Source: Gammaproteobacteria bacterium
Lineage (GTDB): Bacteria > Pseudomonadota > Gammaproteobacteria > JAHELT01
DNA length: 51,995 nt
Assembly (NCBI GenBank): GCA_041623575.1
Contig: JBFJWO010000001.1
Location: forward strand, 1 to 51,995
Reading direction: 5' to 3'
Positions 1 to 51,995 of the stretch are shown one piece after another. Position numbers and translations under genes: made by a program. The number at the start of each line of letters is the position of its first letter. Within the stretch, counting starts at the first letter, position 1. The notes below the pieces were generated by a model. The model was not told where the DNA came from, did not search any database, and saw only the letters and a program-made list of their open reading frames with translations.

Positions 1-53
1 GCGTTTTTTGTTGCTCGAGGCTTGCGGGCTGCGAAGGCCCGCGTCGTCTGCCC

Positions 54-2363
54 GTGACCCTGGCGCGCACGACCGCCGGGCGCCTGCCGCTGCGACGTTG
101 GATCAAGGGCGCCGCTGTCGCCTTCGCGATCGGCGTCGTCGGCGTCGCGTTCATGGCCACGACCCCCGGCGACGACTTCGAACGCCGCTTCGGCCTGAGC
201 TGGCTGTTCGAGGTCCGCGGCCCGATCGACGCGCCGGACGATGTCGTGGTCGTCGCGATCGATGCCCGGACCGGCAGCCATCTCGACCTGCCCTCACTGC
301 CAAGGGAGTGGCCACGGTCCATCCACGCCCGCCTGATCCGCAACCTCGAGCGCCTGGGCGCGTCCGTGGTCGTGCTCGACATGGATTTCCAGCGCTCGCG
401 CTCGAGCGCCGAGGACGCCGAACTCGGTGCGGCCATCGAGCGCTCGGGGCGGGTCGTCCTGTTCGAGTCACTCGACGGGAAACGCCTGCCGCTGGGCCAG
501 CTCGGCAACCGGGCGTCCAACGTCGACGAGCAGACCTACGGTTCGGTCTGGGTGGAGCAGTTGATCCCCCCCGTGCCCGTGCTCGCCGAGGCTGCCAACG
601 CGCTGGGTCCGTTTCCGCTGCCGAAACTCAACGAGGCCGTCTACCAGTACTGGGCGTTCAAGGCGACCACCGACGATGCCGCCACGATGCCCGCGGCAGC
701 GCTGCAGCTGCACGCCCTGGATCATTACGAAGTGTTCGCGCGGCTGATGCGAGAGGCGAACATCGCCGAGCTGAAGGATCTCCCGCCGGACGCGCGATCC
801 CTTACGAGGGCGCGCCCGGTGAGCGCGGTCATGCGTACCCTGCGCCGCGCTCTGAAGGACAATCCGCAGGCCGTGGCACGGCTCACCGAAGCGCTGCACG
901 CGACCCGCGACGAACCGCTGTCGCCACGACAGCGGCAACTGATCACCGCCCTCGTCAACCTCTACGCCGGGCCGGACACCCGCTACCTGAATTTCTACGG
1001 GCCGCCCGGCAGCGTGCGGACCCTTCCCTATCACAAGGTCATCGCGGCCGACGAGGCGGGTGACGAGAGCCTGCCCGATCTCGCCGGAAAGATCGTCTTC
1101 GTGGGCTATTCCGACCTCTACGATCCCGGGCAGCCGGATCGGTTCTACACGGTGTTCACCAACGAGGACGGAGTGGACCTGAGCGGCGTGGAGATCGCGG
1201 CCACCGCGCTCGCCAATCTGCTGGACGATCGTGAGCTGCGCCCACCCGACGCCCCGACCTCGATCGCGATCGTGTTGGCTTTCGGCAGTCTTGTCGGCGC
1301 CCTGGTCTACCTGTTGCCGGCGCTGGTTTCCGTTCCTCTCGCGCTCGTCCTGGGCGTGTCCTATGGCGCGGGCGTACAGTACCTGTTCAACGTGGCCGAC
1401 TCGTGGTTGCCGCTCGCCACCCCGCTGCTGCTGCAGTTGCCGCTGGCGCTGTTCCTGGGCCTGCTCGCGCAGTACCTGTTCGAACGACGACAGGAGCGTC
1501 AGTTGACGCAGGCGATCAGCTACTACCTGCCGGGCAGTATCGTCGCCGACCTTACCCGGGCCGGTGGCGTGGATCCGGTCGGTCTCAATCGCTCGGTGCA
1601 CGCCACCTGTCTCGCCACCGACATGGCCGGTTTCACGGGTATCGCCGAGACCATGTCGCCGGAGCACCTGGCCGCGTTCATGAACGAGTACTTCGAAGCG
1701 CTGTCGGCGCCCCTGATCGAACACGGCGTCGACGTCACCGAGTTCCGGGCCGATGCCATCATGTGCGCGTGGACCGGCCTGCAGTCCGACGAGCAACTGC
1801 GTCGCGACGCGATTCTCGCGGCACTCGGCACGGTCGATGCCATCAACCGGTTCAGCGCCGAGACCGGGCGCGGCAACCTGTCGCCGCGCATCGGCCTGGA
1901 AACCGGCGAGGTGTTCGTCGGCCACGCCGGTGGGGGCGGCCATTTCGTCTACAGTATCGTCGGCGCCTGCGCGAACACCGCTTCACGCATCGAAGGCCTG
2001 AACAAGCAGCTCGGCACCCAGTTGCTGGCGAGCGAGGCGGTGGTCGAGGGATTCGACTGGCTGCTGTGCAGGCCTCTGGGATCGTTCCTACCGATCGGCA
2101 ACCAGGCTCCCGTCGCGGTGGTCGAGATCCTGGCGTTGGAAACCGCGGCGTCCGCCGCGCAGCGCAGGCTCTGCCGGCGTTTCGCGCGATCACTGACGTT
2201 GCTGCGCAACGGGCGCCGCAGGCTCGCGGCGGCGCTGCTCGACAGGATTCTGGACGAATTTCCCGATGACGGGCCGGCGCGGTTCTACCGCGAACGCTGC
2301 AGCGCGCAATGGGAGGAACGCCTGCGCCGGGACGGCTTCGTCATTCGCCTGGAGACCAAGTGA
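54..2363 (+). CDS. CHASE2 extracytoplasmic sensor domain fused to a class III adenylate/guanylate cyclase
   Basis: GTG-start ORF of 769 aa. One N-terminal TM helix, then a CHASE2-like region (VVVVAIDARTGS, REWPRSIHARLIRNLERLGASVVVLDMDF, IVFVGYSD). About three TM helices at aa 400-480. C-terminal class III cyclase core (CLATDMAGFTG, EFRADAIMCAW, GLETGEVFVGHAG, GACANTASRIEG). Confidence 0.9.
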   Translation: MTLARTTAGRLPLRRWIKGAAVAFAIGVVGVAFMATTPGDDFERRFGLSWLFEVRGPIDAPDDVVVVAIDARTGSHLDLPSLPREWPRSIHARLIRNLERLGASVVVLDMDFQRSRSSAEDAELGAAIERSGRVVLFESLDGKRLPLGQLGNRASNVDEQTYGSVWVEQLIPPVPVLAEAANALGPFPLPKLNEAVYQYWAFKATTDDAATMPAAALQLHALDHYEVFARLMREANIAELKDLPPDARSLTRARPVSAVMRTLRRALKDNPQAVARLTEALHATRDEPLSPRQRQLITALVNLYAGPDTRYLNFYGPPGSVRTLPYHKVIAADEAGDESLPDLAGKIVFVGYSDLYDPGQPDRFYTVFTNEDGVDLSGVEIAATALANLLDDRELRPPDAPTSIAIVLAFGSLVGALVYLLPALVSVPLALVLGVSYGAGVQYLFNVADSWLPLATPLLLQLPLALFLGLLAQYLFERRQERQLTQAISYYLPGSIVADLTRAGGVDPVGLNRSVHATCLATDMAGFTGIAETMSPEHLAAFMNEYFEALSAPLIEHGVDVTEFRADAIMCAWTGLQSDEQLRRDAILAALGTVDAINRFSAETGRGNLSPRIGLETGEVFVGHAGGGGHFVYSIVGACANTASRIEGLNKQLGTQLLASEAVVEGFDWLLCRPLGSFLPIGNQAPVAVVEILALETAASAAQRRLCRRFARSLTLLRNGRRRLAAALLDRILDEFPDDGPARFYRERCSAQWEERLRRDGFVIRLETK

Positions 2364-2469
2364 GCGCGGCAGCGACGGCGCGTGGTCGACGTGGAGTGTG
2401 GATTCGCAGTGAGAAACCGCGTACATTAGCCCGGGGCCTCTGCTAACAACATAACGACGAGGCAAGTTA

Positions 2470-5400
2470 ATGGAGCGTGCGGGTCGTTCGCGACCGGATC
2501 GCGCCCCGAGCAGGTTCGACAGAACGAGAAGACTGGCACGGACCGGCGTCTTGCTCGCCCCGCTGTACGTGCTCGCCGGCGCCTGTATTTCACCGATCGC
2601 CCTTGCCGAGGACTGCGAGCCCGTGGTCGGCGGGCTGGTCTCCGTCGAAGGCAAGGTCGAGGTCCGGCGCGCCAGCGCCGAGCGCTGGGAAGAGGCCGAC
2701 CTGCAGGAGGTCCTCTGTCAGGGTGACTCGGTGCGTGTCGGCGTCCACAGCCGAGCCGCTGTGGCGCTTATCAACGACGCCGTGCTGAGGATCGATCAAC
2801 GCACGACGTTGCAGTTGGTCGACATCGTCGAGCAACAGGCCGAACCCTCGCTGATCGAGCTCATCTTCGGCGCGTTTCAGACCTTCTTTCGCCAACCCCG
2901 CCTGCTCAGGGTCCACACCCCGTACCTGAACGGTTCGATCGAAGGTACGGAGTTCGTGCTGCGGGTGGTGGACGAGCAGGCCGTGCTGACCGTGCTCGAA
3001 GGGCGCGTGCTGGCGGAAAACGAGCACGGCAGTATCAGCGTCGGGCGCAACCAATCGGTGGCCGCCGAGGCGGGCTCGGCGCCGCAACCCCGTGTCGTGG
3101 TGCGCCCGCGCGAGGCGGCCCAGTGGGCGCTCTATTACCCGCCGCTGCTGGCGGCGCCCGGGGGCGCGCAGCGCCTCGGTTCCGGGCCTCTCGCCGATGC
3201 CTTGCGCGCCAACGACACCCCCGCTGCCCTTGCCGCACTCGAGAACGTTCCGCAGGCCGGGCGCGATGCCGGGTTCTTCGTCCTGCGGGCGGCTCTGTTG
3301 TTGTCGGTCGGCCGCGTCGAGGACGCCCGCGCCGACATCGATCGAGCCCTCGCGCGCGACGCCGGGGCGGGCCTTGCGTTCGCGCTACGCGCTGTTGTCG
3401 CGGTCGTGCAGAACGACCTCGAGCAGGCGCTGGCCGACGGCAATCGGGCGGTCGCTTCCAGCCCCGATTCGGCGGCGGCGCACATCGCGCTCTCCTACGC
3501 CCAACAGGGTGCATTCCAGATCCCGATGGCACGCGAGACGCTGCTTCGCGCGGTGCAGCTGCCGAGCGCGGACGCCCTCGCGTGGACACGGCTAGCCGAA
3601 CTCGAGCTGATGCTCGGGTTTCGCGAACGCGCCGTCGAAGCCGCGGAAAAAGCGGCCTCGCTCGCGCCCGGGCTGGCGCGCACGCAGAGCACGTTGGGTT
3701 TCATAAGGCTCGCCGAGTTCCGCACCGGCGACGCGCAAGCGGCGTTCGAGCGGGCTGTCGCGCTTGACTCGGCCGATCCCCTGGCGCATCTCGGACTGGG
3801 TCTGGCCAGGATCGGCGCGGGTGATCTCGCGCGAGGTCGGGCGGCCATCGAGATCGCGGTCGGCCTGGATGCCTCGAGTGCCTTGCTCCGGGCCTACCTC
3901 GGCAAGGCGTATTTCGAAGAGAAGCGCCCGCCGCTCGACGCCGAGCAGTTCGCCATGGCCAGGGATCTCGACCCTTTCGATCCGACCGCTTTCCTCTATG
4001 ACGGCATCCGCAACCAGACCGAGAACCGGCCGGTGCAGGCGGCGCGCGACATCGACACGTCGATCCGACTCAACGACAACCGCGCCGCCTACCGCGGACG
4101 TCTGCTGCTCGACCAGGACCGTGCGGCGCGCGGCACCAGCCTCGCCCGGGTGCACAAAGACCTCGGTTTCACGCAGCTCGGCATCGACGAGTCGACGCAC
4201 TCCCTTGCACTCGACCCTTCGAACGCGTCCGCGCACCGATTCCTTTCCGACAGCTATCGGGGTATGAGCCGGTTCGAGATCGCACGGGTCAGCGAACTCT
4301 TTCAGGCGCAGCTGCTGCAGGACAGCAACATCAATCCCGTGCAACCCAGCATCTCGGAGAGCAACCTCAATATCGTCGCGCTGGGCGGACCCGCGAGCGC
4401 GGCTTTCAACGAGTTCACGCCGTTGTTCCAGCGCAACGATACCCAGTTCAACGTTACCGCGGTGGGCGGCAGCGAGGGCACCGCCGGCGCCGAAGCGGTC
4501 GTTTCAGGCGTTGCCGACGATTTCTCCTACAGCTTCGGCGCCTTCGCTTACGAGACCGACGGCTGGCGGGCGAACAACGACCTGGAGCAGGACGTCTACA
4601 ACGTCTACCTGCAGGGCGCGATCGGCGCGCGATCGTACTGGCAGGCAGAGCTGATGCATCGCCGATCGCTGAGCGGCGACCTCGTGTTCGGCTTCGACCC
4701 GGACGACCTCGTCGACGATCGGCGGATCGACACCAGTCGATCCAGCGCGCGTGTCGGGTTTCGCCATTCGCCGGACCCCTCGTCGGACCTGCTCGTCTCG
4801 GTCATCCACAGCGAGCGCGACGAAACGCGCAGCGAGACGGATCAGATCGATCCCACGACGCTTTTTGCGGCCGATACCGAGCTGGAGACCGACGGTTCGC
4901 TGGTCGAGATCCAGGCCATACGCAAGGCCGAAAACAGCAACTACATTCTGGGCGCGGCGTACAGCGAGTCGGAAACGACGGGCAGTGACGTGACGGTCAT
5001 CTCCGACGTCGTCATCGGGCCGCTGTTCGAGTTCGACGAGCCCATCGACGAATCGATCGAGCACTCGCGTGCCTACGCCTATGCGAACATCGGGCAACGG
5101 CGCGGGCTCATCTGGACGCTGGGCGCCAGCTACGACGACCTCACGGACGAGCCGATCGAACGATCCGGCTTCAATCCCAAGCTCGGCGTGCGCTGGCTCG
5201 TCGACGACGAAGTGCAGTTGCGCGCGGCGGCGTTTCAGGTGCTCAAGCCGTCGTTGATCAACAATCGCACCATCGAGCCGACCCAGGTCGCCGGTTTCAA
5301 CCAGTTGTTCGACGATGCGACCGGGACCGAGGCGCGTACCCGCGGTATCGGAATCGACGTCGGGTCCGCGACGGACGTGGCGTGGGGGGCGGAGGCGACC

Positions 5401-5934
5401 TGGCGCGATCTCGACGTCCCGGTGGTGCTGGTGACCGAGGACGGCAAGGAGGAGGCGGGCGGCATCGAGCAGGACGAAGAACACCACCGGCTCTATCTCT
5501 ACCTGGCGGCGGGCGAGCAGGTCGCGCTCAGCGCGGAACTGGCCTACGACCGTTTCCGTGAGCCCTCGGCGAGCGCGGACGCGTTTCGCCCGGTGCCGGC
5601 CGAGGTCACCACCACCAGCGTGCCGCTGGGCGTGAGCTACTTTCGCCCGAACGGTCTGTTCGCGAGCCTGCGCGTTACCTATGTCGAGCAGCGGGTCGAG
5701 CGCGCGGCGGACGCGGTGTTCGCACAGGGCAAGGACAGTTTCTCCCTGGTCGACGTGGCGGTCGGATACCGCTTTGCGCAGCGCCGCGGTATCGCGAGCC
5801 TGGGCATCAAGAACCTGACCGACGAGGAATTCGAGTTCCTCGATGACAGTTTTCGCGAATTCAGCGAGGATGCGACCACCGGGCCGTACGCCCCCGAGCA
5901 GATGGTGCTCGGTCGCATTACGCTGAGTTTCTAG
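2470..5934 (+). CDS. Exported FecR-domain / TPR-repeat / C-terminal outer-membrane beta-barrel fusion protein
   Basis: ORF of 1154 aa with a signal-like N-terminus (RRLARTGVLLAPLYVLAGACISPIALA). FecR-type domain (VEGKVEVRRASAERWEEA..GDSVRVG..AAVALINDAVLRIDQRTTLQL..GTEFVLRV..QWALYYPP). Long Ala/Leu-rich TPR-like array at aa ~260-600. The C-terminal ~550 aa show alternating beta-strand patterning, a TonB-dependent-receptor-like tail (LGIKNLTDEEFEF) and a terminal Phe (GRITLSF). Confidence 0.8.
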   Translation: MERAGRSRPDRAPSRFDRTRRLARTGVLLAPLYVLAGACISPIALAEDCEPVVGGLVSVEGKVEVRRASAERWEEADLQEVLCQGDSVRVGVHSRAAVALINDAVLRIDQRTTLQLVDIVEQQAEPSLIELIFGAFQTFFRQPRLLRVHTPYLNGSIEGTEFVLRVVDEQAVLTVLEGRVLAENEHGSISVGRNQSVAAEAGSAPQPRVVVRPREAAQWALYYPPLLAAPGGAQRLGSGPLADALRANDTPAALAALENVPQAGRDAGFFVLRAALLLSVGRVEDARADIDRALARDAGAGLAFALRAVVAVVQNDLEQALADGNRAVASSPDSAAAHIALSYAQQGAFQIPMARETLLRAVQLPSADALAWTRLAELELMLGFRERAVEAAEKAASLAPGLARTQSTLGFIRLAEFRTGDAQAAFERAVALDSADPLAHLGLGLARIGAGDLARGRAAIEIAVGLDASSALLRAYLGKAYFEEKRPPLDAEQFAMARDLDPFDPTAFLYDGIRNQTENRPVQAARDIDTSIRLNDNRAAYRGRLLLDQDRAARGTSLARVHKDLGFTQLGIDESTHSLALDPSNASAHRFLSDSYRGMSRFEIARVSELFQAQLLQDSNINPVQPSISESNLNIVALGGPASAAFNEFTPLFQRNDTQFNVTAVGGSEGTAGAEAVVSGVADDFSYSFGAFAYETDGWRANNDLEQDVYNVYLQGAIGARSYWQAELMHRRSLSGDLVFGFDPDDLVDDRRIDTSRSSARVGFRHSPDPSSDLLVSVIHSERDETRSETDQIDPTTLFAADTELETDGSLVEIQAIRKAENSNYILGAAYSESETTGSDVTVISDVVIGPLFEFDEPIDESIEHSRAYAYANIGQRRGLIWTLGASYDDLTDEPIERSGFNPKLGVRWLVDDEVQLRAAAFQVLKPSLINNRTIEPTQVAGFNQLFDDATGTEARTRGIGIDVGSATDVAWGAEATWRDLDVPVVLVTEDGKEEAGGIEQDEEHHRLYLYLAAGEQVALSAELAYDRFREPSASADAFRPVPAEVTTTSVPLGVSYFRPNGLFASLRVTYVEQRVERAADAVFAQGKDSFSLVDVAVGYRFAQRRGIASLGIKNLTDEEFEFLDDSFREFSEDATTGPYAPEQMVLGRITLSF

Positions 5935-5957
5935 CTCGATGTGGAGGAGTACGACTC

Positions 5958-6797
5958 ATGACTACAAGAACAACGTATACCGGTGCCCTGCTGTGTTTCG
6001 CCCCGCTGGCGTTTGGCCTCGCGCTGCCGGCGAACGCGGACTGCATCGACAGCGATCCGCCGGCGCTCGCGGTCATGTCGATCGATGCCAACAACAGTTG
6101 TTCCGACATCAACGGTTACGGCGGGTGTTTCATCAACGACGGGATCGGCAGTTGCTCGTTCAGCAGCGGTGGCAAATCGTTCACCGTCGACAGCACGCAG
6201 GCGGCTGACGGGCGGGTGCTGTGGAGCGTGCGCGAGGGCAGCGATCTCGGCGTCAAGGTGATGGTCGCCAACGGCGGCGCGCAGGGCAAGAACAACTGTA
6301 GCTACACCTACGCTTTCGATACGTTCTCGGGCCAGGCCGGCGACCTCAAGCCCAACGGCAGCATCCAGAACATCACCGGGGCGTTCTTCTGCACCGACGG
6401 CTCGTTCGCGGCGCCGCCGCCCCCGCCGCCGGTCGCCGAGAACCTGCCCCTGTGCCAGGACCCGATCTCGCAGCCTGACGTCGGGTTTCTCGACGAGACC
6501 GGCATCCGCTGCCCCGCGCCCGATCCGGCGACCGGGCTGGTGCCGCCGGTGGTCGTGTGCAACCTCGAGAAAGACAAGCCCGACTGGGGCGCGACCGACG
6601 GATCGGGGCTGTGCTGTCAGTGCGGGATTCCCGAGGGAACCCAGACCTCGTGCTTCGTGACCCCCGACTCGCCCGAGTGCACGCGGGAGATGACGGTCGA
6701 CCCCACCCAGGCCGTCGAGTTGATGTTCTTCAGGGCCGACGGCGACCCGTGCACCTGGAAGCGTACGTCGCGGGGATGGGAGCAGATCTGCTGGTAG
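5958..6797 (+). CDS. Secreted cysteine-rich protein of unknown function
   Basis: GGAGGA RBS about 8 nt upstream of the ATG, 24 nt after the previous stop. Signal peptide (ALLCFAPLAFGLALPANA/DC). About 16 Cys in the mature part, a PPPPPP linker, and a C-terminal CCQC cluster. Codon usage matches the neighbours. Confidence 0.7.
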   Translation: MTTRTTYTGALLCFAPLAFGLALPANADCIDSDPPALAVMSIDANNSCSDINGYGGCFINDGIGSCSFSSGGKSFTVDSTQAADGRVLWSVREGSDLGVKVMVANGGAQGKNNCSYTYAFDTFSGQAGDLKPNGSIQNITGAFFCTDGSFAAPPPPPPVAENLPLCQDPISQPDVGFLDETGIRCPAPDPATGLVPPVVVCNLEKDKPDWGATDGSGLCCQCGIPEGTQTSCFVTPDSPECTREMTVDPTQAVELMFFRADGDPCTWKRTSRGWEQICW

Positions 6798-6866
6798 TTC
6801 GTTTTCCCGGATGGCGGTCAGCCCGGGCGCACAGGCGCGCGGGCCGGCCGGTTCGTCCGGCTCGGA

Positions 6867-8150
6867 TCAGGGGTAGTCGCGCTGGCTCTCGCCGGTGTAC
6901 AGCTGCCGCGGGCGGCCGATACGCAGTTCCGGGTCCTGCATCATCTCCATCCAGTGCGCGATCCATCCGACCGTGCGCGCCATCGCGAAAATCACCGTGA
7001 ACATGCTGAGCGGGATGCCCATCGCGCGCAGGATCACGCCCGAGTAGAAATCGACGTTCGGGTAGAGCTTGCGCTCGATGAAGTAGTCGTCCTCGAGCGC
7101 CACCTGCTCGAGCTTGCGTGCCAGCTCGAACAGCGGCTGGTTCTCCGCACCCAGTTCGTCGAGCAGGCCGTTGGCGACCTGGCGGATGATGCGCGCGCGC
7201 GGGTCGTAGTTCTTGTACACCCGGTGGCCGAATCCCATCAGCCGGAAAGTGTCGTTCTTGTCCTTGGCACGCGCGATGTACTTGTCCAGCGGTTCGCCCG
7301 ACGCCAGCATGTTCTCGAGCATGCGGATCACCGCCTCGTTGGCACCGCCGTGCGAGGGGCCCCACAGCGAGGCGATGCCGGCGGCGATGCTGGCGAACGG
7401 GTTGGCACCCGAGCTGCTCGCCAGGCGTACGGTCGAGGTGCTGGCGTTCTGCTCGTGGTCGGCGTGCAGGATGAGGATGATCTCAAGCGCGCGCACGAAA
7501 GTCGGGTTCGACTGGTAGCTCTCCGCGGGCACGGCGAACATCATGCGCAGGAAGTTCTCCACGTAGCCGAGCGCGTTCAGCGGGTAGATGAACGGCTGCC
7601 CCAGCGAGTACTTGTAGCTGTCGGCGGCGATGGTCGGCATCTTGGCGATCAGGCGGTGCGCGGAGATCTTGCGGTGTTCCGGGTTGGTGATGTCGGTGGA
7701 GTCGTGATAGAAGGCCGACAACGCCCCCACCGTGCTCACCAGGATGGCCATGGGGTGGGCGTCGTGACGAAACCCCTCGTAAAAGCGACGCACGCCCTCG
7801 TGGACCATGGTGTGGGTGGAAATGGTGCGCTCGAAATCCTCTTTTTCCTTCGGGTTCGGCAACTCGCCGTAGAGCAACAGATAACACACTTCCAGGTAGC
7901 TGCTCTTCTCGGCGAGCTGTTCGATCGGGTAGCCGCGGTAGAGCAGGATGCCCTGATCGCCGTCGATGTAGGTGATGGCGCTGCTGCAGCTCGCGGTGGC
8001 GACGAACCCCGGGTCGTAAGTGAAGTAGCCCAGCTCCGGGTTGAGGCGGCGAATGTCGAAACAGGGATCGCCGTGGGTGCCTTCACGCACGGGCAACTGG
8101 ATCTTCTTGCCCGTGGTGTCATCGATCACCGTGACGGTCTTGTCAGTCAT
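6867..8150 (-). CDS. gltA: Citrate synthase (type II, hexameric Gram-negative type)
   Basis: Full-length 427 aa with an unmistakable GltA sequence ([82 protein letters not shown]). Confidence 0.97.
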
Positions 8151-8360
8151 CTATCGTCTCCTGAGAAGTCGGTAGCGGGGGTCTGGCGGGGGGCGGCGTC
8201 AGCCGCAGGCTGCGGTCCCTGCCACGCTGAAAAGGTGGTCGCGAAAGAATACCCGATGGCTGGAGTCAACGCATCAGTTCGCATTTTCGGCTTGTGCATC
8301 AACAAGGTAGCGGCGCGGCCGGCGAAAGGTTTACGGCAGGGTTTGCCTGCAAGGGTTTTG

Positions 8361-8380
8361 TACTGTATATATAGCCAGTA
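8361..8380 (+). promoter_or_regulatory. LexA (SOS) box 1, TACTGTATATATAGCCAGTA
   Basis: Matches the gammaproteobacterial consensus TACTG(TA)5CAGTA / CTG-N10-CAG. The box ends 33 nt (starts 53 nt) upstream of the lexA ATG. Confidence 0.85.
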
Positions 8381-8398
8381 CTGTATATAAAACCAGAC
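8379..8398 (+). promoter_or_regulatory. LexA (SOS) box 2, TACTGTATATAAAACCAGAC
   Basis: Second CTG-N10-CAG element. It overlaps box 1 by 2 nt and ends 15 nt before the lexA ATG. Confidence 0.8.
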
Positions 8399-8413
8399 AA
8401 GCGAAACCGCCCG

Positions 8414-9016
8414 ATGCAAGAACTGACCCCCAGACAGCAGGAAATCCTCGCCCACATCCGCGACTACCTGGAGCGCAACGGCGTACCGCCCACCCGTGCC
8501 GAGCTGGCGCGGGCGATCGGGGTACGCTCGGCCAACGCCGCCGAGGAGCATTTGCGGGCCCTGGCGCGCAAGGGCGCCATCGAACTCATGCCGGGCACTT
8601 CCCGCGGTATCCGTCTGGTCGCCGAAAGCGGGCTGGCGGTGATCGGCCGGGTGGCGGCGGGTGCTCCGGTGCTGGCGGAGCAGAACATCGAGCAGTACCT
8701 GGCGGTGGAAGGGCAGGTATTCCGCCCCCGGGCTCACTACCTGCTGCGCGTGCACGGCATGAGCATGCGCGATGCGGGAATCCTGGACGGCGACCTGCTG
8801 GCGGTGCACCACTCGCCCGAGGCCCGCAACGGCCAGATCGTGGTTGCGCGCATCGAGGACGAGGTGACCGTGAAGCGGTTCGAGCGCCAGGGCGGGCACC
8901 GGGTGCTGTTGCATCCGGAGAACCCCGAATTCGACGTCATCGAGGTCGATCTGCGCGCCCGGGCGCTGCACATCGAAGGGATCGGCGTGGGCGTGGTGCG
9001 CAACCATGTCGCTTGA
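8414..9016 (+). CDS. lexA: LexA repressor / S24 autopeptidase
   Basis: 200 aa. Winged-HTH N-terminus ([29 protein letters not shown]), Ala-Gly cleavage site (GRVAAGAP), catalytic Ser ([10 protein letters not shown]) and Lys (VTVKRF). Confidence 0.95.
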
Positions 9017-9650
9017 TGCCCTGTTGCACAGCCGCCAGTTGTGGCGAGGCGGCGAGCTGTCTGCCCCGGTCCCGGCCATCCCCACCGGCTTTCGCGAACT
9101 GGATGCCTTGCTGCCGGGCGGCGGCTGGCCGGACAGCGGCCTGGTGGAACTGTTGCCGGCGCGCGCCGGAATCGGCGAGTTGCGGCTGCTGATGCCGGTG
9201 CTGGCCCGGCTCAGCCGCGCCGAGCGCTGGATCGCCTGGGTAGCGCCGCCTTACCTGCCTTACGCGCCCGCCCTGGCGGCCGCCGGGGTGGAACTGTCCC
9301 GCATCCTGATGATCCACCCGCGCGGCGCCCAGGACGGCCTGTGGGCGCTGGAGCAGGCGTTGCGGGCGGGGACCTGCGGCGCGGTCCTGGCCTGGCCCGA
9401 GGTCCTCGACGGGCGGGCCATGCGGCGTCTGCAACTGGCGGCCGAGGCCGGCAACAGCCTGGGCTTCCTGTTCCGCTCGACCAGGGTCTCGCGCCAGCCT
9501 TCCACCGCGCAGTTGCGCCTGCAACTCGACGGCATTGCCGAGGGCGGCGAGGACGCCCGCCATCTCTGCGTGGACATCCTCAAGCGTCGCGGCGGCTGGC
9601 CGGTCGGGCCGGTCACCGTGGCATTCAGGCAGGGCGCCCGGGCGCACTGA
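9006..9650 (+). CDS. imuA: ImuA, RecA/SulA-like translesion-synthesis cassette protein
   Basis: 214 aa. Typical ImuA N-terminus ([32 protein letters not shown]). Overlaps the lexA stop by 11 nt and lies upstream of imuB-dnaE2. Confidence 0.85.
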
Positions 9651-9683
9651 GCCGAAGGTGCCTGGCGTCGCGGAGAAAACGGC

Positions 9684-10151
9684 ATGCCTGCGCGATTCCT
9701 CAACGCAACGGTGATCCTGCCGGCCCACGACCTGCCCGCTACCGCCCGTTATTACCGGGAGAAACTCGGGTTCTCGATCGAGATCCTCTGGGAGGACCCG
9801 CCCTACGGGGTGGCGGTGCGCGGGCAGGCGGTGATCGAGTTCGGCCAGCAACGGTTTCCGGATACCGCCAGGGGCGTGTGTTACGTCCACGTCGGCGACG
9901 TCGACGAAGTCTACCGGGAGTTCGCCGAGGCGGGCGCGCACTTCGTCACGGCGCCTGCCGACCGTGCTTACGGCTGCCGGGATTTCCGGGTCCGGGACAA
10001 CAACGGCAACCTGCTGATCGTCGGCAGCCCGTTGCCCGGCAGCCCCCTGTCGGAGGGCGTCATCGCAGCCCTTCCCGATACACGGGAGCGTCAGGGCGAG
10101 GATCGTGCCGGGCCGCCCGACGCCGGTGCCCGGCGGCCGGACTGCCGTTGA
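9684..10151 (+). CDS. VOC-family (glyoxalase / bleomycin-resistance-like) protein
   Basis: 155 aa. Resembles the bleomycin-resistance/glyoxalase fold (ATVILPAHDLPATARYYREKLGF..VAVRGQAVIEF..CYVHVGDVDEVYREF..DRAYGCRDFRVRDNNGNLLIVG). The C-terminal ~35 aa are low complexity. Confidence 0.75.
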   Translation: MPARFLNATVILPAHDLPATARYYREKLGFSIEILWEDPPYGVAVRGQAVIEFGQQRFPDTARGVCYVHVGDVDEVYREFAEAGAHFVTAPADRAYGCRDFRVRDNNGNLLIVGSPLPGSPLSEGVIAALPDTRERQGEDRAGPPDAGARRPDCR

Positions 10152-10178
10152 GCCGCGTGTCGCTCCGCCGCTCTGCCC

Positions 10179-11612
10179 ATGCTCTGGTTGTGCCTGCATT
10201 TCCCCCTGTTGCCGCTGGAGGTGCTGGCGCGCGCCGGGCAGGCCGGCCCGGCAGTGGTGAGCGCCGAGAGCGGCGGGCGCGAACGGGTAGAGGTCTGCAA
10301 CGAGGCCGCCGCCCGCCTCGGGGTGTGCCCGGGCCTGCGCATGAGTTCGGTCTGGGCACTGGCGCCGGAGTCGACGCACTACCCGCGTAACAGTGCGCGT
10401 GAGGCGCGAGCCCTGACCCGCCTGGCCGCCTGGTGCGGCCAGTTCAGCGACTTCGTCAGCCTGCGCGCGCCCGATGCGGTGTTGCTGGAGGTGCGGGGCA
10501 GTCTGAGGCTGTTCGGCGGGTTGGCGCGGCTGCTGGCGCTGCTGGACGGGGCGATCGCGGAACTGGGCTACACCGCGCAGCGGGGCGTGGCACCGACCCC
10601 GCTGGCGGCCAGCCTGCTGGCGCGTGCCGGGGGCGGGATCGCCAGCGGCACGGGCTGGGAGGGGCAACTGGCGAAGATCCCGCTCGACCGACTGGAACAG
10701 CCGCCCGCCGTGCTCGAGGCATTGCAGGAAATGGGGATCGGTACCGTCGGCGCCTGTCGTCGCCTGCCGCGCTCCGGGCTGGCGCAGCGTTTCGGTCCCT
10801 CGCTGCTGCAGTACCTCGATCGCCTGTGCGGGCTCGCCGCCCACCCGGTAGCGCGCTTCGAGGCGCCGGCCCGTTATGCCGAGCGGATTGCGCTGCCGGC
10901 CGAGAGCACCTCCGTGCAGGCGCTGGGGTTCGCCTTGCGGCGGCTGATTTTCGAGTTCTGCGGCATCCTCACCGGGCACGCCTCCGGCGTGCAGACCTTC
11001 GAGGTGGAACTGGTCCACGAACGCGTGGCCGCGACCCTGCTCGGGTTCGCCCTGGTATCGCCCAGCCGCGACCCGGCGCACCTGCTGATGCTGGTGCGTG
11101 AGAAGCTCGAACGCACCACGCTGGACGCGCCGGTGGTCGAGGTCGGGCTGCGCGCCGGGCGCTTCGAGTCGCTGCTGGCGGCGAGCGAAGACCTGTTCGA
11201 CGCACGCGGCGCGGCCCACGACGGCCTGTTCCTCGATCGCCTGCGCGTACGCCTCGGCGGCGAGGCCGTGGGCAGTGTGCGCTGTTTCGCCGAGCACCGC
11301 CCGGAGTACGCCTGGGGCAAGGCCGACCCGGATGCCTCGCGCACCGCGCAGGTCCCCGCTTACCCGGTCCGCCTGGAGCGACCCTTGTGGCTGCTGTCGC
11401 AACCTCTCGCGCTGGCCACCCGCGACGGGCTGCCCTGCTACGAAGGCGAGCTGGTCCTCTACGACGGCCCGGAGCGCATCGAGAGCGGGTGGTGGGACGG
11501 GCGCGACGTGACCCGCGACTACTTTCTCGCCGGCAACGCGCAGGGTGCGAGTTTCTGGGTGTTCCAGGAACTGCGCCGGCGCGAATGGTTCCTGCACGGG
11601 ATCTTTGCCTGA
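10179..11612 (+). CDS. imuB: ImuB, Y-family DNA polymerase-like protein of the mutagenesis cassette
   Basis: 477 aa. Canonical ImuB start (MLWLCLHFPLLPLEVL). Sits immediately upstream of dnaE2. Confidence 0.85.
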   Translation: MLWLCLHFPLLPLEVLARAGQAGPAVVSAESGGRERVEVCNEAAARLGVCPGLRMSSVWALAPESTHYPRNSAREARALTRLAAWCGQFSDFVSLRAPDAVLLEVRGSLRLFGGLARLLALLDGAIAELGYTAQRGVAPTPLAASLLARAGGGIASGTGWEGQLAKIPLDRLEQPPAVLEALQEMGIGTVGACRRLPRSGLAQRFGPSLLQYLDRLCGLAAHPVARFEAPARYAERIALPAESTSVQALGFALRRLIFEFCGILTGHASGVQTFEVELVHERVAATLLGFALVSPSRDPAHLLMLVREKLERTTLDAPVVEVGLRAGRFESLLAASEDLFDARGAAHDGLFLDRLRVRLGGEAVGSVRCFAEHRPEYAWGKADPDASRTAQVPAYPVRLERPLWLLSQPLALATRDGLPCYEGELVLYDGPERIESGWWDGRDVTRDYFLAGNAQGASFWVFQELRRREWFLHGIFA

Positions 11613-11628
11613 CCTTGCCCCGGCCGCG

Positions 11629-14600
11629 ATGGAACTCCCGGACTACGCCGAGCTGCACGCCGTTTCGAACTTCACCTTCCTGCGTGGCGCCTCGCACCCC
11701 GAGGAACTGGTGAAGCGCGCCGGTGCGCTCGGCTACCGGGCGTTCGCGCTCACCGACGAATGCTCGCTGGCGGGTATAGTGCGCGCGCACACCGCGGCGC
11801 GCGACTGCGGCCTGCACCTGATCGTCGGCACCGAGCTGGTGTTCGAGCCCGGACTGCGGCTGGTGTTGCTGGCGGTCAATCGCCACGGCTACGGGCGGAT
11901 AGCGTCGCTCATCACACGTGCCCGGCGCGCGGCCGCCAAGGGCGCTTATCGCCTGTGCCGCGAGGACCTGTGCAATGCCCCCGGAGAGCTGGCCGATTGC
12001 CTGGTCCTGTGGCTGCCCGGCGATCCCGCCGACGTCGCCACCGGGCGCTGGCTCGCGCAGGCCTTTGGCGGGCGTGTGTGGCTCGCCGTGGAGCTGACGC
12101 GCGACGGCACGGAGCGCCGGCGCCTGGCCGTGCTCACCCGTCTCGGCGGGAAATGCTCGCTGCCGCTGGTGGCGGCCGGCGACGTGCACATGCACCGCCG
12201 CGGCCGGCGTGCCGTGCAGGACACGCTGACGGCGATCCGCCTCAAGTCCACGGTGGCGGCGGCCGGCCTCGCGTTGCACGCCAACGGCGAGCGTCACCTG
12301 CGCGCCCGCGATTACCTTGCCCGGCTCTACCCACCGGAGCTGCTGGCGGAGACCGTGCGCGTGGCCGCCCGTTGTACGTTCTCGCTCGAGGAGTTGCGCT
12401 ACGAGTATCCCGCCGAGCTGGTGCCCGCCGGCAAGACCCCCGGCGGCTGGTTGCGGGAGTTGACCCTGGCCGGCGCCCGCCGCCGCTGGCCCGGAGGTGT
12501 GCCGCCGCGGGTCGAGGCGCAGCTGCAGCACGAACTGGCGCTGATCGGCGAGCTGGCTTACGAGCCCTATTTCCTGACTGTGCACGACCTCGTGGCCTTC
12601 GCCCGCGCGCACGACATCCTCTGCCAGGGCCGCGGCTCGGCGGCCAACTCGGCGGTGTGTTACTGCCTCGGGATCACCGAGGTCGACCCCTCGCGCATGA
12701 GCCTGCTGTTCGAGCGGTTCGTGTCGCGCGAGCGCAACGAGCCTCCCGACATCGACGTGGATTTCGAGCACGCCCGGCGCGAGGAAGTCATCCAGTACGT
12801 CTATCGCAAGTACGGGCGCGAGCGCGCTGCCCTGGCTGCCACGGTGATCACCTACCGCCTGCGCAGCGCCGTGCGTGACACCGGCAAGGCGCTGGGCCTG
12901 TCGCTGGAGCAGGTCGACCGCCTGGCCAAGAACCTGGCCTGGTGGGACGGGCGCCGGGTCGACGAGGAGCGCCTGCGCGAGTGCGGGCTGGACCCGGGCA
13001 GCCCGCTGGTGCAGCGGGTGGTGAGCCTCGCCACCCAGCTGGTCGGCTTCCCGCGCCACCTCTCGCAGCACGTCGGCGGTTTCGTGATCTCCCGCGGCCC
13101 GTTGAGCGAGCTGGTGCCGATCGAAAACGCCGCCATGCCCGAGCGCACCGTCATCCAGTGGGACAAGGACGACCTCGACGCGCTCGGCCTGCTGAAAGTC
13201 GACTGCCTGGCGCTCGGCATGCTGAACGCCATCCACAAGGCCTTCGACCTGCTCGGCGAAGTGCGCGGGCAGGCGTACAGCCTGGCGAGCATCCCGCCCG
13301 AGGACCCGCAGGTGTACGCCATGATCCAGAAAGCCGACACGGTGGGCGTGTTCCAGATCGAGTCGCGGGCGCAGATGTCGATGTTGCCGCGGCTCAGGCC
13401 GGAGAACTTCTACGACCTCGTGATCGAAGTGGCCATCGTGCGTCCCGGCCCCATCCAGGGCGACATGGTGCATCCCTACCTGCGCCGCCGCCAGGGCCTG
13501 GAGCCCGTCGACTACCCCAGCGAGGAGGTCCGCGAGGTCCTGGAGCGGACCCTGGGCGTGCCGATCTTCCAGGAGCAGGTGATCAAGCTGGCGATGGTCG
13601 CGGCCGGCTTCAGCCCCGGCGAGGCCGACCGGCTGCGCCGATCCATGGCGGCCTGGCGGCGCAACGGCGAGCTTGCGCAATTCGAGCAGCGCCTCATCGA
13701 CGGCATGCGCCGGCGCGGCTACGGGGTCGAGTTCGCCGAGCGGATCTTCCGCCAGATCCAGGGGTTCGGCGAGTACGGTTTTCCCGAGTCGCACGCCGCC
13801 AGCTTCGCGCTGCTGGTGTACGTCTCGGCCTGGCTGAAGTGCCACGAGCCGGCGGCCTTCACCTGTGCGCTGCTCAATGCCCAGCCCATGGGGTTCTATG
13901 CCCCGGCGCAACTGGTGCAGGACGCGCGCCGTCACGGCGTCGAGGTGCTCGCCGTGGACGTCACTCACAGTCGCTGGGAGAGCAGCCTGGAGCCGCGTGG
14001 TGGAGCCCAACCGGCGTTGCGCCTGGGGCTGGACCGGGTCAAGGGACTGTCGCGGGAGGCCGGCGAGCGGGTCTTGCGGGCCCGCTCCGGCGCGCCGTTT
14101 CGCGACCTGAACGATCTCGCGGCGCGCGCCGGTCTGCGCCGCAACGACCTGGCCGCGCTGGCCAATGCCGATGCTTTCTCCGCGCTCTCCGGCCACCGCC
14201 ACCAGGCGCGCTGGGAGCTGGCGGGGGTGGAGCCGCCCGCGGGGCTGTTGCCCACGCCGGCACCGGGTGGCGAGGCACCGGTGGCCTTACGCCTGCCGAG
14301 CGAGGGCGAGGAGGTGGCCGCGGACTACGCCCATCTCGGCCTGACCTTGCGGCGCCACCCGTTGGCGCTGCTGCGCCCGCGCTTCGACAGGGTCCACACG
14401 GCCGCGGGGCTCTGGGATCTCGCTGACGGCGCGCGCGCCGAGACCGTGGGGCTGGTCACCTGTCGCCAGCGCCCGGGTACCGCCACCGGCGTATTGTTCC
14501 TGACGCTCGAGGACGAGACCGGGGTGATCAACGTGATCGTGTGGAACCGGGTCGCCGAGCGTTACCGGCGGGCGGTGCTGGCCGCGAGCCTGCTCGGCGT

Positions 14601-14712
14601 GCGCGGGCACGTTCAGCGCGAAGGGGACGTGTTGCACGTGGTCGCACGCCATCTCCGGGACCACACCGCGGAGCTCGGCGGCCTCACCGCCGCCTCGCGG
14701 GATTTTCACTGA
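11629..14712 (+). CDS. dnaE2: Error-prone DNA polymerase III alpha-like subunit DnaE2 (ImuC)
   Basis: An in-frame ATG at 11629 gives the canonical DnaE2 start (MELPDYAELHAVSNFTFLRGASHPEEL). PHP and Pol III alpha core motifs are present (GRGSAANSAVCYCLGIT, DIDVDFE, FQIESRAQ). The tracked ORF start at 11545 overlaps imuB and is probably an artefactual extension. Confidence 0.93.
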   Translation: MELPDYAELHAVSNFTFLRGASHPEELVKRAGALGYRAFALTDECSLAGIVRAHTAARDCGLHLIVGTELVFEPGLRLVLLAVNRHGYGRIASLITRARRAAAKGAYRLCREDLCNAPGELADCLVLWLPGDPADVATGRWLAQAFGGRVWLAVELTRDGTERRRLAVLTRLGGKCSLPLVAAGDVHMHRRGRRAVQDTLTAIRLKSTVAAAGLALHANGERHLRARDYLARLYPPELLAETVRVAARCTFSLEELRYEYPAELVPAGKTPGGWLRELTLAGARRRWPGGVPPRVEAQLQHELALIGELAYEPYFLTVHDLVAFARAHDILCQGRGSAANSAVCYCLGITEVDPSRMSLLFERFVSRERNEPPDIDVDFEHARREEVIQYVYRKYGRERAALAATVITYRLRSAVRDTGKALGLSLEQVDRLAKNLAWWDGRRVDEERLRECGLDPGSPLVQRVVSLATQLVGFPRHLSQHVGGFVISRGPLSELVPIENAAMPERTVIQWDKDDLDALGLLKVDCLALGMLNAIHKAFDLLGEVRGQAYSLASIPPEDPQVYAMIQKADTVGVFQIESRAQMSMLPRLRPENFYDLVIEVAIVRPGPIQGDMVHPYLRRRQGLEPVDYPSEEVREVLERTLGVPIFQEQVIKLAMVAAGFSPGEADRLRRSMAAWRRNGELAQFEQRLIDGMRRRGYGVEFAERIFRQIQGFGEYGFPESHAASFALLVYVSAWLKCHEPAAFTCALLNAQPMGFYAPAQLVQDARRHGVEVLAVDVTHSRWESSLEPRGGAQPALRLGLDRVKGLSREAGERVLRARSGAPFRDLNDLAARAGLRRNDLAALANADAFSALSGHRHQARWELAGVEPPAGLLPTPAPGGEAPVALRLPSEGEEVAADYAHLGLTLRRHPLALLRPRFDRVHTAAGLWDLADGARAETVGLVTCRQRPGTATGVLFLTLEDETGVINVIVWNRVAERYRRAVLAASLLGVRGHVQREGDVLHVVARHLRDHTAELGGLTAASRDFH

Positions 14713-15914
14713 GCGCCGTGAAACTCGATGGCGATGAGGGTCACGTCGTCGCCGTTCTCGACGCCGCCGCAGAAACCGCCCAGCGCCTCGCGCAGGCTGG
14801 CCACCAGCTCCCCCACCGCCAGCTCGCGCTGCGCGGCGAGGAACTCGTGCAGGCGCTCCTCGCCGAAGTGCTCGCCGCCGCGGTTCTCCCACTCCAAAAT
14901 GCCGTCGGTATACATGAACACCTTGTCCCCGCGCGCCAGACGATAGCCGTACTCGTCGAAGTGGTTGGCGGTGTTCAGGATACCGAGCGGCAGGTTCTTG
15001 CTTCGCAGTATCACCAGCGCCCCGCCGTCGGCCGGGGCAACGACGAGCGGGGGGTGTCCGCCGGCGCTCATCGTGAGCGCGCCGCGCGTGTCGATCTGCA
15101 GTGCCATGCCGGTCATGAAATGCCCGCCCGGGATGGCGGGTTTGAGCACGGCGTCCAGGCGCCGCAGGACTTCGCAGGGCGACACGGACTTGCCGATGTG
15201 CGCGATCCCCATGCTGGCCATCACCGTGATGAACGCCGAGGCGATGCCGTGCCCCGTCGCGTCGCCGAGGAAGACCTCCTGCCCGCCGCCCGGGCGCTCG
15301 CCGAAGTGGTAGTAGTCGCCGGACACGAGCCCGCAGGGCTGGATCCACACCGCCGCGCTGAGGTGGTCGGGGCACGGCGGCTTGGCCAGCATCTCGTGCT
15401 GAACCTCGGCGGCGAAACGCAGGTCGCTCTCGAGGATCTGCTTCTGTTGCATCAGCGTGCGTTGCAGCGCCTCCAGCGCCTGTTGCCGGCGACTGGCCTC
15501 GGCGTGGTAGCGCACCCGTGCATGCAGCTCGACGGCGTCGGGAAACTTGACCAGGTAGTCCGACACGCCCTCGGCGAAGCAGCGCGCCTTCTCCTGTGCC
15601 GAATCGACGCTCGAGAGCATGATCACCGGCGCCCCCGCGAACTCCTCGCTCTCGCGCAGGTGTTTGACCAGGCCGAGGCCGTGGCAGGCGTCCATGCGCA
15701 CGTCGACGAGGAACACGTCGGGGCGGAACTCGCGCGCGCAGGCGAGTGCCCGCATCGGGTGCACGCAGCCCATCAGCTCGATCTGCGCCTGGTCCTCGAA
15801 CAGGTCGGCGATGAGGTCCAGCGCGTCCTGGTCGTCGTCGACGTGCAGCACGCGAATGGCATCGAGCACGACCGGCTGCTCGAGCTTCGATAGCGGCGCG
15901 GCGAGCTGGTTCAT
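14706..15914 (-). CDS. Response regulator receiver fused to a PP2C/SpoIIE-type Ser/Thr phosphatase (RsbU-like)
   Basis: Receiver domain (RVLHVDDDQDALDLI..PDVFLVDVRMD..VIMLSS..DYLVKF), then a SpoIIE/PP2C core (SGDYYHF..FLGDATGHGIASA..GGHPP..MYTDGILE). Start placed at the internal ATG 15914 (MNQLAAPL); the upstream 49 codons are Arg/Pro-rich. Confidence 0.85.
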   Translation of the reverse strand: MNQLAAPLSKLEQPVVLDAIRVLHVDDDQDALDLIADLFEDQAQIELMGCVHPMRALACAREFRPDVFLVDVRMDACHGLGLVKHLRESEEFAGAPVIMLSSVDSAQEKARCFAEGVSDYLVKFPDAVELHARVRYHAEASRRQQALEALQRTLMQQKQILESDLRFAAEVQHEMLAKPPCPDHLSAAVWIQPCGLVSGDYYHFGERPGGGQEVFLGDATGHGIASAFITVMASMGIAHIGKSVSPCEVLRRLDAVLKPAIPGGHFMTGMALQIDTRGALTMSAGGHPPLVVAPADGGALVILRSKNLPLGILNTANHFDEYGYRLARGDKVFMYTDGILEWENRGGEHFGEERLHEFLAAQRELAVGELVASLREALGGFCGGVENGDDVTLIAIEFHGAQ

Positions 15915-16026
15915 AAGACTCTGCGACGGGTGCTGATGGCAGGTTATCGGGCGCCGCGCGGGCATCTTTAGGGTGTCCGGCCCCTGGCCGGCCGGCGGCG
16001 GCGCACGCCGGTACGGACCGTCGCGG

Positions 16027-17337
16027 CTACGCTTCCCGCAGGTCGTCGACGACCTCGCCATGCAGCAGGTCGTGCCCGTCGTGGCGCAGATCGGTGGGCA
16101 GGATCCGGTTCGTGAGCGGCGCCGCCGCGGCGTCTACCTCCGTACAGACCCGCAACATGTTGGGCGTGTAGCCGAGGTAACGCCGGCGCCCGTTGTGGCG
16201 CAGTTCGCCTTCGCCTTCCCACAGCACCGGCAGGCGCCGACCGGCGAATCGCGCCAGCGTCGTGCGCGTGCAGCGCTGGGCGAGCTCATGCAGGGCCCGG
16301 CTGCGCTCGCGCTTGACCGCCCCGTCCACCTGCTCGGGAAGACGCGCCGCCTTGGTGCCCTCGCGTGCCGAGAAGCTGAACACGTGGATGTGCCCGAAGC
16401 AGATCTCCCCGGCGAAGGCGAGCGTCGTCGCCCATTCCTCGGCGCTCTCGCCGGGAAAGCCCACGATGATGTCCGTGGTGACGTTGAAATCCGCCACCGC
16501 CGAGCGCGCCCGCTCGACGAGCGCGCGGAATTCGCCGGTCTTGCAACGCCGGGCCATGCGCCTCAGCACGCTGTCGCAGCCGCTCTGCAGGGGCAGGTGC
16601 ATGTGCGGCATGAGCCGGGTGTCGGCGAACAGGTCGAAAAAGTCGGCCGGCAGGTCCCAGGGCTCCACCGACGCGAGGCGCAGGCGCTCCACGCCGGTGT
16701 CGTCGAGCAGCGCGCGGATCAAGGTGGCGAGGCTCTCGCCGGTGTCGCTGCCGTAGCCGCCGACGTGCACCCCCGTCAACACGACTTCACGCACACCGCC
16801 GGCAACCAGCGCGTTCACTTGCGCCACCACTTCGCCGATCGCGCGGCTGCGCTCCTCGCCGCGTGCCACCGTGACGATGCAGTAGGTGCAGCGGTACCGG
16901 CAACCGTCCTGCACCTTGACGAACGCGCGCTGGCGCCCCCGCGCGAACAGTGCCGCTTCCCCCGGTTCGGTGGCCGCCGCCGACAGCGCCGCCGGCGCCA
17001 GCTCGCGCCCGACGATAGCGACCAGGTCGTCCTTGTCCGCGTTGCCGATCACCAGGTCGACGCCGAGGCGCTCGGCCGCGGCCCCGCCCCCGAGAGAGGC
17101 GTAGCAGCCGGTCATCACCAGCTTGGCGCGCGGGTTGTCGCGATGCAGGCGCCTGATGCTCTGGCGCGACTTGCGTTCCGCCTCGCGGGTGACCGCGCAG
17201 CTGTTGAACACCATCAGGTCGGCGCGCAGGGGATCGGTGGTCAGGCGGTGGCCGGCGTCGCGAAAGCGGGTGCCCCAGGATTCGAGTTCCGCCTCGTTGA
17301 GGCGACAGCCGATGGCCTTGAGATACACTTGCAGCAT
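16027..17337 (-). CDS. mtaB: Radical-SAM methylthiotransferase, MtaB-like (tRNA t6A37 methylthiolation)
   Basis: 436 aa. UPF0004 N-terminal Cys triad (GCRLNEAE, NSCAVT, TGCYA). Radical SAM CxxxCxxC motif (CRYRCTYCIV). TRAM-like C-terminus. Confidence 0.88.
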   Translation of the reverse strand: MLQVYLKAIGCRLNEAELESWGTRFRDAGHRLTTDPLRADLMVFNSCAVTREAERKSRQSIRRLHRDNPRAKLVMTGCYASLGGGAAAERLGVDLVIGNADKDDLVAIVGRELAPAALSAAATEPGEAALFARGRQRAFVKVQDGCRYRCTYCIVTVARGEERSRAIGEVVAQVNALVAGGVREVVLTGVHVGGYGSDTGESLATLIRALLDDTGVERLRLASVEPWDLPADFFDLFADTRLMPHMHLPLQSGCDSVLRRMARRCKTGEFRALVERARSAVADFNVTTDIIVGFPGESAEEWATTLAFAGEICFGHIHVFSFSAREGTKAARLPEQVDGAVKRERSRALHELAQRCTRTTLARFAGRRLPVLWEGEGELRHNGRRRYLGYTPNMLRVCTEVDAAAAPLTNRILPTDLRHDGHDLLHGEVVDDLREA

Positions 17338-17361
17338 CCGCCTAGTCTAAAGGTTCCGGCA

Positions 17362-18213
17362 ATGCCCTACACCACGCTCGTCGACGCCCGGACCCTGCAG
17401 GAACGTCTCGGCGACCCCGCCTGGGTGGTGCTCGATTGCCGGTTCGATCTCGCCAGGCCGGCCGCGGGGCGCGAGGCCTACCGGGCGGGCCACATCCCGG
17501 GCGCCCGTTACGCCGACCTCGATGCCGACCTCGCCGCGCCGATCGGACCGGACACCGGGCGCCACCCGTTGCCCGATCCGGATGTTTTCGCTGCCTGGCT
17601 CGGCCGCCAGGGCGTGGGACCCGACAGCCAGGTCGTCGCGTACGACGCGCAGGGCAGCGCGATCGCCGCGCGTGCCTGGTGGCTGTTGCGCTGGCTGGGC
17701 CACCAGCGGGTCGCGGTGCTGGACGGGGGGTTCGAGGCTTGGCGCCGCGGCGGTTTCGCGCTGCAGCGGGATCTGCCGCAACCGGCGCCCGCGGGCGCTT
17801 ATCCGTACCGCCTGGACGACACCCTGCACGTCGACGCCGCGGCGATCGTCGACGCCACCCGCGGCGGCACCCTGCGCCTGCTCGATGCGCGCGCGCCGGA
17901 ACGTTTCCGCGGCGAGCACGAACCGCTCGACAGTGTCGCCGGCCATGTGCCGGGCGCGATCAACCATCCGTTTCAGCGCGATCTCGGTGCGGACGGGCGT
18001 TTCCGCGACGCCGCCGAGTTGCGTGAGCAGTTGACCCGCGACCTCGGCCCCGCGACCGCGACGGACACCGTGTGCATGTGCGGGTCGGGTGTGACCGCAT
18101 GCCATACGCTGCTCGCGCTGGAGATCGCCGGGTTGCGCGGAGCGCGTCTCTACCCGGGCTCGTGGTCGCAGTGGATTCGCGACCCGCGCCGACCCATCGC
18201 CACCGGCGACTGA
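17362..18213 (+). CDS. sseA: Tandem-rhodanese sulfurtransferase, 3-mercaptopyruvate sulfurtransferase type
   Basis: Only the last 283 codons of the 746-aa tracked ORF look real (MPYTTLVDARTLQERL..GHIPGARY..). The active-site loop CGSGVTA is the CG[ST]GVT signature of MST rather than the CRKGVT of thiosulfate rhodanese. Confidence 0.85.
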   Translation: MPYTTLVDARTLQERLGDPAWVVLDCRFDLARPAAGREAYRAGHIPGARYADLDADLAAPIGPDTGRHPLPDPDVFAAWLGRQGVGPDSQVVAYDAQGSAIAARAWWLLRWLGHQRVAVLDGGFEAWRRGGFALQRDLPQPAPAGAYPYRLDDTLHVDAAAIVDATRGGTLRLLDARAPERFRGEHEPLDSVAGHVPGAINHPFQRDLGADGRFRDAAELREQLTRDLGPATATDTVCMCGSGVTACHTLLALEIAGLRGARLYPGSWSQWIRDPRRPIATGD

Positions 18214-18513
18214 GGTCTCGACGCGAGCGCCGACGGAGGCCGTTTCGCGCCGCTTCGGGGTCGTTCTCTGACCGTCGAATAACCTGACAAAGCACGCCAC
18301 AGCGCGCTTGCCTCGTGACCGAGTTCACAGTCTCGGCATTCCGCCGCTGCTGCGCTGTGGGCCACTGCCAAAGTTTTGTGGACGTTGTCGCATTCACGAA
18401 TCCCCCGGTCGAGCACACTTCGCCACCAGTTCCGGCAAGGCGTCCCGACGCCGCGCTGGCATCGGGGCAATGAAGGGACGCCGGCAGGCGACACACACGT
18501 TATGGGTGCAAAT

Positions 18514-20223
18514 ATGAACAAGCTCGCTTTGGTTCCGCTGCTGGCCGCGCTGGCACTCAGCGGATGTAATCCGGGCCAGCCCAGTGGCGGCGGCAGCAGC
18601 GCATCGAACGTTCGAGGCACTGCAGCGCCGTTGAGCGACAGCGACTTCAACGCGATGAGCGCCGAGCAGCAATACCAGGTGGTCAGCAAGCTGCTCGGTA
18701 CCCTGTACAAGGGCATGCCGGTGGACGAGTTCTTCGACGTCTCCGCCGGTTTCGACGACCCGCAGGTCGCCTACACCAACGCGCTCGCGCGAATTCGACA
18801 GGCCGTCACCGAGGACATGCCGGCGGTCGAGCGAGACGCCATCGACCGCGCGATCGACGGCATCGACTCCGAGGGCAATCCCAACGAAGAACTGAACATG
18901 TACACGTTCGACGGCGACCGCCCGCGGGCGCTGCCGTTGGCGCGCATGCACGAATACCCGCTGAGTCGCGACGCGTACATCAACTGGATGGCCTACTTCC
19001 TGGCCAACACCATCATGTACTCGCCGGCGCTGGAGATGGAAAGCACCGACATCGTCAACGTCCAGAACATCGTGCGCAGACTGGTCGAGCAGATGACCAA
19101 CGGACTGTCGGTGCGCCAGATGGTGCGCTCGCAGCTGCCGACGATCGACCGCTGGCGCGTCTCGCGCTCGGCGGAGAACCACGCGCTGGAGGCCTATGAG
19201 CTGTACCTCGGGTTGTTCGACACCGAGGAAGACTCGCGCCGCGGCGGCATCGCCTGCAAGGACCTGTACCTGACCGACGAGGACCAGGGCTACCAGCTGG
19301 CGCGCACTGATTTTCCGAACTACGAAGAGCAGCTGATCCTCGACAACTACTACGTGATGACTTGCGACGACCTTCACGACGTCATCGCCGGCCACCCGCT
19401 GCTGTTGCCCCGCGTGACCGAGGTGATCATCAACTACCTCATGGACGGGCGCACCATCGGCGACCGTCTGGCGATGGTGGAATCGATCGTCGGCAGCGGC
19501 GCGGACACCTTCGAGGAGATCTTCACGGCCATCCTGTTCTCGCGGGAGTACCTGCTGAACACCGAGCGTCCGCGTTCGTTCGAGGAGACGACCATGTCGC
19601 TGCTCGCGACGCTCAAGTGGGACCCGCGCTTCAACGAGGGTATCGTCGACGAGCGCATCTTCGACAACATGACCAGCTCCGAGGGTGGTGCACAGGCCAT
19701 CTATCTCGGCACCATGGGTTGGCACAGCATGGCGCTCAAGATCGGACGCACGCCGTTCGTGCCCATGGACGCGCTCAGTTTCGCCAATTACCACAAGGGC
19801 TTGCGCGAGCAATTGCTGCGCCGCTCCGGCGCTTACACCGGCGAGATCGTCACCGTCGGGCGGGAGAACATCGACACCGGCGAGATCGACGAGGTGCAGA
19901 TCGTCGTGCCGGGGCTGATACTGACCGAAGACACCGACGCCGACCCGGGCGACGTGGACACCAAGCTGCAGCCCTACCTGGCCGACATCCGGCCGCAGGA
20001 CTATCTGAACCTGCTTTTCCTGAGCACGTTGCATCGGCGCGCGGACAGCGAGGAGATGGCGGACCTGATGACGCTGTTCGAGGACGACCTCAACTTCATC
20101 CGGGACGACGACGATGACGGTGACCTGGACGTCCGTACGGGCTTCCATGACGACATCGCTCGCGAGACCTTCGACTACGCGTCGCGGCTCCCCGAGTTCT
20201 ACTACGTGAAAAGCATCAACTGA
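18514..20223 (+). CDS. Lipoprotein of unknown function, possibly a distant DUF1800-like partner of the downstream gene
   Basis: The internal ATG at 18514 gives a lipoprotein signal with lipobox (MNKLALVPLLAALALSGC). 569 aa, acidic and helical-looking. The family call rests only on position upstream of a DUF1501-like gene and a weak ENHALEAYELYLGLF motif. Confidence 0.7.
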   Translation: MNKLALVPLLAALALSGCNPGQPSGGGSSASNVRGTAAPLSDSDFNAMSAEQQYQVVSKLLGTLYKGMPVDEFFDVSAGFDDPQVAYTNALARIRQAVTEDMPAVERDAIDRAIDGIDSEGNPNEELNMYTFDGDRPRALPLARMHEYPLSRDAYINWMAYFLANTIMYSPALEMESTDIVNVQNIVRRLVEQMTNGLSVRQMVRSQLPTIDRWRVSRSAENHALEAYELYLGLFDTEEDSRRGGIACKDLYLTDEDQGYQLARTDFPNYEEQLILDNYYVMTCDDLHDVIAGHPLLLPRVTEVIINYLMDGRTIGDRLAMVESIVGSGADTFEEIFTAILFSREYLLNTERPRSFEETTMSLLATLKWDPRFNEGIVDERIFDNMTSSEGGAQAIYLGTMGWHSMALKIGRTPFVPMDALSFANYHKGLREQLLRRSGAYTGEIVTVGRENIDTGEIDEVQIVVPGLILTEDTDADPGDVDTKLQPYLADIRPQDYLNLLFLSTLHRRADSEEMADLMTLFEDDLNFIRDDDDDGDLDVRTGFHDDIARETFDYASRLPEFYYVKSIN

Positions 20224-20239
20224 TCAGGCGAATCGAACC

Positions 20240-21814
20240 ATGAAACGTCGTACCTTTATCCAATCGGCCATGGGCGCCGGGACCGCGATCGCGGTTCCCT
20301 CGTCGCTGACCCTGAGCTCCCTGATCAATCCGGCTTTTGCGGCGCCGGCCTATAGCGAGCTCGACTTCGCCGCGCCGGCGGTGCTGCCGCAGGTGATCAA
20401 CATCTTCCTGTACGGCGGCGCCTCGGAGCTTGCCGGCAACCTGACCAACGTCGTCGACATCGACGCCAACTCCCAGAATCCCTACCCCGACACTCTGGTC
20501 GATCGCAACAACGGCGCGCCCGGCAACGGTGTGACGCGCAACGGGTTCTGGGCAGCGGCCGGCGGCAACGACATGGAGTTCATGCTCGAGCAGGGCTACA
20601 TGAGCATCTACCGCACGGTCATGAAGCGCAAGAACACCTCGCGCTCGCACCGCGAGAATATCTTCATGGGTCAGAAGGGCAGCCTCGACATCGAAGGCAC
20701 GCCCGGCATCGGGACGCGGCTCGCCTATATGCTGTACTCGCAGCGCAGCGCGATCCAGAGCACCACCGTGCTGGCGGACGGCAGCCCCATCGCGAGTGTC
20801 GAGAACATGCTGTTCCCGTTCATCTCCTTCGAGGGCGAGACCACCCTGTTCGCTTCCGACCCGTCGAACCCGTTGCCGCTGCGCATGCGCGGCCTCACGC
20901 TCGACGAGGACTTCGACAACCCCTACACCCGCGCCGGCGGCAACAACGGCGATGCGCTCGACGCGTTGGTGAGCAAGGTGCAGGCCCGCTATTCGAACTC
21001 GCGGTTCCAGCAGGCGATCAACGGCTTCGATCTGCGTCAGCAACTCGAGGAACGGATCGGTAACCTGTCCGCGGCCGCCGACGGCGAGTTGCCGGTCATC
21101 GACCAGGTCGTCGACCAGGGCAACAACTTCAACGCCAACAACAATCGGCTCGTCTATCCGAACAACGGTTTCGCCAATCGCGTGCGCGCCGCTGTGACGC
21201 TTGCCATCGAGAACCCGGCGACGGCGTTCATCGCCGTCGGTACCGCCGGCCTGGGCGGCTGGGACGACCACAACAACGGCTTCGACCGCTACCCGGTGCG
21301 CATGGCGCAGCTGATGGACACCATGGACGCCGCCATGAAGCACATCAAGTACTCCGGCACCCAGACCGCCAACGTCGTCTCGACGCCCGGCACCGCCGGC
21401 TCGGGGTCGCCGCTGGTGCGCACGACCGACAACATCGTCATCAACATCTACGGAGATTTCGGCCGCCTGGTGAACCGCAACAACTCCAACGGCTGGGACC
21501 ACGCCAACAACCAGAACCTCTACACGTTCGGCGGCGCCGCGGTGCAGGGCCGGTTCGGCCCTCGGCAGCTCGGCAAGATCGTCGGAACCACCGTGCGCGG
21601 CGGCAACTCCGGGCAGAACAATCAGTTCACGTTGCCGACCAGCGAGAGCTACGAGATCGAACCGCTCGCCATCGCCTCGACGACCTATACCTATTTCGGT
21701 GCCCAGAACCCGCACGTACTGACCAAGGACGAAGCGATGAACCCACTGGGCGACGAGGCTATCAACGAGAACATCGGCTCGGTGCCCATCGTGCCGGCGC
21801 CGCCGCCGGCCTAG
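20240..21814 (+). CDS. Tat-exported DUF1501-like protein (alkaline-phosphatase/sulfatase superfamily fold)
   Basis: Twin-arginine-like signal (MKRRTFIQSAMGAGTAIAV). DUF1501-like motif series (VINIFLYGGASE, SRSHRENIF, GGWDDHNN, INIYGDFGRL..NGWDHANN). Starts 16 nt after the previous stop. Confidence 0.75.
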   Translation: MKRRTFIQSAMGAGTAIAVPSSLTLSSLINPAFAAPAYSELDFAAPAVLPQVINIFLYGGASELAGNLTNVVDIDANSQNPYPDTLVDRNNGAPGNGVTRNGFWAAAGGNDMEFMLEQGYMSIYRTVMKRKNTSRSHRENIFMGQKGSLDIEGTPGIGTRLAYMLYSQRSAIQSTTVLADGSPIASVENMLFPFISFEGETTLFASDPSNPLPLRMRGLTLDEDFDNPYTRAGGNNGDALDALVSKVQARYSNSRFQQAINGFDLRQQLEERIGNLSAAADGELPVIDQVVDQGNNFNANNNRLVYPNNGFANRVRAAVTLAIENPATAFIAVGTAGLGGWDDHNNGFDRYPVRMAQLMDTMDAAMKHIKYSGTQTANVVSTPGTAGSGSPLVRTTDNIVINIYGDFGRLVNRNNSNGWDHANNQNLYTFGGAAVQGRFGPRQLGKIVGTTVRGGNSGQNNQFTLPTSESYEIEPLAIASTTYTYFGAQNPHVLTKDEAMNPLGDEAINENIGSVPIVPAPPPA

Positions 21815-21875
21815 TATCAGGGGCAGGGGACGATATCGGATATCGCACCCGGTCATTCACATCACCTCGATGATT

Positions 21876-21902
21876 TGCCCCTCCCCGGAGGGGCATTTTT
21901 TT
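21876..21902 (+). terminator. Rho-independent terminator
   Basis: Hairpin TGCCCCTCC-CC-GGAGGGGCA (7-9 bp GC-rich stem) followed by a T7 run, 62 nt after the DUF1501-like stop. Confidence 0.75.
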
Positions 21903-22487
21903 GGGCGAGGTCTGGGCGGATCGGCGCCGGTTCCACCGAGTTCCGGCAAGGCGAGCAACGATGCGAGGCGGCCGAGCTCGCGTCGACTGGGGCGCGACAG
22001 GCGAAAGCGGACCACGCGGGTGTCCGGCGGTTTCGCGAGCTCCGCGATCGACAGGCCGGCCGGCATGAGTGCGCGATGCAGCGAGACAGCTACCTCGCCG
22101 GCGTCGAGGGCTCGGGCGGGGCTCGAAGACCCGGGACCCCGTGCCACGCCTGGCCCAGCACTTGCCGTTCCCGGAGGAGTCAGGCGACCTGGGGCTGCGC
22201 GGCGGTGAACGCAACAGCACCGAACAGCGGCTCACCCCGGCCGTTGCGTGGAACCACGATCCGGGCGCCTGCTGCGCTCGCACGGGCACATGTATGTCCA
22301 GAAGGGTTGGGTCACGGCGCCGTGTACCCGTTGCGCTGAACGGGCCGTGACGACCGGGCGTTGTGCGCCCGAGCACTGCGGGTTCGTTCGCGACCGCGAT
22401 GAGGTCGAGCGTCATCTGCCGCGACGCGGAGACACTTCCTTGCGATGGCGCGGATCCGGTGCCGAGCCGGACAGCCGGCTGACACGG

Positions 22488-22510
22488 AAAAGGGGCCCGC
22501 AGGCCCCTTT
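22488..22510 (-). terminator. Rho-independent terminator for the DUF3570 operon
   Basis: Palindrome AAAAGGGGCC-CGCA-GGCCCCTTT. On the minus strand it is followed by a T-run and lies 27 nt downstream of the stop at 22537. Confidence 0.65.
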
Positions 22511-22536
22511 CACACCGGTCGATCGTTGGCCGACGG

Positions 22537-23781
22537 TTACTGGAAGACGTTCCTGAAGCTCAGTTGCAGCACCACGGCGTCGTGCTCGTCGAACTCGGTG
22601 TCGTCGTAGGTCTGGGCGACGTAGGAGGCGCGAAAACGCAACCGCCCGCCGCTCAGCACCGGGGTGCCGTACTTGAAGCCGATGGTGTAGCTCTGCATGC
22701 CGTCGAGGCGGTAGTCGGCGCTCACGAACTCGGGAATGGTGTCGATGTCGCTGGCGTCCGAGGTCGCGGAGTCGAGGAAGTGCGTGTAGAAGAACGCTTC
22801 GGTTTGGTCGTAGAGCCGGATGTTGGGTTCGATGAAGCTGCCGCGCTCGAGCTTGCGGTGGTACTTGAACTCCAGCGTGTTGGAGACCACGTCCCAGTCG
22901 TCGTCGTAGTAGCGGTAGGACAGGTGCAGGATGTTGCCGTCGCGCAACTGATGCGCCAGCTTGGTGTAGATCGAGTGGCGCTCGCGCGACTCCGGGCGGC
23001 TCTCGTAGACGGCGCCGCGCGGGCGTCTATCGCTGTCGGCGACGCTGACCAGCTTGTAGGGGTCGGTGTGGTAACCGTCCGACAGGCCGAGCGTCACGTT
23101 CATCTGGGCGATGGTGCGCGAGTTGATGACCCGCGAGAAGCCCACCAGCGCTTCCATGGTGTTGCGCCGCGCCTCGTCGACGAAGATCTCCGATTCGGGG
23201 TCGGCGAGGTTGCTGCGCGGCAGCGGCGTCTTGCCGCCGGTGCGCGAGACGGTGTCGAAAGTCGCCGCGATGCCGGCGTTGAACGTCGTCAGCCGGCTCG
23301 CGGTGTCCTTGGCGAAGTTGGCGCTCGCGCCGATCGACTGGTAGTCGTTCTCGACCGAGACGGCGGTGCCGTAAGTCACCGCGAAGGTACGGTTGTACTG
23401 GTGCGACCAGTCGAGCTTGGCGGCGAGCCGGGTGTCGTCGAACTCGGCCAGCGTCACGCCCGCGCCGCTGCCGGTGGCGAACTCGCCGCCGGAAACCCCG
23501 GTGACGGTCTCGATGCTGGCCGGGTCGGAGATCAACCCGGTGGGGGTCGCGCCGCTCATGGTGTCGTACACCAGTTGCAGGCTGACCGAGTCCTTGGTGC
23601 TGACGTTGCCGTCCACCGACGCGACCAGCTTGGTGACCGCCACGCGGTCGTCGCTCTCGGTGTACTGCAGCAGCGAGGAATCCACGACCCAGTCGTTGTC
23701 GACGCTGGTCTGGGCCAGCCCGTTGTGCTGCGCGAGCAGCGCGCAGCTTGCCAGCGCCAGGCGCGAGCGAAGGTTTTCCAT
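22537..23781 (-). CDS. DUF3570-family outer-membrane beta-barrel protein
   Basis: 414 aa with a signal peptide. Alternating beta-strand pattern, YRYYDDDWDV motif, aromatic C-terminus. Its start overlaps the DUF4266 stop by 1 nt (TGATG). Confidence 0.8.
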   Translation of the reverse strand: MENLRSRLALASCALLAQHNGLAQTSVDNDWVVDSSLLQYTESDDRVAVTKLVASVDGNVSTKDSVSLQLVYDTMSGATPTGLISDPASIETVTGVSGGEFATGSGAGVTLAEFDDTRLAAKLDWSHQYNRTFAVTYGTAVSVENDYQSIGASANFAKDTASRLTTFNAGIAATFDTVSRTGGKTPLPRSNLADPESEIFVDEARRNTMEALVGFSRVINSRTIAQMNVTLGLSDGYHTDPYKLVSVADSDRRPRGAVYESRPESRERHSIYTKLAHQLRDGNILHLSYRYYDDDWDVVSNTLEFKYHRKLERGSFIEPNIRLYDQTEAFFYTHFLDSATSDASDIDTIPEFVSADYRLDGMQSYTIGFKYGTPVLSGGRLRFRASYVAQTYDDTEFDEHDAVVLQLSFRNVFQ

Positions 23782-24020
23782 CAGTTACATCCGCACCCGC
23801 CGCCACCGACGCCCTTGCCGCCGGTAGCCGCTTCTTTGCTGAAGTAGAGGTGATCGTCGGCGTAGCTTTCCATCGCGTCCGGGACGAGTTGCATGTCGTC
23901 CTGGGCCAGCACGCCGCGTTGCCAGGGTTTCACGTCCTCGAACTTGAGCGCGTCGCCCATCGCGGAGCAGCCGCCGAGCAGCAGCAGACCCACGGCGACG
24001 CCGGGCAGCAGGGCGCGCAC
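23781..24020 (-). CDS. DUF4266-family small lipoprotein
   Basis: The GTG at 24020 gives VRALLPGVAVGLLLLGGC with a lipobox. Family hallmarks are present (VKPWQRGVLA..M, HLYFSKEAATGG, C-terminal GGGGCGCN). The GTG lies 1 nt after the TlpA stop. Confidence 0.8.
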   Translation of the reverse strand: MRALLPGVAVGLLLLGGCSAMGDALKFEDVKPWQRGVLAQDDMQLVPDAMESYADDHLYFSKEAATGGKGVGGGGCGCN

Positions 24021-24021
24021 G

Positions 24022-24510
24022 TCAGCGGCTCGCCAGCAGTTGGCGGATTTCCTTCTCCAGGCGCGCGGTGTCGACCCGCCGGAACCCTTTGTGCTCGGCG
24101 ACCAGCTCACCGTTGCGGTTGATCAGGTAGGAGCTCGGCATGACCTGCACCCTGTAGTGCTCGGCGGTACGTCCCGTCGGGTCGAAGGCGACGGTGAACT
24201 CCGCCGGCGTCTGGCGCAGGAACTGCTCGGCCAGGCCGCGGTTCTCGTCCAGGTTGACGGCGACGACCTCGAGGCCGTACTTGCCGTACTGCTTCTGCAT
24301 CGCGTTCATCCACGGGAACGACTTGCGGCAGGGCGTGCACCACGAAGCCCAGAAATCCAGGTAGACCACTCGCCCGCGGTAGGCGCTGAGATCGACCGGC
24401 GCCCCGCGCCCCTGCAAGGTGAAGCCCTCCGCCTTCGCCGCCAGGCCCGAGGAGGGTGCGAGTACGGCCAGCATCAGCAGGCTCGCAACGATTCTGACTA
24501 ACTTGTTCAT
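24022..24510 (-). CDS. TlpA/ResA-type periplasmic thiol:disulfide oxidoreductase
   Basis: ATG at 24510 with a GAAGGT RBS. Signal peptide (MNKLVRIVASLLMLAVLA). Thioredoxin fold with WASWCTPCRKSFP (CxxC). Confidence 0.88.
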   Translation of the reverse strand: MNKLVRIVASLLMLAVLAPSSGLAAKAEGFTLQGRGAPVDLSAYRGRVVYLDFWASWCTPCRKSFPWMNAMQKQYGKYGLEVVAVNLDENRGLAEQFLRQTPAEFTVAFDPTGRTAEHYRVQVMPSSYLINRNGELVAEHKGFRRVDTARLEKEIRQLLASR

Positions 24511-24923
24511 TGTTACCTTCACCGCGGTGAGATTGAGGACGTTGACTGCCGGGTGCGGACTCCGCAGCAGGCCTGCCGCTTCATCGGCAAATGGCCGCAA
24601 ACCTGTATGGCTCGCGTCGCAGGACGGGCGGATTCTGCGTTACACGGGTCTAGGGTTCTGTGAAAAGTTTCGCATTCCCGGCCTCGCGGCGGCGGCCTGG
24701 CGCCGATTTACGCCGTTTTTGTGACGCAACCCGTGGAAGCTCTGCCCGTGAGGTCCAGACTTGCTCCCCGGGCGGGTCGGCCCGGCCGGGGGACTTGCCC
24801 GCCGCGACCCGCGCGCAGGCCCGGGGAGTGCGCAAACGCGCCTGACGACTGGCTTTGGTGCGCCTTTTGCGCGAAAATTGCATGCTTGTGAGACACCGCC
24901 CGGTGACGAAGGACTCGACAGCA

Positions 24924-26000
24924 ATGACAGGTTCGGCAGGGACACGCTCGACACGCCGCGCACCGGCCTGTGCGCTCGGCGCGGCACTGGCCGTGGCCGC
25001 CGCGGGCGCGGTGGCCGAGCCGGTACGTGACGCAGGGGCTTTCCGGTTCGACGCGCTGCCCGGCCTGCAGGTCGGCAACGCCGTGCGGCTGCGGGCCGAG
25101 GCGCCCGAAACGATGCTGCTCGCGGTCCACGCGCCGGAGGACGACGTCGAGGAGACGCGCCACTGGGTGGCGGCCGACGACGGCGCCGACGACGAGCCGT
25201 ACCGGTTCGGCCTGGACTACCTGCACGGCAAGTCCACCATGAGTTTCGACTACCGCACCCGCTCGGGCAGCGATCACGAGCCGGGCGGCCTGTCGCTCGG
25301 TGTGGCGCGCTCCGCGTTCGGCGGGCAGACGACGTTCCGGGTCGGCGTGGCGCGCGGCGACGAAGCGACCAGCGGCGGCGCCGACACCCTGGAAGAGAGC
25401 ATCGAGCAGTTCAACTACACGCTGGGGTTCTCGCAGGTGCTGAGCCGCTCGCTGCTGATGGACGTCGGTTACGCCACCGGCGTGGAAGAAGGTCACGCAG
25501 CCGCTCTCGACCCCGCCGATCCGGCCGCCGCACCCGGCGATCGCGCCAGCAGCGCACTCTCGCTGAAAGCGTTCAAGAACTGGTCGGACAGCGCGAGCAC
25601 GCTGTTCGGCTACCGCTACTTCTGGGATTCGTGGGACGTGCGCGCGCACGCCTGGGAGGCGGAGCACACCAACCAGCTGCGCAACGGCTGGCTGGTGGAT
25701 CTCTACTACCGCTACTACACGCAGGGCAAGGCGTCGTTCCTGGGCGAAGGCTTCGCCGAGGAGCTGAGCCTCAGCGCGCGCGACCGGGAACTGGGCACGT
25801 TCGCCAGCTCGACGCTCGGGGCACGGCTGCGTTACGAGCTGTTCGACCGCGCGGGCGGGTTCAACAACGGCTCGTTGAATCTCTCCTACGAGGTCGTGGA
25901 ATACGACTACGGCAATTTCGCGGGTGGCGAGGGGCTCGGTGAAGATCCCTACTCGATCAGCGCGGACAGCCTGCGGTTGTTCTTCTCCCTGCGCTACTGA
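24924..26000 (+). CDS. Outer-membrane beta-barrel protein, DUF3570-like paralog
   Basis: Start placed at the internal ATG 24924, which is followed by an Ala-rich signal (ACALGAALAVAAAGAVA). The C-terminal half parallels the DUF3570 gene (YRYFWDSWDV, YYRYYTQGKASF, SARDRELG) and ends in an aromatic residue (FFSLRY). Confidence 0.6.
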   Translation: MTGSAGTRSTRRAPACALGAALAVAAAGAVAEPVRDAGAFRFDALPGLQVGNAVRLRAEAPETMLLAVHAPEDDVEETRHWVAADDGADDEPYRFGLDYLHGKSTMSFDYRTRSGSDHEPGGLSLGVARSAFGGQTTFRVGVARGDEATSGGADTLEESIEQFNYTLGFSQVLSRSLLMDVGYATGVEEGHAAALDPADPAAAPGDRASSALSLKAFKNWSDSASTLFGYRYFWDSWDVRAHAWEAEHTNQLRNGWLVDLYYRYYTQGKASFLGEGFAEELSLSARDRELGTFASSTLGARLRYELFDRAGGFNNGSLNLSYEVVEYDYGNFAGGEGLGEDPYSISADSLRLFFSLRY

Positions 26001-26027
26001 GCCCCGCCGCTCCCGGCGGGCAGCGGT

Positions 26028-26204
26028 TCATTCGTCGCTGATCTCCGGCAGCGTGACTGCGCGGCGCACGCCGCTTTGCGCACCGCTTTCGGCTGCACGC
26101 AGCTTGGCGATGCGTTCGGAGACGTTCTCGACGAGGTGGTCGTCGAGCTCGCAGTCGTGAAGGGCGCGCATCAGCAGTTGCAAGTTACGGGTCTTGGTGC
26201 TCAT
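26028..26204 (-). CDS. Small hypothetical protein (58 aa)
   Basis: ATG at 26204 preceded by a GGAGCAGGA RBS. Helical-looking sequence (MSTKTRNLQLLMRALHDCELDDHLVENVSERIAKL). I recognise no homology. Confidence 0.35.
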   Translation of the reverse strand: MSTKTRNLQLLMRALHDCELDDHLVENVSERIAKLRAAESGAQSGVRRAVTLPEISDE

Positions 26205-26579
26205 TCGATCCTGCTCCGAACAAACGAGTGTGATCATTGCCTGGCCTACACAGTGCAGAGACTGTGCCAAGCCCACGGGGGCGCAGAACGCCGCGCTGAA
26301 ACGTGACGTGACGCACATACCGCGCGCCTGGGCGGCGGGCGATGCCGGCCGGCAGAGGGCGCTCTGGCGAGCCGGTAACGGCCCTGTCGACGGCGCGCCA
26401 GTGCGGGTGTGACGGGGTTCACGTTTCGACTGACCCACCGCCGGGCGACTGAGAGACGCCGCGGGCGCTGAGAACTCCGCGCGCGGCGCACCGTCTAATG
26501 GGGTTCACGACGGCGCGACTTCGTGACCGGTCGCGTCGATCCTCGACGGCCGCCGCCGTACACACGAGAGGGCTGATTG

Positions 26580-27317
26580 ATGTCGAGTCGAATCACTTGC
26601 CTGGCCGGCTTGCTGGCGGGGATGCTGGCCATGGCCGGTGTGGCGGCGGCGGGCGAGGCGCGTCCGGTGGTGGTGGAGCTGTTCACCTCCCAGGGTTGCT
26701 ACTCCTGTCCGCCCGCGGACGAGCTGCTGGGCGAACTGATCCGCGAGCGAGCGGACGTGGTAGCGCTGGAATTCCACGTCGACTACTGGAACGACCTGGT
26801 CTGGGGCTCCGCCGGCAACTGGGAGGACCCGTTCTCCAGCGCCGAGTACACCGCGCGCCAGCGAGCCTACGCCGCCGCCGCGCTCAAGGGCCGGCGCGGC
26901 GTCTACACGCCGCAGATGGTGATCGGCGGGGTCTTCGCCGCGGTCGGGTCGCACGCCGGCACCGTGAGGCGGGGAATCCGCCATCTGCAACGCGAGGCCG
27001 CACCGCTCACGGTCGACGCGCGCCGCGACGGCGAGGCGCTCGAGATCACGGTGGCGGGGAATGCTCGTGCCGGCGCCAGCGTGTGGCTCGCCCGTTACGA
27101 CCTGGAGCACACCACCGAGGTCAGGGCGGGCGAGAACAACGGCAAGACCATGACCAACTTCAACGTGGTCAGGTCACTGCAGGAGGTCGGCGCCTGGCGC
27201 AACGAACCGCTGCGCCTGCGGGTGGACAACCTGGCGCTGGCCGACAACCAGGGCTGTGCGGTGTTCGTGCAGCACCGGCGACTGGGGGAGATCCTCGGCG
27301 CCGGCACCTGCCGCTAG
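26580..27317 (+). CDS. DUF1223-family secreted thioredoxin-like protein
   Basis: Signal peptide, then DUF1223 hallmarks (VVELFTSQGCYSCPPAD, ALEFHVDYWN, YTPQMVIGG). ATG at 26580 preferred over the TTG at 26577. Confidence 0.85.
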   Translation: MSSRITCLAGLLAGMLAMAGVAAAGEARPVVVELFTSQGCYSCPPADELLGELIRERADVVALEFHVDYWNDLVWGSAGNWEDPFSSAEYTARQRAYAAAALKGRRGVYTPQMVIGGVFAAVGSHAGTVRRGIRHLQREAAPLTVDARRDGEALEITVAGNARAGASVWLARYDLEHTTEVRAGENNGKTMTNFNVVRSLQEVGAWRNEPLRLRVDNLALADNQGCAVFVQHRRLGEILGAGTCR

Positions 27318-27940
27318 CTCAACGCCGCGCTGGCGATGCGCTGCACCCCGGCTTCGAGCCACTGCGCGTAGGCCGCGGCGAGCGATCCCTCCAGGTCGAT
27401 GGCGCGGCAGGCGTCGTCGATCACCCAGGCCTCGAAGCCCTCGCGGCGCGCGTCCAGCGCCGAGTAGGAAACGCAGAAATCGGTGGCCAGGCCGGCGAGG
27501 AACAGGCGTTCGAAGCCGCGCGTGCGCAGGTAGCCGGCCAGTCCGGTCGGTGTCCGCCGGTCGTTCTCGTAGAAGGCCGAGTACGAATCGATGCCCGGGC
27601 GAAACCCCTTGCGGATCACCAGTTCGGCCCCATCGGTGCGCAACCCGGCGTGAAAGCGCGCCCCTGGCGAGCCCTGCACGCAATGATCCGGCCACAACAC
27701 CTGCTCGCCGTAGGCCAGGCTGGCGGTCTCGAAGGGTTGCTTGCCCGGATGGCTGGAGGCGAACGAGAGGTGTCCCGGCGGGTGCCAGTCCTGGGTCAGG
27801 ACCGCGTGCCCGAAGCGCTCGCCGAGGCCGTTGATCACCGCCACCACCGCATCGCCGTCGGCGACCGCCAGCGCGCCGCCCGGGCAGAAGTCGTTCTGCA
27901 CGTCGATCACCAGCAGGCAGTCGGTCGCGTCGTCGATCAT
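27314..27940 (-). CDS. pncA: Nicotinamidase / pyrazinamidase
   Basis: 208 aa. Isochorismatase-family motifs (LLVIDVQNDFCPGGALAV, QDWHP..H, GLATDFCV with catalytic Cys). Confidence 0.9.
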   Translation of the reverse strand: MIDDATDCLLVIDVQNDFCPGGALAVADGDAVVAVINGLGERFGHAVLTQDWHPPGHLSFASSHPGKQPFETASLAYGEQVLWPDHCVQGSPGARFHAGLRTDGAELVIRKGFRPGIDSYSAFYENDRRTPTGLAGYLRTRGFERLFLAGLATDFCVSYSALDARREGFEAWVIDDACRAIDLEGSLAAAYAQWLEAGVQRIASAALS

Positions 27941-27975
27941 GGCTGCAGACCCCGGTCACGAGGGCGGGCGCCGTA

Positions 27976-29391
27976 TTATCCCGCAGTGGGCGTCGATAAC
28001 AACCACAAGCCGAACACCGTGTAGCCGATCATCAGCGCCATCGCGGGCAACTGCATCGCGAGGCGCCGTGTGTCGCCCGGCGCTTCGCGCAGGTAGCGGG
28101 CGTGGGCGACGACCACCGCGCACAGGTGCGCCACCACGATCGCCGCGGTCTGGACCTTCCACAAAAGTGCCACCGAGGCGTGATGGGTGAGCAGCGAGGT
28201 CGTGACCGCGAAGTCGGCGGTGGAGAACAGGTCCCAGCCGCGCCCGAAAGGATCGGACACCGCGCGCAGCGCGTACTGGGCGTCCACCAGGAAGGCCGGC
28301 AGGTAGTGCGCGAAGTGATAGCCGACCGCGATCGGCACCAGCGACAGGACGAAGCTGCCGTAGCCCTGGCCCGGCGGGCGTCCGGCGAGCGCGTTGCCCG
28401 CGGCCGATGCCGCCGCGCAGGCCAGCACGAACACGGCGAAAGCCGCCGCCAGGCCGAGCGTCGCCGGCACCACGAGCGCGCTGCGCCCCGGGTACTCCAG
28501 CGGGTTCTCGCCGAGCAGGCCGAGCCAGGTGAAGGAGCGGGAGAAGCCGTCGAAGGACACGGTGGCGAGCGCCATCAGCACGAACGCCGCGCCGCTCGCG
28601 GAAAGCGGGCGGCGGCGCAACAGCCGGGCCCCGGGCCAGTGCCAGGCCAGGCGGGCACCGGCGTGACCGATCGGCGCCAGCCAGGACACGAGGGTGAAGA
28701 ACACCTGGAAGGCTTCGCCGTGGCGAAGCCAGGTACGGGGCCCGAACAGCACCATTCCCGCCAGTGTGATACCGGCGTAGGACAGCACCGCGACGGCGAG
28801 TCGCGCCGGGTCCTGCGGTGCCGGGTAGACGAGCTCGAACCAGGCGAAAGCGGCGAACAGTCCGACGGCGGGCCAGCAGCCGAGTGCGCGCGGGTAGGGC
28901 AGCAGCGCTCGCGGCCGCCGCCCGACGCTCGCCAGGCGGTGCAGGGCCGGGAACGGGCTCAGCACGGACCACAGGTTGCCGAGCAGCGCGTGGGCGAAGG
29001 TCAGGCCGATCCACCACCACGACCAGAGCAGGGTCGGCAAGGGGTTGGCGAGCGGATCGCGAGGCCCGGCGAACCCGGCGGCGACCAGCACCGCCAGCAC
29101 CGCCAGCACGATCCGGCCGGGCCAGGCACCGAGGTCGCGCCAGCGCACCCCGGTCGGGCGCGGGCGCGCCGCGCCTCGCGGCCAGCGGGCGGGCAGCACC
29201 GCGAGCAGGACAAACGACAACGCCACGACGAGCGCGCCGCCGACGATGTACTCGCGCGTCGGCAGCAGCAGGACGAAGGCACGCTGACCCGTATGAGCGC
29301 ACGATGGCGTTGCGAAGCCTGCTCCCGCCAGCGCCGCGAGGGTGCACGCGAGGCGCGCGCCGGCGCGCCTTGTCCTGACGTTTACAGCCAT
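27976..29391 (-). CDS. Polytopic inner-membrane protein of unknown function
   Basis: Start placed at the internal ATG 29391 (MAVNVRTRRAGARLACTLAALAGAGFA). About 10-12 hydrophobic segments. Same strand as pncA and 36 nt upstream of it. Confidence 0.6.
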   Translation of the reverse strand: MAVNVRTRRAGARLACTLAALAGAGFATPSCAHTGQRAFVLLLPTREYIVGGALVVALSFVLLAVLPARWPRGAARPRPTGVRWRDLGAWPGRIVLAVLAVLVAAGFAGPRDPLANPLPTLLWSWWWIGLTFAHALLGNLWSVLSPFPALHRLASVGRRPRALLPYPRALGCWPAVGLFAAFAWFELVYPAPQDPARLAVAVLSYAGITLAGMVLFGPRTWLRHGEAFQVFFTLVSWLAPIGHAGARLAWHWPGARLLRRRPLSASGAAFVLMALATVSFDGFSRSFTWLGLLGENPLEYPGRSALVVPATLGLAAAFAVFVLACAAASAAGNALAGRPPGQGYGSFVLSLVPIAVGYHFAHYLPAFLVDAQYALRAVSDPFGRGWDLFSTADFAVTTSLLTHHASVALLWKVQTAAIVVAHLCAVVVAHARYLREAPGDTRRLAMQLPAMALMIGYTVFGLWLLSTPTAG

Positions 29392-29458
29392 GCTATAGGT
29401 AGCCGCCCAAAAGGTAGCCGCACCGGTCACGCGGCGCTCGCCCGAGGAGGGAGACATA

Positions 29459-30793
29459 ATGAACAAAACCGGCCGCAACGCAAAGACACCTTCTCCACCC
29501 GCTGCGCCCGTTTCGCGGCGCCGGCTGCTGCAGGCGGGCGCCGCGCTCGGCGGCACGGCGGGCGTGGCGGGAGGCGTGGTGCCGGGTATGCTCGCGAGCA
29601 GCGCCTACGCGCAGGGCAGCGACCGCCCGATCCGGATCGGCTTCCAGGTGCACCGCACCGGCATCGGCGCGGTCTACGGGCGCTGGTACGAGCGTACCGC
29701 CAACGCCGCGGCCGCCTTCATCAACGACCTCGGCGGCATCGCCGGGCGCCCGGTGGAGATCGTGCCCGAAGACGACGGCACCGACCCCAAGCGCGGCGCC
29801 GAGGTGGTCGAGAAACTGGCCGTGCAGCACAAGGTGGATTTCGTCTACGGGCCGTTGTTCTCGCACGTCGTGATCGGCTCGGCGCCGCGCGCCGGCGAGC
29901 TGAAGATTCCCTATTTCGTGGTCAGCGAGGGCTATCACGTCGCCTCGGGCAAGCTCAACCGCTACGTGTTCCAGCCCGGAATCACCGACGTGCGCGCCCA
30001 GGTGACGGCCATCGCGGGCTGGGTGATGGACAACCTCGGCAAGCGCGTGGCGATGATCTACCCCGACTACGCGTTCGGCTACGACCACCGGGATTTCTTC
30101 AGCGCCGCCGCCGAGAGCCGCGGCGGCACCATCACCGCCCACCTCGCCATCCCGCCGACCGAGTCCTCGTACACGCGCTATTTCCCGCGCATCCCGCCGG
30201 ACACCGAGGTGCTCTACCACGTGATGGTCGGTCCCGGGGTGTTGACCTTCGTCAAGGAGATGGGCGAGCACTTCGGCTCGCGCCGCCCGGAGATCTTCGG
30301 CTTCATCGATTCGCTGGAGGGCGTCGACATCGCGAGCCCCGGGCTCGGTTTCCTCGACGGCACCTACCTGTGGGAGGCGCTGCCGCGCTATGCCGACGGC
30401 TACCCGACGCGCTTCGAGGCGAACTTCCGCCGGGCGGTGGGCGTCGACGCCAACGGTGCCAGCGCAGCCGACGGCAAGGACGTGGCGACCTACTCGCACA
30501 TGTTCGGCTGCTGGGAGACGCTGTTCGCGATCAAGGAGGCGGTGGAGGCGAGCGGCTACCGCACCCCGCGCGACTACCCGGCGCTGATCGAGACCCTGGA
30601 GGGGTTTCGCTATTTCAACGAGGGACTGGGGCATCCGCAGGGCGGCAAGCAGTTCGTCGGCGCGCTGCACCAGTGTTTCGGGCAGCAGTTCATCTCGCGG
30701 GTCGCCGATCGCCGCCTGAACGTGGTGCACCGCACCGCCATAGAGGACGGACTGTACCCGCCCGAGGCGGACTACACGAAACAGCCGCTGTAG
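29459..30793 (+). CDS. ABC transporter substrate-binding protein, LIV/amide (type I PBP) family, with Tat-like signal
   Basis: 444 aa. RRRLLQAGAALGG twin-arginine motif, then a Leu/Ile/Val-binding-protein-like core (IRIGFQ..GIAGRPVEIVPEDDGTDPKRGAEVVEKL..KVDFVYGP). Confidence 0.88.
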   Translation: MNKTGRNAKTPSPPAAPVSRRRLLQAGAALGGTAGVAGGVVPGMLASSAYAQGSDRPIRIGFQVHRTGIGAVYGRWYERTANAAAAFINDLGGIAGRPVEIVPEDDGTDPKRGAEVVEKLAVQHKVDFVYGPLFSHVVIGSAPRAGELKIPYFVVSEGYHVASGKLNRYVFQPGITDVRAQVTAIAGWVMDNLGKRVAMIYPDYAFGYDHRDFFSAAAESRGGTITAHLAIPPTESSYTRYFPRIPPDTEVLYHVMVGPGVLTFVKEMGEHFGSRRPEIFGFIDSLEGVDIASPGLGFLDGTYLWEALPRYADGYPTRFEANFRRAVGVDANGASAADGKDVATYSHMFGCWETLFAIKEAVEASGYRTPRDYPALIETLEGFRYFNEGLGHPQGGKQFVGALHQCFGQQFISRVADRRLNVVHRTAIEDGLYPPEADYTKQPL

Positions 30794-30833
30794 GCTCACC
30801 ACCGGCGCCGGCGCCCGCCGGCGCCCGCACCCG

Positions 30834-31715
30834 ATGAGCTTCGGCCCCTACCTGTTCCTCGCGTTCCTCGAGGGCACCGTGACGGCGTTCGTGCTGGCGC
30901 TGACCGCGCTCGGCCTGTCGCTGGTGTTCGGCGTGATGCGCATCGTCAACGTCGCTCACGGCGAGTTCTTCATGCTGGGCGCGGTGCTCGCCTGGTACTG
31001 CTCGACGCTGCTCGAGGGCAGCCCGCTCGCCGGCTTCGCCCTGGCCCTGCTGCTCGCGCCGCTGGCGGTGGGCGCGCTGGCGCTCGCGAGCGACTGGCTG
31101 ATCCTGAGGCGCGTGAACTACAACCCCGAGAGCACCATCGTCGCGACCATCGGCCTGCTCTACATCGTGCAGCAACTGGTGCTGACGTTCTACGGGCCGG
31201 AAGCGCGCCCGGTGGCCGCACCGGTGTATTTCCGGGTGAGTTTCCCGTGGTTCGGCTATTCCGGCTACAAGCTGATCGTGGCGGGCCTTGCCGCAGCGTT
31301 GCTGCTGGCGACCTGGTACGCGATGTCGCGCACGCGCCTGGGCCTGTACATGCGCGCCACCCAGCAGGACCTGGAGATCGCCCAGGCCTTCGGCGTGCCG
31401 GTGCGCCGCGTCTATGCCACGGTGTTCGCGCTCGGCGCCATGCTCGCGGCGGTGGCCGGCGTGCTGATCGTGCCGGTGCAGCAGGCCCACTACCTGATGG
31501 GGCTCGACCCGCTGCTGCTGTCGTTCATCGTGGTCATCATCGGGGGCCTCGGCAGTCTCAAGGGCACGGTGGTGGCGGCCTTCCTGATCGGTATCAGCGA
31601 CGGCATGATCTCGGTGTTCTTCTCGCCGACCCTGGCCAAGATCCTCGCCACCCTGCTGGTCGCGGCGGTGCTGGTGTTCCGTCCCGGCGGGCTGTTCGGT
31701 GACAACCGGGCCTGA
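30834..31715 (+). CDS. Branched-chain amino acid-type ABC permease (LivH-like)
   Basis: 293 aa. Typical LivH sequence (GLSLVFGVMRIVNVAHGEFFMLGA). Confidence 0.9.
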   Translation: MSFGPYLFLAFLEGTVTAFVLALTALGLSLVFGVMRIVNVAHGEFFMLGAVLAWYCSTLLEGSPLAGFALALLLAPLAVGALALASDWLILRRVNYNPESTIVATIGLLYIVQQLVLTFYGPEARPVAAPVYFRVSFPWFGYSGYKLIVAGLAAALLLATWYAMSRTRLGLYMRATQQDLEIAQAFGVPVRRVYATVFALGAMLAAVAGVLIVPVQQAHYLMGLDPLLLSFIVVIIGGLGSLKGTVVAAFLIGISDGMISVFFSPTLAKILATLLVAAVLVFRPGGLFGDNRA

Positions 31716-32684
31716 GGACGGCGGCGCGCCACGCCGCCGGCTGGGACGCGTCGTCGCCCTGCACCTGGCGATCGTCGCCGCGTTGTTCCTCGCTCAGTTC
31801 CTGCTGCCCGCCTATCACTACACCAACGTGGCCCGCATCATGGTGCTGGCGACGTTCGCGATCGGCTACAACGTGCTGTTCGGTTACACCGGGCTGATGA
31901 GTCTCGGCCATGCCATGTTCTTCGCCGCCGGCATGTACGCGACGGGCTTGAGCGTCTACTACTTCGAGGTCACGGCGGTACCGGCGCTGGCTCTCGGCGT
32001 GCTCGCCGGGGCGGTCGTGGCGGCGCTGTTCGGCCTGGTGGCGTTGCGCACCAGCGGCGTGTCGTTCCTGATCGTCACGCTCATGTTCGCCCAGGCGCTG
32101 TACCTGACCATCCTCTACTTCAACGAGATCACGTTCGGCGACCAGGGCTTCACGCTGTCGCGCGCGCTCGCGCCGCTGAACGTCGCGGGCACCGCCGTGC
32201 CGTTCTCGGAACCGGCGCTGAAGTACAACGGCGCCTGGCTGGTGGTGTCGCTGGCGCTGTTGGTGAGCGCGGCCCTGGCCGCCTCGCCCATCGGCCGGGT
32301 GCTGGTGGCGGTGCGCGAGAACGAGGAGCGCACGCGCCTGCTCGGCTACAACACCTTCGCCTACAAGCTGCTCGCGCTGGTGGTATCGGGGGCCATAGCC
32401 GCCGCCTCGGGCGCCGCGTACGCGTTGCTCTTCTCCTACGTCGGCGCGACCTTCGGCTCGATCCTGTACTCGATCTACCCGCTGCTGTGGACGCTGCTGG
32501 GCGGCGCCGGGACCACGCTCGGGCCGCTGGTCGGGACCGGCGTGATGTACTACCTGATCGACGTCACCAGCGGCTGGACCAGCGCGTACCTGTTCGTGGT
32601 GGGCGGCAGCCTGCTGGCGCTCGTGTTGTGGTTCCCGCTCGGCATCATGGGTGCGGTGCGCGCACGCTGGCTGCGCTGGCTGCC

Positions 32685-32688
<4 letters not shown>
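31699..32688 (+). CDS. Branched-chain amino acid-type ABC permease (LivM-like)
   Basis: 329 aa. LivM signature (GYNVLFGYTGLMSLGHAMFFAAGMY). GTG start overlaps the livH-like end. Confidence 0.87.
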
Positions 32689-33421
<733 letters not shown>

Positions 33422-33428
<7 letters not shown>

Positions 33429-34123
33429 GCCTGGCCGGCGTCGATGCCGGCTACGGTCGCGTGCAGGTGTTGCGCGGGGTGAGCCTGGAGGTCGGGGACG
33501 GCGAGGTCCTGGGCCTGCTCGGGCGCAACGGCGCAGGCAAGACCACCTTGCTCAAGGCCATCCTGGGGCTGGTGAGCGTGCACGCCGGGCGCATCCGCCT
33601 CGGTGAGACCGACCTCGGTGCGTTGCCGCCGCACGAAGTCCCGCGCCAGGGCGTCGCTTATGTCCCGCAGGGCCGGCGCCTGTTCGCGGGCCTGAGCGTG
33701 CGCGAGAACCTGCAGATGGGGTTGCTGGTCCGCGGCGCCGGGCCCGAGACGCTCGACTGGGTGCTGGAGCTGTTCCCGGTGCTGCGCGAGCGCCTGCAGC
33801 AGCGCGCCGGGACGCTCAGCGGCGGGCAGCAGCAGATGGCGGCCATGGCCCGCGCGCTCTGCGCGCGCCCGCGCGTGCTGCTGCTCGACGAGCCCACGGA
33901 GGGGCTGCAACCGAGCCGGGTCGACACCCTGCTCGAGACCATCGCCGGGCTCGAGTCGCGCGGCGTCTCGGTGCTGCTGGTCGAGCAGAAAGTCGAGGCG
34001 GCGCTGCGCGTGGCGCGCCGGGTGGTGTTCCTCGAAAACGGTGTCGTGCGCCACGAGGCCCTGGCCGAGGAACTGGCCGCCGACCCCGAACCGCTCACCC
34101 GTTACGTCGGGGTCAGGCGTTGA
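33422..34123 (+). CDS. ABC transporter ATP-binding protein (LivF-like)
   Basis: ATG at 33422 overlaps the livG-like stop (ATGCTGA). Walker A GRNGAGKTT, signature LSGGQQQM, Walker B LLLDEP. Confidence 0.9.
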
Positions 34124-34251
34124 GGGCCGCGGGCCCTGCGCAATCCTTGCCCTTGTCGCGCCTATCAGGCTAGTCTGCCGCGGTGGACGCGGCGGCAGCG
34201 GGGCCGCACGGCCGCGCCGACCAACGAAACAGCAGACATCCGGAGGAACCC

Positions 34252-35247
34252 ATGAACCGCAAGCTGATCGGCATCACTCTTGGCGCGTTCGCGCTGCTCG
34301 GCACGAGCCTGGCAGCGGAGATCAAGCCGGCCGTGGTCTACGACCTCGGCGGCAAGTTCGACAAGTCGTTCAACGAAGGCGTGTACAACGGTGCGGAGAA
34401 GTTCAAGACCGACACCGGCGTGGAGTACCGCGACTTCGAGATCCAGAACGACAGCCAGCGCGAGCAGGCGTTGCGCAACTTCGCCCGGCGCGGCTACAGC
34501 CCGATCGTCGCGGTCGGGTTCTCCCACGCCGCGGCGGTCGAGAAAGTGGCCGGCGAGTTCCCCGACACCAAGTTCGCCATCATCGACATGGTGGTCGACA
34601 AGCCCAACGTCGCCTCCATCGTGTTCAAGGAGCACGAGGGCAGCTACCTGGTGGGCGTGCTCGCCGCGATGGCCTCCAAGACCGGCAAGGTCGGGTTCGT
34701 CGGCGGTATGGACATCCCGCTGATCCGGCGCTTCGCCTGCGGCTACGTGGGCGGCGTGAAGGCGGCCAACGCGAACGCCGAGGTCTACCAGAACATGACC
34801 GGCACCACCGGCGCGGCCTGGTCCGACCCGGTGAAAGGCGGGGAGCTGGCCAAGTCGCAGTTCGGGCGCGGCGCCGACGTCGTCTACCACGCGGCCGGCG
34901 GCACCGGCCTCGGTGTGCTGCAGGCCGCGGCCGACGCGGGCAAGCTCGGCATCGGCGTCGACTCCAACCAGAACCACCTGCACCCGGGCAAGGTGCTCAC
35001 CTCGATGTTGAAGCGCGTCGACGTGGCCGCCTACGACGTGTTCAAGGCGGCGATGGACGACAAGTTCGCCTCCGGCGTGAAAGTGCTCGGCCTGGCCCAG
35101 GGCGGCGTCGGCTGGTCGCTCGACGACAACAACCGCCCGCTGATCAGCAGCGAGATGATGGCCGCCGTCGACCGCGCGAAAGACGACATCATTTCCGGGC
35201 GCGTGAAGGTCCACGACTACATGTCGGACTCCAAGTGCCCGTACTGA
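34252..35247 (+). CDS. BMP-family (basic membrane protein / PnrA-like) nucleoside-binding ABC substrate-binding protein
   Basis: ATG at 34252 with a GGAGGA RBS, then a signal peptide. BMP hallmarks (VYDLGGKFDKSFNEG, FEIQNDSQRE, GFVGGMDIP, DSNQN). Confidence 0.9.
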   Translation: MNRKLIGITLGAFALLGTSLAAEIKPAVVYDLGGKFDKSFNEGVYNGAEKFKTDTGVEYRDFEIQNDSQREQALRNFARRGYSPIVAVGFSHAAAVEKVAGEFPDTKFAIIDMVVDKPNVASIVFKEHEGSYLVGVLAAMASKTGKVGFVGGMDIPLIRRFACGYVGGVKAANANAEVYQNMTGTTGAAWSDPVKGGELAKSQFGRGADVVYHAAGGTGLGVLQAAADAGKLGIGVDSNQNHLHPGKVLTSMLKRVDVAAYDVFKAAMDDKFASGVKVLGLAQGGVGWSLDDNNRPLISSEMMAAVDRAKDDIISGRVKVHDYMSDSKCPY

Positions 35248-35289
35248 GCTGACCGCGGGCGTTCGACTTCGATCGCGGGAGGGCTGGCG

Positions 35290-36828
35290 ATGACCGGCGA
35301 GCGTCAGCCCCCCGTGATCGAGCTCGTGGGCATTTCCAAGAGCTTCGGCGCGGTCCGCGCCAACCGCGATATCTCGCTCGCCGTCGAGCGCGGCACCATC
35401 CACGGCATCGTCGGCGAGAACGGCGCCGGCAAGTCGACCCTGATGTCGATCCTCTACGGCTTCTACCAGGCCGACTCGGGCGAGATAAGGGTCAACGGCG
35501 AGCGGCGCACCATCGACAGCCCCGACGCGGCGATCGCGGCCGGCATCGGCATGGTGCACCAGCACTTCATGCTGGTCGACACCTTCACCGCGCTCGAGAA
35601 CGTGGTGCTCGGGGCGGAAGGCGGCCTGACCCTGAAACACGGTCTGGCCCGCGCGCGCCAGGCGTTGATCGATCTCGAGCGCGACTACGGCCTCGAAGTG
35701 CCGCTCGACGAGCCCGTCGGAGAACTCACCGTCGGCCAGCAGCAGCGCCTGGAGATCCTGAAGGCGCTGTTTCGCGGCGCCGACATGCTGATCCTCGACG
35801 AGCCCACCGGCGTGCTGACCCCGGCCGAGGCGAACCACCTGTTCCGCATCCTGCGCCAGTTGAAAACGCAGGGGCGAACCGTGGTGCTCATCACCCACAA
35901 GCTGCGCGAGATCATGTCCATCACCGACAACGTGTCGGTCATGCGCCGCGGCGAGATGGTCGAGACCCTGGCGACCGCGCAGGCCTCGCCGGAGAAGCTC
36001 GCCGAGCTGATGGTGGGGCGGCGGGTGTTGCTGCGCGTCGACAAAAGCGCGCGCGCACCCGAACGCGACATCCTGAAGGTCGAGAACCTGAGCATCCGCG
36101 ACGAGGACGGCGTGACCCGCGTGAACGACGTCTCGTTCACGGTGCGCGCCGGCGAGATCGTCGGCATTGCCGGGGTCGCCGACAACGGTCAGAGCGAGCT
36201 GCTGCAGGCGCTCTCGGGCATGCGGCCCTTCGACGCGGGGACGGTCACCATCGACGGTCACCGCCTGGACCCGCACGCGAGCGACAACTACCGCCTGCGC
36301 GAGTGGGGCGTCGCGCACGTGCCCGAGGACCGCCACCGAATGGGCCTGGTGGTGCCTTTCGAGGCCAACGAGAACGTGCTGCTCGGCTATCACCGCGAAC
36401 GCGACTACCGCCGCGGCCCGCTGCTCGACCGGCGCGCCATCATCGAGGACACCGCCCGCAAGATGGAGAAGTTCGACGTGCGCCCGAGCTTCCCGCGCCT
36501 GAAGACGTCGCTGTTCTCCGGGGGCAACCAGCAGAAGATCGTGCTCGCGCGCGAGATCGAGCACGACCCCGACCTGCTGCTGGTCGGCCAGCCGACCCGC
36601 GGCGTCGACATCGGCGCGATCGAATTCATCCACCGGCGGCTGATCGAGCTGCGTGACGCGGGCAAGGCCATCCTGCTGGTGTCGGTCGAGCTCGACGAGA
36701 TCCAGTCGCTGGCCGATCGCATCCTGGTGATGTTCGCCGGCGCCATCGTCGGCGAGTGCGCGCCCGGCGTCTCGGAGAACGAGCTCGGCATGCTGATGGC
36801 CGGCGTCACGCCGGGCGAAAGCGCGTGA
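35290..36828 (+). CDS. Dual-cassette ABC ATPase of the BMP/nucleoside (sugar-type) importer
   Basis: 512 aa. First cassette: GENGAGKST, LTVGQQQRLEI, LILDEPT. The second cassette is degenerate (LFSGGNQQK). Confidence 0.92.
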   Translation: MTGERQPPVIELVGISKSFGAVRANRDISLAVERGTIHGIVGENGAGKSTLMSILYGFYQADSGEIRVNGERRTIDSPDAAIAAGIGMVHQHFMLVDTFTALENVVLGAEGGLTLKHGLARARQALIDLERDYGLEVPLDEPVGELTVGQQQRLEILKALFRGADMLILDEPTGVLTPAEANHLFRILRQLKTQGRTVVLITHKLREIMSITDNVSVMRRGEMVETLATAQASPEKLAELMVGRRVLLRVDKSARAPERDILKVENLSIRDEDGVTRVNDVSFTVRAGEIVGIAGVADNGQSELLQALSGMRPFDAGTVTIDGHRLDPHASDNYRLREWGVAHVPEDRHRMGLVVPFEANENVLLGYHRERDYRRGPLLDRRAIIEDTARKMEKFDVRPSFPRLKTSLFSGGNQQKIVLAREIEHDPDLLLVGQPTRGVDIGAIEFIHRRLIELRDAGKAILLVSVELDEIQSLADRILVMFAGAIVGECAPGVSENELGMLMAGVTPGESA

Positions 36829-37943
36829 GCGCACCGCTCGGCGAGGCCCCGCGCTGGGTCACCGCGGTGCTGTTGCCGGCGCTCAACGTCAGCGCCGCGT
36901 TCCTGGTGTCCGGGCTGGTGGTGCTGCTGATCGGCGAGGACCCGCTGGAGGTGGTGCAGCTGCTGCTGTTCGGTGCTTTCGGCTTCGGCGAAGGCATCGG
37001 CTACACGCTTTTCTACACCACCAATTTCATCTTCACCGGGCTCGCGTTCGCGGTGGCGTTTCACGCCGGGCTGTTCAACATCGGCGCGGAGGGTCAGGCC
37101 TACATCGGCGGACTCGGGGTGGCGCTGGCCTGCCTGCACCTCGATTTCCTGCCGCTCGCCGTACTGATCCCGCTGGCGCTTGCCGGCGCGGCGGCTTTCG
37201 GCGCCGCCTGGGCGCTGTTGCCCGGCTGGCTGCAGGCCTACCGCGGCAGCCACGTGGTGATCACCACCATCATGTTCAATTTCATCGCCGCCTCGGTGAT
37301 GGTCTACCTGCTGGTCAACGTGATGTCGCCGCCGGGCTCCATGCAGCCCGAATCGGCGACCTTTGCCGAGGGCGCGCGCCTGCCGTTCCTGCACGATGTG
37401 CTGCGCGCGCTCGGCTTCCAGGCGGCGGCCTCGCCGCTGAACCTCTCGTTCGTGTGGGCGCTGATCTGCTGTGCGCTGGTGTGGGTGTTGATCTGGCGCA
37501 CGCCGCTCGGCTACGCGCTGCGCACCCTCGGGGCGAATCCGACGGCCGCGGTGTACGGCGGCATGTCGCCGCGTCGCCTGACGGTCATCGCCATGTTGAT
37601 CTCCGGCGCGCTCGCCGGCAGCCTCGCCGTCAACGAGATCATGGGCAACCAGCACCGGCTGATCCTCGAGTTCACCGCCGGCTACGGGTTCGTCGGCATC
37701 GCGGTGGCGCTGATGGGGCGCTCGCACCCGGTCGGCATCTGCCTGGCGGCGCTGTTGTTCGGCGCCCTCTACCAGGGGGGTGCCGAACTCGCCTTCGAGA
37801 AACCCCAGATCACCCGCGACATGGTGGTGGTGATCCAGGGGCTGATCATCTTCTTCGCCGGTGCGCTGGAGAACCTTTTTCGCCCGCGACTGGTGCGGTT
37901 GTTTACGCCGCGCGCCCGCCAGGCGCTGCTGGAAGAGGCTTGA
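36825..37943 (+). CDS. ABC permease (BMP/nucleoside importer, subunit 1)
   Basis: GTG at 36825 in a GTGA overlap with the ATPase stop. Multi-TM protein. Confidence 0.85.
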   Translation: MSAPLGEAPRWVTAVLLPALNVSAAFLVSGLVVLLIGEDPLEVVQLLLFGAFGFGEGIGYTLFYTTNFIFTGLAFAVAFHAGLFNIGAEGQAYIGGLGVALACLHLDFLPLAVLIPLALAGAAAFGAAWALLPGWLQAYRGSHVVITTIMFNFIAASVMVYLLVNVMSPPGSMQPESATFAEGARLPFLHDVLRALGFQAAASPLNLSFVWALICCALVWVLIWRTPLGYALRTLGANPTAAVYGGMSPRRLTVIAMLISGALAGSLAVNEIMGNQHRLILEFTAGYGFVGIAVALMGRSHPVGICLAALLFGALYQGGAELAFEKPQITRDMVVVIQGLIIFFAGALENLFRPRLVRLFTPRARQALLEEA

Positions 37944-38918
37944 ATGGAAACGCTGGGCGCGCTGTTCCTGTTGCTCGATTCGGCGCTGCGCCTGTCGGTG
38001 CCGTTGCTGTTCGCCTGCCTCGCGGGGCTCTACTCGGAACGCTCGGGCGTGTTCGACATCGGGCTCGAGGGCAAGATGCTCGGCGCGGCGTTCGCCGCCG
38101 GCGCGGTCGCAGGCGTCAGCGGTTCGGCGTGGCTCGGCGTGCTGGCAGCACTCGCCGCCTCGCTCGGCCTGGCGCTGCTGCACGGTTTCGCCTGCATCAC
38201 CCACCGCGGCAACCAGATCGTCTCCGGGGTCGCGATCAACATCCTGGCGGTCGGCCTGACGGCGCAACTCGGCGCCACCTGGTTTCACCAGGGCGGGCAG
38301 ACGCCGAGCCTCTCCAACGACGCGCGCCTGCTCGGACTCGACTGGCCGGGCGCCGAGCAGGCGGCGGGCGTGCCGGCCATCGGGCAGTTCTACAGCGAGG
38401 TCGTCTCCGGGCACAACGTGCTGGTCTACCTGGCCTACCTCGCCGTGCTGCTGACCTGGTGGGTGATCTATCGCACCCGCTTCGGGCTGCGCCTGCGCGC
38501 GACCGGCGAGAACCCCGCGGCGGTGGATACCGCCGGCATCTCGGTGACCTGGATGCGTTACCGCGCCGTGGCCTGTTGCGGGTTGTTGTGCGGTTTCGCC
38601 GGCGCCTACCTGTCGGTGGGCCAGAGCGCCGGTTTCATCCGCGACATGACCGCCGGCAAGGGATTCATCGCACTGGCGGCGCTGATCTTCGCCAAGTGGC
38701 GGCCGGTGCAGGCCATGGGCGCGTGCTTCCTGTTCGGGCTGCTCGACGCGCTCGCCATCCGCCTGCAGGGCGTGCCGCTGCCGGGGATCGGCGAGGTGCC
38801 GGTGCAGTTCATGCAGGCGGTGCCCTACGTGCTGACCGTCATCCTGCTGGCCGGGTTCGTCGGCCGTGCCGTGCCGCCCAAGGCGGGCGGGATTCCCTAC
38901 ACCAAGGACGAGCGCTGA
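37944..38918 (+). CDS. ABC permease (BMP/nucleoside importer, subunit 2)
   Basis: The ATG directly follows the previous TGA. 324 aa, multi-TM. Confidence 0.88.
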   Translation: METLGALFLLLDSALRLSVPLLFACLAGLYSERSGVFDIGLEGKMLGAAFAAGAVAGVSGSAWLGVLAALAASLGLALLHGFACITHRGNQIVSGVAINILAVGLTAQLGATWFHQGGQTPSLSNDARLLGLDWPGAEQAAGVPAIGQFYSEVVSGHNVLVYLAYLAVLLTWWVIYRTRFGLRLRATGENPAAVDTAGISVTWMRYRAVACCGLLCGFAGAYLSVGQSAGFIRDMTAGKGFIALAALIFAKWRPVQAMGACFLFGLLDALAIRLQGVPLPGIGEVPVQFMQAVPYVLTVILLAGFVGRAVPPKAGGIPYTKDER

Positions 38919-38921
38919 GCG

Positions 38922-39311
38922 ATGGCCGACGACCTGTTCCGAGCGGCGCTGGCGGCGATGCAGCAGGCTCACGCGCCCTATTCGAAGTTCCCGGTCGGCG
39001 CGGCGCTGCGGACCGTCGACGGGGGCGTGTACAGCGGCTGCAACGTGGAGAACGCGAGCTACCCCGAGGGCAGCTGCGCCGAGACCGGGGCCATCGCCCA
39101 GATGGTGCTGGCGGGCGGCGCGCAGATCGCCGAGATCGCGGTGGTCGCCGCGGCCAAGCCGTTGTGCACGCCGTGCGGGGGCTGTCGCCAGCGCCTGGCC
39201 GAGTTCGGCAGCCCCGCGCTGCGGGTCCACCTGTGCACGCTCGACGGGGTCAGCGAGACGGTCACCCTCGGCGAGCTGCTGCCGCGCGCTTTCGGCGAGG
39301 AGGCGCCATAG
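38922..39311 (+). CDS. cdd: Cytidine deaminase (small homotetrameric type)
   Basis: 129 aa. Zinc motifs (CAETGAI and CTPCGGCRQ) and YSKFPVGAAL. Confidence 0.92.
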   Translation: MADDLFRAALAAMQQAHAPYSKFPVGAALRTVDGGVYSGCNVENASYPEGSCAETGAIAQMVLAGGAQIAEIAVVAAAKPLCTPCGGCRQRLAEFGSPALRVHLCTLDGVSETVTLGELLPRAFGEEAP

Positions 39312-39313
39312 AC

Positions 39314-40126
39314 ATGTCGAAGAGCCCCGCCGTCGACGCCATCCGCGCCTGGAGCAGGGGGCAGCGGCCGAGGCTGGCGATCGTGCTCGGCTCCAGCCTC
39401 GATGCGGTGGCGGCGAGCGTCAGCGACGCCCGCAGCCTGTCCTATCGCGACATCCCGGGCTTTCCGCGCCCGTCGGTCTCGGGGCACGCCGGACAACTCG
39501 TGATCGGGCGCCTGGGCGGCTGCGAGGTGCTGATCGCGCAGGGACGCGCTCACGCCTATGAGACCGGGCGTATGGATGCCATGCGCCCGGTGGTGGAGGC
39601 GCTGGCCGCGCGCGGCGTCGAGACGCTGGTGCTGACCAACGCGGCCGGCTCGGTCGACCCGCGGATCGGTGAGGGGCGGCTGATGCTGATCACCGACCAC
39701 ATCAATTTCAGCGGCACCAATCCGCTGACCGGCGATATCGGCGACGAGCGCTTCGTCACCATGACGGACGCCTACGACCCGGCGTTGTGCCGGCGGATGC
39801 GCGCCGCCGCGCGTGCGGAGCGAATCGACCTCGCCGAGGGTGTGTACATGTATTTCTGCGGCCCGAGCTTCGAGACCCCGGCCGAGATCCGCATGGCGCG
39901 GGTGCTCGGCGCGCAGGCGGTCGGGATGTCGACGGTGCCCGAGACCATCCTGGCGCGGCGCTTCGGGCTGTGCGTCGCCGGCGTCTCGGGTATCACCAAC
40001 CTGGCGGCCGGGATCGAGGGCAGCGCGCCCACCCACGAGCACACCGGGCGCGTGGCCCGCATCCTCGTGGAGGACATGACCCGGCTGCTCGAGCGCTTCG
40101 CCGCCGGGTTCGCGGCAGGCAACTGA
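39314..40126 (+). CDS. Purine nucleoside phosphorylase (trimeric PNP/PunA-XapA type)
   Basis: Only the last 270 codons of the 890-aa tracked ORF are protein-like ([50 protein letters not shown]). Confidence 0.9.
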
Positions 40127-40136
40127 GGGGCGGGGC

Positions 40137-41480
40137 ATGCTGGCGCAGGAGATCATCCGGCTCAAGCGCGACGGCGGCGAGCTGGACGGCGAGCAGATCG
40201 ACGCATTCGTCGCCGGCCTCGCCGACGGGTCCATCGGCGAAGGGCAGGCGGCGGCGTTCGCCATGGCGGTGTTCTTTTGCGACATGACCATGCGCGAGCG
40301 CGTCGCGCTGACACTCGCCATGCGCGATTCGGGCCGGGTGCTCGCCTGGCCGGCGGGTGAGGGGCTCGGCCCGGTACTCGACAAGCACTCGACCGGCGGT
40401 ATCGGCGACAACGTCTCGCTGATGCTGGCGCCGATGCTGGCCGCTTGCGGGGCGCGCGTGCCGATGATCTCCGGGCGCGGGCTGGGCCACACCGGCGGCA
40501 CGCTGGACAAGCTGGACGCGATCCCGGGCTACCGCTCGCAACCGTCGATCGAGGAGTTCGAGCGCGCGATCGGCGAGGCGGGCTGCGCCATCATCGGCCA
40601 GACCGACGACCTCGCGCCGGCGGATCGCCGGCTCTATGCCGTTCGCGACGTCACGGCGACGGTCGAGTCCATTGCGCTGATCACCGCCTCCATCCTGTCG
40701 AAGAAGCTCGCCGCCGGCCTCGACGCGCTGGTGCTCGACGTCAAGACCGGTTCGGGTGCGTTCATGCAGCGTGCCACCGACGCACGGGCGCTGGCGCGCA
40801 GCCTGGTGGAGACCGCCAACGAGGCCGGCCTGCCGACCGGCGCGCTGATCACCGACATGGACGAGCCGCTGGCCTCCTGCGCCGGCAATGCCCTGGAGGT
40901 CGCCAATGCGGTCGCCTTCCTGCGCAACGAGCACCAGGACGCGAGGTTGCGGGAAGTGGTGCTGGCGCTGGGCGCGCAGGTGCTGTGCCTGGGCGGGCTC
41001 GCCGGCGACGAGTCACGGGCGCGCGCCGCGCTTTCGGCCTGCCTGGACGAGGGCAGTGCCGCCGAGCGTTTCGGGCGCATGGTGAGCGGGCTGGGCGGCC
41101 CGGCGGATTTCGTGGAGCGCTGCAGCAGCCACCTGCCCCGTGCCCCGGTGGTGGTCGATGTCCCGCCCGCCGCCGCGGGCGTGGTGGACGCCATCGACAC
41201 GCGCGCGCTCGGCATCGCCGTCGTCGAGCTGGGCGGTGGGCGGCACCGCGCCGAGGACGCAATCGACCATCGCGTGGGGCTCGCCTCGCTGGCCGGTAAG
41301 GGGGCCGAGGTCGACGATAGCCGACCGCTGGCCGTGGTGCACGCGGCCGACGCCTCGCAGGCGGAGCGCGCGATCGCCGCCGTGCGCGAGGCATACCGGC
41401 TGGGGACGGCGGCGCAGTCGGCGAACGAGCCGGTCATCGACGTGGTCGAGTACGAGGGCGAATCGCGCCCGCCGGGGTGA
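40137..41480 (+). CDS. deoA: Thymidine phosphorylase
   Basis: 447 aa. Canonical motifs ([38 protein letters not shown]). Confidence 0.93.
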
Positions 41481-41486
41481 GGGGCC

Positions 41487-42308
41487 ATGCACGAGCAACG
41501 CATCAAGACCATGAAGCTCTACCACCAGGTGGAGCGCGTGTTCAACGAGCTGGCGGCGCTGGGCGTCGGTCCCGGCGACCCCATCGACGTCGAGCAGCTG
41601 GTGCAGTTCGACCAGTACCACTACCTCGGCACGGCCGCCGTCGACGAGGCGATCGTGCGGCTCGGGCTCGACGGCAGTCAGCGCGTGCTCGAAGTGGGCT
41701 CGGGGATCGGCGGGCCGTCGCGCCACCTCGGTCACCGAACGGGTTGTCACATGACCGCGCTCGAACTGCAGCGCGACCTGCACGAGACGGGGCTCGAGCT
41801 CACCCGGCGGTGCGGGCTGGAGGCGCGGGTGGAGCACCGCTGCGTCAACGTGCTCGACGGCGTCGACGGTCGTTTCGATGCGCTGGTGAGCTGGCTGACG
41901 TTCCTGCACATCCCGGATCGCGAACGCCTGTACCGGCGCTGCCACGAGGCGCTGGCGCCCGGGGCGGGCATGTACGTGGAAGACTACTTCGCGCGCGGCG
42001 AGCTGACGGACGCCGAACGCGAGAGCCTGGCGCGCGAGGTCTTCTGCGAACACGTGCCGAGCCTCGACGACTACCGCGAGCAGCTCGCGGCGGCCGGTTT
42101 CGAGCGCCTCGAGCTGATCGACATGACCGCCGAGTGGCGCGCTTTCGTCGAAGCCCGCCATGCCGCGTTTCGCGAGCGGCGCGAACGCAACCTCGCCTTG
42201 CACGGCCCGGCCGTGGTCGACGGCCTCGACGAGTTCTACTCGGCGATCGTGCGCCTGTTCGGCGGCGGCAACCTGGGTGGCTTGCGGCTGGTGGCCTGGA
42301 AACCCTGA
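41487..42308 (+). CDS. Class I SAM-dependent methyltransferase (phosphoethanolamine-N-methyltransferase-like)
   Basis: 273 aa. SAM motif I (VLEVGSGIGGP). Layout resembles PMT/small-molecule N-methyltransferases. Starts 6 nt after the deoA stop. Confidence 0.82.
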   Translation: MHEQRIKTMKLYHQVERVFNELAALGVGPGDPIDVEQLVQFDQYHYLGTAAVDEAIVRLGLDGSQRVLEVGSGIGGPSRHLGHRTGCHMTALELQRDLHETGLELTRRCGLEARVEHRCVNVLDGVDGRFDALVSWLTFLHIPDRERLYRRCHEALAPGAGMYVEDYFARGELTDAERESLAREVFCEHVPSLDDYREQLAAAGFERLELIDMTAEWRAFVEARHAAFRERRERNLALHGPAVVDGLDEFYSAIVRLFGGGNLGGLRLVAWKP

Positions 42309-42339
42309 CGGGTCTGCGTGCGGGACGTCGCGGCTGCGC

Positions 42340-43350
42340 TCAGCCGAGCAACTCGCGCGCGGCGGCGGCGATTACCGCCATGTCGGCGGCGTTGCGGCCC
42401 GGACCGCCCGCGCAATGGCCCCAGTGCGACTCGATCACGCGCAGTTCGGCGTCGGGCATCGCCGCCACTTCGCGTTCGCTGTCCTCGGGCGGGAAATACA
42501 GGTCGCTGCGACACGGCATGACGATGGCGCGCGCGCGGATCGCGCCCAGCGCGCGCGTGAAATCGCCGTCGAATGCCGGGTGGCGGGCGAGGTCGGTCTG
42601 CTGCCACGTCGCGAGCTTGGCCAGCAGGTCGTTGGCATCCCAGGCGAGATGGTCTTGCTCCCAGGCGCCGAGCAGGGCCGCGATCGAGTCGTACCCCAGC
42701 TCGCGATACAGTCCCTCGCGAAAAAAGGTCTGCGAGAAAGCCCAGCCGCAATAGACGTGCGCGAACGCCTTGAGCCCGGCAACCGGCGGGCGGGTGTAAC
42801 GCCCGGCGGCGTACACGGGGTCTGCCTGCAGGGCGGACTTGACGCCGTCGAGAAACAGCCAGTTGTGCGGCGAGCAGCGCGCGGCGCCGCACCAGGGCAG
42901 GATGGCGGCCACGTGCTCGGGGAAGGCCGCGCCCCAGTGGAAGGCCTGGGCGGCGCCCATCGACCAGCCGGCCACCAGGCGCAGCCGCTGCACCCCGAAG
43001 GTCTCGGCCAGCAGGCGTTGCTGGCAGGCGACGTTGTCGTAGAGCGTGACCAGCGGGAAGTCCGCGCCGCGTTGCCCGGGCGCGGCGTTGGACGGCGAGG
43101 TGGACAGCCCGTTGCCGAACAGGTTGGTCGCAACCACGAAGAAACGCCGGGTGTCGAAGACCTTTCCGGGACCGATCATCGGCTCGTAACCGCGGTGCTG
43201 GCCGGTGTAGTAACTCGGCAGCAGGATCACGTTGTCGCGCGCGGCGCCGAGTTCCCCGTAAGTCTGGTAGGCGAGGCTCGCGGCGTGCAGTACCTGCCCC
43301 GACTGCAGCGCCAGGTCGCCGGCCGCGAACCGCCGGTACGCCTCGCTCAC
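42340..43350 (-). CDS. Alpha/beta-hydrolase of the homoserine O-acetyltransferase (MetX) family
   Basis: GTG at 43350 in a GTGA overlap with the upstream GS-like stop. MetX-like sequence (LAYQTYGEL..NVILLPSYYTG, nucleophile elbow GWSMGA, C-terminal HWGH). Confidence 0.78.
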   Translation of the reverse strand: MSEAYRRFAAGDLALQSGQVLHAASLAYQTYGELGAARDNVILLPSYYTGQHRGYEPMIGPGKVFDTRRFFVVATNLFGNGLSTSPSNAAPGQRGADFPLVTLYDNVACQQRLLAETFGVQRLRLVAGWSMGAAQAFHWGAAFPEHVAAILPWCGAARCSPHNWLFLDGVKSALQADPVYAAGRYTRPPVAGLKAFAHVYCGWAFSQTFFREGLYRELGYDSIAALLGAWEQDHLAWDANDLLAKLATWQQTDLARHPAFDGDFTRALGAIRARAIVMPCRSDLYFPPEDSEREVAAMPDAELRVIESHWGHCAGGPGRNAADMAVIAAAARELLG

Positions 43351-44711
43351 AGGAACCTGAGGTAGCGGTTCACTTCCCAGTCCGAGACGTGGTTGAGGTA
43401 CTCCTCCCACTCGCGGCGCTTGAACGCGAGGTAGGTGTCGAACATCAGGTCGCCGAACACGGCCCTGGCGAGCGGGTCGGCCGCGAACGCGTCGAGCGCC
43501 TCGTCGAGGGTGCGCGGCAGGTAACTCACGCCGAGCTCCGCCAGCTGCTCGTCGCTCTTGAGGTACATGTTCTCGGTGTGCGGGGCACCGGGGTCGAGAC
43601 CGCGCTCGATACCTTCCAGCCCCGCCGCCAGCGCCAGTGCACCGCCCAGGTAGGGATTGTTGGAAATGTCGGCGGCCCTGAGCTCCACGCGCCCGCCGCC
43701 GAGCGGTACGCGCACGGCGTTGGTGCGGTTGTTGTTGCCGAAACAGGCGAACACCGGCGCCCAGGTGAAACCGGACATGCTGCCTTCCTTGACGAGGCGC
43801 TTGTAGCTGTTGACCGTGGGCGAGACCACCGCGCACAGCGCCGGCAGGTGGGCGAGGATGCCGCCGATGAAAAGGTAGCCGAGCTCGGAGAGGTGGCAGC
43901 CGCGCGGGTCGTCCGCCGCCTCGAACAGGTTGCGCCCGTTGCGCGGGTCGGCGAGCGACATGTTGTAGTGCGCGCCGCTGCCGGCACGATCGCCGAACGG
44001 CTTGGGCATGAACGAGGCGAAGCAGCCGTTGAGGTGCGCGATCTCCTGCACCGCGAGGCGGAAGAACACGAAACGGTCGGCCATCGTCAGCCCGTCGGTG
44101 TAGCCGAAGTCGATCTCGAACTGGCCGTTGCCGTCCTCGTGGTCGAAGGAGTAGACGTCGTAGCCGACGCTGTTCAGCGCATCGACGATCTGCTCCAGCA
44201 CGTCGAGACTGTCGAGCGTGCTGCGGATGTCGTACGCGGGCTTGGCCAGCGCGTCGCGCGGGCCGATGGGCCCGAAGCTGCCGTCGCCCGTGTCGCGCAG
44301 CAGGAACAGTTCCGGCTCGATGCCGAAGTCGAAGCGATAGCCCATCGCCGCGGCTTTCGCCAGCACGCGTTTGAAGATCTGGCGCGAGCAGGGCTCGAAC
44401 GCCTCGCCCTCGAGGTACAGGTCGCTCGCGAACCAGGCGACGTCGGGACGCCAGGGACACACGATGAGGCTGGCCGGGTCCGGGTGCGGCGAGACCTCCT
44501 CGTCGCTCACGTCCTGCGGCACGCCGTCGAGCGCGGCGCCGGTGCACAGCTCCGAGCCGTTCATCATGCGCTCGAGGTGGGCGATCGGCACGGTCTTCGA
44601 CTTGCACACGCCGTGCAGGTCGCTGTAGGAAGCGAAGGCGTACTTCACGCCCCGCTCGATCAGGTCGCGCTGCAGTTGCCGGATGTCGCTGCCTTCGCTT
44701 GCGCCGCCCAT
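43347..44711 (-). CDS. Glutamine synthetase-family (GS-I-like, gamma-glutamyl ligase) protein
   Basis: 454 aa. GS beta-grasp and catalytic motifs (FASYSDLHGVCKSKTV, FGIEPELFLL, FMPKPF..AGSGAHYNMSL, RVELRAAD). Confidence 0.87.
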   Translation of the reverse strand: MGGASEGSDIRQLQRDLIERGVKYAFASYSDLHGVCKSKTVPIAHLERMMNGSELCTGAALDGVPQDVSDEEVSPHPDPASLIVCPWRPDVAWFASDLYLEGEAFEPCSRQIFKRVLAKAAAMGYRFDFGIEPELFLLRDTGDGSFGPIGPRDALAKPAYDIRSTLDSLDVLEQIVDALNSVGYDVYSFDHEDGNGQFEIDFGYTDGLTMADRFVFFRLAVQEIAHLNGCFASFMPKPFGDRAGSGAHYNMSLADPRNGRNLFEAADDPRGCHLSELGYLFIGGILAHLPALCAVVSPTVNSYKRLVKEGSMSGFTWAPVFACFGNNNRTNAVRVPLGGGRVELRAADISNNPYLGGALALAAGLEGIERGLDPGAPHTENMYLKSDEQLAELGVSYLPRTLDEALDAFAADPLARAVFGDLMFDTYLAFKRREWEEYLNHVSDWEVNRYLRFL

Positions 44712-44781
44712 GTTCGCTCCACGCTGCGGTTCGCCGCGATTATCGACAATCTCCGGCGTGCTGGCGAGCGCCGGGCCGGCG

Positions 44782-45291
44782 TCACGGGGCCGCGGCGTGG
44801 CGCCCGGGAAAGTAGACGTGCAGGTGATGATCCGACAAGCGCGAGTAGAGGCGTTTGGCGCCCATGCCGGCGGCGATCTCGCGCGTCTGGTCGAGCTTGG
44901 CGACGAAGCGCCGGTCGCGCAGGGTCAGCTTGCGCACGCTGCTCGGGTAACACGAGGCGATGACGTCGTCGGCCACTGCGCCCAGCGTCTGGTTGGTGTG
45001 CGCGGTGCTGCGCAGTTCGACGTAGCCTTTGAGCGTGGGTGTCGGCGGCAGCGACCGCCCGAACGCCACCCACTCGACCGAGAAGCCCGGGTGGGCCTGT
45101 TTCTCCAGCTCGAAGCGTTTCTCGAGTTGCGTGTGACACTCCGCCAGCCAGGCGAATCGAAAGACCGCGGCCGGCGCCGGTGCCGGCGGCTCGGGCTCCT
45201 GCTGCCCGCAGCCGGCGGCCAGCGCGACCGCAGCCAGTGTCAGCAGCCGCCGCAGTCGGCGGCGCAGGAGAGTTCGGGGAATCGACGTCAT
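44782..45291 (-). CDS. Hypothetical lipoprotein
   Basis: The internal ATG at 45291 gives a signal with lipobox (LLTLAAVALAAGC). 169 aa. No family recognised. Confidence 0.5.
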   Translation of the reverse strand: MTSIPRTLLRRRLRRLLTLAAVALAAGCGQQEPEPPAPAPAAVFRFAWLAECHTQLEKRFELEKQAHPGFSVEWVAFGRSLPPTPTLKGYVELRSTAHTNQTLGAVADDVIASCYPSSVRKLTLRDRRFVAKLDQTREIAAGMGAKRLYSRLSDHHLHVYFPGRHAAAP

Positions 45292-45447
45292 GGCGGTGGC
45301 CCGTGAGCGGGGAGGCTGGCGAGCATACTGCAGATTCCGATCCGTCGCTGCAACGACCTCATCGCGCGGCCGTGGGCCCCCGGCGAGGGGATTTCGGCGT
45401 CCCCGTCGCTTCCCCGTATGAGCAGGCAACGGTCACGGGGACGGGCG

Positions 45448-45777
45448 ATGAAAACGGCACTGGCGGCAATTCGGGCAACGACTCTGGTGGCGGCGATGGC
45501 GCTCGCCGCGGCGGGCGGCGCGCAGGCCGGGTGCGATGCGCCTTACGGCTGTGCGGACATCGCCGTCGACGGCGACGGCCGGCCCTGGGAAGCGTTGCCG
45601 AGCGGCGGCGGCCAGGGCCGGCTGCTGAACGCCGCCGTGCTGCTGTTGATAGAGGGTCTCCTGAGCCCGACCCTCGCTGCCGCGCCGGGCGACGCGCCTC
45701 GCCGCTACCGGGACTATTCGCTGCGAGTCGACGCCTCCAGCGAACATGTGCGCCTCGAGGTCGGGCTGCGGTTCTGA
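45448..45777 (+). CDS. Small hypothetical secreted protein
   Basis: ATG at 45448 gives the signal peptide MKTALAAIRATTLVAAMALAAAGGAQA. 109 aa. No family recognised. Confidence 0.4.
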   Translation: MKTALAAIRATTLVAAMALAAAGGAQAGCDAPYGCADIAVDGDGRPWEALPSGGGQGRLLNAAVLLLIEGLLSPTLAAAPGDAPRRYRDYSLRVDASSEHVRLEVGLRF

Positions 45778-46786
45778 CGCCCGCCCCGGGGCGTTTGACC
45801 GCGGGCGCAGCGGGCGGCAGGATTCGCTTCTAGCCGCCGCCGGAGCCCGCCACTTGCCAGACCACCCGCCCCCCGCGCCGGCCGCCGGTTTCGCCCTCGC
45901 GGTCGGCGGCGCCAATCTCGACGTGCTGGGCCGGCGTACCGCCGAGGGCGCGTGCGCGGACTCGGTTCCCGGCGTCATCGAGCAGGCGCCCGGCGGCGTC
46001 GCCCGCAACGTGGCGGAGAACCTGGCTCGCCTGGGCCGCACGGTGAGGCTGGTGACACGGGTGGGCGAAGACGCGGCCGGTGAGTGGTTGCTGCGCCGCA
46101 CCGGTGAGGCGGGCGTGGACACCGGCGCCGTGTTGCGCAGCGCCCGCCTGCCGAGCGCGCGTTACCTCGCCGTGCACGATGCCGCCGGCGGCCTGCTGGC
46201 GGCGGTGTCCGACATGCGCACGCTGGACGCGCTCGACCCGGGGGCGCTGGCCGCCATCGCGCCGCTGATCGCGGGCTCGCACCTGCTCCTGGTCGATGCC
46301 AACCTGCCCGAGGCGACCCTCGGCTGGCTGCTCGAGCAGGCCACCGTGCCGGTGTTCGCCGACGCCACCTCCGCGGCCAAGGCGCCGCGCCTGAGAAGCG
46401 TACGCACGCGCCTGCACACCCTGAAACTCAACCTCCCCGAGGCCCGCGCGCTGGCCGGGCGCCCCGGGGCGGACTGGCGCGATTGCGCAACGGCCCTGAT
46501 CGAGGCGGGTGTGCAGCGCGTGGTCGTCGGCCTCGGCGCGGCCGGTCTCGGCTACGCGGACGCCAACCGCGTCGTCACGCGCCCGGCCCTGGCCTGCGAG
46601 GTCCGCAACGAAGCCGGGGCGGGGGATGCCTTGTGCGCTGGACTCGCCGCAGCCTGGCTGCGCGGGCTCTCGCTCGAAGCGCAACTGGACTACGCCCGGG
46701 CCTGCGCGGCGCTGACCCTCGGCTCGCCACTGGCCAACGACCCCGGCCTCAGCCACGCCCGCGTCGAGCGGTTGCTGGCTCGATGA
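45746..46786 (+). CDS. psuK: Pseudouridine kinase (PfkB family)
   Basis: PfkB motifs (VGGANLDV, PGGVARNVAENLARLG, C-terminal NEAGAGDA). Coupled by an ATGA overlap to psuG. The start is uncertain: ATG 45746 overlaps the previous ORF, and TTG 45854 would give a more typical N-terminus. Confidence 0.78.
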   Translation: MCASRSGCGSDARPGAFDRGRSGRQDSLLAAAGARHLPDHPPPAPAAGFALAVGGANLDVLGRRTAEGACADSVPGVIEQAPGGVARNVAENLARLGRTVRLVTRVGEDAAGEWLLRRTGEAGVDTGAVLRSARLPSARYLAVHDAAGGLLAAVSDMRTLDALDPGALAAIAPLIAGSHLLLVDANLPEATLGWLLEQATVPVFADATSAAKAPRLRSVRTRLHTLKLNLPEARALAGRPGADWRDCATALIEAGVQRVVVGLGAAGLGYADANRVVTRPALACEVRNEAGAGDALCAGLAAAWLRGLSLEAQLDYARACAALTLGSPLANDPGLSHARVERLLAR

Positions 46787-47718
46787 GCGCCGGGGCCTTC
46801 CTCGACCTCTCACCCGAGGTGGCGGCCGCGCTCCGCGAGGGCCGCGCCGTGGTGGCGCTCGAGAGCACGCTGATCGCGCACGGCCTGCCCTGGCCCGACA
46901 ACGCCGAGATCGCCGCGCGCCTGGAAGAGGCGGTACGCGACGCCGGCGCGGTGCCGGCCACCGTGGCGGTGGTCGACGGGCGGCTCAAGGCCGGCCTCGA
47001 CACGGCCGCGATCGAGCGCCTGGCGCGTGGCGGGCCGGCGGTGCTCAAGTGCAGCCGCCGGGACCTGCCGCTGGCGATCGTGCAGCGCGCGCTTGGGGCG
47101 ACCACTGTGGCGGCGACCATGATCGTCGCGCGCCTTGCCGGGATACGCGTGTTCGCCACCGGCGGTATCGGCGGTGTGCATCGCGGCGCGGAGCGCACGT
47201 TCGACATCTCGGCGGACCTGCAGGAACTCGCGCGCACCGAAGTGGCGGTCGTGTGCGCGGGCGCCAAGTCCGTGCTCGACCTGGCCCTTACGCTGGAATA
47301 CCTCGAGACCCACGGTGTGCCCGTGATCGTGTACCGCAGCAGCGAATTGCCGGCTTTCTACACCCGCGACAGCGGCTTCGCCGCGCCGGCGCGTCTCGAC
47401 GAGCCGCAGGCCATCGCCAGGGCGCTGCTCGCGCAATGGGACCTGGGGCTGGGCGGTGGCGCGGTGATCGCCAACCCGATCCCGGCGCCGTTGGCCATGG
47501 CGCGCGAGCGCAGCGAGGCGGTGATCGCCCGGGCACTGGCCGAAGCGGCCGCGCAGGGTGTCGCCGGCAAGGCGGTGACGCCGTTCGTGCTGGGCCGCGT
47601 GGCAGAATTGAGCGGTGGCGAGAGCCTCGCGGCCAACAAGGCGCTGGTGTTGCACAATGCGCGCCTGGCCGCGGAAATCGCACGCGCGCTCGCGCACGAA
47701 ATCCGAACGCAGGAGTAG
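46783..47718 (+). CDS. psuG: Pseudouridine-5'-phosphate glycosidase
   Basis: 311 aa. Strongly PsuG/YeiN-like (VALESTLIAHGLPWP, VFATGGIGGVHRGAE.TFDISADL, VVCAGAKSVLD). Confidence 0.92.
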   Translation: MSAGAFLDLSPEVAAALREGRAVVALESTLIAHGLPWPDNAEIAARLEEAVRDAGAVPATVAVVDGRLKAGLDTAAIERLARGGPAVLKCSRRDLPLAIVQRALGATTVAATMIVARLAGIRVFATGGIGGVHRGAERTFDISADLQELARTEVAVVCAGAKSVLDLALTLEYLETHGVPVIVYRSSELPAFYTRDSGFAAPARLDEPQAIARALLAQWDLGLGGGAVIANPIPAPLAMARERSEAVIARALAEAAAQGVAGKAVTPFVLGRVAELSGGESLAANKALVLHNARLAAEIARALAHEIRTQE

Positions 47719-47721
47719 ACA

Positions 47722-48111
47722 GTGAGCGAACACCTCCCCGAGACCCGTCGCGGTTCGTGCCACTGCGGCGCGGTGGTTTTCGAAGTCGACCTGGTCGACG
47801 GCCTGGAAAACGTGCGCCGCTGCAACTGCTCGTTGTGCCGGCGCAAGGGGGCGGTCATGGCGAGCGTGGCGATCGATCGCCTGCGCGTGCTGGAGGGCGC
47901 CGACAGTCTCACGCTCTATCGATGGAACACGGGCGTCGCGAAACATTACTTTTGCCGCGTGTGCGGCATCTATACTCACCATCAGCGGCGCAGCAATCCA
48001 CGCGAGTACGGGGTCAACGTCGCCTGCCTGGACGGCGTCGACCCCTACGCGCTCGAAGTGGGTATAGGCAACGGCGCGGCGCAGTCGCCGCTCGGCGACG
48101 CCACGCGCTGA
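47722..48111 (+). CDS. GFA-family (glutathione-dependent formaldehyde-activating / CENP-V-like) zinc protein
   Basis: 129 aa. Cys pattern GSCHCGAV..RCNCSLCRRKG..FCRVCG is typical of the GFA domain. Confidence 0.87.
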   Translation: MSEHLPETRRGSCHCGAVVFEVDLVDGLENVRRCNCSLCRRKGAVMASVAIDRLRVLEGADSLTLYRWNTGVAKHYFCRVCGIYTHHQRRSNPREYGVNVACLDGVDPYALEVGIGNGAAQSPLGDATR

Positions 48112-48166
48112 GCGCCCGCCAGGCAGGACAACCACGCAGGACACACCCGAGAAGGAGTGACGCACG

Positions 48167-49975
48167 ATGGACACCGAGAAACCCGGCAAGCTGGACAACC
48201 GGCCGCTCAACGTACGCGCCGACATCCCCGACGATCGCGATTTCTACTACCAGCCGAGCCTGCGACCCCTGGCGCGCGCTATCCCGGTCCCCGAGAAACT
48301 GCGCGTTCTCAACCAGGGCCAGGAGGGGGCGTGCACCGGGTTCGCGCTGGCCGCGGTCATCAACCTGCTGCGCACGCGCCAGGGGGGCGACAAGCCGGTC
48401 AGCGCACGCATGCTCTACGAGATGGCGAGGAAGTTCGACGAATGGCCGGGCGAGGACTATGCGGGCTCGAGCTGCCGCGGTGCCATCCGGGGTTGGCGGC
48501 ACATGGGCGTGTGCAGCGAGACCGAGTGGCCGTATCGCGTCAACAGCGCCGGGCAGTTGACCGTCGAGCGCGCCAAGCAGGCGCGCCACACCACTATCGG
48601 CGCCTACTACCGCCTGCGTCACGACGTGGTGGACTTCCATTCCGCCCTGAACGAGGCCGGGGTGGTGTTCTGCTCCGCCGACGTGCACTCGGGCTGGAGC
48701 GCGGCGTCGGTGTCGAGCGGCAAGATCCCGATGCGTGCGGGCGCCACCGGCGGTCACGCCTTTGCGCTGGTCGGCTACGACGAGGACGGTTTCTACGTGC
48801 AGAACTCCTGGGGCAAGGAGTGGGGCAAGAACGGCATCGCCTTGTGGCGTTACGAGGACTGGAAAGAGAACATCAAGGACGCGTGGGTGGTGCAACTCGC
48901 GCGCCCGACGCCGCAGATCTTTCCCGGCGTCGCCAAGGCGCGCACGGCGCGCGGCGTGGCCGAGGCGCCGAAGCCCTCGCGCAACGAGATCATGGGCCAT
49001 TTCGTGCACCTCGACGACGGGCGCTTCCACGACAGCGGCCGGTATTTCTCGAACATGCAGGACGTGCGCAACACGGCGCGGCTGGTGGCGGCCAGCGACA
49101 AGTACGATCACGTCCTGTTCTATGCCCACGGCGGGCTCAACAGCCCCGACGATTCGGCGCGCCGCATTGCCGCATTGCGCGACACCTTCAAGGCCAACCG
49201 CATCTACCCCTATCACTTCATGTACGACACGGGCCTCGGCGAGGAACTGAAGGACGTGATCCTCGGGCGCGGCGCGTCCGATCGCACCGCCGGTATCAGC
49301 GACTGGTCCGACCGCTTGCTCGAGTGGGCCGTGCGTCGCGGCGGGCGTGCCCTGTGGGGCGAGATGAAGGCCGGCGCGGCGCTGCCTTTCAAGGGCGCCG
49401 GCGACGGCGCGCGCGTGGTGGACGCGTTCGTCGAGGAGATCGAGAAATCGGGCAAGGCCAAGCACATCCACCTGGTCGGTCACAGCAACGGGTCGATCCT
49501 GCAGGGGGCGCTGCTCACGGCGATGCGTCGCCGCCAGCCGGAGCGGCGCGTGCGCAGTTGCTCGCTGCTGGCGCCGGCGGCGAGCGTGTCCGTGTTCGAG
49601 GACGCCTACCGGCCCGCGCTGAAGGACAAGACCGTCGAGCAGATGGTGGTCTACAACCTGAGCGACAAGCTCGAACGCGAGGACACGGTGTTCGCCATCT
49701 ATCGCAAGTCGCTGCTCTACCTCGTCTCGCGCGCTTTCGAGGGCGATGAGGCGGAGCCGCTGCTCGGCATGGAGCGTTACAGCAAGGACATCGACACCGG
49801 CGGGCTCGCGCTCACCTTCACCTACAGCACGGGCCGCGCGGGGCGCGGGCAGCGCACGCTCAGCACCAGCCACGGCGGCTTCGACAACGACCCGCTGACC
49901 ATGAACGACGTGCTGAAAACGGTGCTCGGGCGCGAGCCTGGGACCCCGTTCACCAAGGAGACGCTCGACTACTGA
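48167..49975 (+). CDS. Cytoplasmic fusion protein: N-terminal papain-like (C1) cysteine peptidase, C-terminal alpha/beta-hydrolase (DUF900/lipase-like)
   Basis: GAAGGAG RBS 8 nt before the ATG, and no signal peptide. C1 motifs: NQGQEGACTGFA (Gln50, Cys56) and GGHAFALVGYDEDGFYVQNSWGKEWGKNG (His, Asn-Ser-Trp). C-terminal half: VLFYAHGGLNS, nucleophile elbow GHSNG (Ser440), candidate Asp500 (NLSD) and His569 (TSHGGF). Confidence 0.88.
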   Translation: MDTEKPGKLDNRPLNVRADIPDDRDFYYQPSLRPLARAIPVPEKLRVLNQGQEGACTGFALAAVINLLRTRQGGDKPVSARMLYEMARKFDEWPGEDYAGSSCRGAIRGWRHMGVCSETEWPYRVNSAGQLTVERAKQARHTTIGAYYRLRHDVVDFHSALNEAGVVFCSADVHSGWSAASVSSGKIPMRAGATGGHAFALVGYDEDGFYVQNSWGKEWGKNGIALWRYEDWKENIKDAWVVQLARPTPQIFPGVAKARTARGVAEAPKPSRNEIMGHFVHLDDGRFHDSGRYFSNMQDVRNTARLVAASDKYDHVLFYAHGGLNSPDDSARRIAALRDTFKANRIYPYHFMYDTGLGEELKDVILGRGASDRTAGISDWSDRLLEWAVRRGGRALWGEMKAGAALPFKGAGDGARVVDAFVEEIEKSGKAKHIHLVGHSNGSILQGALLTAMRRRQPERRVRSCSLLAPAASVSVFEDAYRPALKDKTVEQMVVYNLSDKLEREDTVFAIYRKSLLYLVSRAFEGDEAEPLLGMERYSKDIDTGGLALTFTYSTGRAGRGQRTLSTSHGGFDNDPLTMNDVLKTVLGREPGTPFTKETLDY

Positions 49976-49982
49976 GCCGATC

Positions 49983-50010
49983 GGGCGGGGCGCGCCGGAG
50001 TGCCCCGCCC
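49983..50010 (+). terminator. GC-rich hairpin, possible terminator (no T-tract)
   Basis: GGGCGGGGC-N10-GCCCCGCCC inverted repeat, 8 nt after the stop at 49975. Confidence 0.35.
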
Positions 50011-50149
50011 CCGGGCGCGGACGTGCCCGCGCGTTGCCCCCGCATTTACATCTCGCCGCGATAGTGAAACCATCCGCCGGTTTGCGGCGGAAGGCCCGCC
50101 GCGGTGTTCAACGGTAGTGGCGGGCCGGCAGGTCCGCGGGAGCGAGCGA

Positions 50150-51995
50150 ATGGCGGACCTGCCTGGTACGGCCCGGGTCGTGATCATCGGCGGCGGCGCG
50201 GTCGGCGCATCGAGCCTCTATCACCTGGCGAAACTCGGCTGGCGCGACTGCGTGTTGCTGGAGAAAGACGAGCTGACCAGCGGCTCCACCTGGCACGCGG
50301 CGGGCAACGTGCCGACCTTCTCGGCGTCCTGGTCGGTGATGAACATGCAGCGCTACTCGACCGAGCTGTACCGCACGCTCGGCGAGGCCGTGGGCTACCC
50401 GATGAACTACCACGTCACCGGCTCGATCCGCCTCGGCCACACCAGGGACCGGATGCTGGAGTTCGAGCGCGTGGTGGGGATGGGGCGCTACCAGGGCATG
50501 GACGTCGAGATGTGCACGGTGGCGGACCTCGTGTCCCGCTACCCGTTTCTCGAGACCCACGACCTCGCCGGCGGTCTCTACGACCCCTGCGACGGGGACA
50601 TCGACCCGGCCCAGCTCACCCAGGCGCTGGCCAAGGGCGCGCGCGACCTCGGCGCCCGGATCGTCCGCTTCTGCGCGGTGACCGGCGCCCGGCGCGAGCA
50701 CGGCGAGTGGGTGCTCGAGACGGGGCAGGGCGATATCCGCTGCGAGTACGTGGTCAACGCGGCCGGCTACCGCGCGCAGCAGGTCGGCGCGCTGTTCGGG
50801 CGTTTCGTGCCGATGGTGAGCATGTCGCACCAGTACCTGCTGACCGATCCGATCCCCGAGCTGGAGGCCTACACCGCCGAGACCGGGCACAAGCTGCCGC
50901 TGCTGCGTGACGTGGACAGCTCCTACTACCTGCGCCAGGAGAAGACCGGGCTCAACCTCGGGCCCTACGAGCGCGGCTGCCGCGCGCACTGGGTGACGCC
51001 GGACGATCCGCTGCCCGACGACTTCGCCTTCCAGCTCTACCCGGACGACCTGGATCGGCTCGAGTGGTACATCGCGGATGCCGTCGCGCGCGTGCCGATC
51101 CTCGGCAGCGGCGGGGTCAACAAGGTCATCAACGGTCCCATTCCCTACGCACCGGACGGCAACCCGCTGATCGGGCCGATGCCGGGCGTGCCCAACGCCT
51201 TCGAGGCGTGCGTGTTCACGTTCGGTATTGCGCAGGCCGGCGGCGCGGGCAAGGTGCTGGCCGAATGGGTAGTCGAAGGCGGCACCGAGTGGGACATGTG
51301 GTCCTGCGACCCGCGGCGCTTCACCGCGTGGGCGGACCAGGACTATGCGCACCGCAAGGCGATCGAGGTGTACGGCCACGAATACGCCATGCACTACCCG
51401 CACTACCAGTGGCCGGAGGGCAGGGACAAGCGGCTGTCGCCGCTGCACACGCGTCTCGCCGAGGCGGGCGCACAGTTCGGCGCTTACAACGGCTGGGAGC
51501 GCGCCACCTGGTTCGCGCGCGACGGCGACGAGACCTCGCTCGAGGCGCAAGCGACCTGGGCGCGCGAGGGCCCGTGGTTCGCGGCGGTAGGCGAGGAATG
51601 CCTGGCCGTGCGCGACGCCGCCGGGATCCTCGACCTGCCGGGATTTTCCCGCTTCGAGGTCAGCGGCGAGGGTGCCGTCGACTGGCTGCGCGGCCTGGTC
51701 GCGGGACGTATCGCCCGGGTCGGGCGGATCGGGCTCGCCTACTTCCCCGACCATCGCGGGCGGATCCTGACCGAGATGTCGGTGGTGCGCTTGGAGCAGG
51801 ACCGGTTCTGGCTGATCACCGCCGCCACCGCCGAGTGGCACGACCGCGAGTGGCTGGAGCGAAACCTGCCGGCGGATACTGCGATCCGCATCGAGGACCG
51901 CACCGAGGAGTTCGGCACACTGATCCTGGCGGGGCCGAACTCGCGCGCCGTTCTCGCGCCGGTGTGCGATGCCGACCTGTCGGCTCCGTGGCTGA
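50150..51995 (+). CDS. FAD-dependent dimethylglycine/sarcosine-dehydrogenase-like oxidoreductase with a C-terminal GcvT (aminomethyltransferase) domain; 3' end truncated by the window
   Basis: Not in the ORF track because no stop is reached. My translation from ATG 50150 gives MADLPGTARVVIIGGGAVGASSLYHLAKLGWRDCVLLEKDELTSGSTWHAAGN (DAO dinucleotide fold). Later comes AGILDLPGFSRFEVSGEGAVDWL (GcvT fold). Confidence 0.88.
   Translation, partial: MADLPGTARVVIIGGGAVGASSLYHLAKLGWRDCVLLEKDELTSGSTWHAAGNVPTFSASWSVMNMQRYSTELYRTLGEAVGYPMNYHVTGSIRLGHTRDRMLEFERVVGMGRYQGMDVEMCTVADLVSRYPFLETHDLAGGLYDPCDGDIDPAQLTQALAKGARDLGARIVRFCAVTGARREHGEWVLETGQGDIRCEYVVNAAGYRAQQVGALFGRFVPMVSMSHQYLLTDPIPELEAYTAETGHKLPLLRDVDSSYYLRQEKTGLNLGPYERGCRAHWVTPDDPLPDDFAFQLYPDDLDRLEWYIADAVARVPILGSGGVNKVINGPIPYAPDGNPLIGPMPGVPNAFEACVFTFGIAQAGGAGKVLAEWVVEGGTEWDMWSCDPRRFTAWADQDYAHRKAIEVYGHEYAMHYPHYQWPEGRDKRLSPLHTRLAEAGAQFGAYNGWERATWFARDGDETSLEAQATWAREGPWFAAVGEECLAVRDAAGILDLPGFSRFEVSGEGAVDWLRGLVAGRIARVGRIGLAYFPDHRGRILTEMSVVRLEQDRFWLITAATAEWHDREWLERNLPADTAIRIEDRTEEFGTLILAGPNSRAVLAPVCDADLSAPWL

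Follow-up and report, generated by a model that had tools for sequence, protein, structure and literature searches.

A probable NsrA/CyaK-type trans-envelope signalling module joining a CHASE2 nucleotidyl cyclase, a FecR/TPR/beta-barrel protein and a Cys-rich secreted protein

The window (the whole stretch of 51,995 nucleotides that was analysed) begins with three packed co-directional ORFs, here named genes 1, 2 and 3. The gaps between them are 106 and 23 nt, as given in the preliminary description. The features discussed in the text are the following:

54..2363, + strand: gene 1, inner-membrane CHASE2/class III nucleotidyl cyclase, 769 aa (Pfam, hydropathy)
1602..2120, + strand: cyclase catalytic domain of gene 1, hexad D523, E563, D567, S634, N641, R645
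2364..2469, + strand: spacer between genes 1 and 2, 106 nt, with a GAGG motif ~8 nt ahead of the gene-2 ATG
2470..5934, + strand: gene 2, exported FecR + TPR + barrel protein, 1154 aa (Pfam, AF2, Foldseek)
2470..2610, + strand: export signal of gene 2, residues 1-47 (basic stretch, hydrophobic helix 22-47, likely cleavage after ALA)
2614..3099, + strand: FecR-type beta domain of gene 2, residues 49-210 (Pfam FecR 5e-9 over 86-180)
3121..4317, + strand: TPR-like alpha-solenoid of gene 2, residues 218-616, ~24 helices (Pfam TPR families, AF2)
4318..4437, + strand: linker of gene 2, residues 617-656 (conservation 0.85, 13/40 residues invariant)
4438..5934, + strand: 22-strand outer-membrane beta-barrel of gene 2, residues 657-1154 (Pfam, AF2, Foldseek)
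5943..5949, + strand: gene-3 Shine-Dalgarno GGAGGAG, 8 nt ahead of the gene-3 ATG
5958..6797, + strand: gene 3, secreted Cys-rich protein, 279 aa (Cys count, AF2)

The start codon of gene 1 is GTG, and homologues aligned at the N-terminus support its position at 54. The gene-1 frame is open up to the 5' edge of the window, so the promoter and the upstream neighbours lie out of view, off the contig. A scan of the spacer between genes 1 and 2 revealed no convincing terminator or sigma-70 promoter. The strong ribosome-binding site ascribed to gene 3 earlier corresponds to the GGAGGAG motif. The 8 kb downstream of the module carry gltA, lexA, an imuA-like gene, imuB and dnaE2; no sigma or anti-sigma gene is found there (the contig does not reach further upstream), in agreement with the preliminary description. 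No cNMP-binding gene was detected within the 52-kb window.

Gene 1 matches the Pfam profiles CHASE2 (4e-27, residues 41-416) and Guanylate_cyc (1e-10), as expected of the CHASE2-gated cyclase that had been proposed. The first transmembrane segment comprises residues 16-39, and hydropathy places three further segments within 399-476. The predicted periplasmic CHASE2 domain (~41-398) and the cytoplasmic cyclase domain (~517-690) are followed by a short TPR-like tail at the C-terminus. Gene 1 thus has the CHASE2-sensor layout of an N-terminal transmembrane segment, CHASE2, additional transmembrane segments and a cytoplasmic output domain (Pfam, hydropathy). It is 42-53% identical to cyclases adjoining gene-2 homologues.

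The fusion of FecR, TPR and barrel parts previously suggested for gene 2 is borne out by matches to Pfam FecR, TPR families and TonB_dep_Rec_b-barrel (2e-11, residues 686-1116). At its N-terminus, gene 2 bears a cleavable export signal in place of an anti-sigma domain; AF2 models this signal as a helix at 15-38 with low pLDDT, hydropathy gives the segment 22-47, and conservation within the family is lowest here (0.22). The FecR-type domain, in which C49 and C83 are invariant, is all-beta at residues 52-208 in the AF2 model. It has a predicted periplasmic location and represents a candidate for the CHASE2 contact. The TPR solenoid is matched by Foldseek to the OGT TPR domain (1w3b), and its conservation climbs toward the barrel from 0.62 to 0.80. 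Conservation within the family peaks in the linker, although its pLDDT is below 50 at 626-653; the segment is a candidate for interaction or for filling the lumen.

AF2 gives 22 strands at residues 657-1153, with pLDDT (10-residue block means) of mostly ~79-95 and of 52-73 in the last ~50 residues, and the C-terminal F1154 is nearly invariant. TonB-dependent transporters are the top Foldseek matches of the barrel, with FecA (1kmp) first at E 5e-15; FecA, FhuA and FptA are matched at E 5e-15 to 2e-14 with prob 1.0. By both AF2 and Foldseek the 1154-aa protein carries a barrel, the absence of which the preliminary description had named as grounds for rejecting its scheme. Assignment to the TonB-dependent transporters was considered. 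The 22-strand barrel is present and the plug with a TonB box is not, Pfam giving no Plug domain (PF07715) match at E up to 0.1. Gene 2 was not assigned to this class because of the absent plug and because residues 1-656 are made up of signal peptide, FecR, TPR and linker.

The grouping of the barrel with TonB-dependent transporters, FecA first, by both Pfam and Foldseek could nevertheless mean that gene 2 forms a channel of this type for nutrient uptake, the imported substrate being sensed in the periplasm by the cyclase via CHASE2. This is very unlikely, since plug and N-terminal signalling domain are lacking, FecR and TPR take up all of the N-terminal 650 residues, no tonB/exbBD or ABC importer genes adjoin gene 2 in the window, and the homologue from Sinorhizobium meliloti acts in signal perception (PMC7529298).

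Gene 3 contains 17 Cys, of which one belongs to the signal peptide; the mature protein has 16, close to the earlier estimate for this secreted protein, and 14 of these are invariant across 21 homologues. A signal peptide (1-27) is followed by a beta-rich N-domain (~28-150; AF2 pLDDT 83-97), a Pro6 linker (153-158) and a Cys-rich C-domain (166-279), which is poorly modelled and contains a CCxC motif and an aromatic C-terminus. No match to gene 3 was obtained in Pfam, NCBIfam, PDB sequences or Foldseek. The family is small and fast-evolving, diverging faster than the gene-2 sensor. Among 8004 ORFs, its profile matches only those immediately 3' of gene-2 homologues, and the same position is occupied in distant relatives and in three loci from an independent metagenome scan; locus L087 has the same gene order and sizes as the module in the window. 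A third, Cys-rich exported protein is a member of the module in many Proteobacteria, and gene 3 is its truly uncharacterised element.

Genes 2 and 3 could also constitute an export or surface-display pair (two-partner or SusC/SusD-like), with the barrel carrying the Cys-rich protein to the cell surface or holding it there, and with the cyclase confined to regulation or monitoring of this process. The constant position of gene 3 directly 3' of the barrel gene, its strong ribosome-binding site and the plug-less barrel are consistent with such a pair, as are secretion, disulfide richness, fast evolution, the Pro-rich spacer and the aromatic C-terminus of the gene-3 product. However, no POTRA, TPS or lipobox feature was detected, an export role leaves the conserved FecR/TPR arm unexplained, and many gene-2 homologues, including NsrA, keep a CHASE2 cyclase without a gene-3-like neighbour. 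The export-pair explanation is therefore considered unlikely.

Relatives of gene 2 are encoded in at least 520 species genomes. A CHASE2 ORF is present at 58 of the 79 best gene-2-related loci, lying within 1 kb in 45; most of the loci without it have truncated flanks. ORFs for cNMP-binding proteins occur at 29 of the 79. The neighbourhood comparison proposed in the preliminary description thus shows that the genes are co-conserved in relatives. Adjacency is kept in Proteobacteria, Desulfobacterota, Nitrospirota, Rokubacteria and Brocadia, and also where the gene order has been rearranged. Its recurrence in most related loci takes it far beyond chance. Chance proximity of three unrelated genes deserves next to no credence, even with a 106-nt gap that could hold a promoter: it is effectively refuted by the neighbourhood statistics.

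In Sinorhizobium meliloti, the outer-membrane receptor NsrA and the CHASE2 adenylate cyclase CyaK (and CyaD1/D2) control secondary infection via cAMP and Clr. A genetic requirement for NsrA in the activation of CyaK and CyaD1/D2 was reportedly demonstrated by Garnerone in 2018 (J Bacteriol 200:e00019-18). NsrA is genetically needed for activation of these cyclases by an external protein signal, and the response to the uL2 protein signal needs both NsrA and CyaK (PMC7529298, PMC13001267). CyaK and CyaD1/D2 make cAMP (PMC7529298); a CyaD1 construct without CHASE2 produces cAMP constitutively (PMC5498481). The locus described here is of the same kind, with a Cys-rich partner and a cGMP-specific-looking active site in addition. 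The earlier statement that no system with such wiring had been characterised is therefore wrong, as NsrA-CyaK has it (PMC7529298, PMC13001267).

As judged by sequence comparison, gene 2 is a full-length collinear homologue of NsrA. The hhalign probability is 99.85% (E 1.5e-30, 1005 columns), and collinear BLASTP matches cover the FecR/TPR part (E 5e-19) and the barrel end (E 5e-4), at an identity of only ~24%. The FecR-type domains of the two proteins align with each other. Both systems include an outer-membrane protein of ~1150-1200 aa with a signal peptide, FecR, TPRs and a C-terminal barrel (predicted at residues 600-1200 of NsrA, PMC7529298), encoded beside a CHASE2 class III cyclase. Pfam domains are common to NsrA (FecR and TPR) and gene 2, and to CyaK and gene 1, the catalytic domains of the latter two being 34% identical.

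The two loci differ in several respects. In the pSymB record used here nsrA is directly upstream of cyaK, the reverse of the order in the window, and S. meliloti NsrA-CyaK has no Cys-rich third gene or gene-3 equivalent. CHASE2 of gene 1 carries a large insertion relative to CyaK. The host is a high-GC bacterium with nearest relatives among the Gammaproteobacteria, unlike the rhizobial symbiont S. meliloti. The catalytic hexad of CyaK is DKDSNR, with a Lys of adenylate cyclase type, whereas that of gene 1 is DEDSNR, with Glu563. This is a difference between variants, by which the wiring is unaffected.

The gene-1 hexad is intact: D523 and D567 bind metal, E563 and S634 form the base-specifying pair, and N641 and R645 are the ribose/phosphate (transition-state) Asn and Arg. 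The roles of these residues were assigned from PMC6005667 (Table 1) and PMC5995499. The guanylate cyclase-like catalytic site had been missed in the preliminary description. The top solved-structure sequence match of the catalytic domain is Cya2 (2w01, 4e-15), in which E488 corresponds to E563, G562 to S634, and D448, D492, N569 and R573 to D523, D567, N641 and R645. The base-specifying pair expected of guanylate cyclases starts with Glu, and its second residue is small or polar (Cys, Ser or Gly) (PMC6005667, PMC5995499), that is, Glu-Cys/Ser/Gly instead of the Lys-Asp/Thr of adenylate cyclases (PMC6005667). In addition to the metal Asp pair, Asn and Arg, gene 1 has Glu as the first and Ser as the second residue of this pair, as in Cya2-like guanylate cyclases.

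Since the base-specifying pair is Glu-Ser, the predicted product of gene 1 is most likely cGMP rather than cAMP. Against this prediction, two residues do not always predict class III specificity, and to our knowledge a Glu-Ser pair has not been assayed in any CHASE2 cyclase. The module could thus operate as proposed with an ordinary adenylate cyclase making cAMP, like CyaK, the Glu-Ser pair conferring no GTP specificity. CyaK and CyaD1/D2, the sole characterised relatives, are cAMP-producing (PMC7529298), and promiscuity is known in some class III enzymes (PMC6005667). Moreover, the closest loci bearing gene 3 (L002, L034, L064) contain Lys-Thr cyclases, which indicates that enzymes of adenylate cyclase type work with the same sensor. 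However, the adenine-reading Lys is replaced by Glu in gene 1, precisely at the position where the single E488K change turns Cya2 into an adenylate cyclase (PMC5995499). Of 56 linked cyclases, 20 have the same Glu-Ser pair, a recurrence that points to selection and not to decay. An ordinary adenylate cyclase is accordingly a possible, though less favoured, alternative. Most cyclases linked to NsrA-like genes lack the adenylate cyclase Lys, and their specificity pairs include Glu-Ser, Asp-Arg and Asn-Arg.

On the evidence as a whole, the locus is probably an NsrA/CyaK-type trans-envelope signalling module, consisting of an outer-membrane sensor, a cyclase that would make cGMP and gene 3 as a putative accessory. 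Gene 2 would be the sensor, its plug-less 22-strand barrel facing outward with variable strand tips and its conserved TPR solenoid and FecR-type domain hanging into the periplasm. CHASE2 of gene 1 could keep the catalytic domain inactive as long as no signal comes from the sensor. Binding of an extracellular cue, probably macromolecular, at the barrel would alter the periplasmic TPR/FecR arm, and its contact with CHASE2 would switch on cyclic-nucleotide synthesis in the cytoplasm. The relay from barrel through periplasmic TPR/FecR and CHASE2 to a cyclic nucleotide, outlined in the preliminary description, is reasonable and provides the best reading; its direction and the FecR-CHASE2 contact are what we infer. 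No physical contact between NsrA and CHASE2 was found described in the NsrA/CyaK literature. The signal is probably read by Crp-type cNMP-binding regulators, whose genes adjoin the module in many relatives.

One point against this explanation is that a 22-strand barrel lacking a plug must be closed by something else. Gene 3 could be an exported disulfide-rich accessory subunit of the sensor, possibly a co-receptor, cap or lumen partner, and would co-evolve with gene 2.

CHASE2 is among the commonest extracytoplasmic sensor domains of bacteria, and we know of no small-molecule ligand for it. The present locus and hundreds like it support gating of CHASE2 by a FecR-type envelope partner protein, not by a diffusible ligand, and show that several phyla possess the NsrA-CyaK wiring, for which the genetics come from a single rhizobium. 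These points are relevant to cGMP signalling in bacteria and to the question of how inner-membrane enzymes could respond to outer-membrane events with neither TonB nor sigma factors. A further proposal, tentative and rather doubtful, is that the module represents a bacterial cGMP pathway that starts from an outer-membrane receptor, is widespread and has gone unrecognised. NsrA-like sensors would then act as the CHASE2 'ligand' via the FecR-type domain, and the gene-3 family would comprise new hypervariable disulfide-rich co-receptors, located in or on the barrel, which set the extracellular macromolecule to be sensed. If so, the orphan status of CHASE2 would be resolved as protein-partner gating and, given the Glu-Ser, Asp-Arg and Asn-Arg pairs, the product of most NsrA-linked cyclases would be a nucleotide other than cAMP.

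Parts of this organization occur in other systems. Cya2 (Sll0646) of Synechocystis PCC 6803 is a CHASE2-linked guanylate cyclase with the CHASE2-TM-cyclase architecture of gene 1; both have Glu in the same base-specifying position and intact Asp/Asp/Asn/Arg (PMC5995499, PMC6005667), and differ in the second specificity residue (Gly in Cya2, Ser in gene 1). An NsrA-like partner of Cya2 was not found described in the Cya2 literature. Clusters of FecR proteins with CHASE2 are known from both Campylobacterota (PMC9239204) and Burkholderiales (PMC5192318). [quoted passage not shown] They share the CHASE2-FecR pairing with the module, but FecR, TPR and any barrel are on separate proteins or joined with LysM, unlike in gene 2; the output may be a histidine kinase, and a Cys-rich protein is not reported.

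The module resembles FecA-FecR-FecI in its 22-strand FecA-like barrel, FecR-family periplasmic domain and logic of a relay from the outer membrane to the cytoplasm. In contrast to that system, gene 2 joins the barrel and the FecR domain in one polypeptide and has no plug, N-terminal signalling domain or anti-sigma domain; there is no ECF sigma gene in the 8 kb downstream, and the proposed output is a cyclic nucleotide.

The three genes of the module lie on the forward strand at the start of the window:

54-2363, + strand, gene 1, CHASE2/class III cyclase, 769 aa, GTG start
2470-5934, + strand, gene 2, FecR/TPR/barrel protein, 1154 aa
5943-5949, + strand, Shine-Dalgarno sequence GGAGGAG, 8 nt ahead of gene 3
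5958-6797, + strand, gene 3, secreted Cys-rich protein, 279 aa

The co-directional order, the gaps of 106 and 23 nt and the strong ribosome-binding site of gene 3, all reported in the preliminary description, agree with these positions. Downstream of the module lie gltA (convergent), lexA, an imuA-like gene, imuB and dnaE2 (Pfam), and the identity of these neighbours bears out the earlier statement that a sigma or anti-sigma gene is absent nearby. The upstream side of the module is invisible, since the gene-1 frame runs without a stop to the contig edge (window 1-53); any upstream regulator, for example a Crp gene as in the related locus L002, would be off the contig. The gene-1 start at 54 is backed by alignment with homologues. 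The exact 769-aa product is absent from the protein collection, in which the products of genes 2 and 3 are present, so the public gene-1 call probably has a different start or is partial. Co-transcription of genes 1-3 is suggested by spacing and conservation only; a scan of window 1-8500 gave zero promoter-like sites, with terminator-like sites at background level. Rfam gave zero matches over the whole window.

In gene 2, Pfam recognizes FecR (5e-9, residues 86-180), several TPR families and TonB_dep_Rec_b-barrel (2e-11, residues 686-1116). An AF2 model from 39 homologues (mean pLDDT 75.6) comprises the following parts:

N-terminal, export helix
residues 52-208, all-beta FecR domain
residues 218-616, solenoid of about 24 helices
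residues 626-653, low-confidence linker
residues 657-1153, 22-strand barrel

The FecR/TPR/barrel fusion read earlier from the sequence is recovered by both approaches. In 10-residue block means, the pLDDT of the barrel is mostly 79-95, falling to 52-73 over the last approximately 50 residues. The C-terminal Phe, a residue typical of outer-membrane proteins at this position, is nearly invariant in the gene-2 family. Foldseek against the PDB retrieves TonB-dependent transporters (probability 1.0), the first being FecA (1kmp, E 5e-15). Gene 2 could accordingly be read as a TonB-type uptake channel, but it has neither a plug domain nor a TonB box, and this reading is very improbable; with the plug absent, its assignment as a TonB-dependent transporter was rejected. 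FecA/FecR cell-surface signalling was rejected as well, sigma/anti-sigma features being absent. The FecR domain searched against PDB sequences gave nothing significant (best E 0.14).

The preliminary description held that no characterised system has this wiring, which is incorrect. A tblastn search of gene 2 against plasmids gave a match on Sinorhizobium pSymB at a gene annotated nsrA (1200 aa), directly followed by cyaK. According to Pfam, NsrA carries FecR and TPRs, and CyaK carries CHASE2 and Guanylate_cyc; the NsrA barrel is located at residues 600-1200 (PMC7529298). In BLASTP against NsrA, gene 2 aligns in its FecR/TPR half at E 5e-19 and at the barrel end at 5e-4, and hhalign of the gene-2 family profile gives 99.85% probability and E 1.5e-30 with 1005 aligned columns spanning both proteins, so that the two can be regarded as collinear homologues. 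NsrA of S. meliloti is an outer-membrane receptor needed, together with CyaK (or the further CHASE2 cyclases CyaD1/D2), for cAMP signalling, and the signal for the NsrA-dependent response is ribosomal protein uL2 (PMC7529298, PMC13001267); for the NsrA/CyaK genetics, passages of these papers cite Garnerone 2018. Published accounts also describe clusters of CHASE2 and FecR-protein genes, for Campylobacterota (PMC9239204) and for Burkholderiales and Pseudomonas (PMC5192318). The proposal of a trans-envelope relay with cNMP output remains essentially right; its novelty does not stand. The module belongs to the NsrA-CyaK kind, with two distinguishing features. One is its third component, a conserved but so far uncharacterised Cys-rich protein, which is present in the window and absent next to nsrA in S. 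meliloti; the other is a guanylate-cyclase-type active site, the base-specifying pair being Glu-Ser in gene 1 versus Lys-Ser in CyaK.

Conservation in the gene-2 family peaks at the solenoid-barrel junction (0.80 over residues 521-616, 0.85 over 617-656), and variation is greatest in the strand tips (about 781-870 and 981-1000). No other 40 residues of the NsrA-like family are as conserved as 617-656 (window 4318-4437), of which 13 are invariant; this stretch overlaps residues 626-653, the sole internal segment of more than 25 residues with AF2 pLDDT below 50. This combination of top conservation and low pLDDT suggests that the segment 617-656 folds only in a complex or within the barrel.

A word-indexed protein search returned more than 2575 gene-2 relatives, the best 120 of which are near full length (92-99% query coverage) with 50-62% identity. 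When one genome per species was scanned, at least 520 genomes proved to encode relatives, among them members of the Gamma-, Alpha- and Betaproteobacteria, Desulfobacterota, Nitrospirota, Rokubacteria, Binatia and Brocadia. Linkage was counted in the 79 best loci, where all six-frame ORFs were searched with profiles built in this analysis. A CHASE2 ORF is found in 58 of the 79 (same-strand cases: upstream in 33, downstream in 12; the other 13 have a divergent or convergent orientation) and lies no more than 1 kb from the gene-2 homologue in 45; co-conservation of the cyclase with the FecR-barrel gene was thereby confirmed, and chance adjacency of the three genes is scarcely conceivable. Of the remaining 21 loci, the majority have flanks that are cut short, and in only about five (L018, L051, L056, L065, L084) is a CHASE2 ORF missing despite more than 5 kb on each side. 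ORFs with cNMP-binding domains occur in 29/79 loci; Crp-type regulators are among them, as is an MMPL transporter that carries such a domain as a fusion. In the window itself, phmmer with three neighbours from related loci as queries found no cNMP-binding effector. The MMPL/RND-type transporter, with its cNMP-binding domain at the C-terminus, adjoins the module in several relatives (L002, 13041-15794 on the - strand; L009; L014) and may serve the cyclase as a direct effector. In Desulfosarcina variabilis (L038), two tandem NsrA-like paralogues (4484-7909 and 9926-13405) follow a single CHASE2 cyclase. Other carriers are Methyloversatilis sp. (L022), Thiocapsa sp. KS1 (L025) and Nitrosospira, in whose two loci no cyclase is linked.

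Gene 1 is a CHASE2-sensor cyclase, as described earlier (Pfam CHASE2 4e-27, Guanylate_cyc 1e-10). Hydropathy places CHASE2 in the periplasm, between an N-terminal transmembrane segment (16-39) and a group of three (399-476), and the cyclase domain in the cytoplasm. Among solved structures, the best match to the catalytic domain is 2w01 (4e-15), Cya2 of Synechocystis, a guanylate cyclase natively linked to CHASE2, in which E488 specifies the base and E488K produces an adenylate cyclase (PMC5995499, PMC6005667); the engineered Lys is seen in 6fht among the structure matches. E563 of gene 1 aligns with Cya2 E488 and S634 with G562, and the metal-binding Asp residues D523 and D567, Asn N641 and Arg R645 are retained. 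Guanylate cyclases carry Glu-Cys/Ser (eukaryotic) or Glu-Gly (Cya2), and adenylate cyclases Lys-Asp/Thr (PMC6005667). The pairs of the linked cyclases were tallied as follows:

Base-specifying pairs in 56 CHASE2 cyclases linked to gene-2 homologues (L008-L086); Arg assignments provisional
Glu-Ser, 20 cyclases
Asp-Arg, 13 cyclases, one with Ser at the Asn position
Asn-Arg, 5 cyclases
Lys-Thr, 4 cyclases
Glu-Gly, 2 cyclases
Lys-Ser, 1 cyclase

By these counts canonical adenylate cyclase signatures are a minority among NsrA-linked CHASE2 cyclases. The pairs are mostly non-canonical, with Lys-Thr/Ser in 5 only. Asp-Arg and Asn-Arg types prevail in the Desulfobacterota/Nitrospirota branch, and the Arg assignments need checking, since the alignment profile was built from four sequences only. 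Judged from sequence, cGMP is the likely product of the gene-1 cyclase, with somewhat better than even odds. Production of cAMP, the nucleotide of NsrA-CyaK signalling, is possible but doubtful given Glu at position 563.

Gene 3 encodes 17 Cys, one of them within the signal peptide, matching the approximately 16 first estimated for this secreted protein, and 14 are invariant across 21 homologues. Its AF2 model consists of the signal peptide, a mostly beta-strand N-domain (pLDDT 83-97) and, after a Pro6 spacer, a Cys-rich C-domain that is poorly modelled. No significant match was obtained for gene 3 in Pfam or NCBIfam, for any of the 21 family members in Pfam, in the PDB profile search or by Foldseek of the model (best E 0.23, TM at most 0.19). 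The family is small, with 21 matches in a 5.8-billion-sequence index and only 66 at E up to 1e-3 when 1.84 billion representatives were scanned in full with HMMER. Each member with visible context (L002/3, L004/5, L006, L034, L064, L087/88, L089 and, from an independent metagenome scan, L090-92) sits directly 3' of a gene-2 homologue, and the profile matched nowhere else among 8004 ORFs of all loci; L087 mirrors the window in gene order and sizes (769, 1155 and 299 aa). Divergent members are common too: iterated profiles and phmmer single-linkage bring 18/79 species loci into the family, and in 30/79 the gene-3 position holds an ORF of 200-400 aa encoding 10 or more Cys, the flank being long enough to show one in 67/79. 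Gene 3 evolves much faster than its neighbours, ranging from 54% identity to undetectable at 50-58% gene-2 identity. NsrA of S. meliloti has no gene-3-like neighbour, so gene 3 is accessory to the module, outside its core, and is its uncharacterised element. Genes 2 and 3, always adjacent where gene 3 is seen, could form an export or display pair, which is improbable; most simply, gene 3 would be an exported sensor subunit (co-receptor, cap or lumen partner). The last residue of gene 3, like that of nearly all its homologues, is aromatic (W, Y, F) and follows a short C-terminal beta-hairpin (window 6770-6797; alignment), which recalls outer-membrane-protein C-terminal signals, the protein itself not being a barrel.

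As a sensor system, the module could operate as follows; its architecture, homology and gene linkage are demonstrated, and the contact with CHASE2, the signalling direction, the product and what gene 3 does are inferred. An extracellular cue, probably macromolecular, would bind the barrel on its variable, outward-facing side, and the conserved linker and the TPR/FecR arm would carry the signal across the periplasm to CHASE2. By analogy, CHASE2 appears inhibitory, since a construct of the paralogue CyaD1 without it produces cAMP constitutively (PMC5498481). The cNMP then made by the activated cyclase would be read by Crp-type regulators or other effectors that bind it. The boldest reading, in which an outer-membrane-gated cGMP pathway is widespread, its co-receptors are hypervariable and CHASE2 is gated by a FecR-domain partner, has a fairly low probability.

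Elsewhere in the window, an SOS mutagenesis cassette lexA/imuA-like/imuB/dnaE2 occupies 8414-14712 (Pfam). Ahead of it, at 8360-8396, two tandem copies of the 18-bp unit GTACTGTATATAAAACCA look like paired LexA boxes directly upstream of lexA. A strong AT-skew excursion (+0.279) is observed at 28001-30000 within a 72% GC stretch, with short tandem repeats inside it at 29085-29156.

Follow-up and report, generated by a model that had tools for sequence, protein, structure and literature searches.

What nucleotide does a CHASE2-linked class III cyclase make when glutamate stands where adenylate cyclases carry the lysine that reads adenine? The question is raised by the first gene in the window, by which we mean the whole stretch of 51,995 nucleotides analyzed here (contig JBFJWO010000001.1 of the gammaproteobacterial metagenome-assembled genome, or MAG, GCA_041623575.1). 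The gene has a GTG start codon and is complete, but its promoter is missing because the contig starts 53 nt upstream. A 769-aa record in a protein collection (P0002) is 99% identical to its product, which is laid out as follows.

54..2363, + strand: complete gene for a CHASE2-TM-class III cyclase-C-terminal extension protein of 769 aa (translated ORF)
174..1301, + strand: periplasmic CHASE2 sensor domain, residues 41-416 (Pfam PF05226, E = 4.2e-27)
1251..1487, + strand: membrane helices after CHASE2, residues ~400-478 (AF2/DSSP helices 400-420, 423-448 and 455-489; hydrophobic sequence)
1491..1583, + strand: linker, a putative cyclase-transducer-like element, residues 480-510, motif AISYYLPGSIVADL
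1584..2150, + strand: class III nucleotidyl cyclase catalytic domain, residues 511-699 (PF00211)
2151..2360, + strand: C-terminal helical extension, residues 700-769, motif DGPARFYRERC (AF2 helices 701-718, 722-735 and 740-750)

In the AF2 model of the full-length single chain (mean pLDDT 88), predicted helices at residues 13-35 and 400-420 flank the CHASE2 domain. The PF00211 match covers residues 517-651 (E = 1.2e-10, 41.7 bits against a cut-off of 21.9), sequence matches of the catalytic domain in the PDB include 2w01 (2.8e-15) and 3r5g (3.3e-13), and target-normalized TM-scores from Foldseek reach 0.81 to CyaB and 0.77 to Cya2, confirming a class III cyclase fold for the modeled domain. 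The Foldseek ranking was rejected as a discriminator between guanylate and adenylate cyclases, OaPAC, CyaB, Cya2 and CyaC all scoring about 1e-9 to 1e-10, and it speaks to fold only. The linker AISYYLPGSIVADL aligns with AFSQYLSPALVERL of CyaK from S. meliloti and with LFGQYVPPELVDEM of a paralog on contig C8 of the same MAG, and it probably acts as a cyclase-transducer-like element. Tails like the C-terminal extension are carried by CyaK and by the MAG's paralogs on C8 and C393, and the activity of Cya2 requires that enzyme's own C-terminal extension (PMC5995499).

To number the active site, we aligned the cyclase to Cya2 (PDB 2w01) with HMMER (E = 2.8e-15) and used the published Cya2 residue list, D448/E488/D492/G562/N569/R573 (PMC6005667). 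On this alignment D523 corresponds to D448, E563 to E488, D567 to D492, S634 to G562, N641 to N569 and R645 to R573. Conservation was counted in 121 homologs with 53-99% identity over their C-terminal parts, which were aligned with MAFFT.

1620..1622, + strand: Asp523, first metal-binding Asp (CLATDMAGF), aligned with Cya2 D448; 121/121 homologs
1740..1742, + strand: Glu563, where adenylate cyclases have the Lys that reads adenine and guanylate cyclases have Glu, codon GAG; 121/121
1746..1748, + strand: Arg565, two residues past Glu563; Arg in 107/121, His in 14/121
1752..1754, + strand: Asp567, second metal-binding Asp, aligned with Cya2 D492; 121/121
1887..1889, + strand: Arg612 (RIGLETG), phosphate-binding Arg; 121/121
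1947..1949, + strand: Val632, position -2 of Ser634; Val in 106/121, Ala in 12/121
1953..1955, + strand: Ser634, second base-specifying position, codon AGT; Ser in 118/121, Thr in 3/121
1974..1988, + strand: Asn641...Arg645 (ANTASR), transition-state-stabilizing pair, aligned with Cya2 N569/R573; both 121/121

A preliminary description of this DNA had placed Glu and Ser, not Lys and Asp, at the specificity positions by eye, and the HMMER alignment agrees: 1740-1742 encodes the Glu of TEFRADAIM and 1953-1955 the Ser of FVYSIVG. The stretch that it had taken as the cyclase core, 1584-2150, coincides exactly with the catalytic domain, and the metal-binding Asp and Asn/Arg residues that it had called intact (D523, D567, N641 and R645) are each found in every homolog. 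With pocket and catalytic residues fixed across the 121 homologs, the family looks like one of active enzymes whose pocket is under selection. It is highly improbable that the protein is a catalytically dead pseudo-enzyme serving only as a scaffold: the Pfam score of 41.7 bits is weak, and Ala638 occupies a position where 119 of the 121 family members have Asp, but Cya2 itself has Ala at the equivalent position (GVVGAQVN), none of the six canonical catalytic residues is missing or varies within the family, and the ORF is intact with a coding-type GC3 of 0.86.

If the enzyme is active, which base does it read? Guanylate cyclases combine Glu with Cys, Ser, Thr, His, Ala or Gly, and the contact of Glu with N1/N2 is the dominant determinant (PMC7384201, PMC4215837); the second position is Asp or Thr in adenylate cyclases and Cys, Ser, Thr, Gly, Ala or His in guanylate cyclases (PMC4215837). 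The adenine-reading Lys is absent from all 121 family members. Glu563 aligns with the Lys of both CyaK and CyaB, and in the BLASTP alignment to CyaK, E563 pairs with the Lys in IDKYIGD, and S634 with the Ser in FDYSALGD. Cya2, with Glu at this position, is strongly GTP-specific (PMC6005667), and its E488K replacement turns the guanylate cyclase into an adenylate cyclase (PMC5995499). On these comparisons of sequence, the window cyclase is probably an envelope-signal-gated receptor cyclase of the inner membrane that makes 3',5'-cGMP from GTP. Asp523 and Asp567 would hold two metal ions in each active site, Arg612, Asn641 and Arg645 would bind phosphate and ribose and stabilize the transition state, guanine N1-H/N2-H2 would be hydrogen-bonded to Glu563, and the small hydroxyl of Ser634 would lie near O6. 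The guanylate-cyclase interpretation of the preliminary description is thus partly supported, although its view of Glu/Ser as the pair of bacterial guanylate cyclases needs amending. Glu/Ser is a recognized guanylate cyclase pair, also present in protist enzymes, but it is of the eukaryotic type; among the proven bacterial enzymes, Cya2 has Glu/Gly, and the motifs of XC_0250 and the R. centenum enzyme depart from the norm.

Counting against a guanylate cyclase are sister groups with D/R, D/S and E/R pairs and the missing basic residue at position -2. A basic residue there, which supports the Glu, is a feature of the guanylate cyclase class: eukaryotic enzymes have Arg, Cya2 has Lys in the alignment to 2w01, and the engineered guanylate cyclase bPGC carries D265K. 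The Lys-type relatives CyaB, CyaK and bPAC have Asp at -2, whereas the window cyclase has Val632. The position of Arg565 is usually filled in class III enzymes by a hydrophobic residue, followed by Gly, and it co-varies with the type of pair, being Arg or His in the E/S and E/R groups and Val or Ile in the D/R group. Arg565 may pair electrostatically with Glu563, and Arg or His at this position may substitute for the basic -2 residue. Val in place of an acidic -2 residue, together with Arg/His two residues past the Glu, would fit a pocket that has been remodeled to suit Glu.

Arg565 can also be viewed as neutralizing Glu563 or turning it away, in which case the window cyclase would be an adenylate cyclase or a dual ATP/GTP cyclase with selectivity drawn from catalysis or pocket shape, like other odd-pair class III enzymes. 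The absence of the basic -2 residue would fit such an enzyme, as would the leakiness of engineered Glu variants: Glu in an adenylate cyclase scaffold gave partial or dual specificity in Ma1120 KDA->EGY and in bPGC, which has a GTP:ATP preference of about 7:1. We nevertheless regard an adenylate or dual cyclase as unlikely. The Lys that reads adenine N1 is missing from 121/121 homologs and almost missing from 150 representatives of the wider clade, Cya2 with Glu is strongly GTP-specific until E488K reverses it, and no natural class III enzyme known to us combines Glu at the Lys position with proven adenylate cyclase activity. Ordinary Lys/Thr cyclases elsewhere in the MAG already provide for cAMP synthesis; one of them is CyaK-like (53% identity over the catalytic domain). 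Database annotation does label family members 'adenylate cyclase', but this is automatic annotation only, and the label is probably wrong.

Is the window cyclase then simply the gammaproteobacterial counterpart of Cya2? It belongs to a long-branched clade of CHASE2 cyclases comprising at least 150 clusters at 50% identity. In the maximum-likelihood tree Cya2 groups with CyaB and Lys/Thr cyclases, and the window clade stands apart on a branch of 1.46 with support of 100/99. An AU test rejects the grouping of the window clade with Cya2 (p = 0.005), a result to be read with the long branch of Cya2 in mind and with the group having been named after the tree was seen. Judged by these trees, the window cyclase is no ortholog of Cya2, and for that reason function is not transferable by descent; from the separate clades and the AU rejection, Glu apparently arose independently in the two lineages. 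CyaK falls beside the Lys/Thr paralog that the MAG carries on C8 and not beside the window cyclase, and a further paralog on C393 has a Glu/Gly pair. Carriers of the family number more than 100 proteobacterial species representatives, including methanotrophs, purple sulfur bacteria and Rhodocyclaceae, and the E/S pair was read by regular expression at 73 of 80 species-representative genome loci, the remaining seven falling outside the pattern with their pair unread.

The adenine-reading Lys is almost absent from the 150 representatives of the clade, in which the pairs D/R, E/S, D/S, E/G, E/R, N/R and D/T occur. This unusual plasticity at both positions would suit a clade that is diversifying its base pockets, with the window cyclase making a pyrimidine cNMP, cIMP or another nucleotide, and class III-related cyclases making cCMP and cUMP exist in Pycsar systems (PMC10249747). 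For the window cyclase such a product is very unlikely: guanine pockets are classically built from Glu and a small polar residue, the protein has the make-up of a housekeeping envelope sensor, and the neighbors described below are ordinary CNB-domain proteins (Crp-like, STAS-CNB) rather than phage-defense effectors. A broader view is possible but tentative, namely that the deep-branching CHASE2 clade of at least 150 clusters dropped the Lys independently of Cya2 and makes cGMP or another non-cAMP nucleotide, which, in a pathway that pairs the cyclases with NsrA-like outer-membrane receptors, gates CNB glutaminases and SulP anion transporters. Across the clade an acidic residue at position 1 would read N1/N2 and Ser, Thr, Arg or Gly at position 2 would face O6; in the largest subgroup this would include the triad Asp...Glu-Tyr-Arg, whose members co-vary. 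If this were true, it would amount to a widespread envelope-to-metabolism cGMP pathway, as yet undescribed in bacteria. A literature search, whose coverage did not extend to Ryu et al. 2015 and Rauch et al. 2008, found no assay of any clade member.

What would control the cyclase, and what would read its product? The gene is followed on the same strand by two others.

2470..5934, + strand: NsrA-like exported protein of 1154 aa with signal peptide, FecR, TPR array and plug-less TonB-receptor-like β-barrel (Pfam)
5958..6797, + strand: Cys-rich secreted protein of 279 aa, 23 nt downstream of the NsrA-like gene

The NsrA-like protein matches S. meliloti NsrA in BLASTP at 2e-16 over FecR and TPR and at 6e-4 at the barrel end, and its gene accompanies the cyclase at about 65 of 80 species loci and on all four metagenome contigs. 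The 279-aa protein matches no Pfam family and is poorly conserved, being present at 5 of 80 loci by tblastn; its gene is possibly co-transcribed with the upstream gene, and a promoter and terminator scan of 2250-7000 gave nothing above shuffled expectation. By analogy with S. meliloti NsrA-CyaK, the NsrA-like protein, with periplasmic FecR and TPR parts and an outer-membrane β-barrel, would perceive an envelope or external cue and pass it to the periplasmic CHASE2 domain, from which the signal would travel by way of membrane helices and transducer-like linker to a catalytic domain that presumably works as a homodimer; class III cyclases form their active sites in a head-to-tail dimer.

The preliminary description had proposed a search of the genome for cNMP-binding effectors, and this was fruitful: at least 17 matches to PF00027 turned up in the MAG, and in relatives such genes are clustered beside the module. 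There, the density of cNMP-binding genes is about 50 per Mb near the module and 3.4 per Mb genome-wide, an enrichment of about 15-fold, and the neighbors encode glutaminase-STAS-CNB, SulP-STAS-CNB, Crp-like and CNB-PP2C proteins, which are the candidate readers of the cyclic nucleotide; a linked glutaminase-STAS-CNB gene occurs, for example, in Methylotetracoccus oryzae. Glutaminase-STAS-CNB and SulP-STAS-CNB genes were not found in this MAG, whose assembly is 76% complete and whose contig begins with the cyclase gene. In the linked CNB domains the phosphate-binding cassette (PBC) reads RSA (25), RTA (10) or RAA (3). E. coli CRP, a cAMP receptor, also carries RSA, so R[ST]A motifs do not separate cGMP from cAMP, and their occurrence in cAMP receptors would fit the adenylate or dual cyclase considered above. 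The best PDB matches of one glutaminase CNB domain are PKG (3e-15) and then PKA RI (2e-9), an order that is suggestive of cGMP without discriminating.

Characterized bacterial cGMP enzymes are very few: Cya2, the R. centenum Gcy proteins and XC_0250. The last two were rejected as comparators on account of atypical catalytic motifs, in which Ala fills a specifying position and Asn/Arg is lacking. Cya2 is still without a known receptor (PMC10187061). If the family of the window cyclase makes cGMP, it would be a second, independently evolved lineage of CHASE2 guanylate cyclases, and it offers what Cya2 lacks, an upstream partner in the NsrA-like outer-membrane receptor, together with candidate downstream receptors in the glutaminase-STAS-CNB, SulP-STAS-CNB and Crp-like proteins. 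Cultured carriers, among them Thiocapsa roseopersicina DSM 217, Methylotetracoccus oryzae C50C1, Methyloversatilis sp. and Hyphomicrobium sp., make the family directly testable.

How does the window cyclase compare with known systems? Cya2 (sll0646 of Synechocystis sp. PCC 6803) is a CHASE2-linked guanylate cyclase with the same order of CHASE2, membrane segment, cyclase domain and C-terminal extension (PMC6005667, PMC5995499), and it is the best match among solved structures (2w01, E = 2.8e-15, 25-28% identity). Both enzymes have Glu at the Lys position and Ala at the G-[DN]-x-x-N position. They differ at the second position, where the Ser of the window cyclase departs from the Glu/Gly pair of Cya2, at -2, where Lys of Cya2 faces Val632, and at the canonical Arg of the RIG motif: R612 is equivalent to Arg571/Arg545 of CYG12/RhGC, whereas Cya2 has Gly there and uses Arg450 instead (PMC6005667). 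The eukaryotic guanylate cyclases sGC, GC-A, RhGC and CYG12, of the Glu/Cys and Glu/Ser types, follow the same pocket logic, Glu for N1/N2 with a small polar second residue, and have the canonical Arg, Asn and Arg in common with the window cyclase. The sequence relation to GC-A, RhGC and sGC is distant (E = 1e-5 to 1e-2), the window cyclase is without the Arg that eukaryotic enzymes have at -2, and its input domain is a bacterial CHASE2, with no heme, kinase-homology or rhodopsin domain.

The closest characterized module is NsrA-CyaK of S. meliloti, in which a FecR-TPR-β-barrel protein of about 1150-1190 aa likewise accompanies a CHASE2 cyclase. We reached CyaK through its FecR partner; a plasmid search with the cyclase gave weak catalytic-domain matches and an unannotated pSymA locus. 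CyaK aligns with the window cyclase over CHASE2, linker and catalytic domain (1e-18, BLASTP), and gene order differs, nsrA lying directly upstream of cyaK on pSymB whereas in the window the cyclase gene precedes the NsrA-like gene. NsrA senses an external protein signal that leads to cAMP synthesis by the CHASE2 cyclases CyaK, CyaD1 and CyaD2 (PMC7529298, PMC13001267), and the output is read by Clr, responsive to cAMP and cGMP alike (PMC10127613). That this homologous module works through cAMP is a point in favor of an adenylate or dual cyclase in the window. CyaK, however, is a Lys/Ser enzyme with Asp at -2, whereas the window cyclase is Glu/Ser with Val at -2, so that between the window cyclase and its nearest characterized module the natural Lys-to-Glu difference falls on the key residue.

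The cyclase gene lies complete at the opening of the window, and its domains and the catalytic span named in the preliminary description fall as follows:

54-2363, forward strand: complete cyclase ORF by translation, GTG start, 769 aa
residues 41-416, forward strand: CHASE2 domain (Pfam, E = 4e-27)
residues 517-651, forward strand: class III cyclase domain (Pfam, E = 1.2e-10)
1584-2150, forward strand: the span named earlier, exactly residues 511-699

The AlphaFold2 model, made with 69 family sequences as input (mean pLDDT 88), exhibits a membrane helix at the N terminus, followed by the CHASE2 fold and three more helices (400-489); a short linker then leads to the cyclase fold (513-695) and a C-terminal extension of three helices. 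Class III cyclases were the sole Foldseek matches in the PDB, with target-normalised TM-scores of 0.81 for P. aeruginosa CyaB and 0.77 for Cya2, the Synechocystis CHASE2 guanylate cyclase (GC), which has the top sequence identity among them (25-28%).

Does the enzyme carry the residues of a GC? The two specificity positions are Glu563 (GAG, 1740-1742) and Ser634 (AGT, 1953-1955), as had been claimed. Cya2 (2w01) is the closest solved relative by sequence (HMMER, E = 2.8e-15), and its published residues Asp448, Glu488, Asp492, Gly562, Asn569 and Arg573 (PMC6005667) align, with exactly matching offsets, with D523, E563, D567, S634, N641 and R645 of the window cyclase. In S. meliloti CyaK, Glu563 corresponds to the Lys of IDKYIGD and Ser634 to the Ser of FDYSALGD. 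Because the Cya2 offsets and the CyaK alignment agree, the earlier alignment by eye was correct; the Glu/Ser pair is confirmed, and the metal Asp and Asn/Arg residues are intact.

The pair is a family trait and not a one-sequence accident, since in 121 proteins, all CHASE2 plus cyclase and 53-99% identical in the C-terminal (cyclase) part, the first position is always Glu and the second is Ser (118) or Thr (3). The five catalytic residues are invariant throughout this set, and a dead enzyme is accordingly very improbable. The motifs around the pair, CLATDMxGF, VTEF[RH]ADxIMCAWT and RIGLExG..YVGHAGGGGHFVYSIVGDCANTASRIEGLNK, are nearly fixed in the same proteins. When one genome per prokaryote species was scanned with a pattern, 119 relatives emerged; E/S was read in 73 of the 80 loci retained, the remaining seven lying outside the search pattern with their pair unread. 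Residue 638 (1965-1967) is Ala in the window cyclase and Asp in 119 of the 121 family members (IVGDCAN to IVGACAN), a substitution that is probably harmless, as Cya2 also has Ala there.

The second position of GCs may be C, S, T, H, A or G (PMC4215837). In the RhGC-GTP structure the main guanine-specific contact is the bond from Glu to N1/N2, the second residue being less conserved and perhaps merely shaping the pocket (PMC7384201), and the single change E488K makes Cya2 an adenylate cyclase (AC) (PMC5995499). By this logic the window cyclase would have a GC-type pocket. Its Glu/Ser is nearer to the eukaryotic consensus than the Glu/Gly of Cya2; the suggestion that Glu/Ser is the pair of bona fide bacterial GCs does not hold, as XC_0250 and the R. 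centenum GC are atypical at catalytic motifs. Eukaryotic GCs have Arg two residues before the second position (-2). Cya2 has Lys there (RTKYG), whereas the window cyclase has Val632 and thus lacks this third, basic determinant. The family mostly has Val (106 of 121) or Ala (12) at -2, unlike the Lys-type relatives CyaB, CyaK and bPAC, which have Asp, so that it has lost the acid without gaining a base. Two residues after the Glu, Arg or His is fixed (Arg565 in the window cyclase) and co-varies with Glu-type pairs across the wider clade, and we propose Arg565 as a partner of Glu563. The engineered GC bPGC required K197E/D265K/T267G, and Glu in AC scaffolds gives leaky enzymes (bPGC, ~7:1 GTP:ATP; Ma1120 EGY, dual specificity). 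Set against the predicted GC-type pocket, an AC or dual-specificity enzyme is a possible but distinctly less probable reading.

HMMER, run all against library, recovered 547 cluster representatives at E < 1e-30. In the best 150 of these, at 33-54% identity and nearly all CHASE2 cyclases of ~750 aa, the pairs (residue at the Lys position of adenine-reading enzymes/second position) were D/R 55, E/S 25, D/S 12, E/G 8, D/T 7, E/R 5, D/A 5 and N/R 5, with Lys almost absent. For the E/S window cyclase, some other nucleotide product is improbable. The largest subgroup (55 of the best 150; P0158-P0269) has a co-varying triad, SDV[VI]GD ... H[YF]EYRAVGD, in which the Lys position is occupied by Asp and Glu-Tyr-Arg replaces x-Tyr-Asp/Thr, giving a charge-swapped pocket. 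In both a quick and a careful maximum-likelihood tree these proteins fall into a single clade, set off by a long branch (1.46 changes per site; 100/99 support in the careful tree), while Cya2 groups with CyaB (Lys/Thr), and CyaK with the Lys/Thr CHASE2 paralog on contig C8 of the window's own MAG. The window protein is in a supported E/S subclade (98/94) nested in a 17-row group (100/96) that also includes E/G, E/R and E/A members. Orthology to Cya2 was rejected by this separate placement and by the AU test of Cya2 joined to the window clade (p = 0.005, with Cya2 on a long branch and the group named after the tree was seen). The Glu of the window clade thus appears to have arisen independently of that of Cya2, and orthology offers no basis for transferring function.

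A 1154-aa partner protein, encoded 106 nt downstream of the cyclase, combines a signal peptide with a FecR domain, TPR repeats and a plug-less TonB-receptor-like barrel (Pfam). On S. meliloti pSymB the gene immediately preceding cyaK encodes the same type. This ~1190-aa protein, annotated 'FecR domain-containing protein', is NsrA, an outer-membrane receptor; by way of it, a protein signal activates CHASE2 cyclases, namely CyaK and CyaD1/D2 (PMC7529298, PMC13001267). The window partner matches NsrA at 2e-16 over FecR and TPR, with a second aligned stretch at the barrel end. Its gene adjoins the cyclase in all four metagenome contigs examined and in ~65 of the 80 species loci, in variable orientation, the loci without it being mostly short contigs. 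Two additional NsrA-like FecR-TPR-barrel genes are on short MAG contigs (C299 and C141). Further along the window are:

5958-6797: third gene, separated by 23 nt from the end of the NsrA-like one; its secreted, Cys-rich product of 279 aa includes a poly-Pro stretch
8414-14709: LexA gene, ImuA-like ORF, ImuB-type (IMS family) gene and DnaE2-type error-prone polymerase, an SOS mutagenesis cassette
14706-16058, reverse strand: response-regulator receiver fused to a SpoIIE/PP2C phosphatase

The third gene matches no Pfam family and is present in merely 5 of the 80 loci. In one relative (L029) an SOS mutagenesis cassette is likewise a few kb from the cyclase.

In the MAG (4.7 Mb, 571 contigs, 70% GC, 76% complete), 14 matches to class III cyclases scored above cut-off, and the search for cNMP-binding (CNB) effectors proposed in the preliminary description yielded at least 17 that did so. 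Its other cyclases are Q/T (4 copies), K/T (2), R/x (4), one E/A, probably dead, and one E/G, another CHASE2 cyclase from the non-Lys clade, whose pair is Cya2-like (G000:C393:3842-5164, G000 being this MAG). The four Gln/Thr paralogs (contigs C117, C73, C7 and C98; QFQGD ... YTVHGD) have a non-Lys pair as well. With an HMM from the MAG's own CNB domains, CNB ORFs were found clustered near the E/S cyclase in 40 of the 80 species loci, or ~50 per Mb; the genome-wide density is 3.4 per Mb (77 matches in 22.7 Mb, five cultured carriers). A ~620-aa glutaminase-STAS-CNB protein is beside the cyclase/NsrA-like module in ~20 loci (Methylotetracoccus oryzae, L047:10304-12184; L090:10458-12344), and SulP-STAS-CNB transporters (~740 aa), a 355-aa CNB protein and Crp-like regulators also recur. 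In a Methylobacter MAG (L030), the neighbors of the cyclase module are a CNB-SpoIIE/PP2C protein and partner-switching genes of the STAS and HATPase_c_2 types. Recurrence of the glutaminase and SulP types, which were not found in the window's MAG (76% complete, with the cyclase upstream flank off the contig), suggests that the cyclic nucleotide controls glutamine hydrolysis and anion transport. The linked phosphate-binding cassettes are mainly R[ST]A, and one glutaminase CNB domain has PKG as its best PDB match, features that would be compatible with cGMP but are not diagnostic.

With some reserve, we favor as the most likely mechanism a GTP-preferring cyclase gated by an envelope signal, in a module of the NsrA/CHASE2 type. 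The window contributes the structure of the clade, the apparently independent origin of its Glu, an NsrA-like partner and the linkage to CNB effectors. The window cyclase is Cya2-like as a predicted GC but is not its ortholog, and its module is alike in kind to NsrA-CyaK, although the cyclase is not of the Lys type.

Follow-up and report, generated by a model that had tools for sequence, protein, structure and literature searches.

A plug-less outer-membrane barrel protein with FecR and TPR regions, distantly homologous to NsrA, encoded beside a CHASE2 cyclase

Genes at the locus

The window, the whole stretch of DNA that was analysed (51,995 nucleotides), contains three closely spaced genes near its start, all on the plus strand (Table 1). 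The first encodes a protein with CHASE2 and class III nucleotide cyclase domains; its start is uncertain, with a GTG at 54 and a frame that is open to the contig edge. The second, the barrel gene with which this work is concerned, is a single uninterrupted open reading frame preceded by a GAGG Shine–Dalgarno sequence 7 nt upstream of its ATG. The third encodes a secreted Cys-rich protein. A scan of positions 1–7200 for promoters and terminators gave nothing above shuffled expectation, so the operon structure is deduced from gene spacing and ribosome-binding sites only.

Table 1. Features of the locus, numbered from the first nucleotide of the window
Feature	Position	Strand	Details and evidence
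CHASE2 and class III nucleotide cyclase, putative inner-membrane partner	54–2363	+	Pfam
Glu codon, purine-specifying position of the cyclase	1740–1742	+	motif TEFRADAIM
Ser, second purine-specifying position of the cyclase	1953–1955	+	motif YSIVGACANTASRIE
NsrA-type outer-membrane protein gene	2470–5934	+	1154 aa plus stop; homology, Pfam, AF2 model, Foldseek
Predicted signal peptide	2470–2607	+	aa 1–46; cleavage after ALA inferred from sequence
Periplasmic FecR-domain beta sandwich	2617–3093	+	aa 50–208; Pfam, AF2 strands
TPR-like helical arm	3118–4317	+	aa 217–616, 24 helices; Pfam TPR, PDB TPR matches, AF2
Conserved linker QDSNINPVQPS...FTPLFQRN	4318–4440	+	aa 617–657; at the position a plug would take
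22-strand TonB-receptor-type beta barrel, plug-less	4441–5931	+	aa 658–1154; PF00593, AF2, Foldseek
Strand 13–14 loop ...TIEPTQVAGFNQLFDD...	5245–5328	+	aa 926–953; one of the family's best-conserved segments
Secreted Cys-rich protein, C-terminal two-Cys hairpin GDPCTWKRTSRGWEQICW	5958–6797	+	279 aa; sequence, GGAGGA ribosome-binding site

Domain structure of the barrel protein

The product of the second gene is a real single-chain outer-membrane protein formed from a FecR domain, a helical TPR arm and a TonB-receptor-type barrel that lacks a plug. The AF2 model has a mean pLDDT of 74.5, with values of 80–95 in the barrel. The N-terminal 46 residues comprise only a run of basic residues, a hydrophobic helix and the junction ALA-ED; judged by this make-up they are a Sec signal peptide. 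In the model the region is a lone helix (residues 16–39) of low pLDDT, and its alignment columns are unconserved across the NsrA-type family. An anti-sigma domain was sought in residues 1–46 and no Pfam match was obtained. Similarly, sequence, Pfam and the AF2 model show no membrane-spanning helix other than that of the signal peptide.

The FecR domain (PF04773) is matched by Pfam at residues 86–180 (E 4.9e-9; score 36.9 bits, Pfam cut-off 24), and the excised segment alone gives a FecR match with an E-value of 2.2e-10. Two cysteines of this part, Cys49 and Cys83, are invariant in the columns of the homologue alignment. The first-pass annotation had placed the FecR domain straight after a signal peptide, with no anti-sigma module, and had set the protein apart from canonical FecR anti-sigma regulators; the present analysis agrees, as only the signal peptide precedes the mature protein and the cytoplasmic anti-sigma domain is absent. 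Its framing in terms of FecA, FecR and FecI is not upheld: the protein's real partner is instead the class III cyclase with a CHASE2 domain encoded next to it, which had not entered that finding, and no ECF sigma factor was detected on the contig (no Sigma70_r2 match on the 52-kb contig C1, which ends just upstream of the cyclase gene). A FecIR-type anti-sigma system was rejected for want of an anti-sigma domain, of a membrane helix after the signal peptide and of an ECF sigma on the contig.

Regulators of the FecR/PupR type (FecA–FecR–FecI) share with this protein the periplasmic FecR domain and, in the mechanism proposed below, the relay of what happens at the outer membrane to a signalling protein in the inner membrane. 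They differ in having a cytoplasmic anti-sigma domain and a single membrane helix, neither of which is seen here, and a cognate ECF sigma, of which the contig shows none. Their FecR contacts the signalling domain of a separate transducer, whereas here it is covalently joined to the barrel.

The FecR domain is followed by the TPR-like arm, in which several Pfam TPR families are matched between residues 270 and 520. The helical nature of this region had been recognized previously, although its extent in the AF2 model is about 400 residues rather than about 340. The barrel-proximal helices (residues 521–616) are the best conserved region of the NsrA-type family. The linker that joins the arm to the barrel has a pLDDT below 50 and a mean column conservation of 0.69 (74 members). 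A search of PDB sequences with the family profile returned generic TPR proteins only; among them was no solved structure related to the protein over its whole length.

The C-terminal domain is matched by TonB_dep_Rec_b-barrel (PF00593) at residues 686–1116 (E 2.2e-11; score 44.7 bits, Pfam cut-off 27), and the AF2 model places 22 strands at residues 658–1153. The best 50 Foldseek matches to this model in the PDB are all TonB-dependent transporters or models thereof (E 7e-15 to 8e-12), and include FhuE as well as FpvA, FecA and FhuA (E about 1e-14, 11–15% identity). The chain ends in ...GRITLSF, the signature pointed out in the earlier reading, and its last residue, Phe, shows at least 90% conservation among 30 homologues. 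A barrel is thus what both AF2 and Foldseek give, in place of the soluble non-barrel fold that had been named as the alternative; it is shorter than first stated, at about 497 instead of about 550 residues. The loop between strands 13 and 14 has a mean conservation of 0.77, with 54% of its columns at least 90% conserved and invariant residues nearby. If the topology of TonB-dependent transporters is presupposed in dividing external from periplasmic loops, the external barrel segments carry an estimated 67 acidic (D/E) and 19 basic (K/R) residues, against family medians of 53 and 23.

The barrel has no plug. Pfam gave no Plug match (PF07715) at E≤0.1 for the whole protein, residues 510–687 matched neither Plug nor any other Pfam family at E≤10, and the region before the barrel is modelled as helices and a linker, not as a plug fold. 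The description of the barrel as TonB-receptor-like therefore stands for its Pfam family, strand number and structural matches, but not for the plug that defines such receptors. As the plug is absent there is no usual place for a TonB box, which is a short, degenerate motif. A genuine TonB-dependent transporter or transducer, importing a nutrient and bearing an unusual N-terminal extension, would fit the PF00593 match above cut-off, a modelled fold resembling FpvA and FecA, a weak match to the siderophore-receptor model TIGR01783 (E 4e-6, far under its cut-off) and the TonB and ExbD genes found 8–10 kb from one relative. The lack of a plug largely refutes this reading, which we consider very improbable. 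Against it also stand the absence of any Pfam match to the STN signalling domain on the 1154-residue protein, the lack of an ECF sigma on the contig, and a conserved neighbour that is a cyclase and not TonB/ExbBD or an uptake ABC system. The likeness to FecA, FpvA and FhuA thus lies in the 22-strand barrel, the terminal Phe and PF00593, whereas these proteins have a plug, an STN domain in the case of the transducers, and TonB–ExbBD as the partner where a cyclase is found here.

Distribution of the family

Although the architecture had been called unusual, more than 1676 full-length homologues were found, at least 521 species genomes contain relatives, and one member of the family, NsrA, has been characterized genetically. 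Homologues of 1076–1169 aa cover 95–99% of the protein, so the open reading frame is not a frameshift join; the earlier proposal that the FecR domain and the outer-membrane barrel form one polypeptide is borne out by the single reading frame and by these homologues. The source genome is a fragmented MAG (571 contigs, 76% complete, 4.7 Mb), in which an assembly or frameshift artefact could have joined a FecR/TPR gene to a barrel gene. This explanation is refuted, and we give it practically no credence, as independent assemblies and isolates yield over 1600 homologues of equal length, the source genome itself holds two paralogues (one on contig C299) with this layout, and family conservation peaks exactly across the TPR–barrel junction.

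Arenicellales and other gammaproteobacterial MAGs supply the nearest homologues, with identities of at most 62%. The NsrA-type family extends across Gamma-, Alpha- and Betaproteobacteria, Desulfobacterota and Nitrospirota, its named carriers including Nitrosospira, Methyloversatilis, Hyphomicrobium and Thiocapsa. To our knowledge this very widespread family has been studied in one plant symbiont only.

Relation to NsrA of S. meliloti

The FecR–TPR–barrel layout is not new: profile comparison relates the protein, distantly but from end to end, to NsrA of Sinorhizobium meliloti and makes it a member of the widespread NsrA family. Aligning the 30-member family profile to NsrA with hhalign gives a probability of 99.7% and an E-value of 4.9e-26 over 983 columns (34–1141 against 28–1190). 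BLASTP of the protein itself against NsrA gives E 2e-16 over residues 15–535 and E 6e-4 over the last strands. A tblastn search against plasmids detected the FecR part of NsrA only, so the profile comparison was needed to establish the full-length relation. The gene just upstream of cyaK on pSymB encodes a 1190-aa ‘FecR domain-containing protein’, which was identified as NsrA because it adjoins cyaK; Pfam shows the same layout in it, with TPRs after FecR and a weak match to an outer-membrane barrel after these.

NsrA acts at the outer membrane as co-receptor for three CHASE2 adenylate cyclases, CyaK, CyaD1 and CyaD2, all of which need it to perceive their signals; together with CyaK it is needed to perceive nodule signal 1 and uL2. 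The genetic evidence of this need comes from S. meliloti alone (Sorroche et al., 2020, PMC7529298; PMC13001267). NsrA (SMb20775), these cyclases and the regulator Clr make up the system of Garnerone et al. (2018, J Bacteriol 200:e00019-18, cited in PMC13001267) and Sorroche et al. (2020).

Both proteins carry a signal peptide, FecR, TPR and a C-terminal outer-membrane barrel on one chain of about 1150–1190 aa, and both genes adjoin one for a CHASE2 class III cyclase (nsrA–cyaK in S. meliloti). The predicted external parts of the barrel are acidic in each, with 57 acidic loop residues in NsrA (PMC7529298). The gene order is reversed, the cyclase gene lying downstream of nsrA in S. meliloti and upstream here. 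The hosts also differ, as NsrA belongs to a plant symbiont and the present protein to an uncultured, probably gammaproteobacterial organism; its natural signal cannot therefore be a nodule cue. Only about 25% of residues are identical to those of NsrA, and BLASTP aligns the two barrel halves weakly, so that functional equivalence is extrapolated across a large distance. With this in mind we consider it likely that the gene product is an outer-membrane signal receptor of the NsrA family.

The upstream cyclase

The upstream gene product is matched by the Pfam families CHASE2 (E 4.4e-27) and Guanylate_cyc (E 1.3e-10). At the two purine-specifying positions it has Glu and Ser in place of Lys and Asp; the first of these positions is Lys in adenylate cyclases. 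CyaK, aligned by eye, has Lys and Ser, and so differs from the window cyclase at the first position. The signature D-E-D-S-N-R is common to 19 partner cyclases of relatives. From these residues, the Glu/Ser pair suggests that the product is cGMP or a mixture of cAMP and cGMP.

The pairing of barrel protein and cyclase is conserved. Of 80 related loci, 55 encode a homologous CHASE2 cyclase next to the barrel protein, as do 26 of the 33 relatives that have at least 5 kb of flank on both sides; the two genes are adjacent in L001, L002 and L003. The commonest order across loci, with the cyclase upstream on the same strand, is that of the window. The remaining 7 of the 33 long-flank relatives, for example Nitrosospira L058, L063, and L004, have no CHASE2 cyclase within 10 kb. 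CHASE2 was found only five times in the 4.7-Mb genome, from which we estimate the likelihood of chance adjacency at roughly 2%. The same genome encodes roughly 18 cNMP-binding proteins.

The downstream Cys-hairpin protein

The third gene begins 23 nt past the barrel gene. Homologues of it are found downstream in four related loci (L006, L007, L042 and L072), and 43 of 74 loci encode a C-terminal Cys-hairpin motif downstream of the barrel gene, compared with 4.4% of background ORFs. The paralogue on C299 is likewise followed by a hairpin-protein gene. We regard the secreted Cys-hairpin protein as a probable third component of the system. There is no hairpin-protein gene beside S. meliloti nsrA, so the third component is not universal.

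The same association could mean that the barrel serves the hairpin protein above all, as its partner or translocon, with cyclase signalling secondary or absent. The hairpin protein would then be exported or displayed through the barrel, or would plug it in trans (LptD/LptE-like or Slam-like), and the TPR arm would be a docking or chaperone module. The frequency of the motif, its presence both in the window and beside the C299 paralogue, and a barrel without its own plug are all in keeping with such a role. Slam and other TPR-plus-barrel proteins handle surface lipoproteins, which offers an analogy. We nevertheless regard this explanation as unlikely. As a neighbour of the barrel gene, the CHASE2 cyclase is conserved no less than the hairpin gene, we know of no part played by the FecR domain in secretion, and the AF2 model of the hairpin protein (pLDDT 44.5, from a 5-sequence alignment) is too poor for any test of fit. 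Furthermore, NsrA signals in S. meliloti with no hairpin-protein neighbour (PMC7529298).

Proposed mechanism

In the preferred reading, that of an NsrA-type signal receptor, the protein would be exported by Sec and its signal peptide cleaved, after which the plug-less 22-strand barrel would enter the outer membrane. The acidic outer parts of the barrel would face outward, leaving the TPR arm of about 400 residues and the FecR domain to hang in the periplasm. The event at the surface would most likely be binding of a basic protein or peptide, by analogy with what has been proposed for NsrA and ribosomal protein uL2. The signal may then pass through the conserved barrel-proximal helices and the linker to the TPR–FecR arm, which we infer touches CHASE2, the periplasmic domain of the class III cyclase that is encoded immediately upstream and would lie in the inner membrane. 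This contact would increase cyclic-nucleotide synthesis, and the nucleotide may be read by some of the cNMP-binding proteins of the genome.

Implications and related systems

What looked like an odd fusion of FecR to a TonB receptor can be seen as a recognizable unit of an NsrA-type receptor and a CHASE2 cyclase. The names ‘TonB-dependent receptor’ and ‘iron regulator FecR’ are best avoided in annotating NsrA-type proteins. These loci also point toward an answer to the question of CHASE2 ligands: CHASE2 may listen to an outer-membrane protein and not to a small molecule.

More speculatively, the NsrA family could be a general sensor of outside proteins, not a symbiosis device, acting in a three-part, envelope-spanning pathway that reports danger or the lysis of kin; we hold this to be a rather slim possibility. 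The acidic surface of the plug-less barrel may detect basic proteins from lysed cells, for example free uL2, the signal activity of which is found in bacterial and yeast extracts. The Cys-hairpin protein may serve as an in-trans plug or co-receptor, and the Glu/Ser CHASE2 cyclase may turn the signal into cGMP. If true, free-living bacteria would sense the basic proteins of lysed cells via an NsrA-type barrel.

Two described systems similarly have a secreted FecR-domain protein encoded beside a CHASE2 receptor. The Burkholderia ‘BiofilmReg’ operon pairs a LysM–FecR protein with a CHASE2 histidine kinase (PMC5192318); by this description it differs in having LysM instead of TPR and barrel, and a kinase output. 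A cluster in Campylobacterota comprises a CHASE2 adenylate cyclase, a FecR outer-membrane protein, a TPR protein and a phosphodiesterase (PMC9239204). It shares the cyclase output with the present locus, but according to its description TPR and FecR are on separate proteins.

Architecture of the barrel protein

The barrel gene, whose ATG lies 7 nt downstream of a ribosome-binding site (GAGG), encodes a protein with the layout proposed in the first-pass annotation: a signal peptide, a FecR domain, TPR helices and a C-terminal barrel. The order and kind of these segments stand and only their lengths were slightly off, since Pfam, the structural model, Foldseek and the C-terminus agree. Residues 1–46 have the features of a Sec signal peptide, with a basic stretch followed by a hydrophobic helix and then ALA↓ED. 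The AlphaFold2 model, for which 30 homologues served as input, has a mean pLDDT of 74.5, with values of 80–95 in the barrel, and its strands bear out the barrel prediction by their likeness to TonB-dependent transporters. The top 50 Foldseek matches to the model in the PDB are all such transporters, including FpvA, FecA, FhuE and FhuA (E 7e-15 to 8e-12, identity 11–15%). The protein terminates in ...GRITLSF, the final Phe of which is near-invariant among homologues.

Pfam searches of the whole protein gave no Plug, STN or anti-sigma domain, the last as already annotated, and a separate scan of residues 510–687 at E≤10 matched zero families. In contrast to FecR anti-sigma regulators, the protein has neither an anti-sigma domain nor a membrane anchor, and no ECF sigma factor is encoded on the entire 52-kb contig, which rules out this class. 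The barrel is clearly of the TonB-dependent transporter lineage, but the protein is not such a transporter because the plug is absent.

Features of the barrel protein, its neighbourhood and related loci
Feature	Position	Strand	Details
Barrel gene	2470-5934	+	Single unbroken ORF, 1154 codons
FecR domain	aa 86-180		Pfam E 4.9e-9, exceeds curated cut-off
Several TPR families	between aa 270 and 520		Pfam
TonB_dep_Rec_b-barrel	aa 686-1116		Pfam E 2.2e-11, exceeds cut-off
Beta sandwich	aa 50-208		AlphaFold2 model
24 helices	aa 217-616		AlphaFold2 model
Linker, low confidence	aa 617-657		AlphaFold2 model
22 beta strands	aa 658-1153		AlphaFold2 model
CHASE2 and class III cyclase gene	54-2363	+	Pfam CHASE2 E 4.4e-27, Guanylate_cyc E 1.3e-10; directly upstream of barrel gene
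Third gene	5958-6797	+	279-aa secreted Cys-rich protein, two-Cys hairpin end
Citrate synthase	6867-8150	-	Convergent with third gene
imuB-like (IMS family) and dnaE2-type DNA polymerase III alpha genes	10179-14712		imuB/dnaE2 cassette
Response-regulator/SpoIIE phosphatase	14706-16061	-
Downstream hairpin-protein genes in relatives	L006:4945-5883, L042:8963-9898, L072:2107-2994, L007:13373-14452

Distribution of the family

The architecture had been called unusual, but it is not rare. Among the candidates scored from a 5.8-billion-protein collection there are 1676 significant matches, and the best 120 of these are 1027–1169 aa long with 50–62% identity and 92–99% query coverage. Where source names are given, they read ‘FecR domain-containing protein’, ‘tetratricopeptide repeat protein’ or ‘TonB-dependent receptor domain-containing protein’. 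Relatives are also encoded on at least 521 stretches of one-genome-per-species contigs. The carriers belong to the Gamma-, Alpha- and Betaproteobacteria, Desulfobacterota, Nitrospirota and Binatia, and isolates such as Nitrosospira multiformis, N. briensis, Methyloversatilis, Hyphomicrobium and Microbaculum are among them. The genome containing the window, a metagenome-assembled genome (76% complete, 571 contigs), encodes two more proteins of the same layout at 35% identity, on contigs C299 (188-3415) and C141 (1-2328).

The best conserved parts of the family are residues 535–554, 601–620 and the strand-13/14 loop (934–953). A frameshift joining two genes, the possibility raised against the first-pass reading, is excluded by the homologues of similar length, by the paralogues and by the TPR–barrel junction, which is a conservation peak across 74 family members.

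Relationship to NsrA

In S. meliloti, cyaK on pSymB is directly preceded by a gene for a 1190-aa ‘FecR domain-containing protein’ with the same Pfam layout. BLASTP aligns it to residues 15–535 of the window protein (E 2e-16, 25% identity), with a second match over the last strands (E 6e-4), and a 30-member family profile aligns to it end-to-end (983 columns, probability 99.7%, E 4.9e-26). On the basis of these alignments we assign the window protein, as a distant member, to the NsrA family, a kind already known though poorly understood; homology, architecture and cyclase adjacency, the NsrA-type features that can be assessed here, are all present. Directly upstream of S. meliloti nsrA is a divergent gene for a DUF5706-domain protein (L005:6313-6858), a domain presumably linked to cyclic-nucleotide-activated membrane effectors.

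By analogy, the window protein probably works like NsrA; genetic work, all of it in S. meliloti, has NsrA acting ahead of the cyclases when the signal is perceived (PMC7529298, PMC13001267). In Burkholderia a LysM–FecR protein is paired with a CHASE2 kinase (PMC5192318). Upon the anatomy, homology and synteny observed here an inferred scheme of membrane placement, relay and CHASE2 contact can be built. The barrel would lie in the outer membrane, and the TPR arm and FecR domain would extend into the periplasm. An event at the cell surface would be relayed through the barrel-proximal helices and linker, which are among the best conserved parts, and the TPR–FecR arm would then contact CHASE2 and activate the cyclase. 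If a TonB-dependent transporter topology is assumed, acidic residues strongly predominate in the predicted external parts of the barrel (67 D/E, 19 K/R), compared with a median within the family of 53 against 23. This matches the acidic property of NsrA that Sorroche et al. cited to explain how the basic protein uL2 could bind to it (PMC7529298).

The partner cyclase

The cyclase, barrel and third genes form a three-gene unit, as the convergent citrate synthase gene and the unrelated imuB/dnaE2 cassette come next. Of 80 related loci, 55 have a homologous CHASE2 cyclase in their flanks; among the 33 that extend for 5 kb or more in each direction, 26 do. The commonest arrangement (34 loci) is that of the window, with the cyclase upstream on the same strand, and L001, L002 and L003 show it too. 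Since the genome encodes only five CHASE2 proteins (two on C8, one each on C171, C1 and C393), this adjacency is far beyond the chance level, roughly estimated at about 2%; the contigs that bear them, like C299 and C141, are too short for paralogues and CHASE2 proteins to be matched.

The catalytic residues of the cyclase (Asp, Asp, Asn, Arg) are intact. Its purine-specifying positions carry Glu (codon 1740-1742) and Ser (codon 1953-1955) in place of the Lys and Asp/Thr of adenylate cyclases. The resulting D-E-D-S-N-R signature is common to 19 partner cyclases of close relatives; in relatives further removed the partner cyclases carry Asp or Asn together with Arg, and CyaK, aligned by eye, has Lys...Ser. 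A Glu here would point to GTP as the substrate in class III cyclases generally, the window cyclase included, and the product of the latter may be cGMP or another nucleotide. About 18 cNMP-binding proteins are encoded in the genome, with zero in the window. Two relatives (L002, L003 and L004 flanks) have several such proteins clustered no more than 10 kb from the NsrA-type gene, including glutaminase–cNMP and rhodanese–cNMP fusions, and these are candidate readers of the nucleotide that the cyclase makes.

The hairpin protein

The third gene follows the barrel gene after 23 nt and has its own GGAGGA site. Its product, which has no Pfam or NCBIfam match, ends in GDPCTWKRTSRGWEQICW. Of 74 related loci, 43 have an ORF that begins no more than 450 nt past the barrel gene and finishes in C-x(5-14)-C-x(0-4), against a background of 4.4% among 5710 other ORFs; the remainder of these proteins is highly variable in length (71–380 aa) and in sequence. 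The window locus differs in this respect from S. meliloti nsrA, which has no hairpin-protein gene adjoining it at the pSymB locus. An AlphaFold2 model of the product is poor overall and predicts the terminal hairpin. That the barrel is plugged by this protein, or serves as the route for its display, seems improbable. The C299 paralogue of the barrel gene also has its own hairpin-ending ORF.
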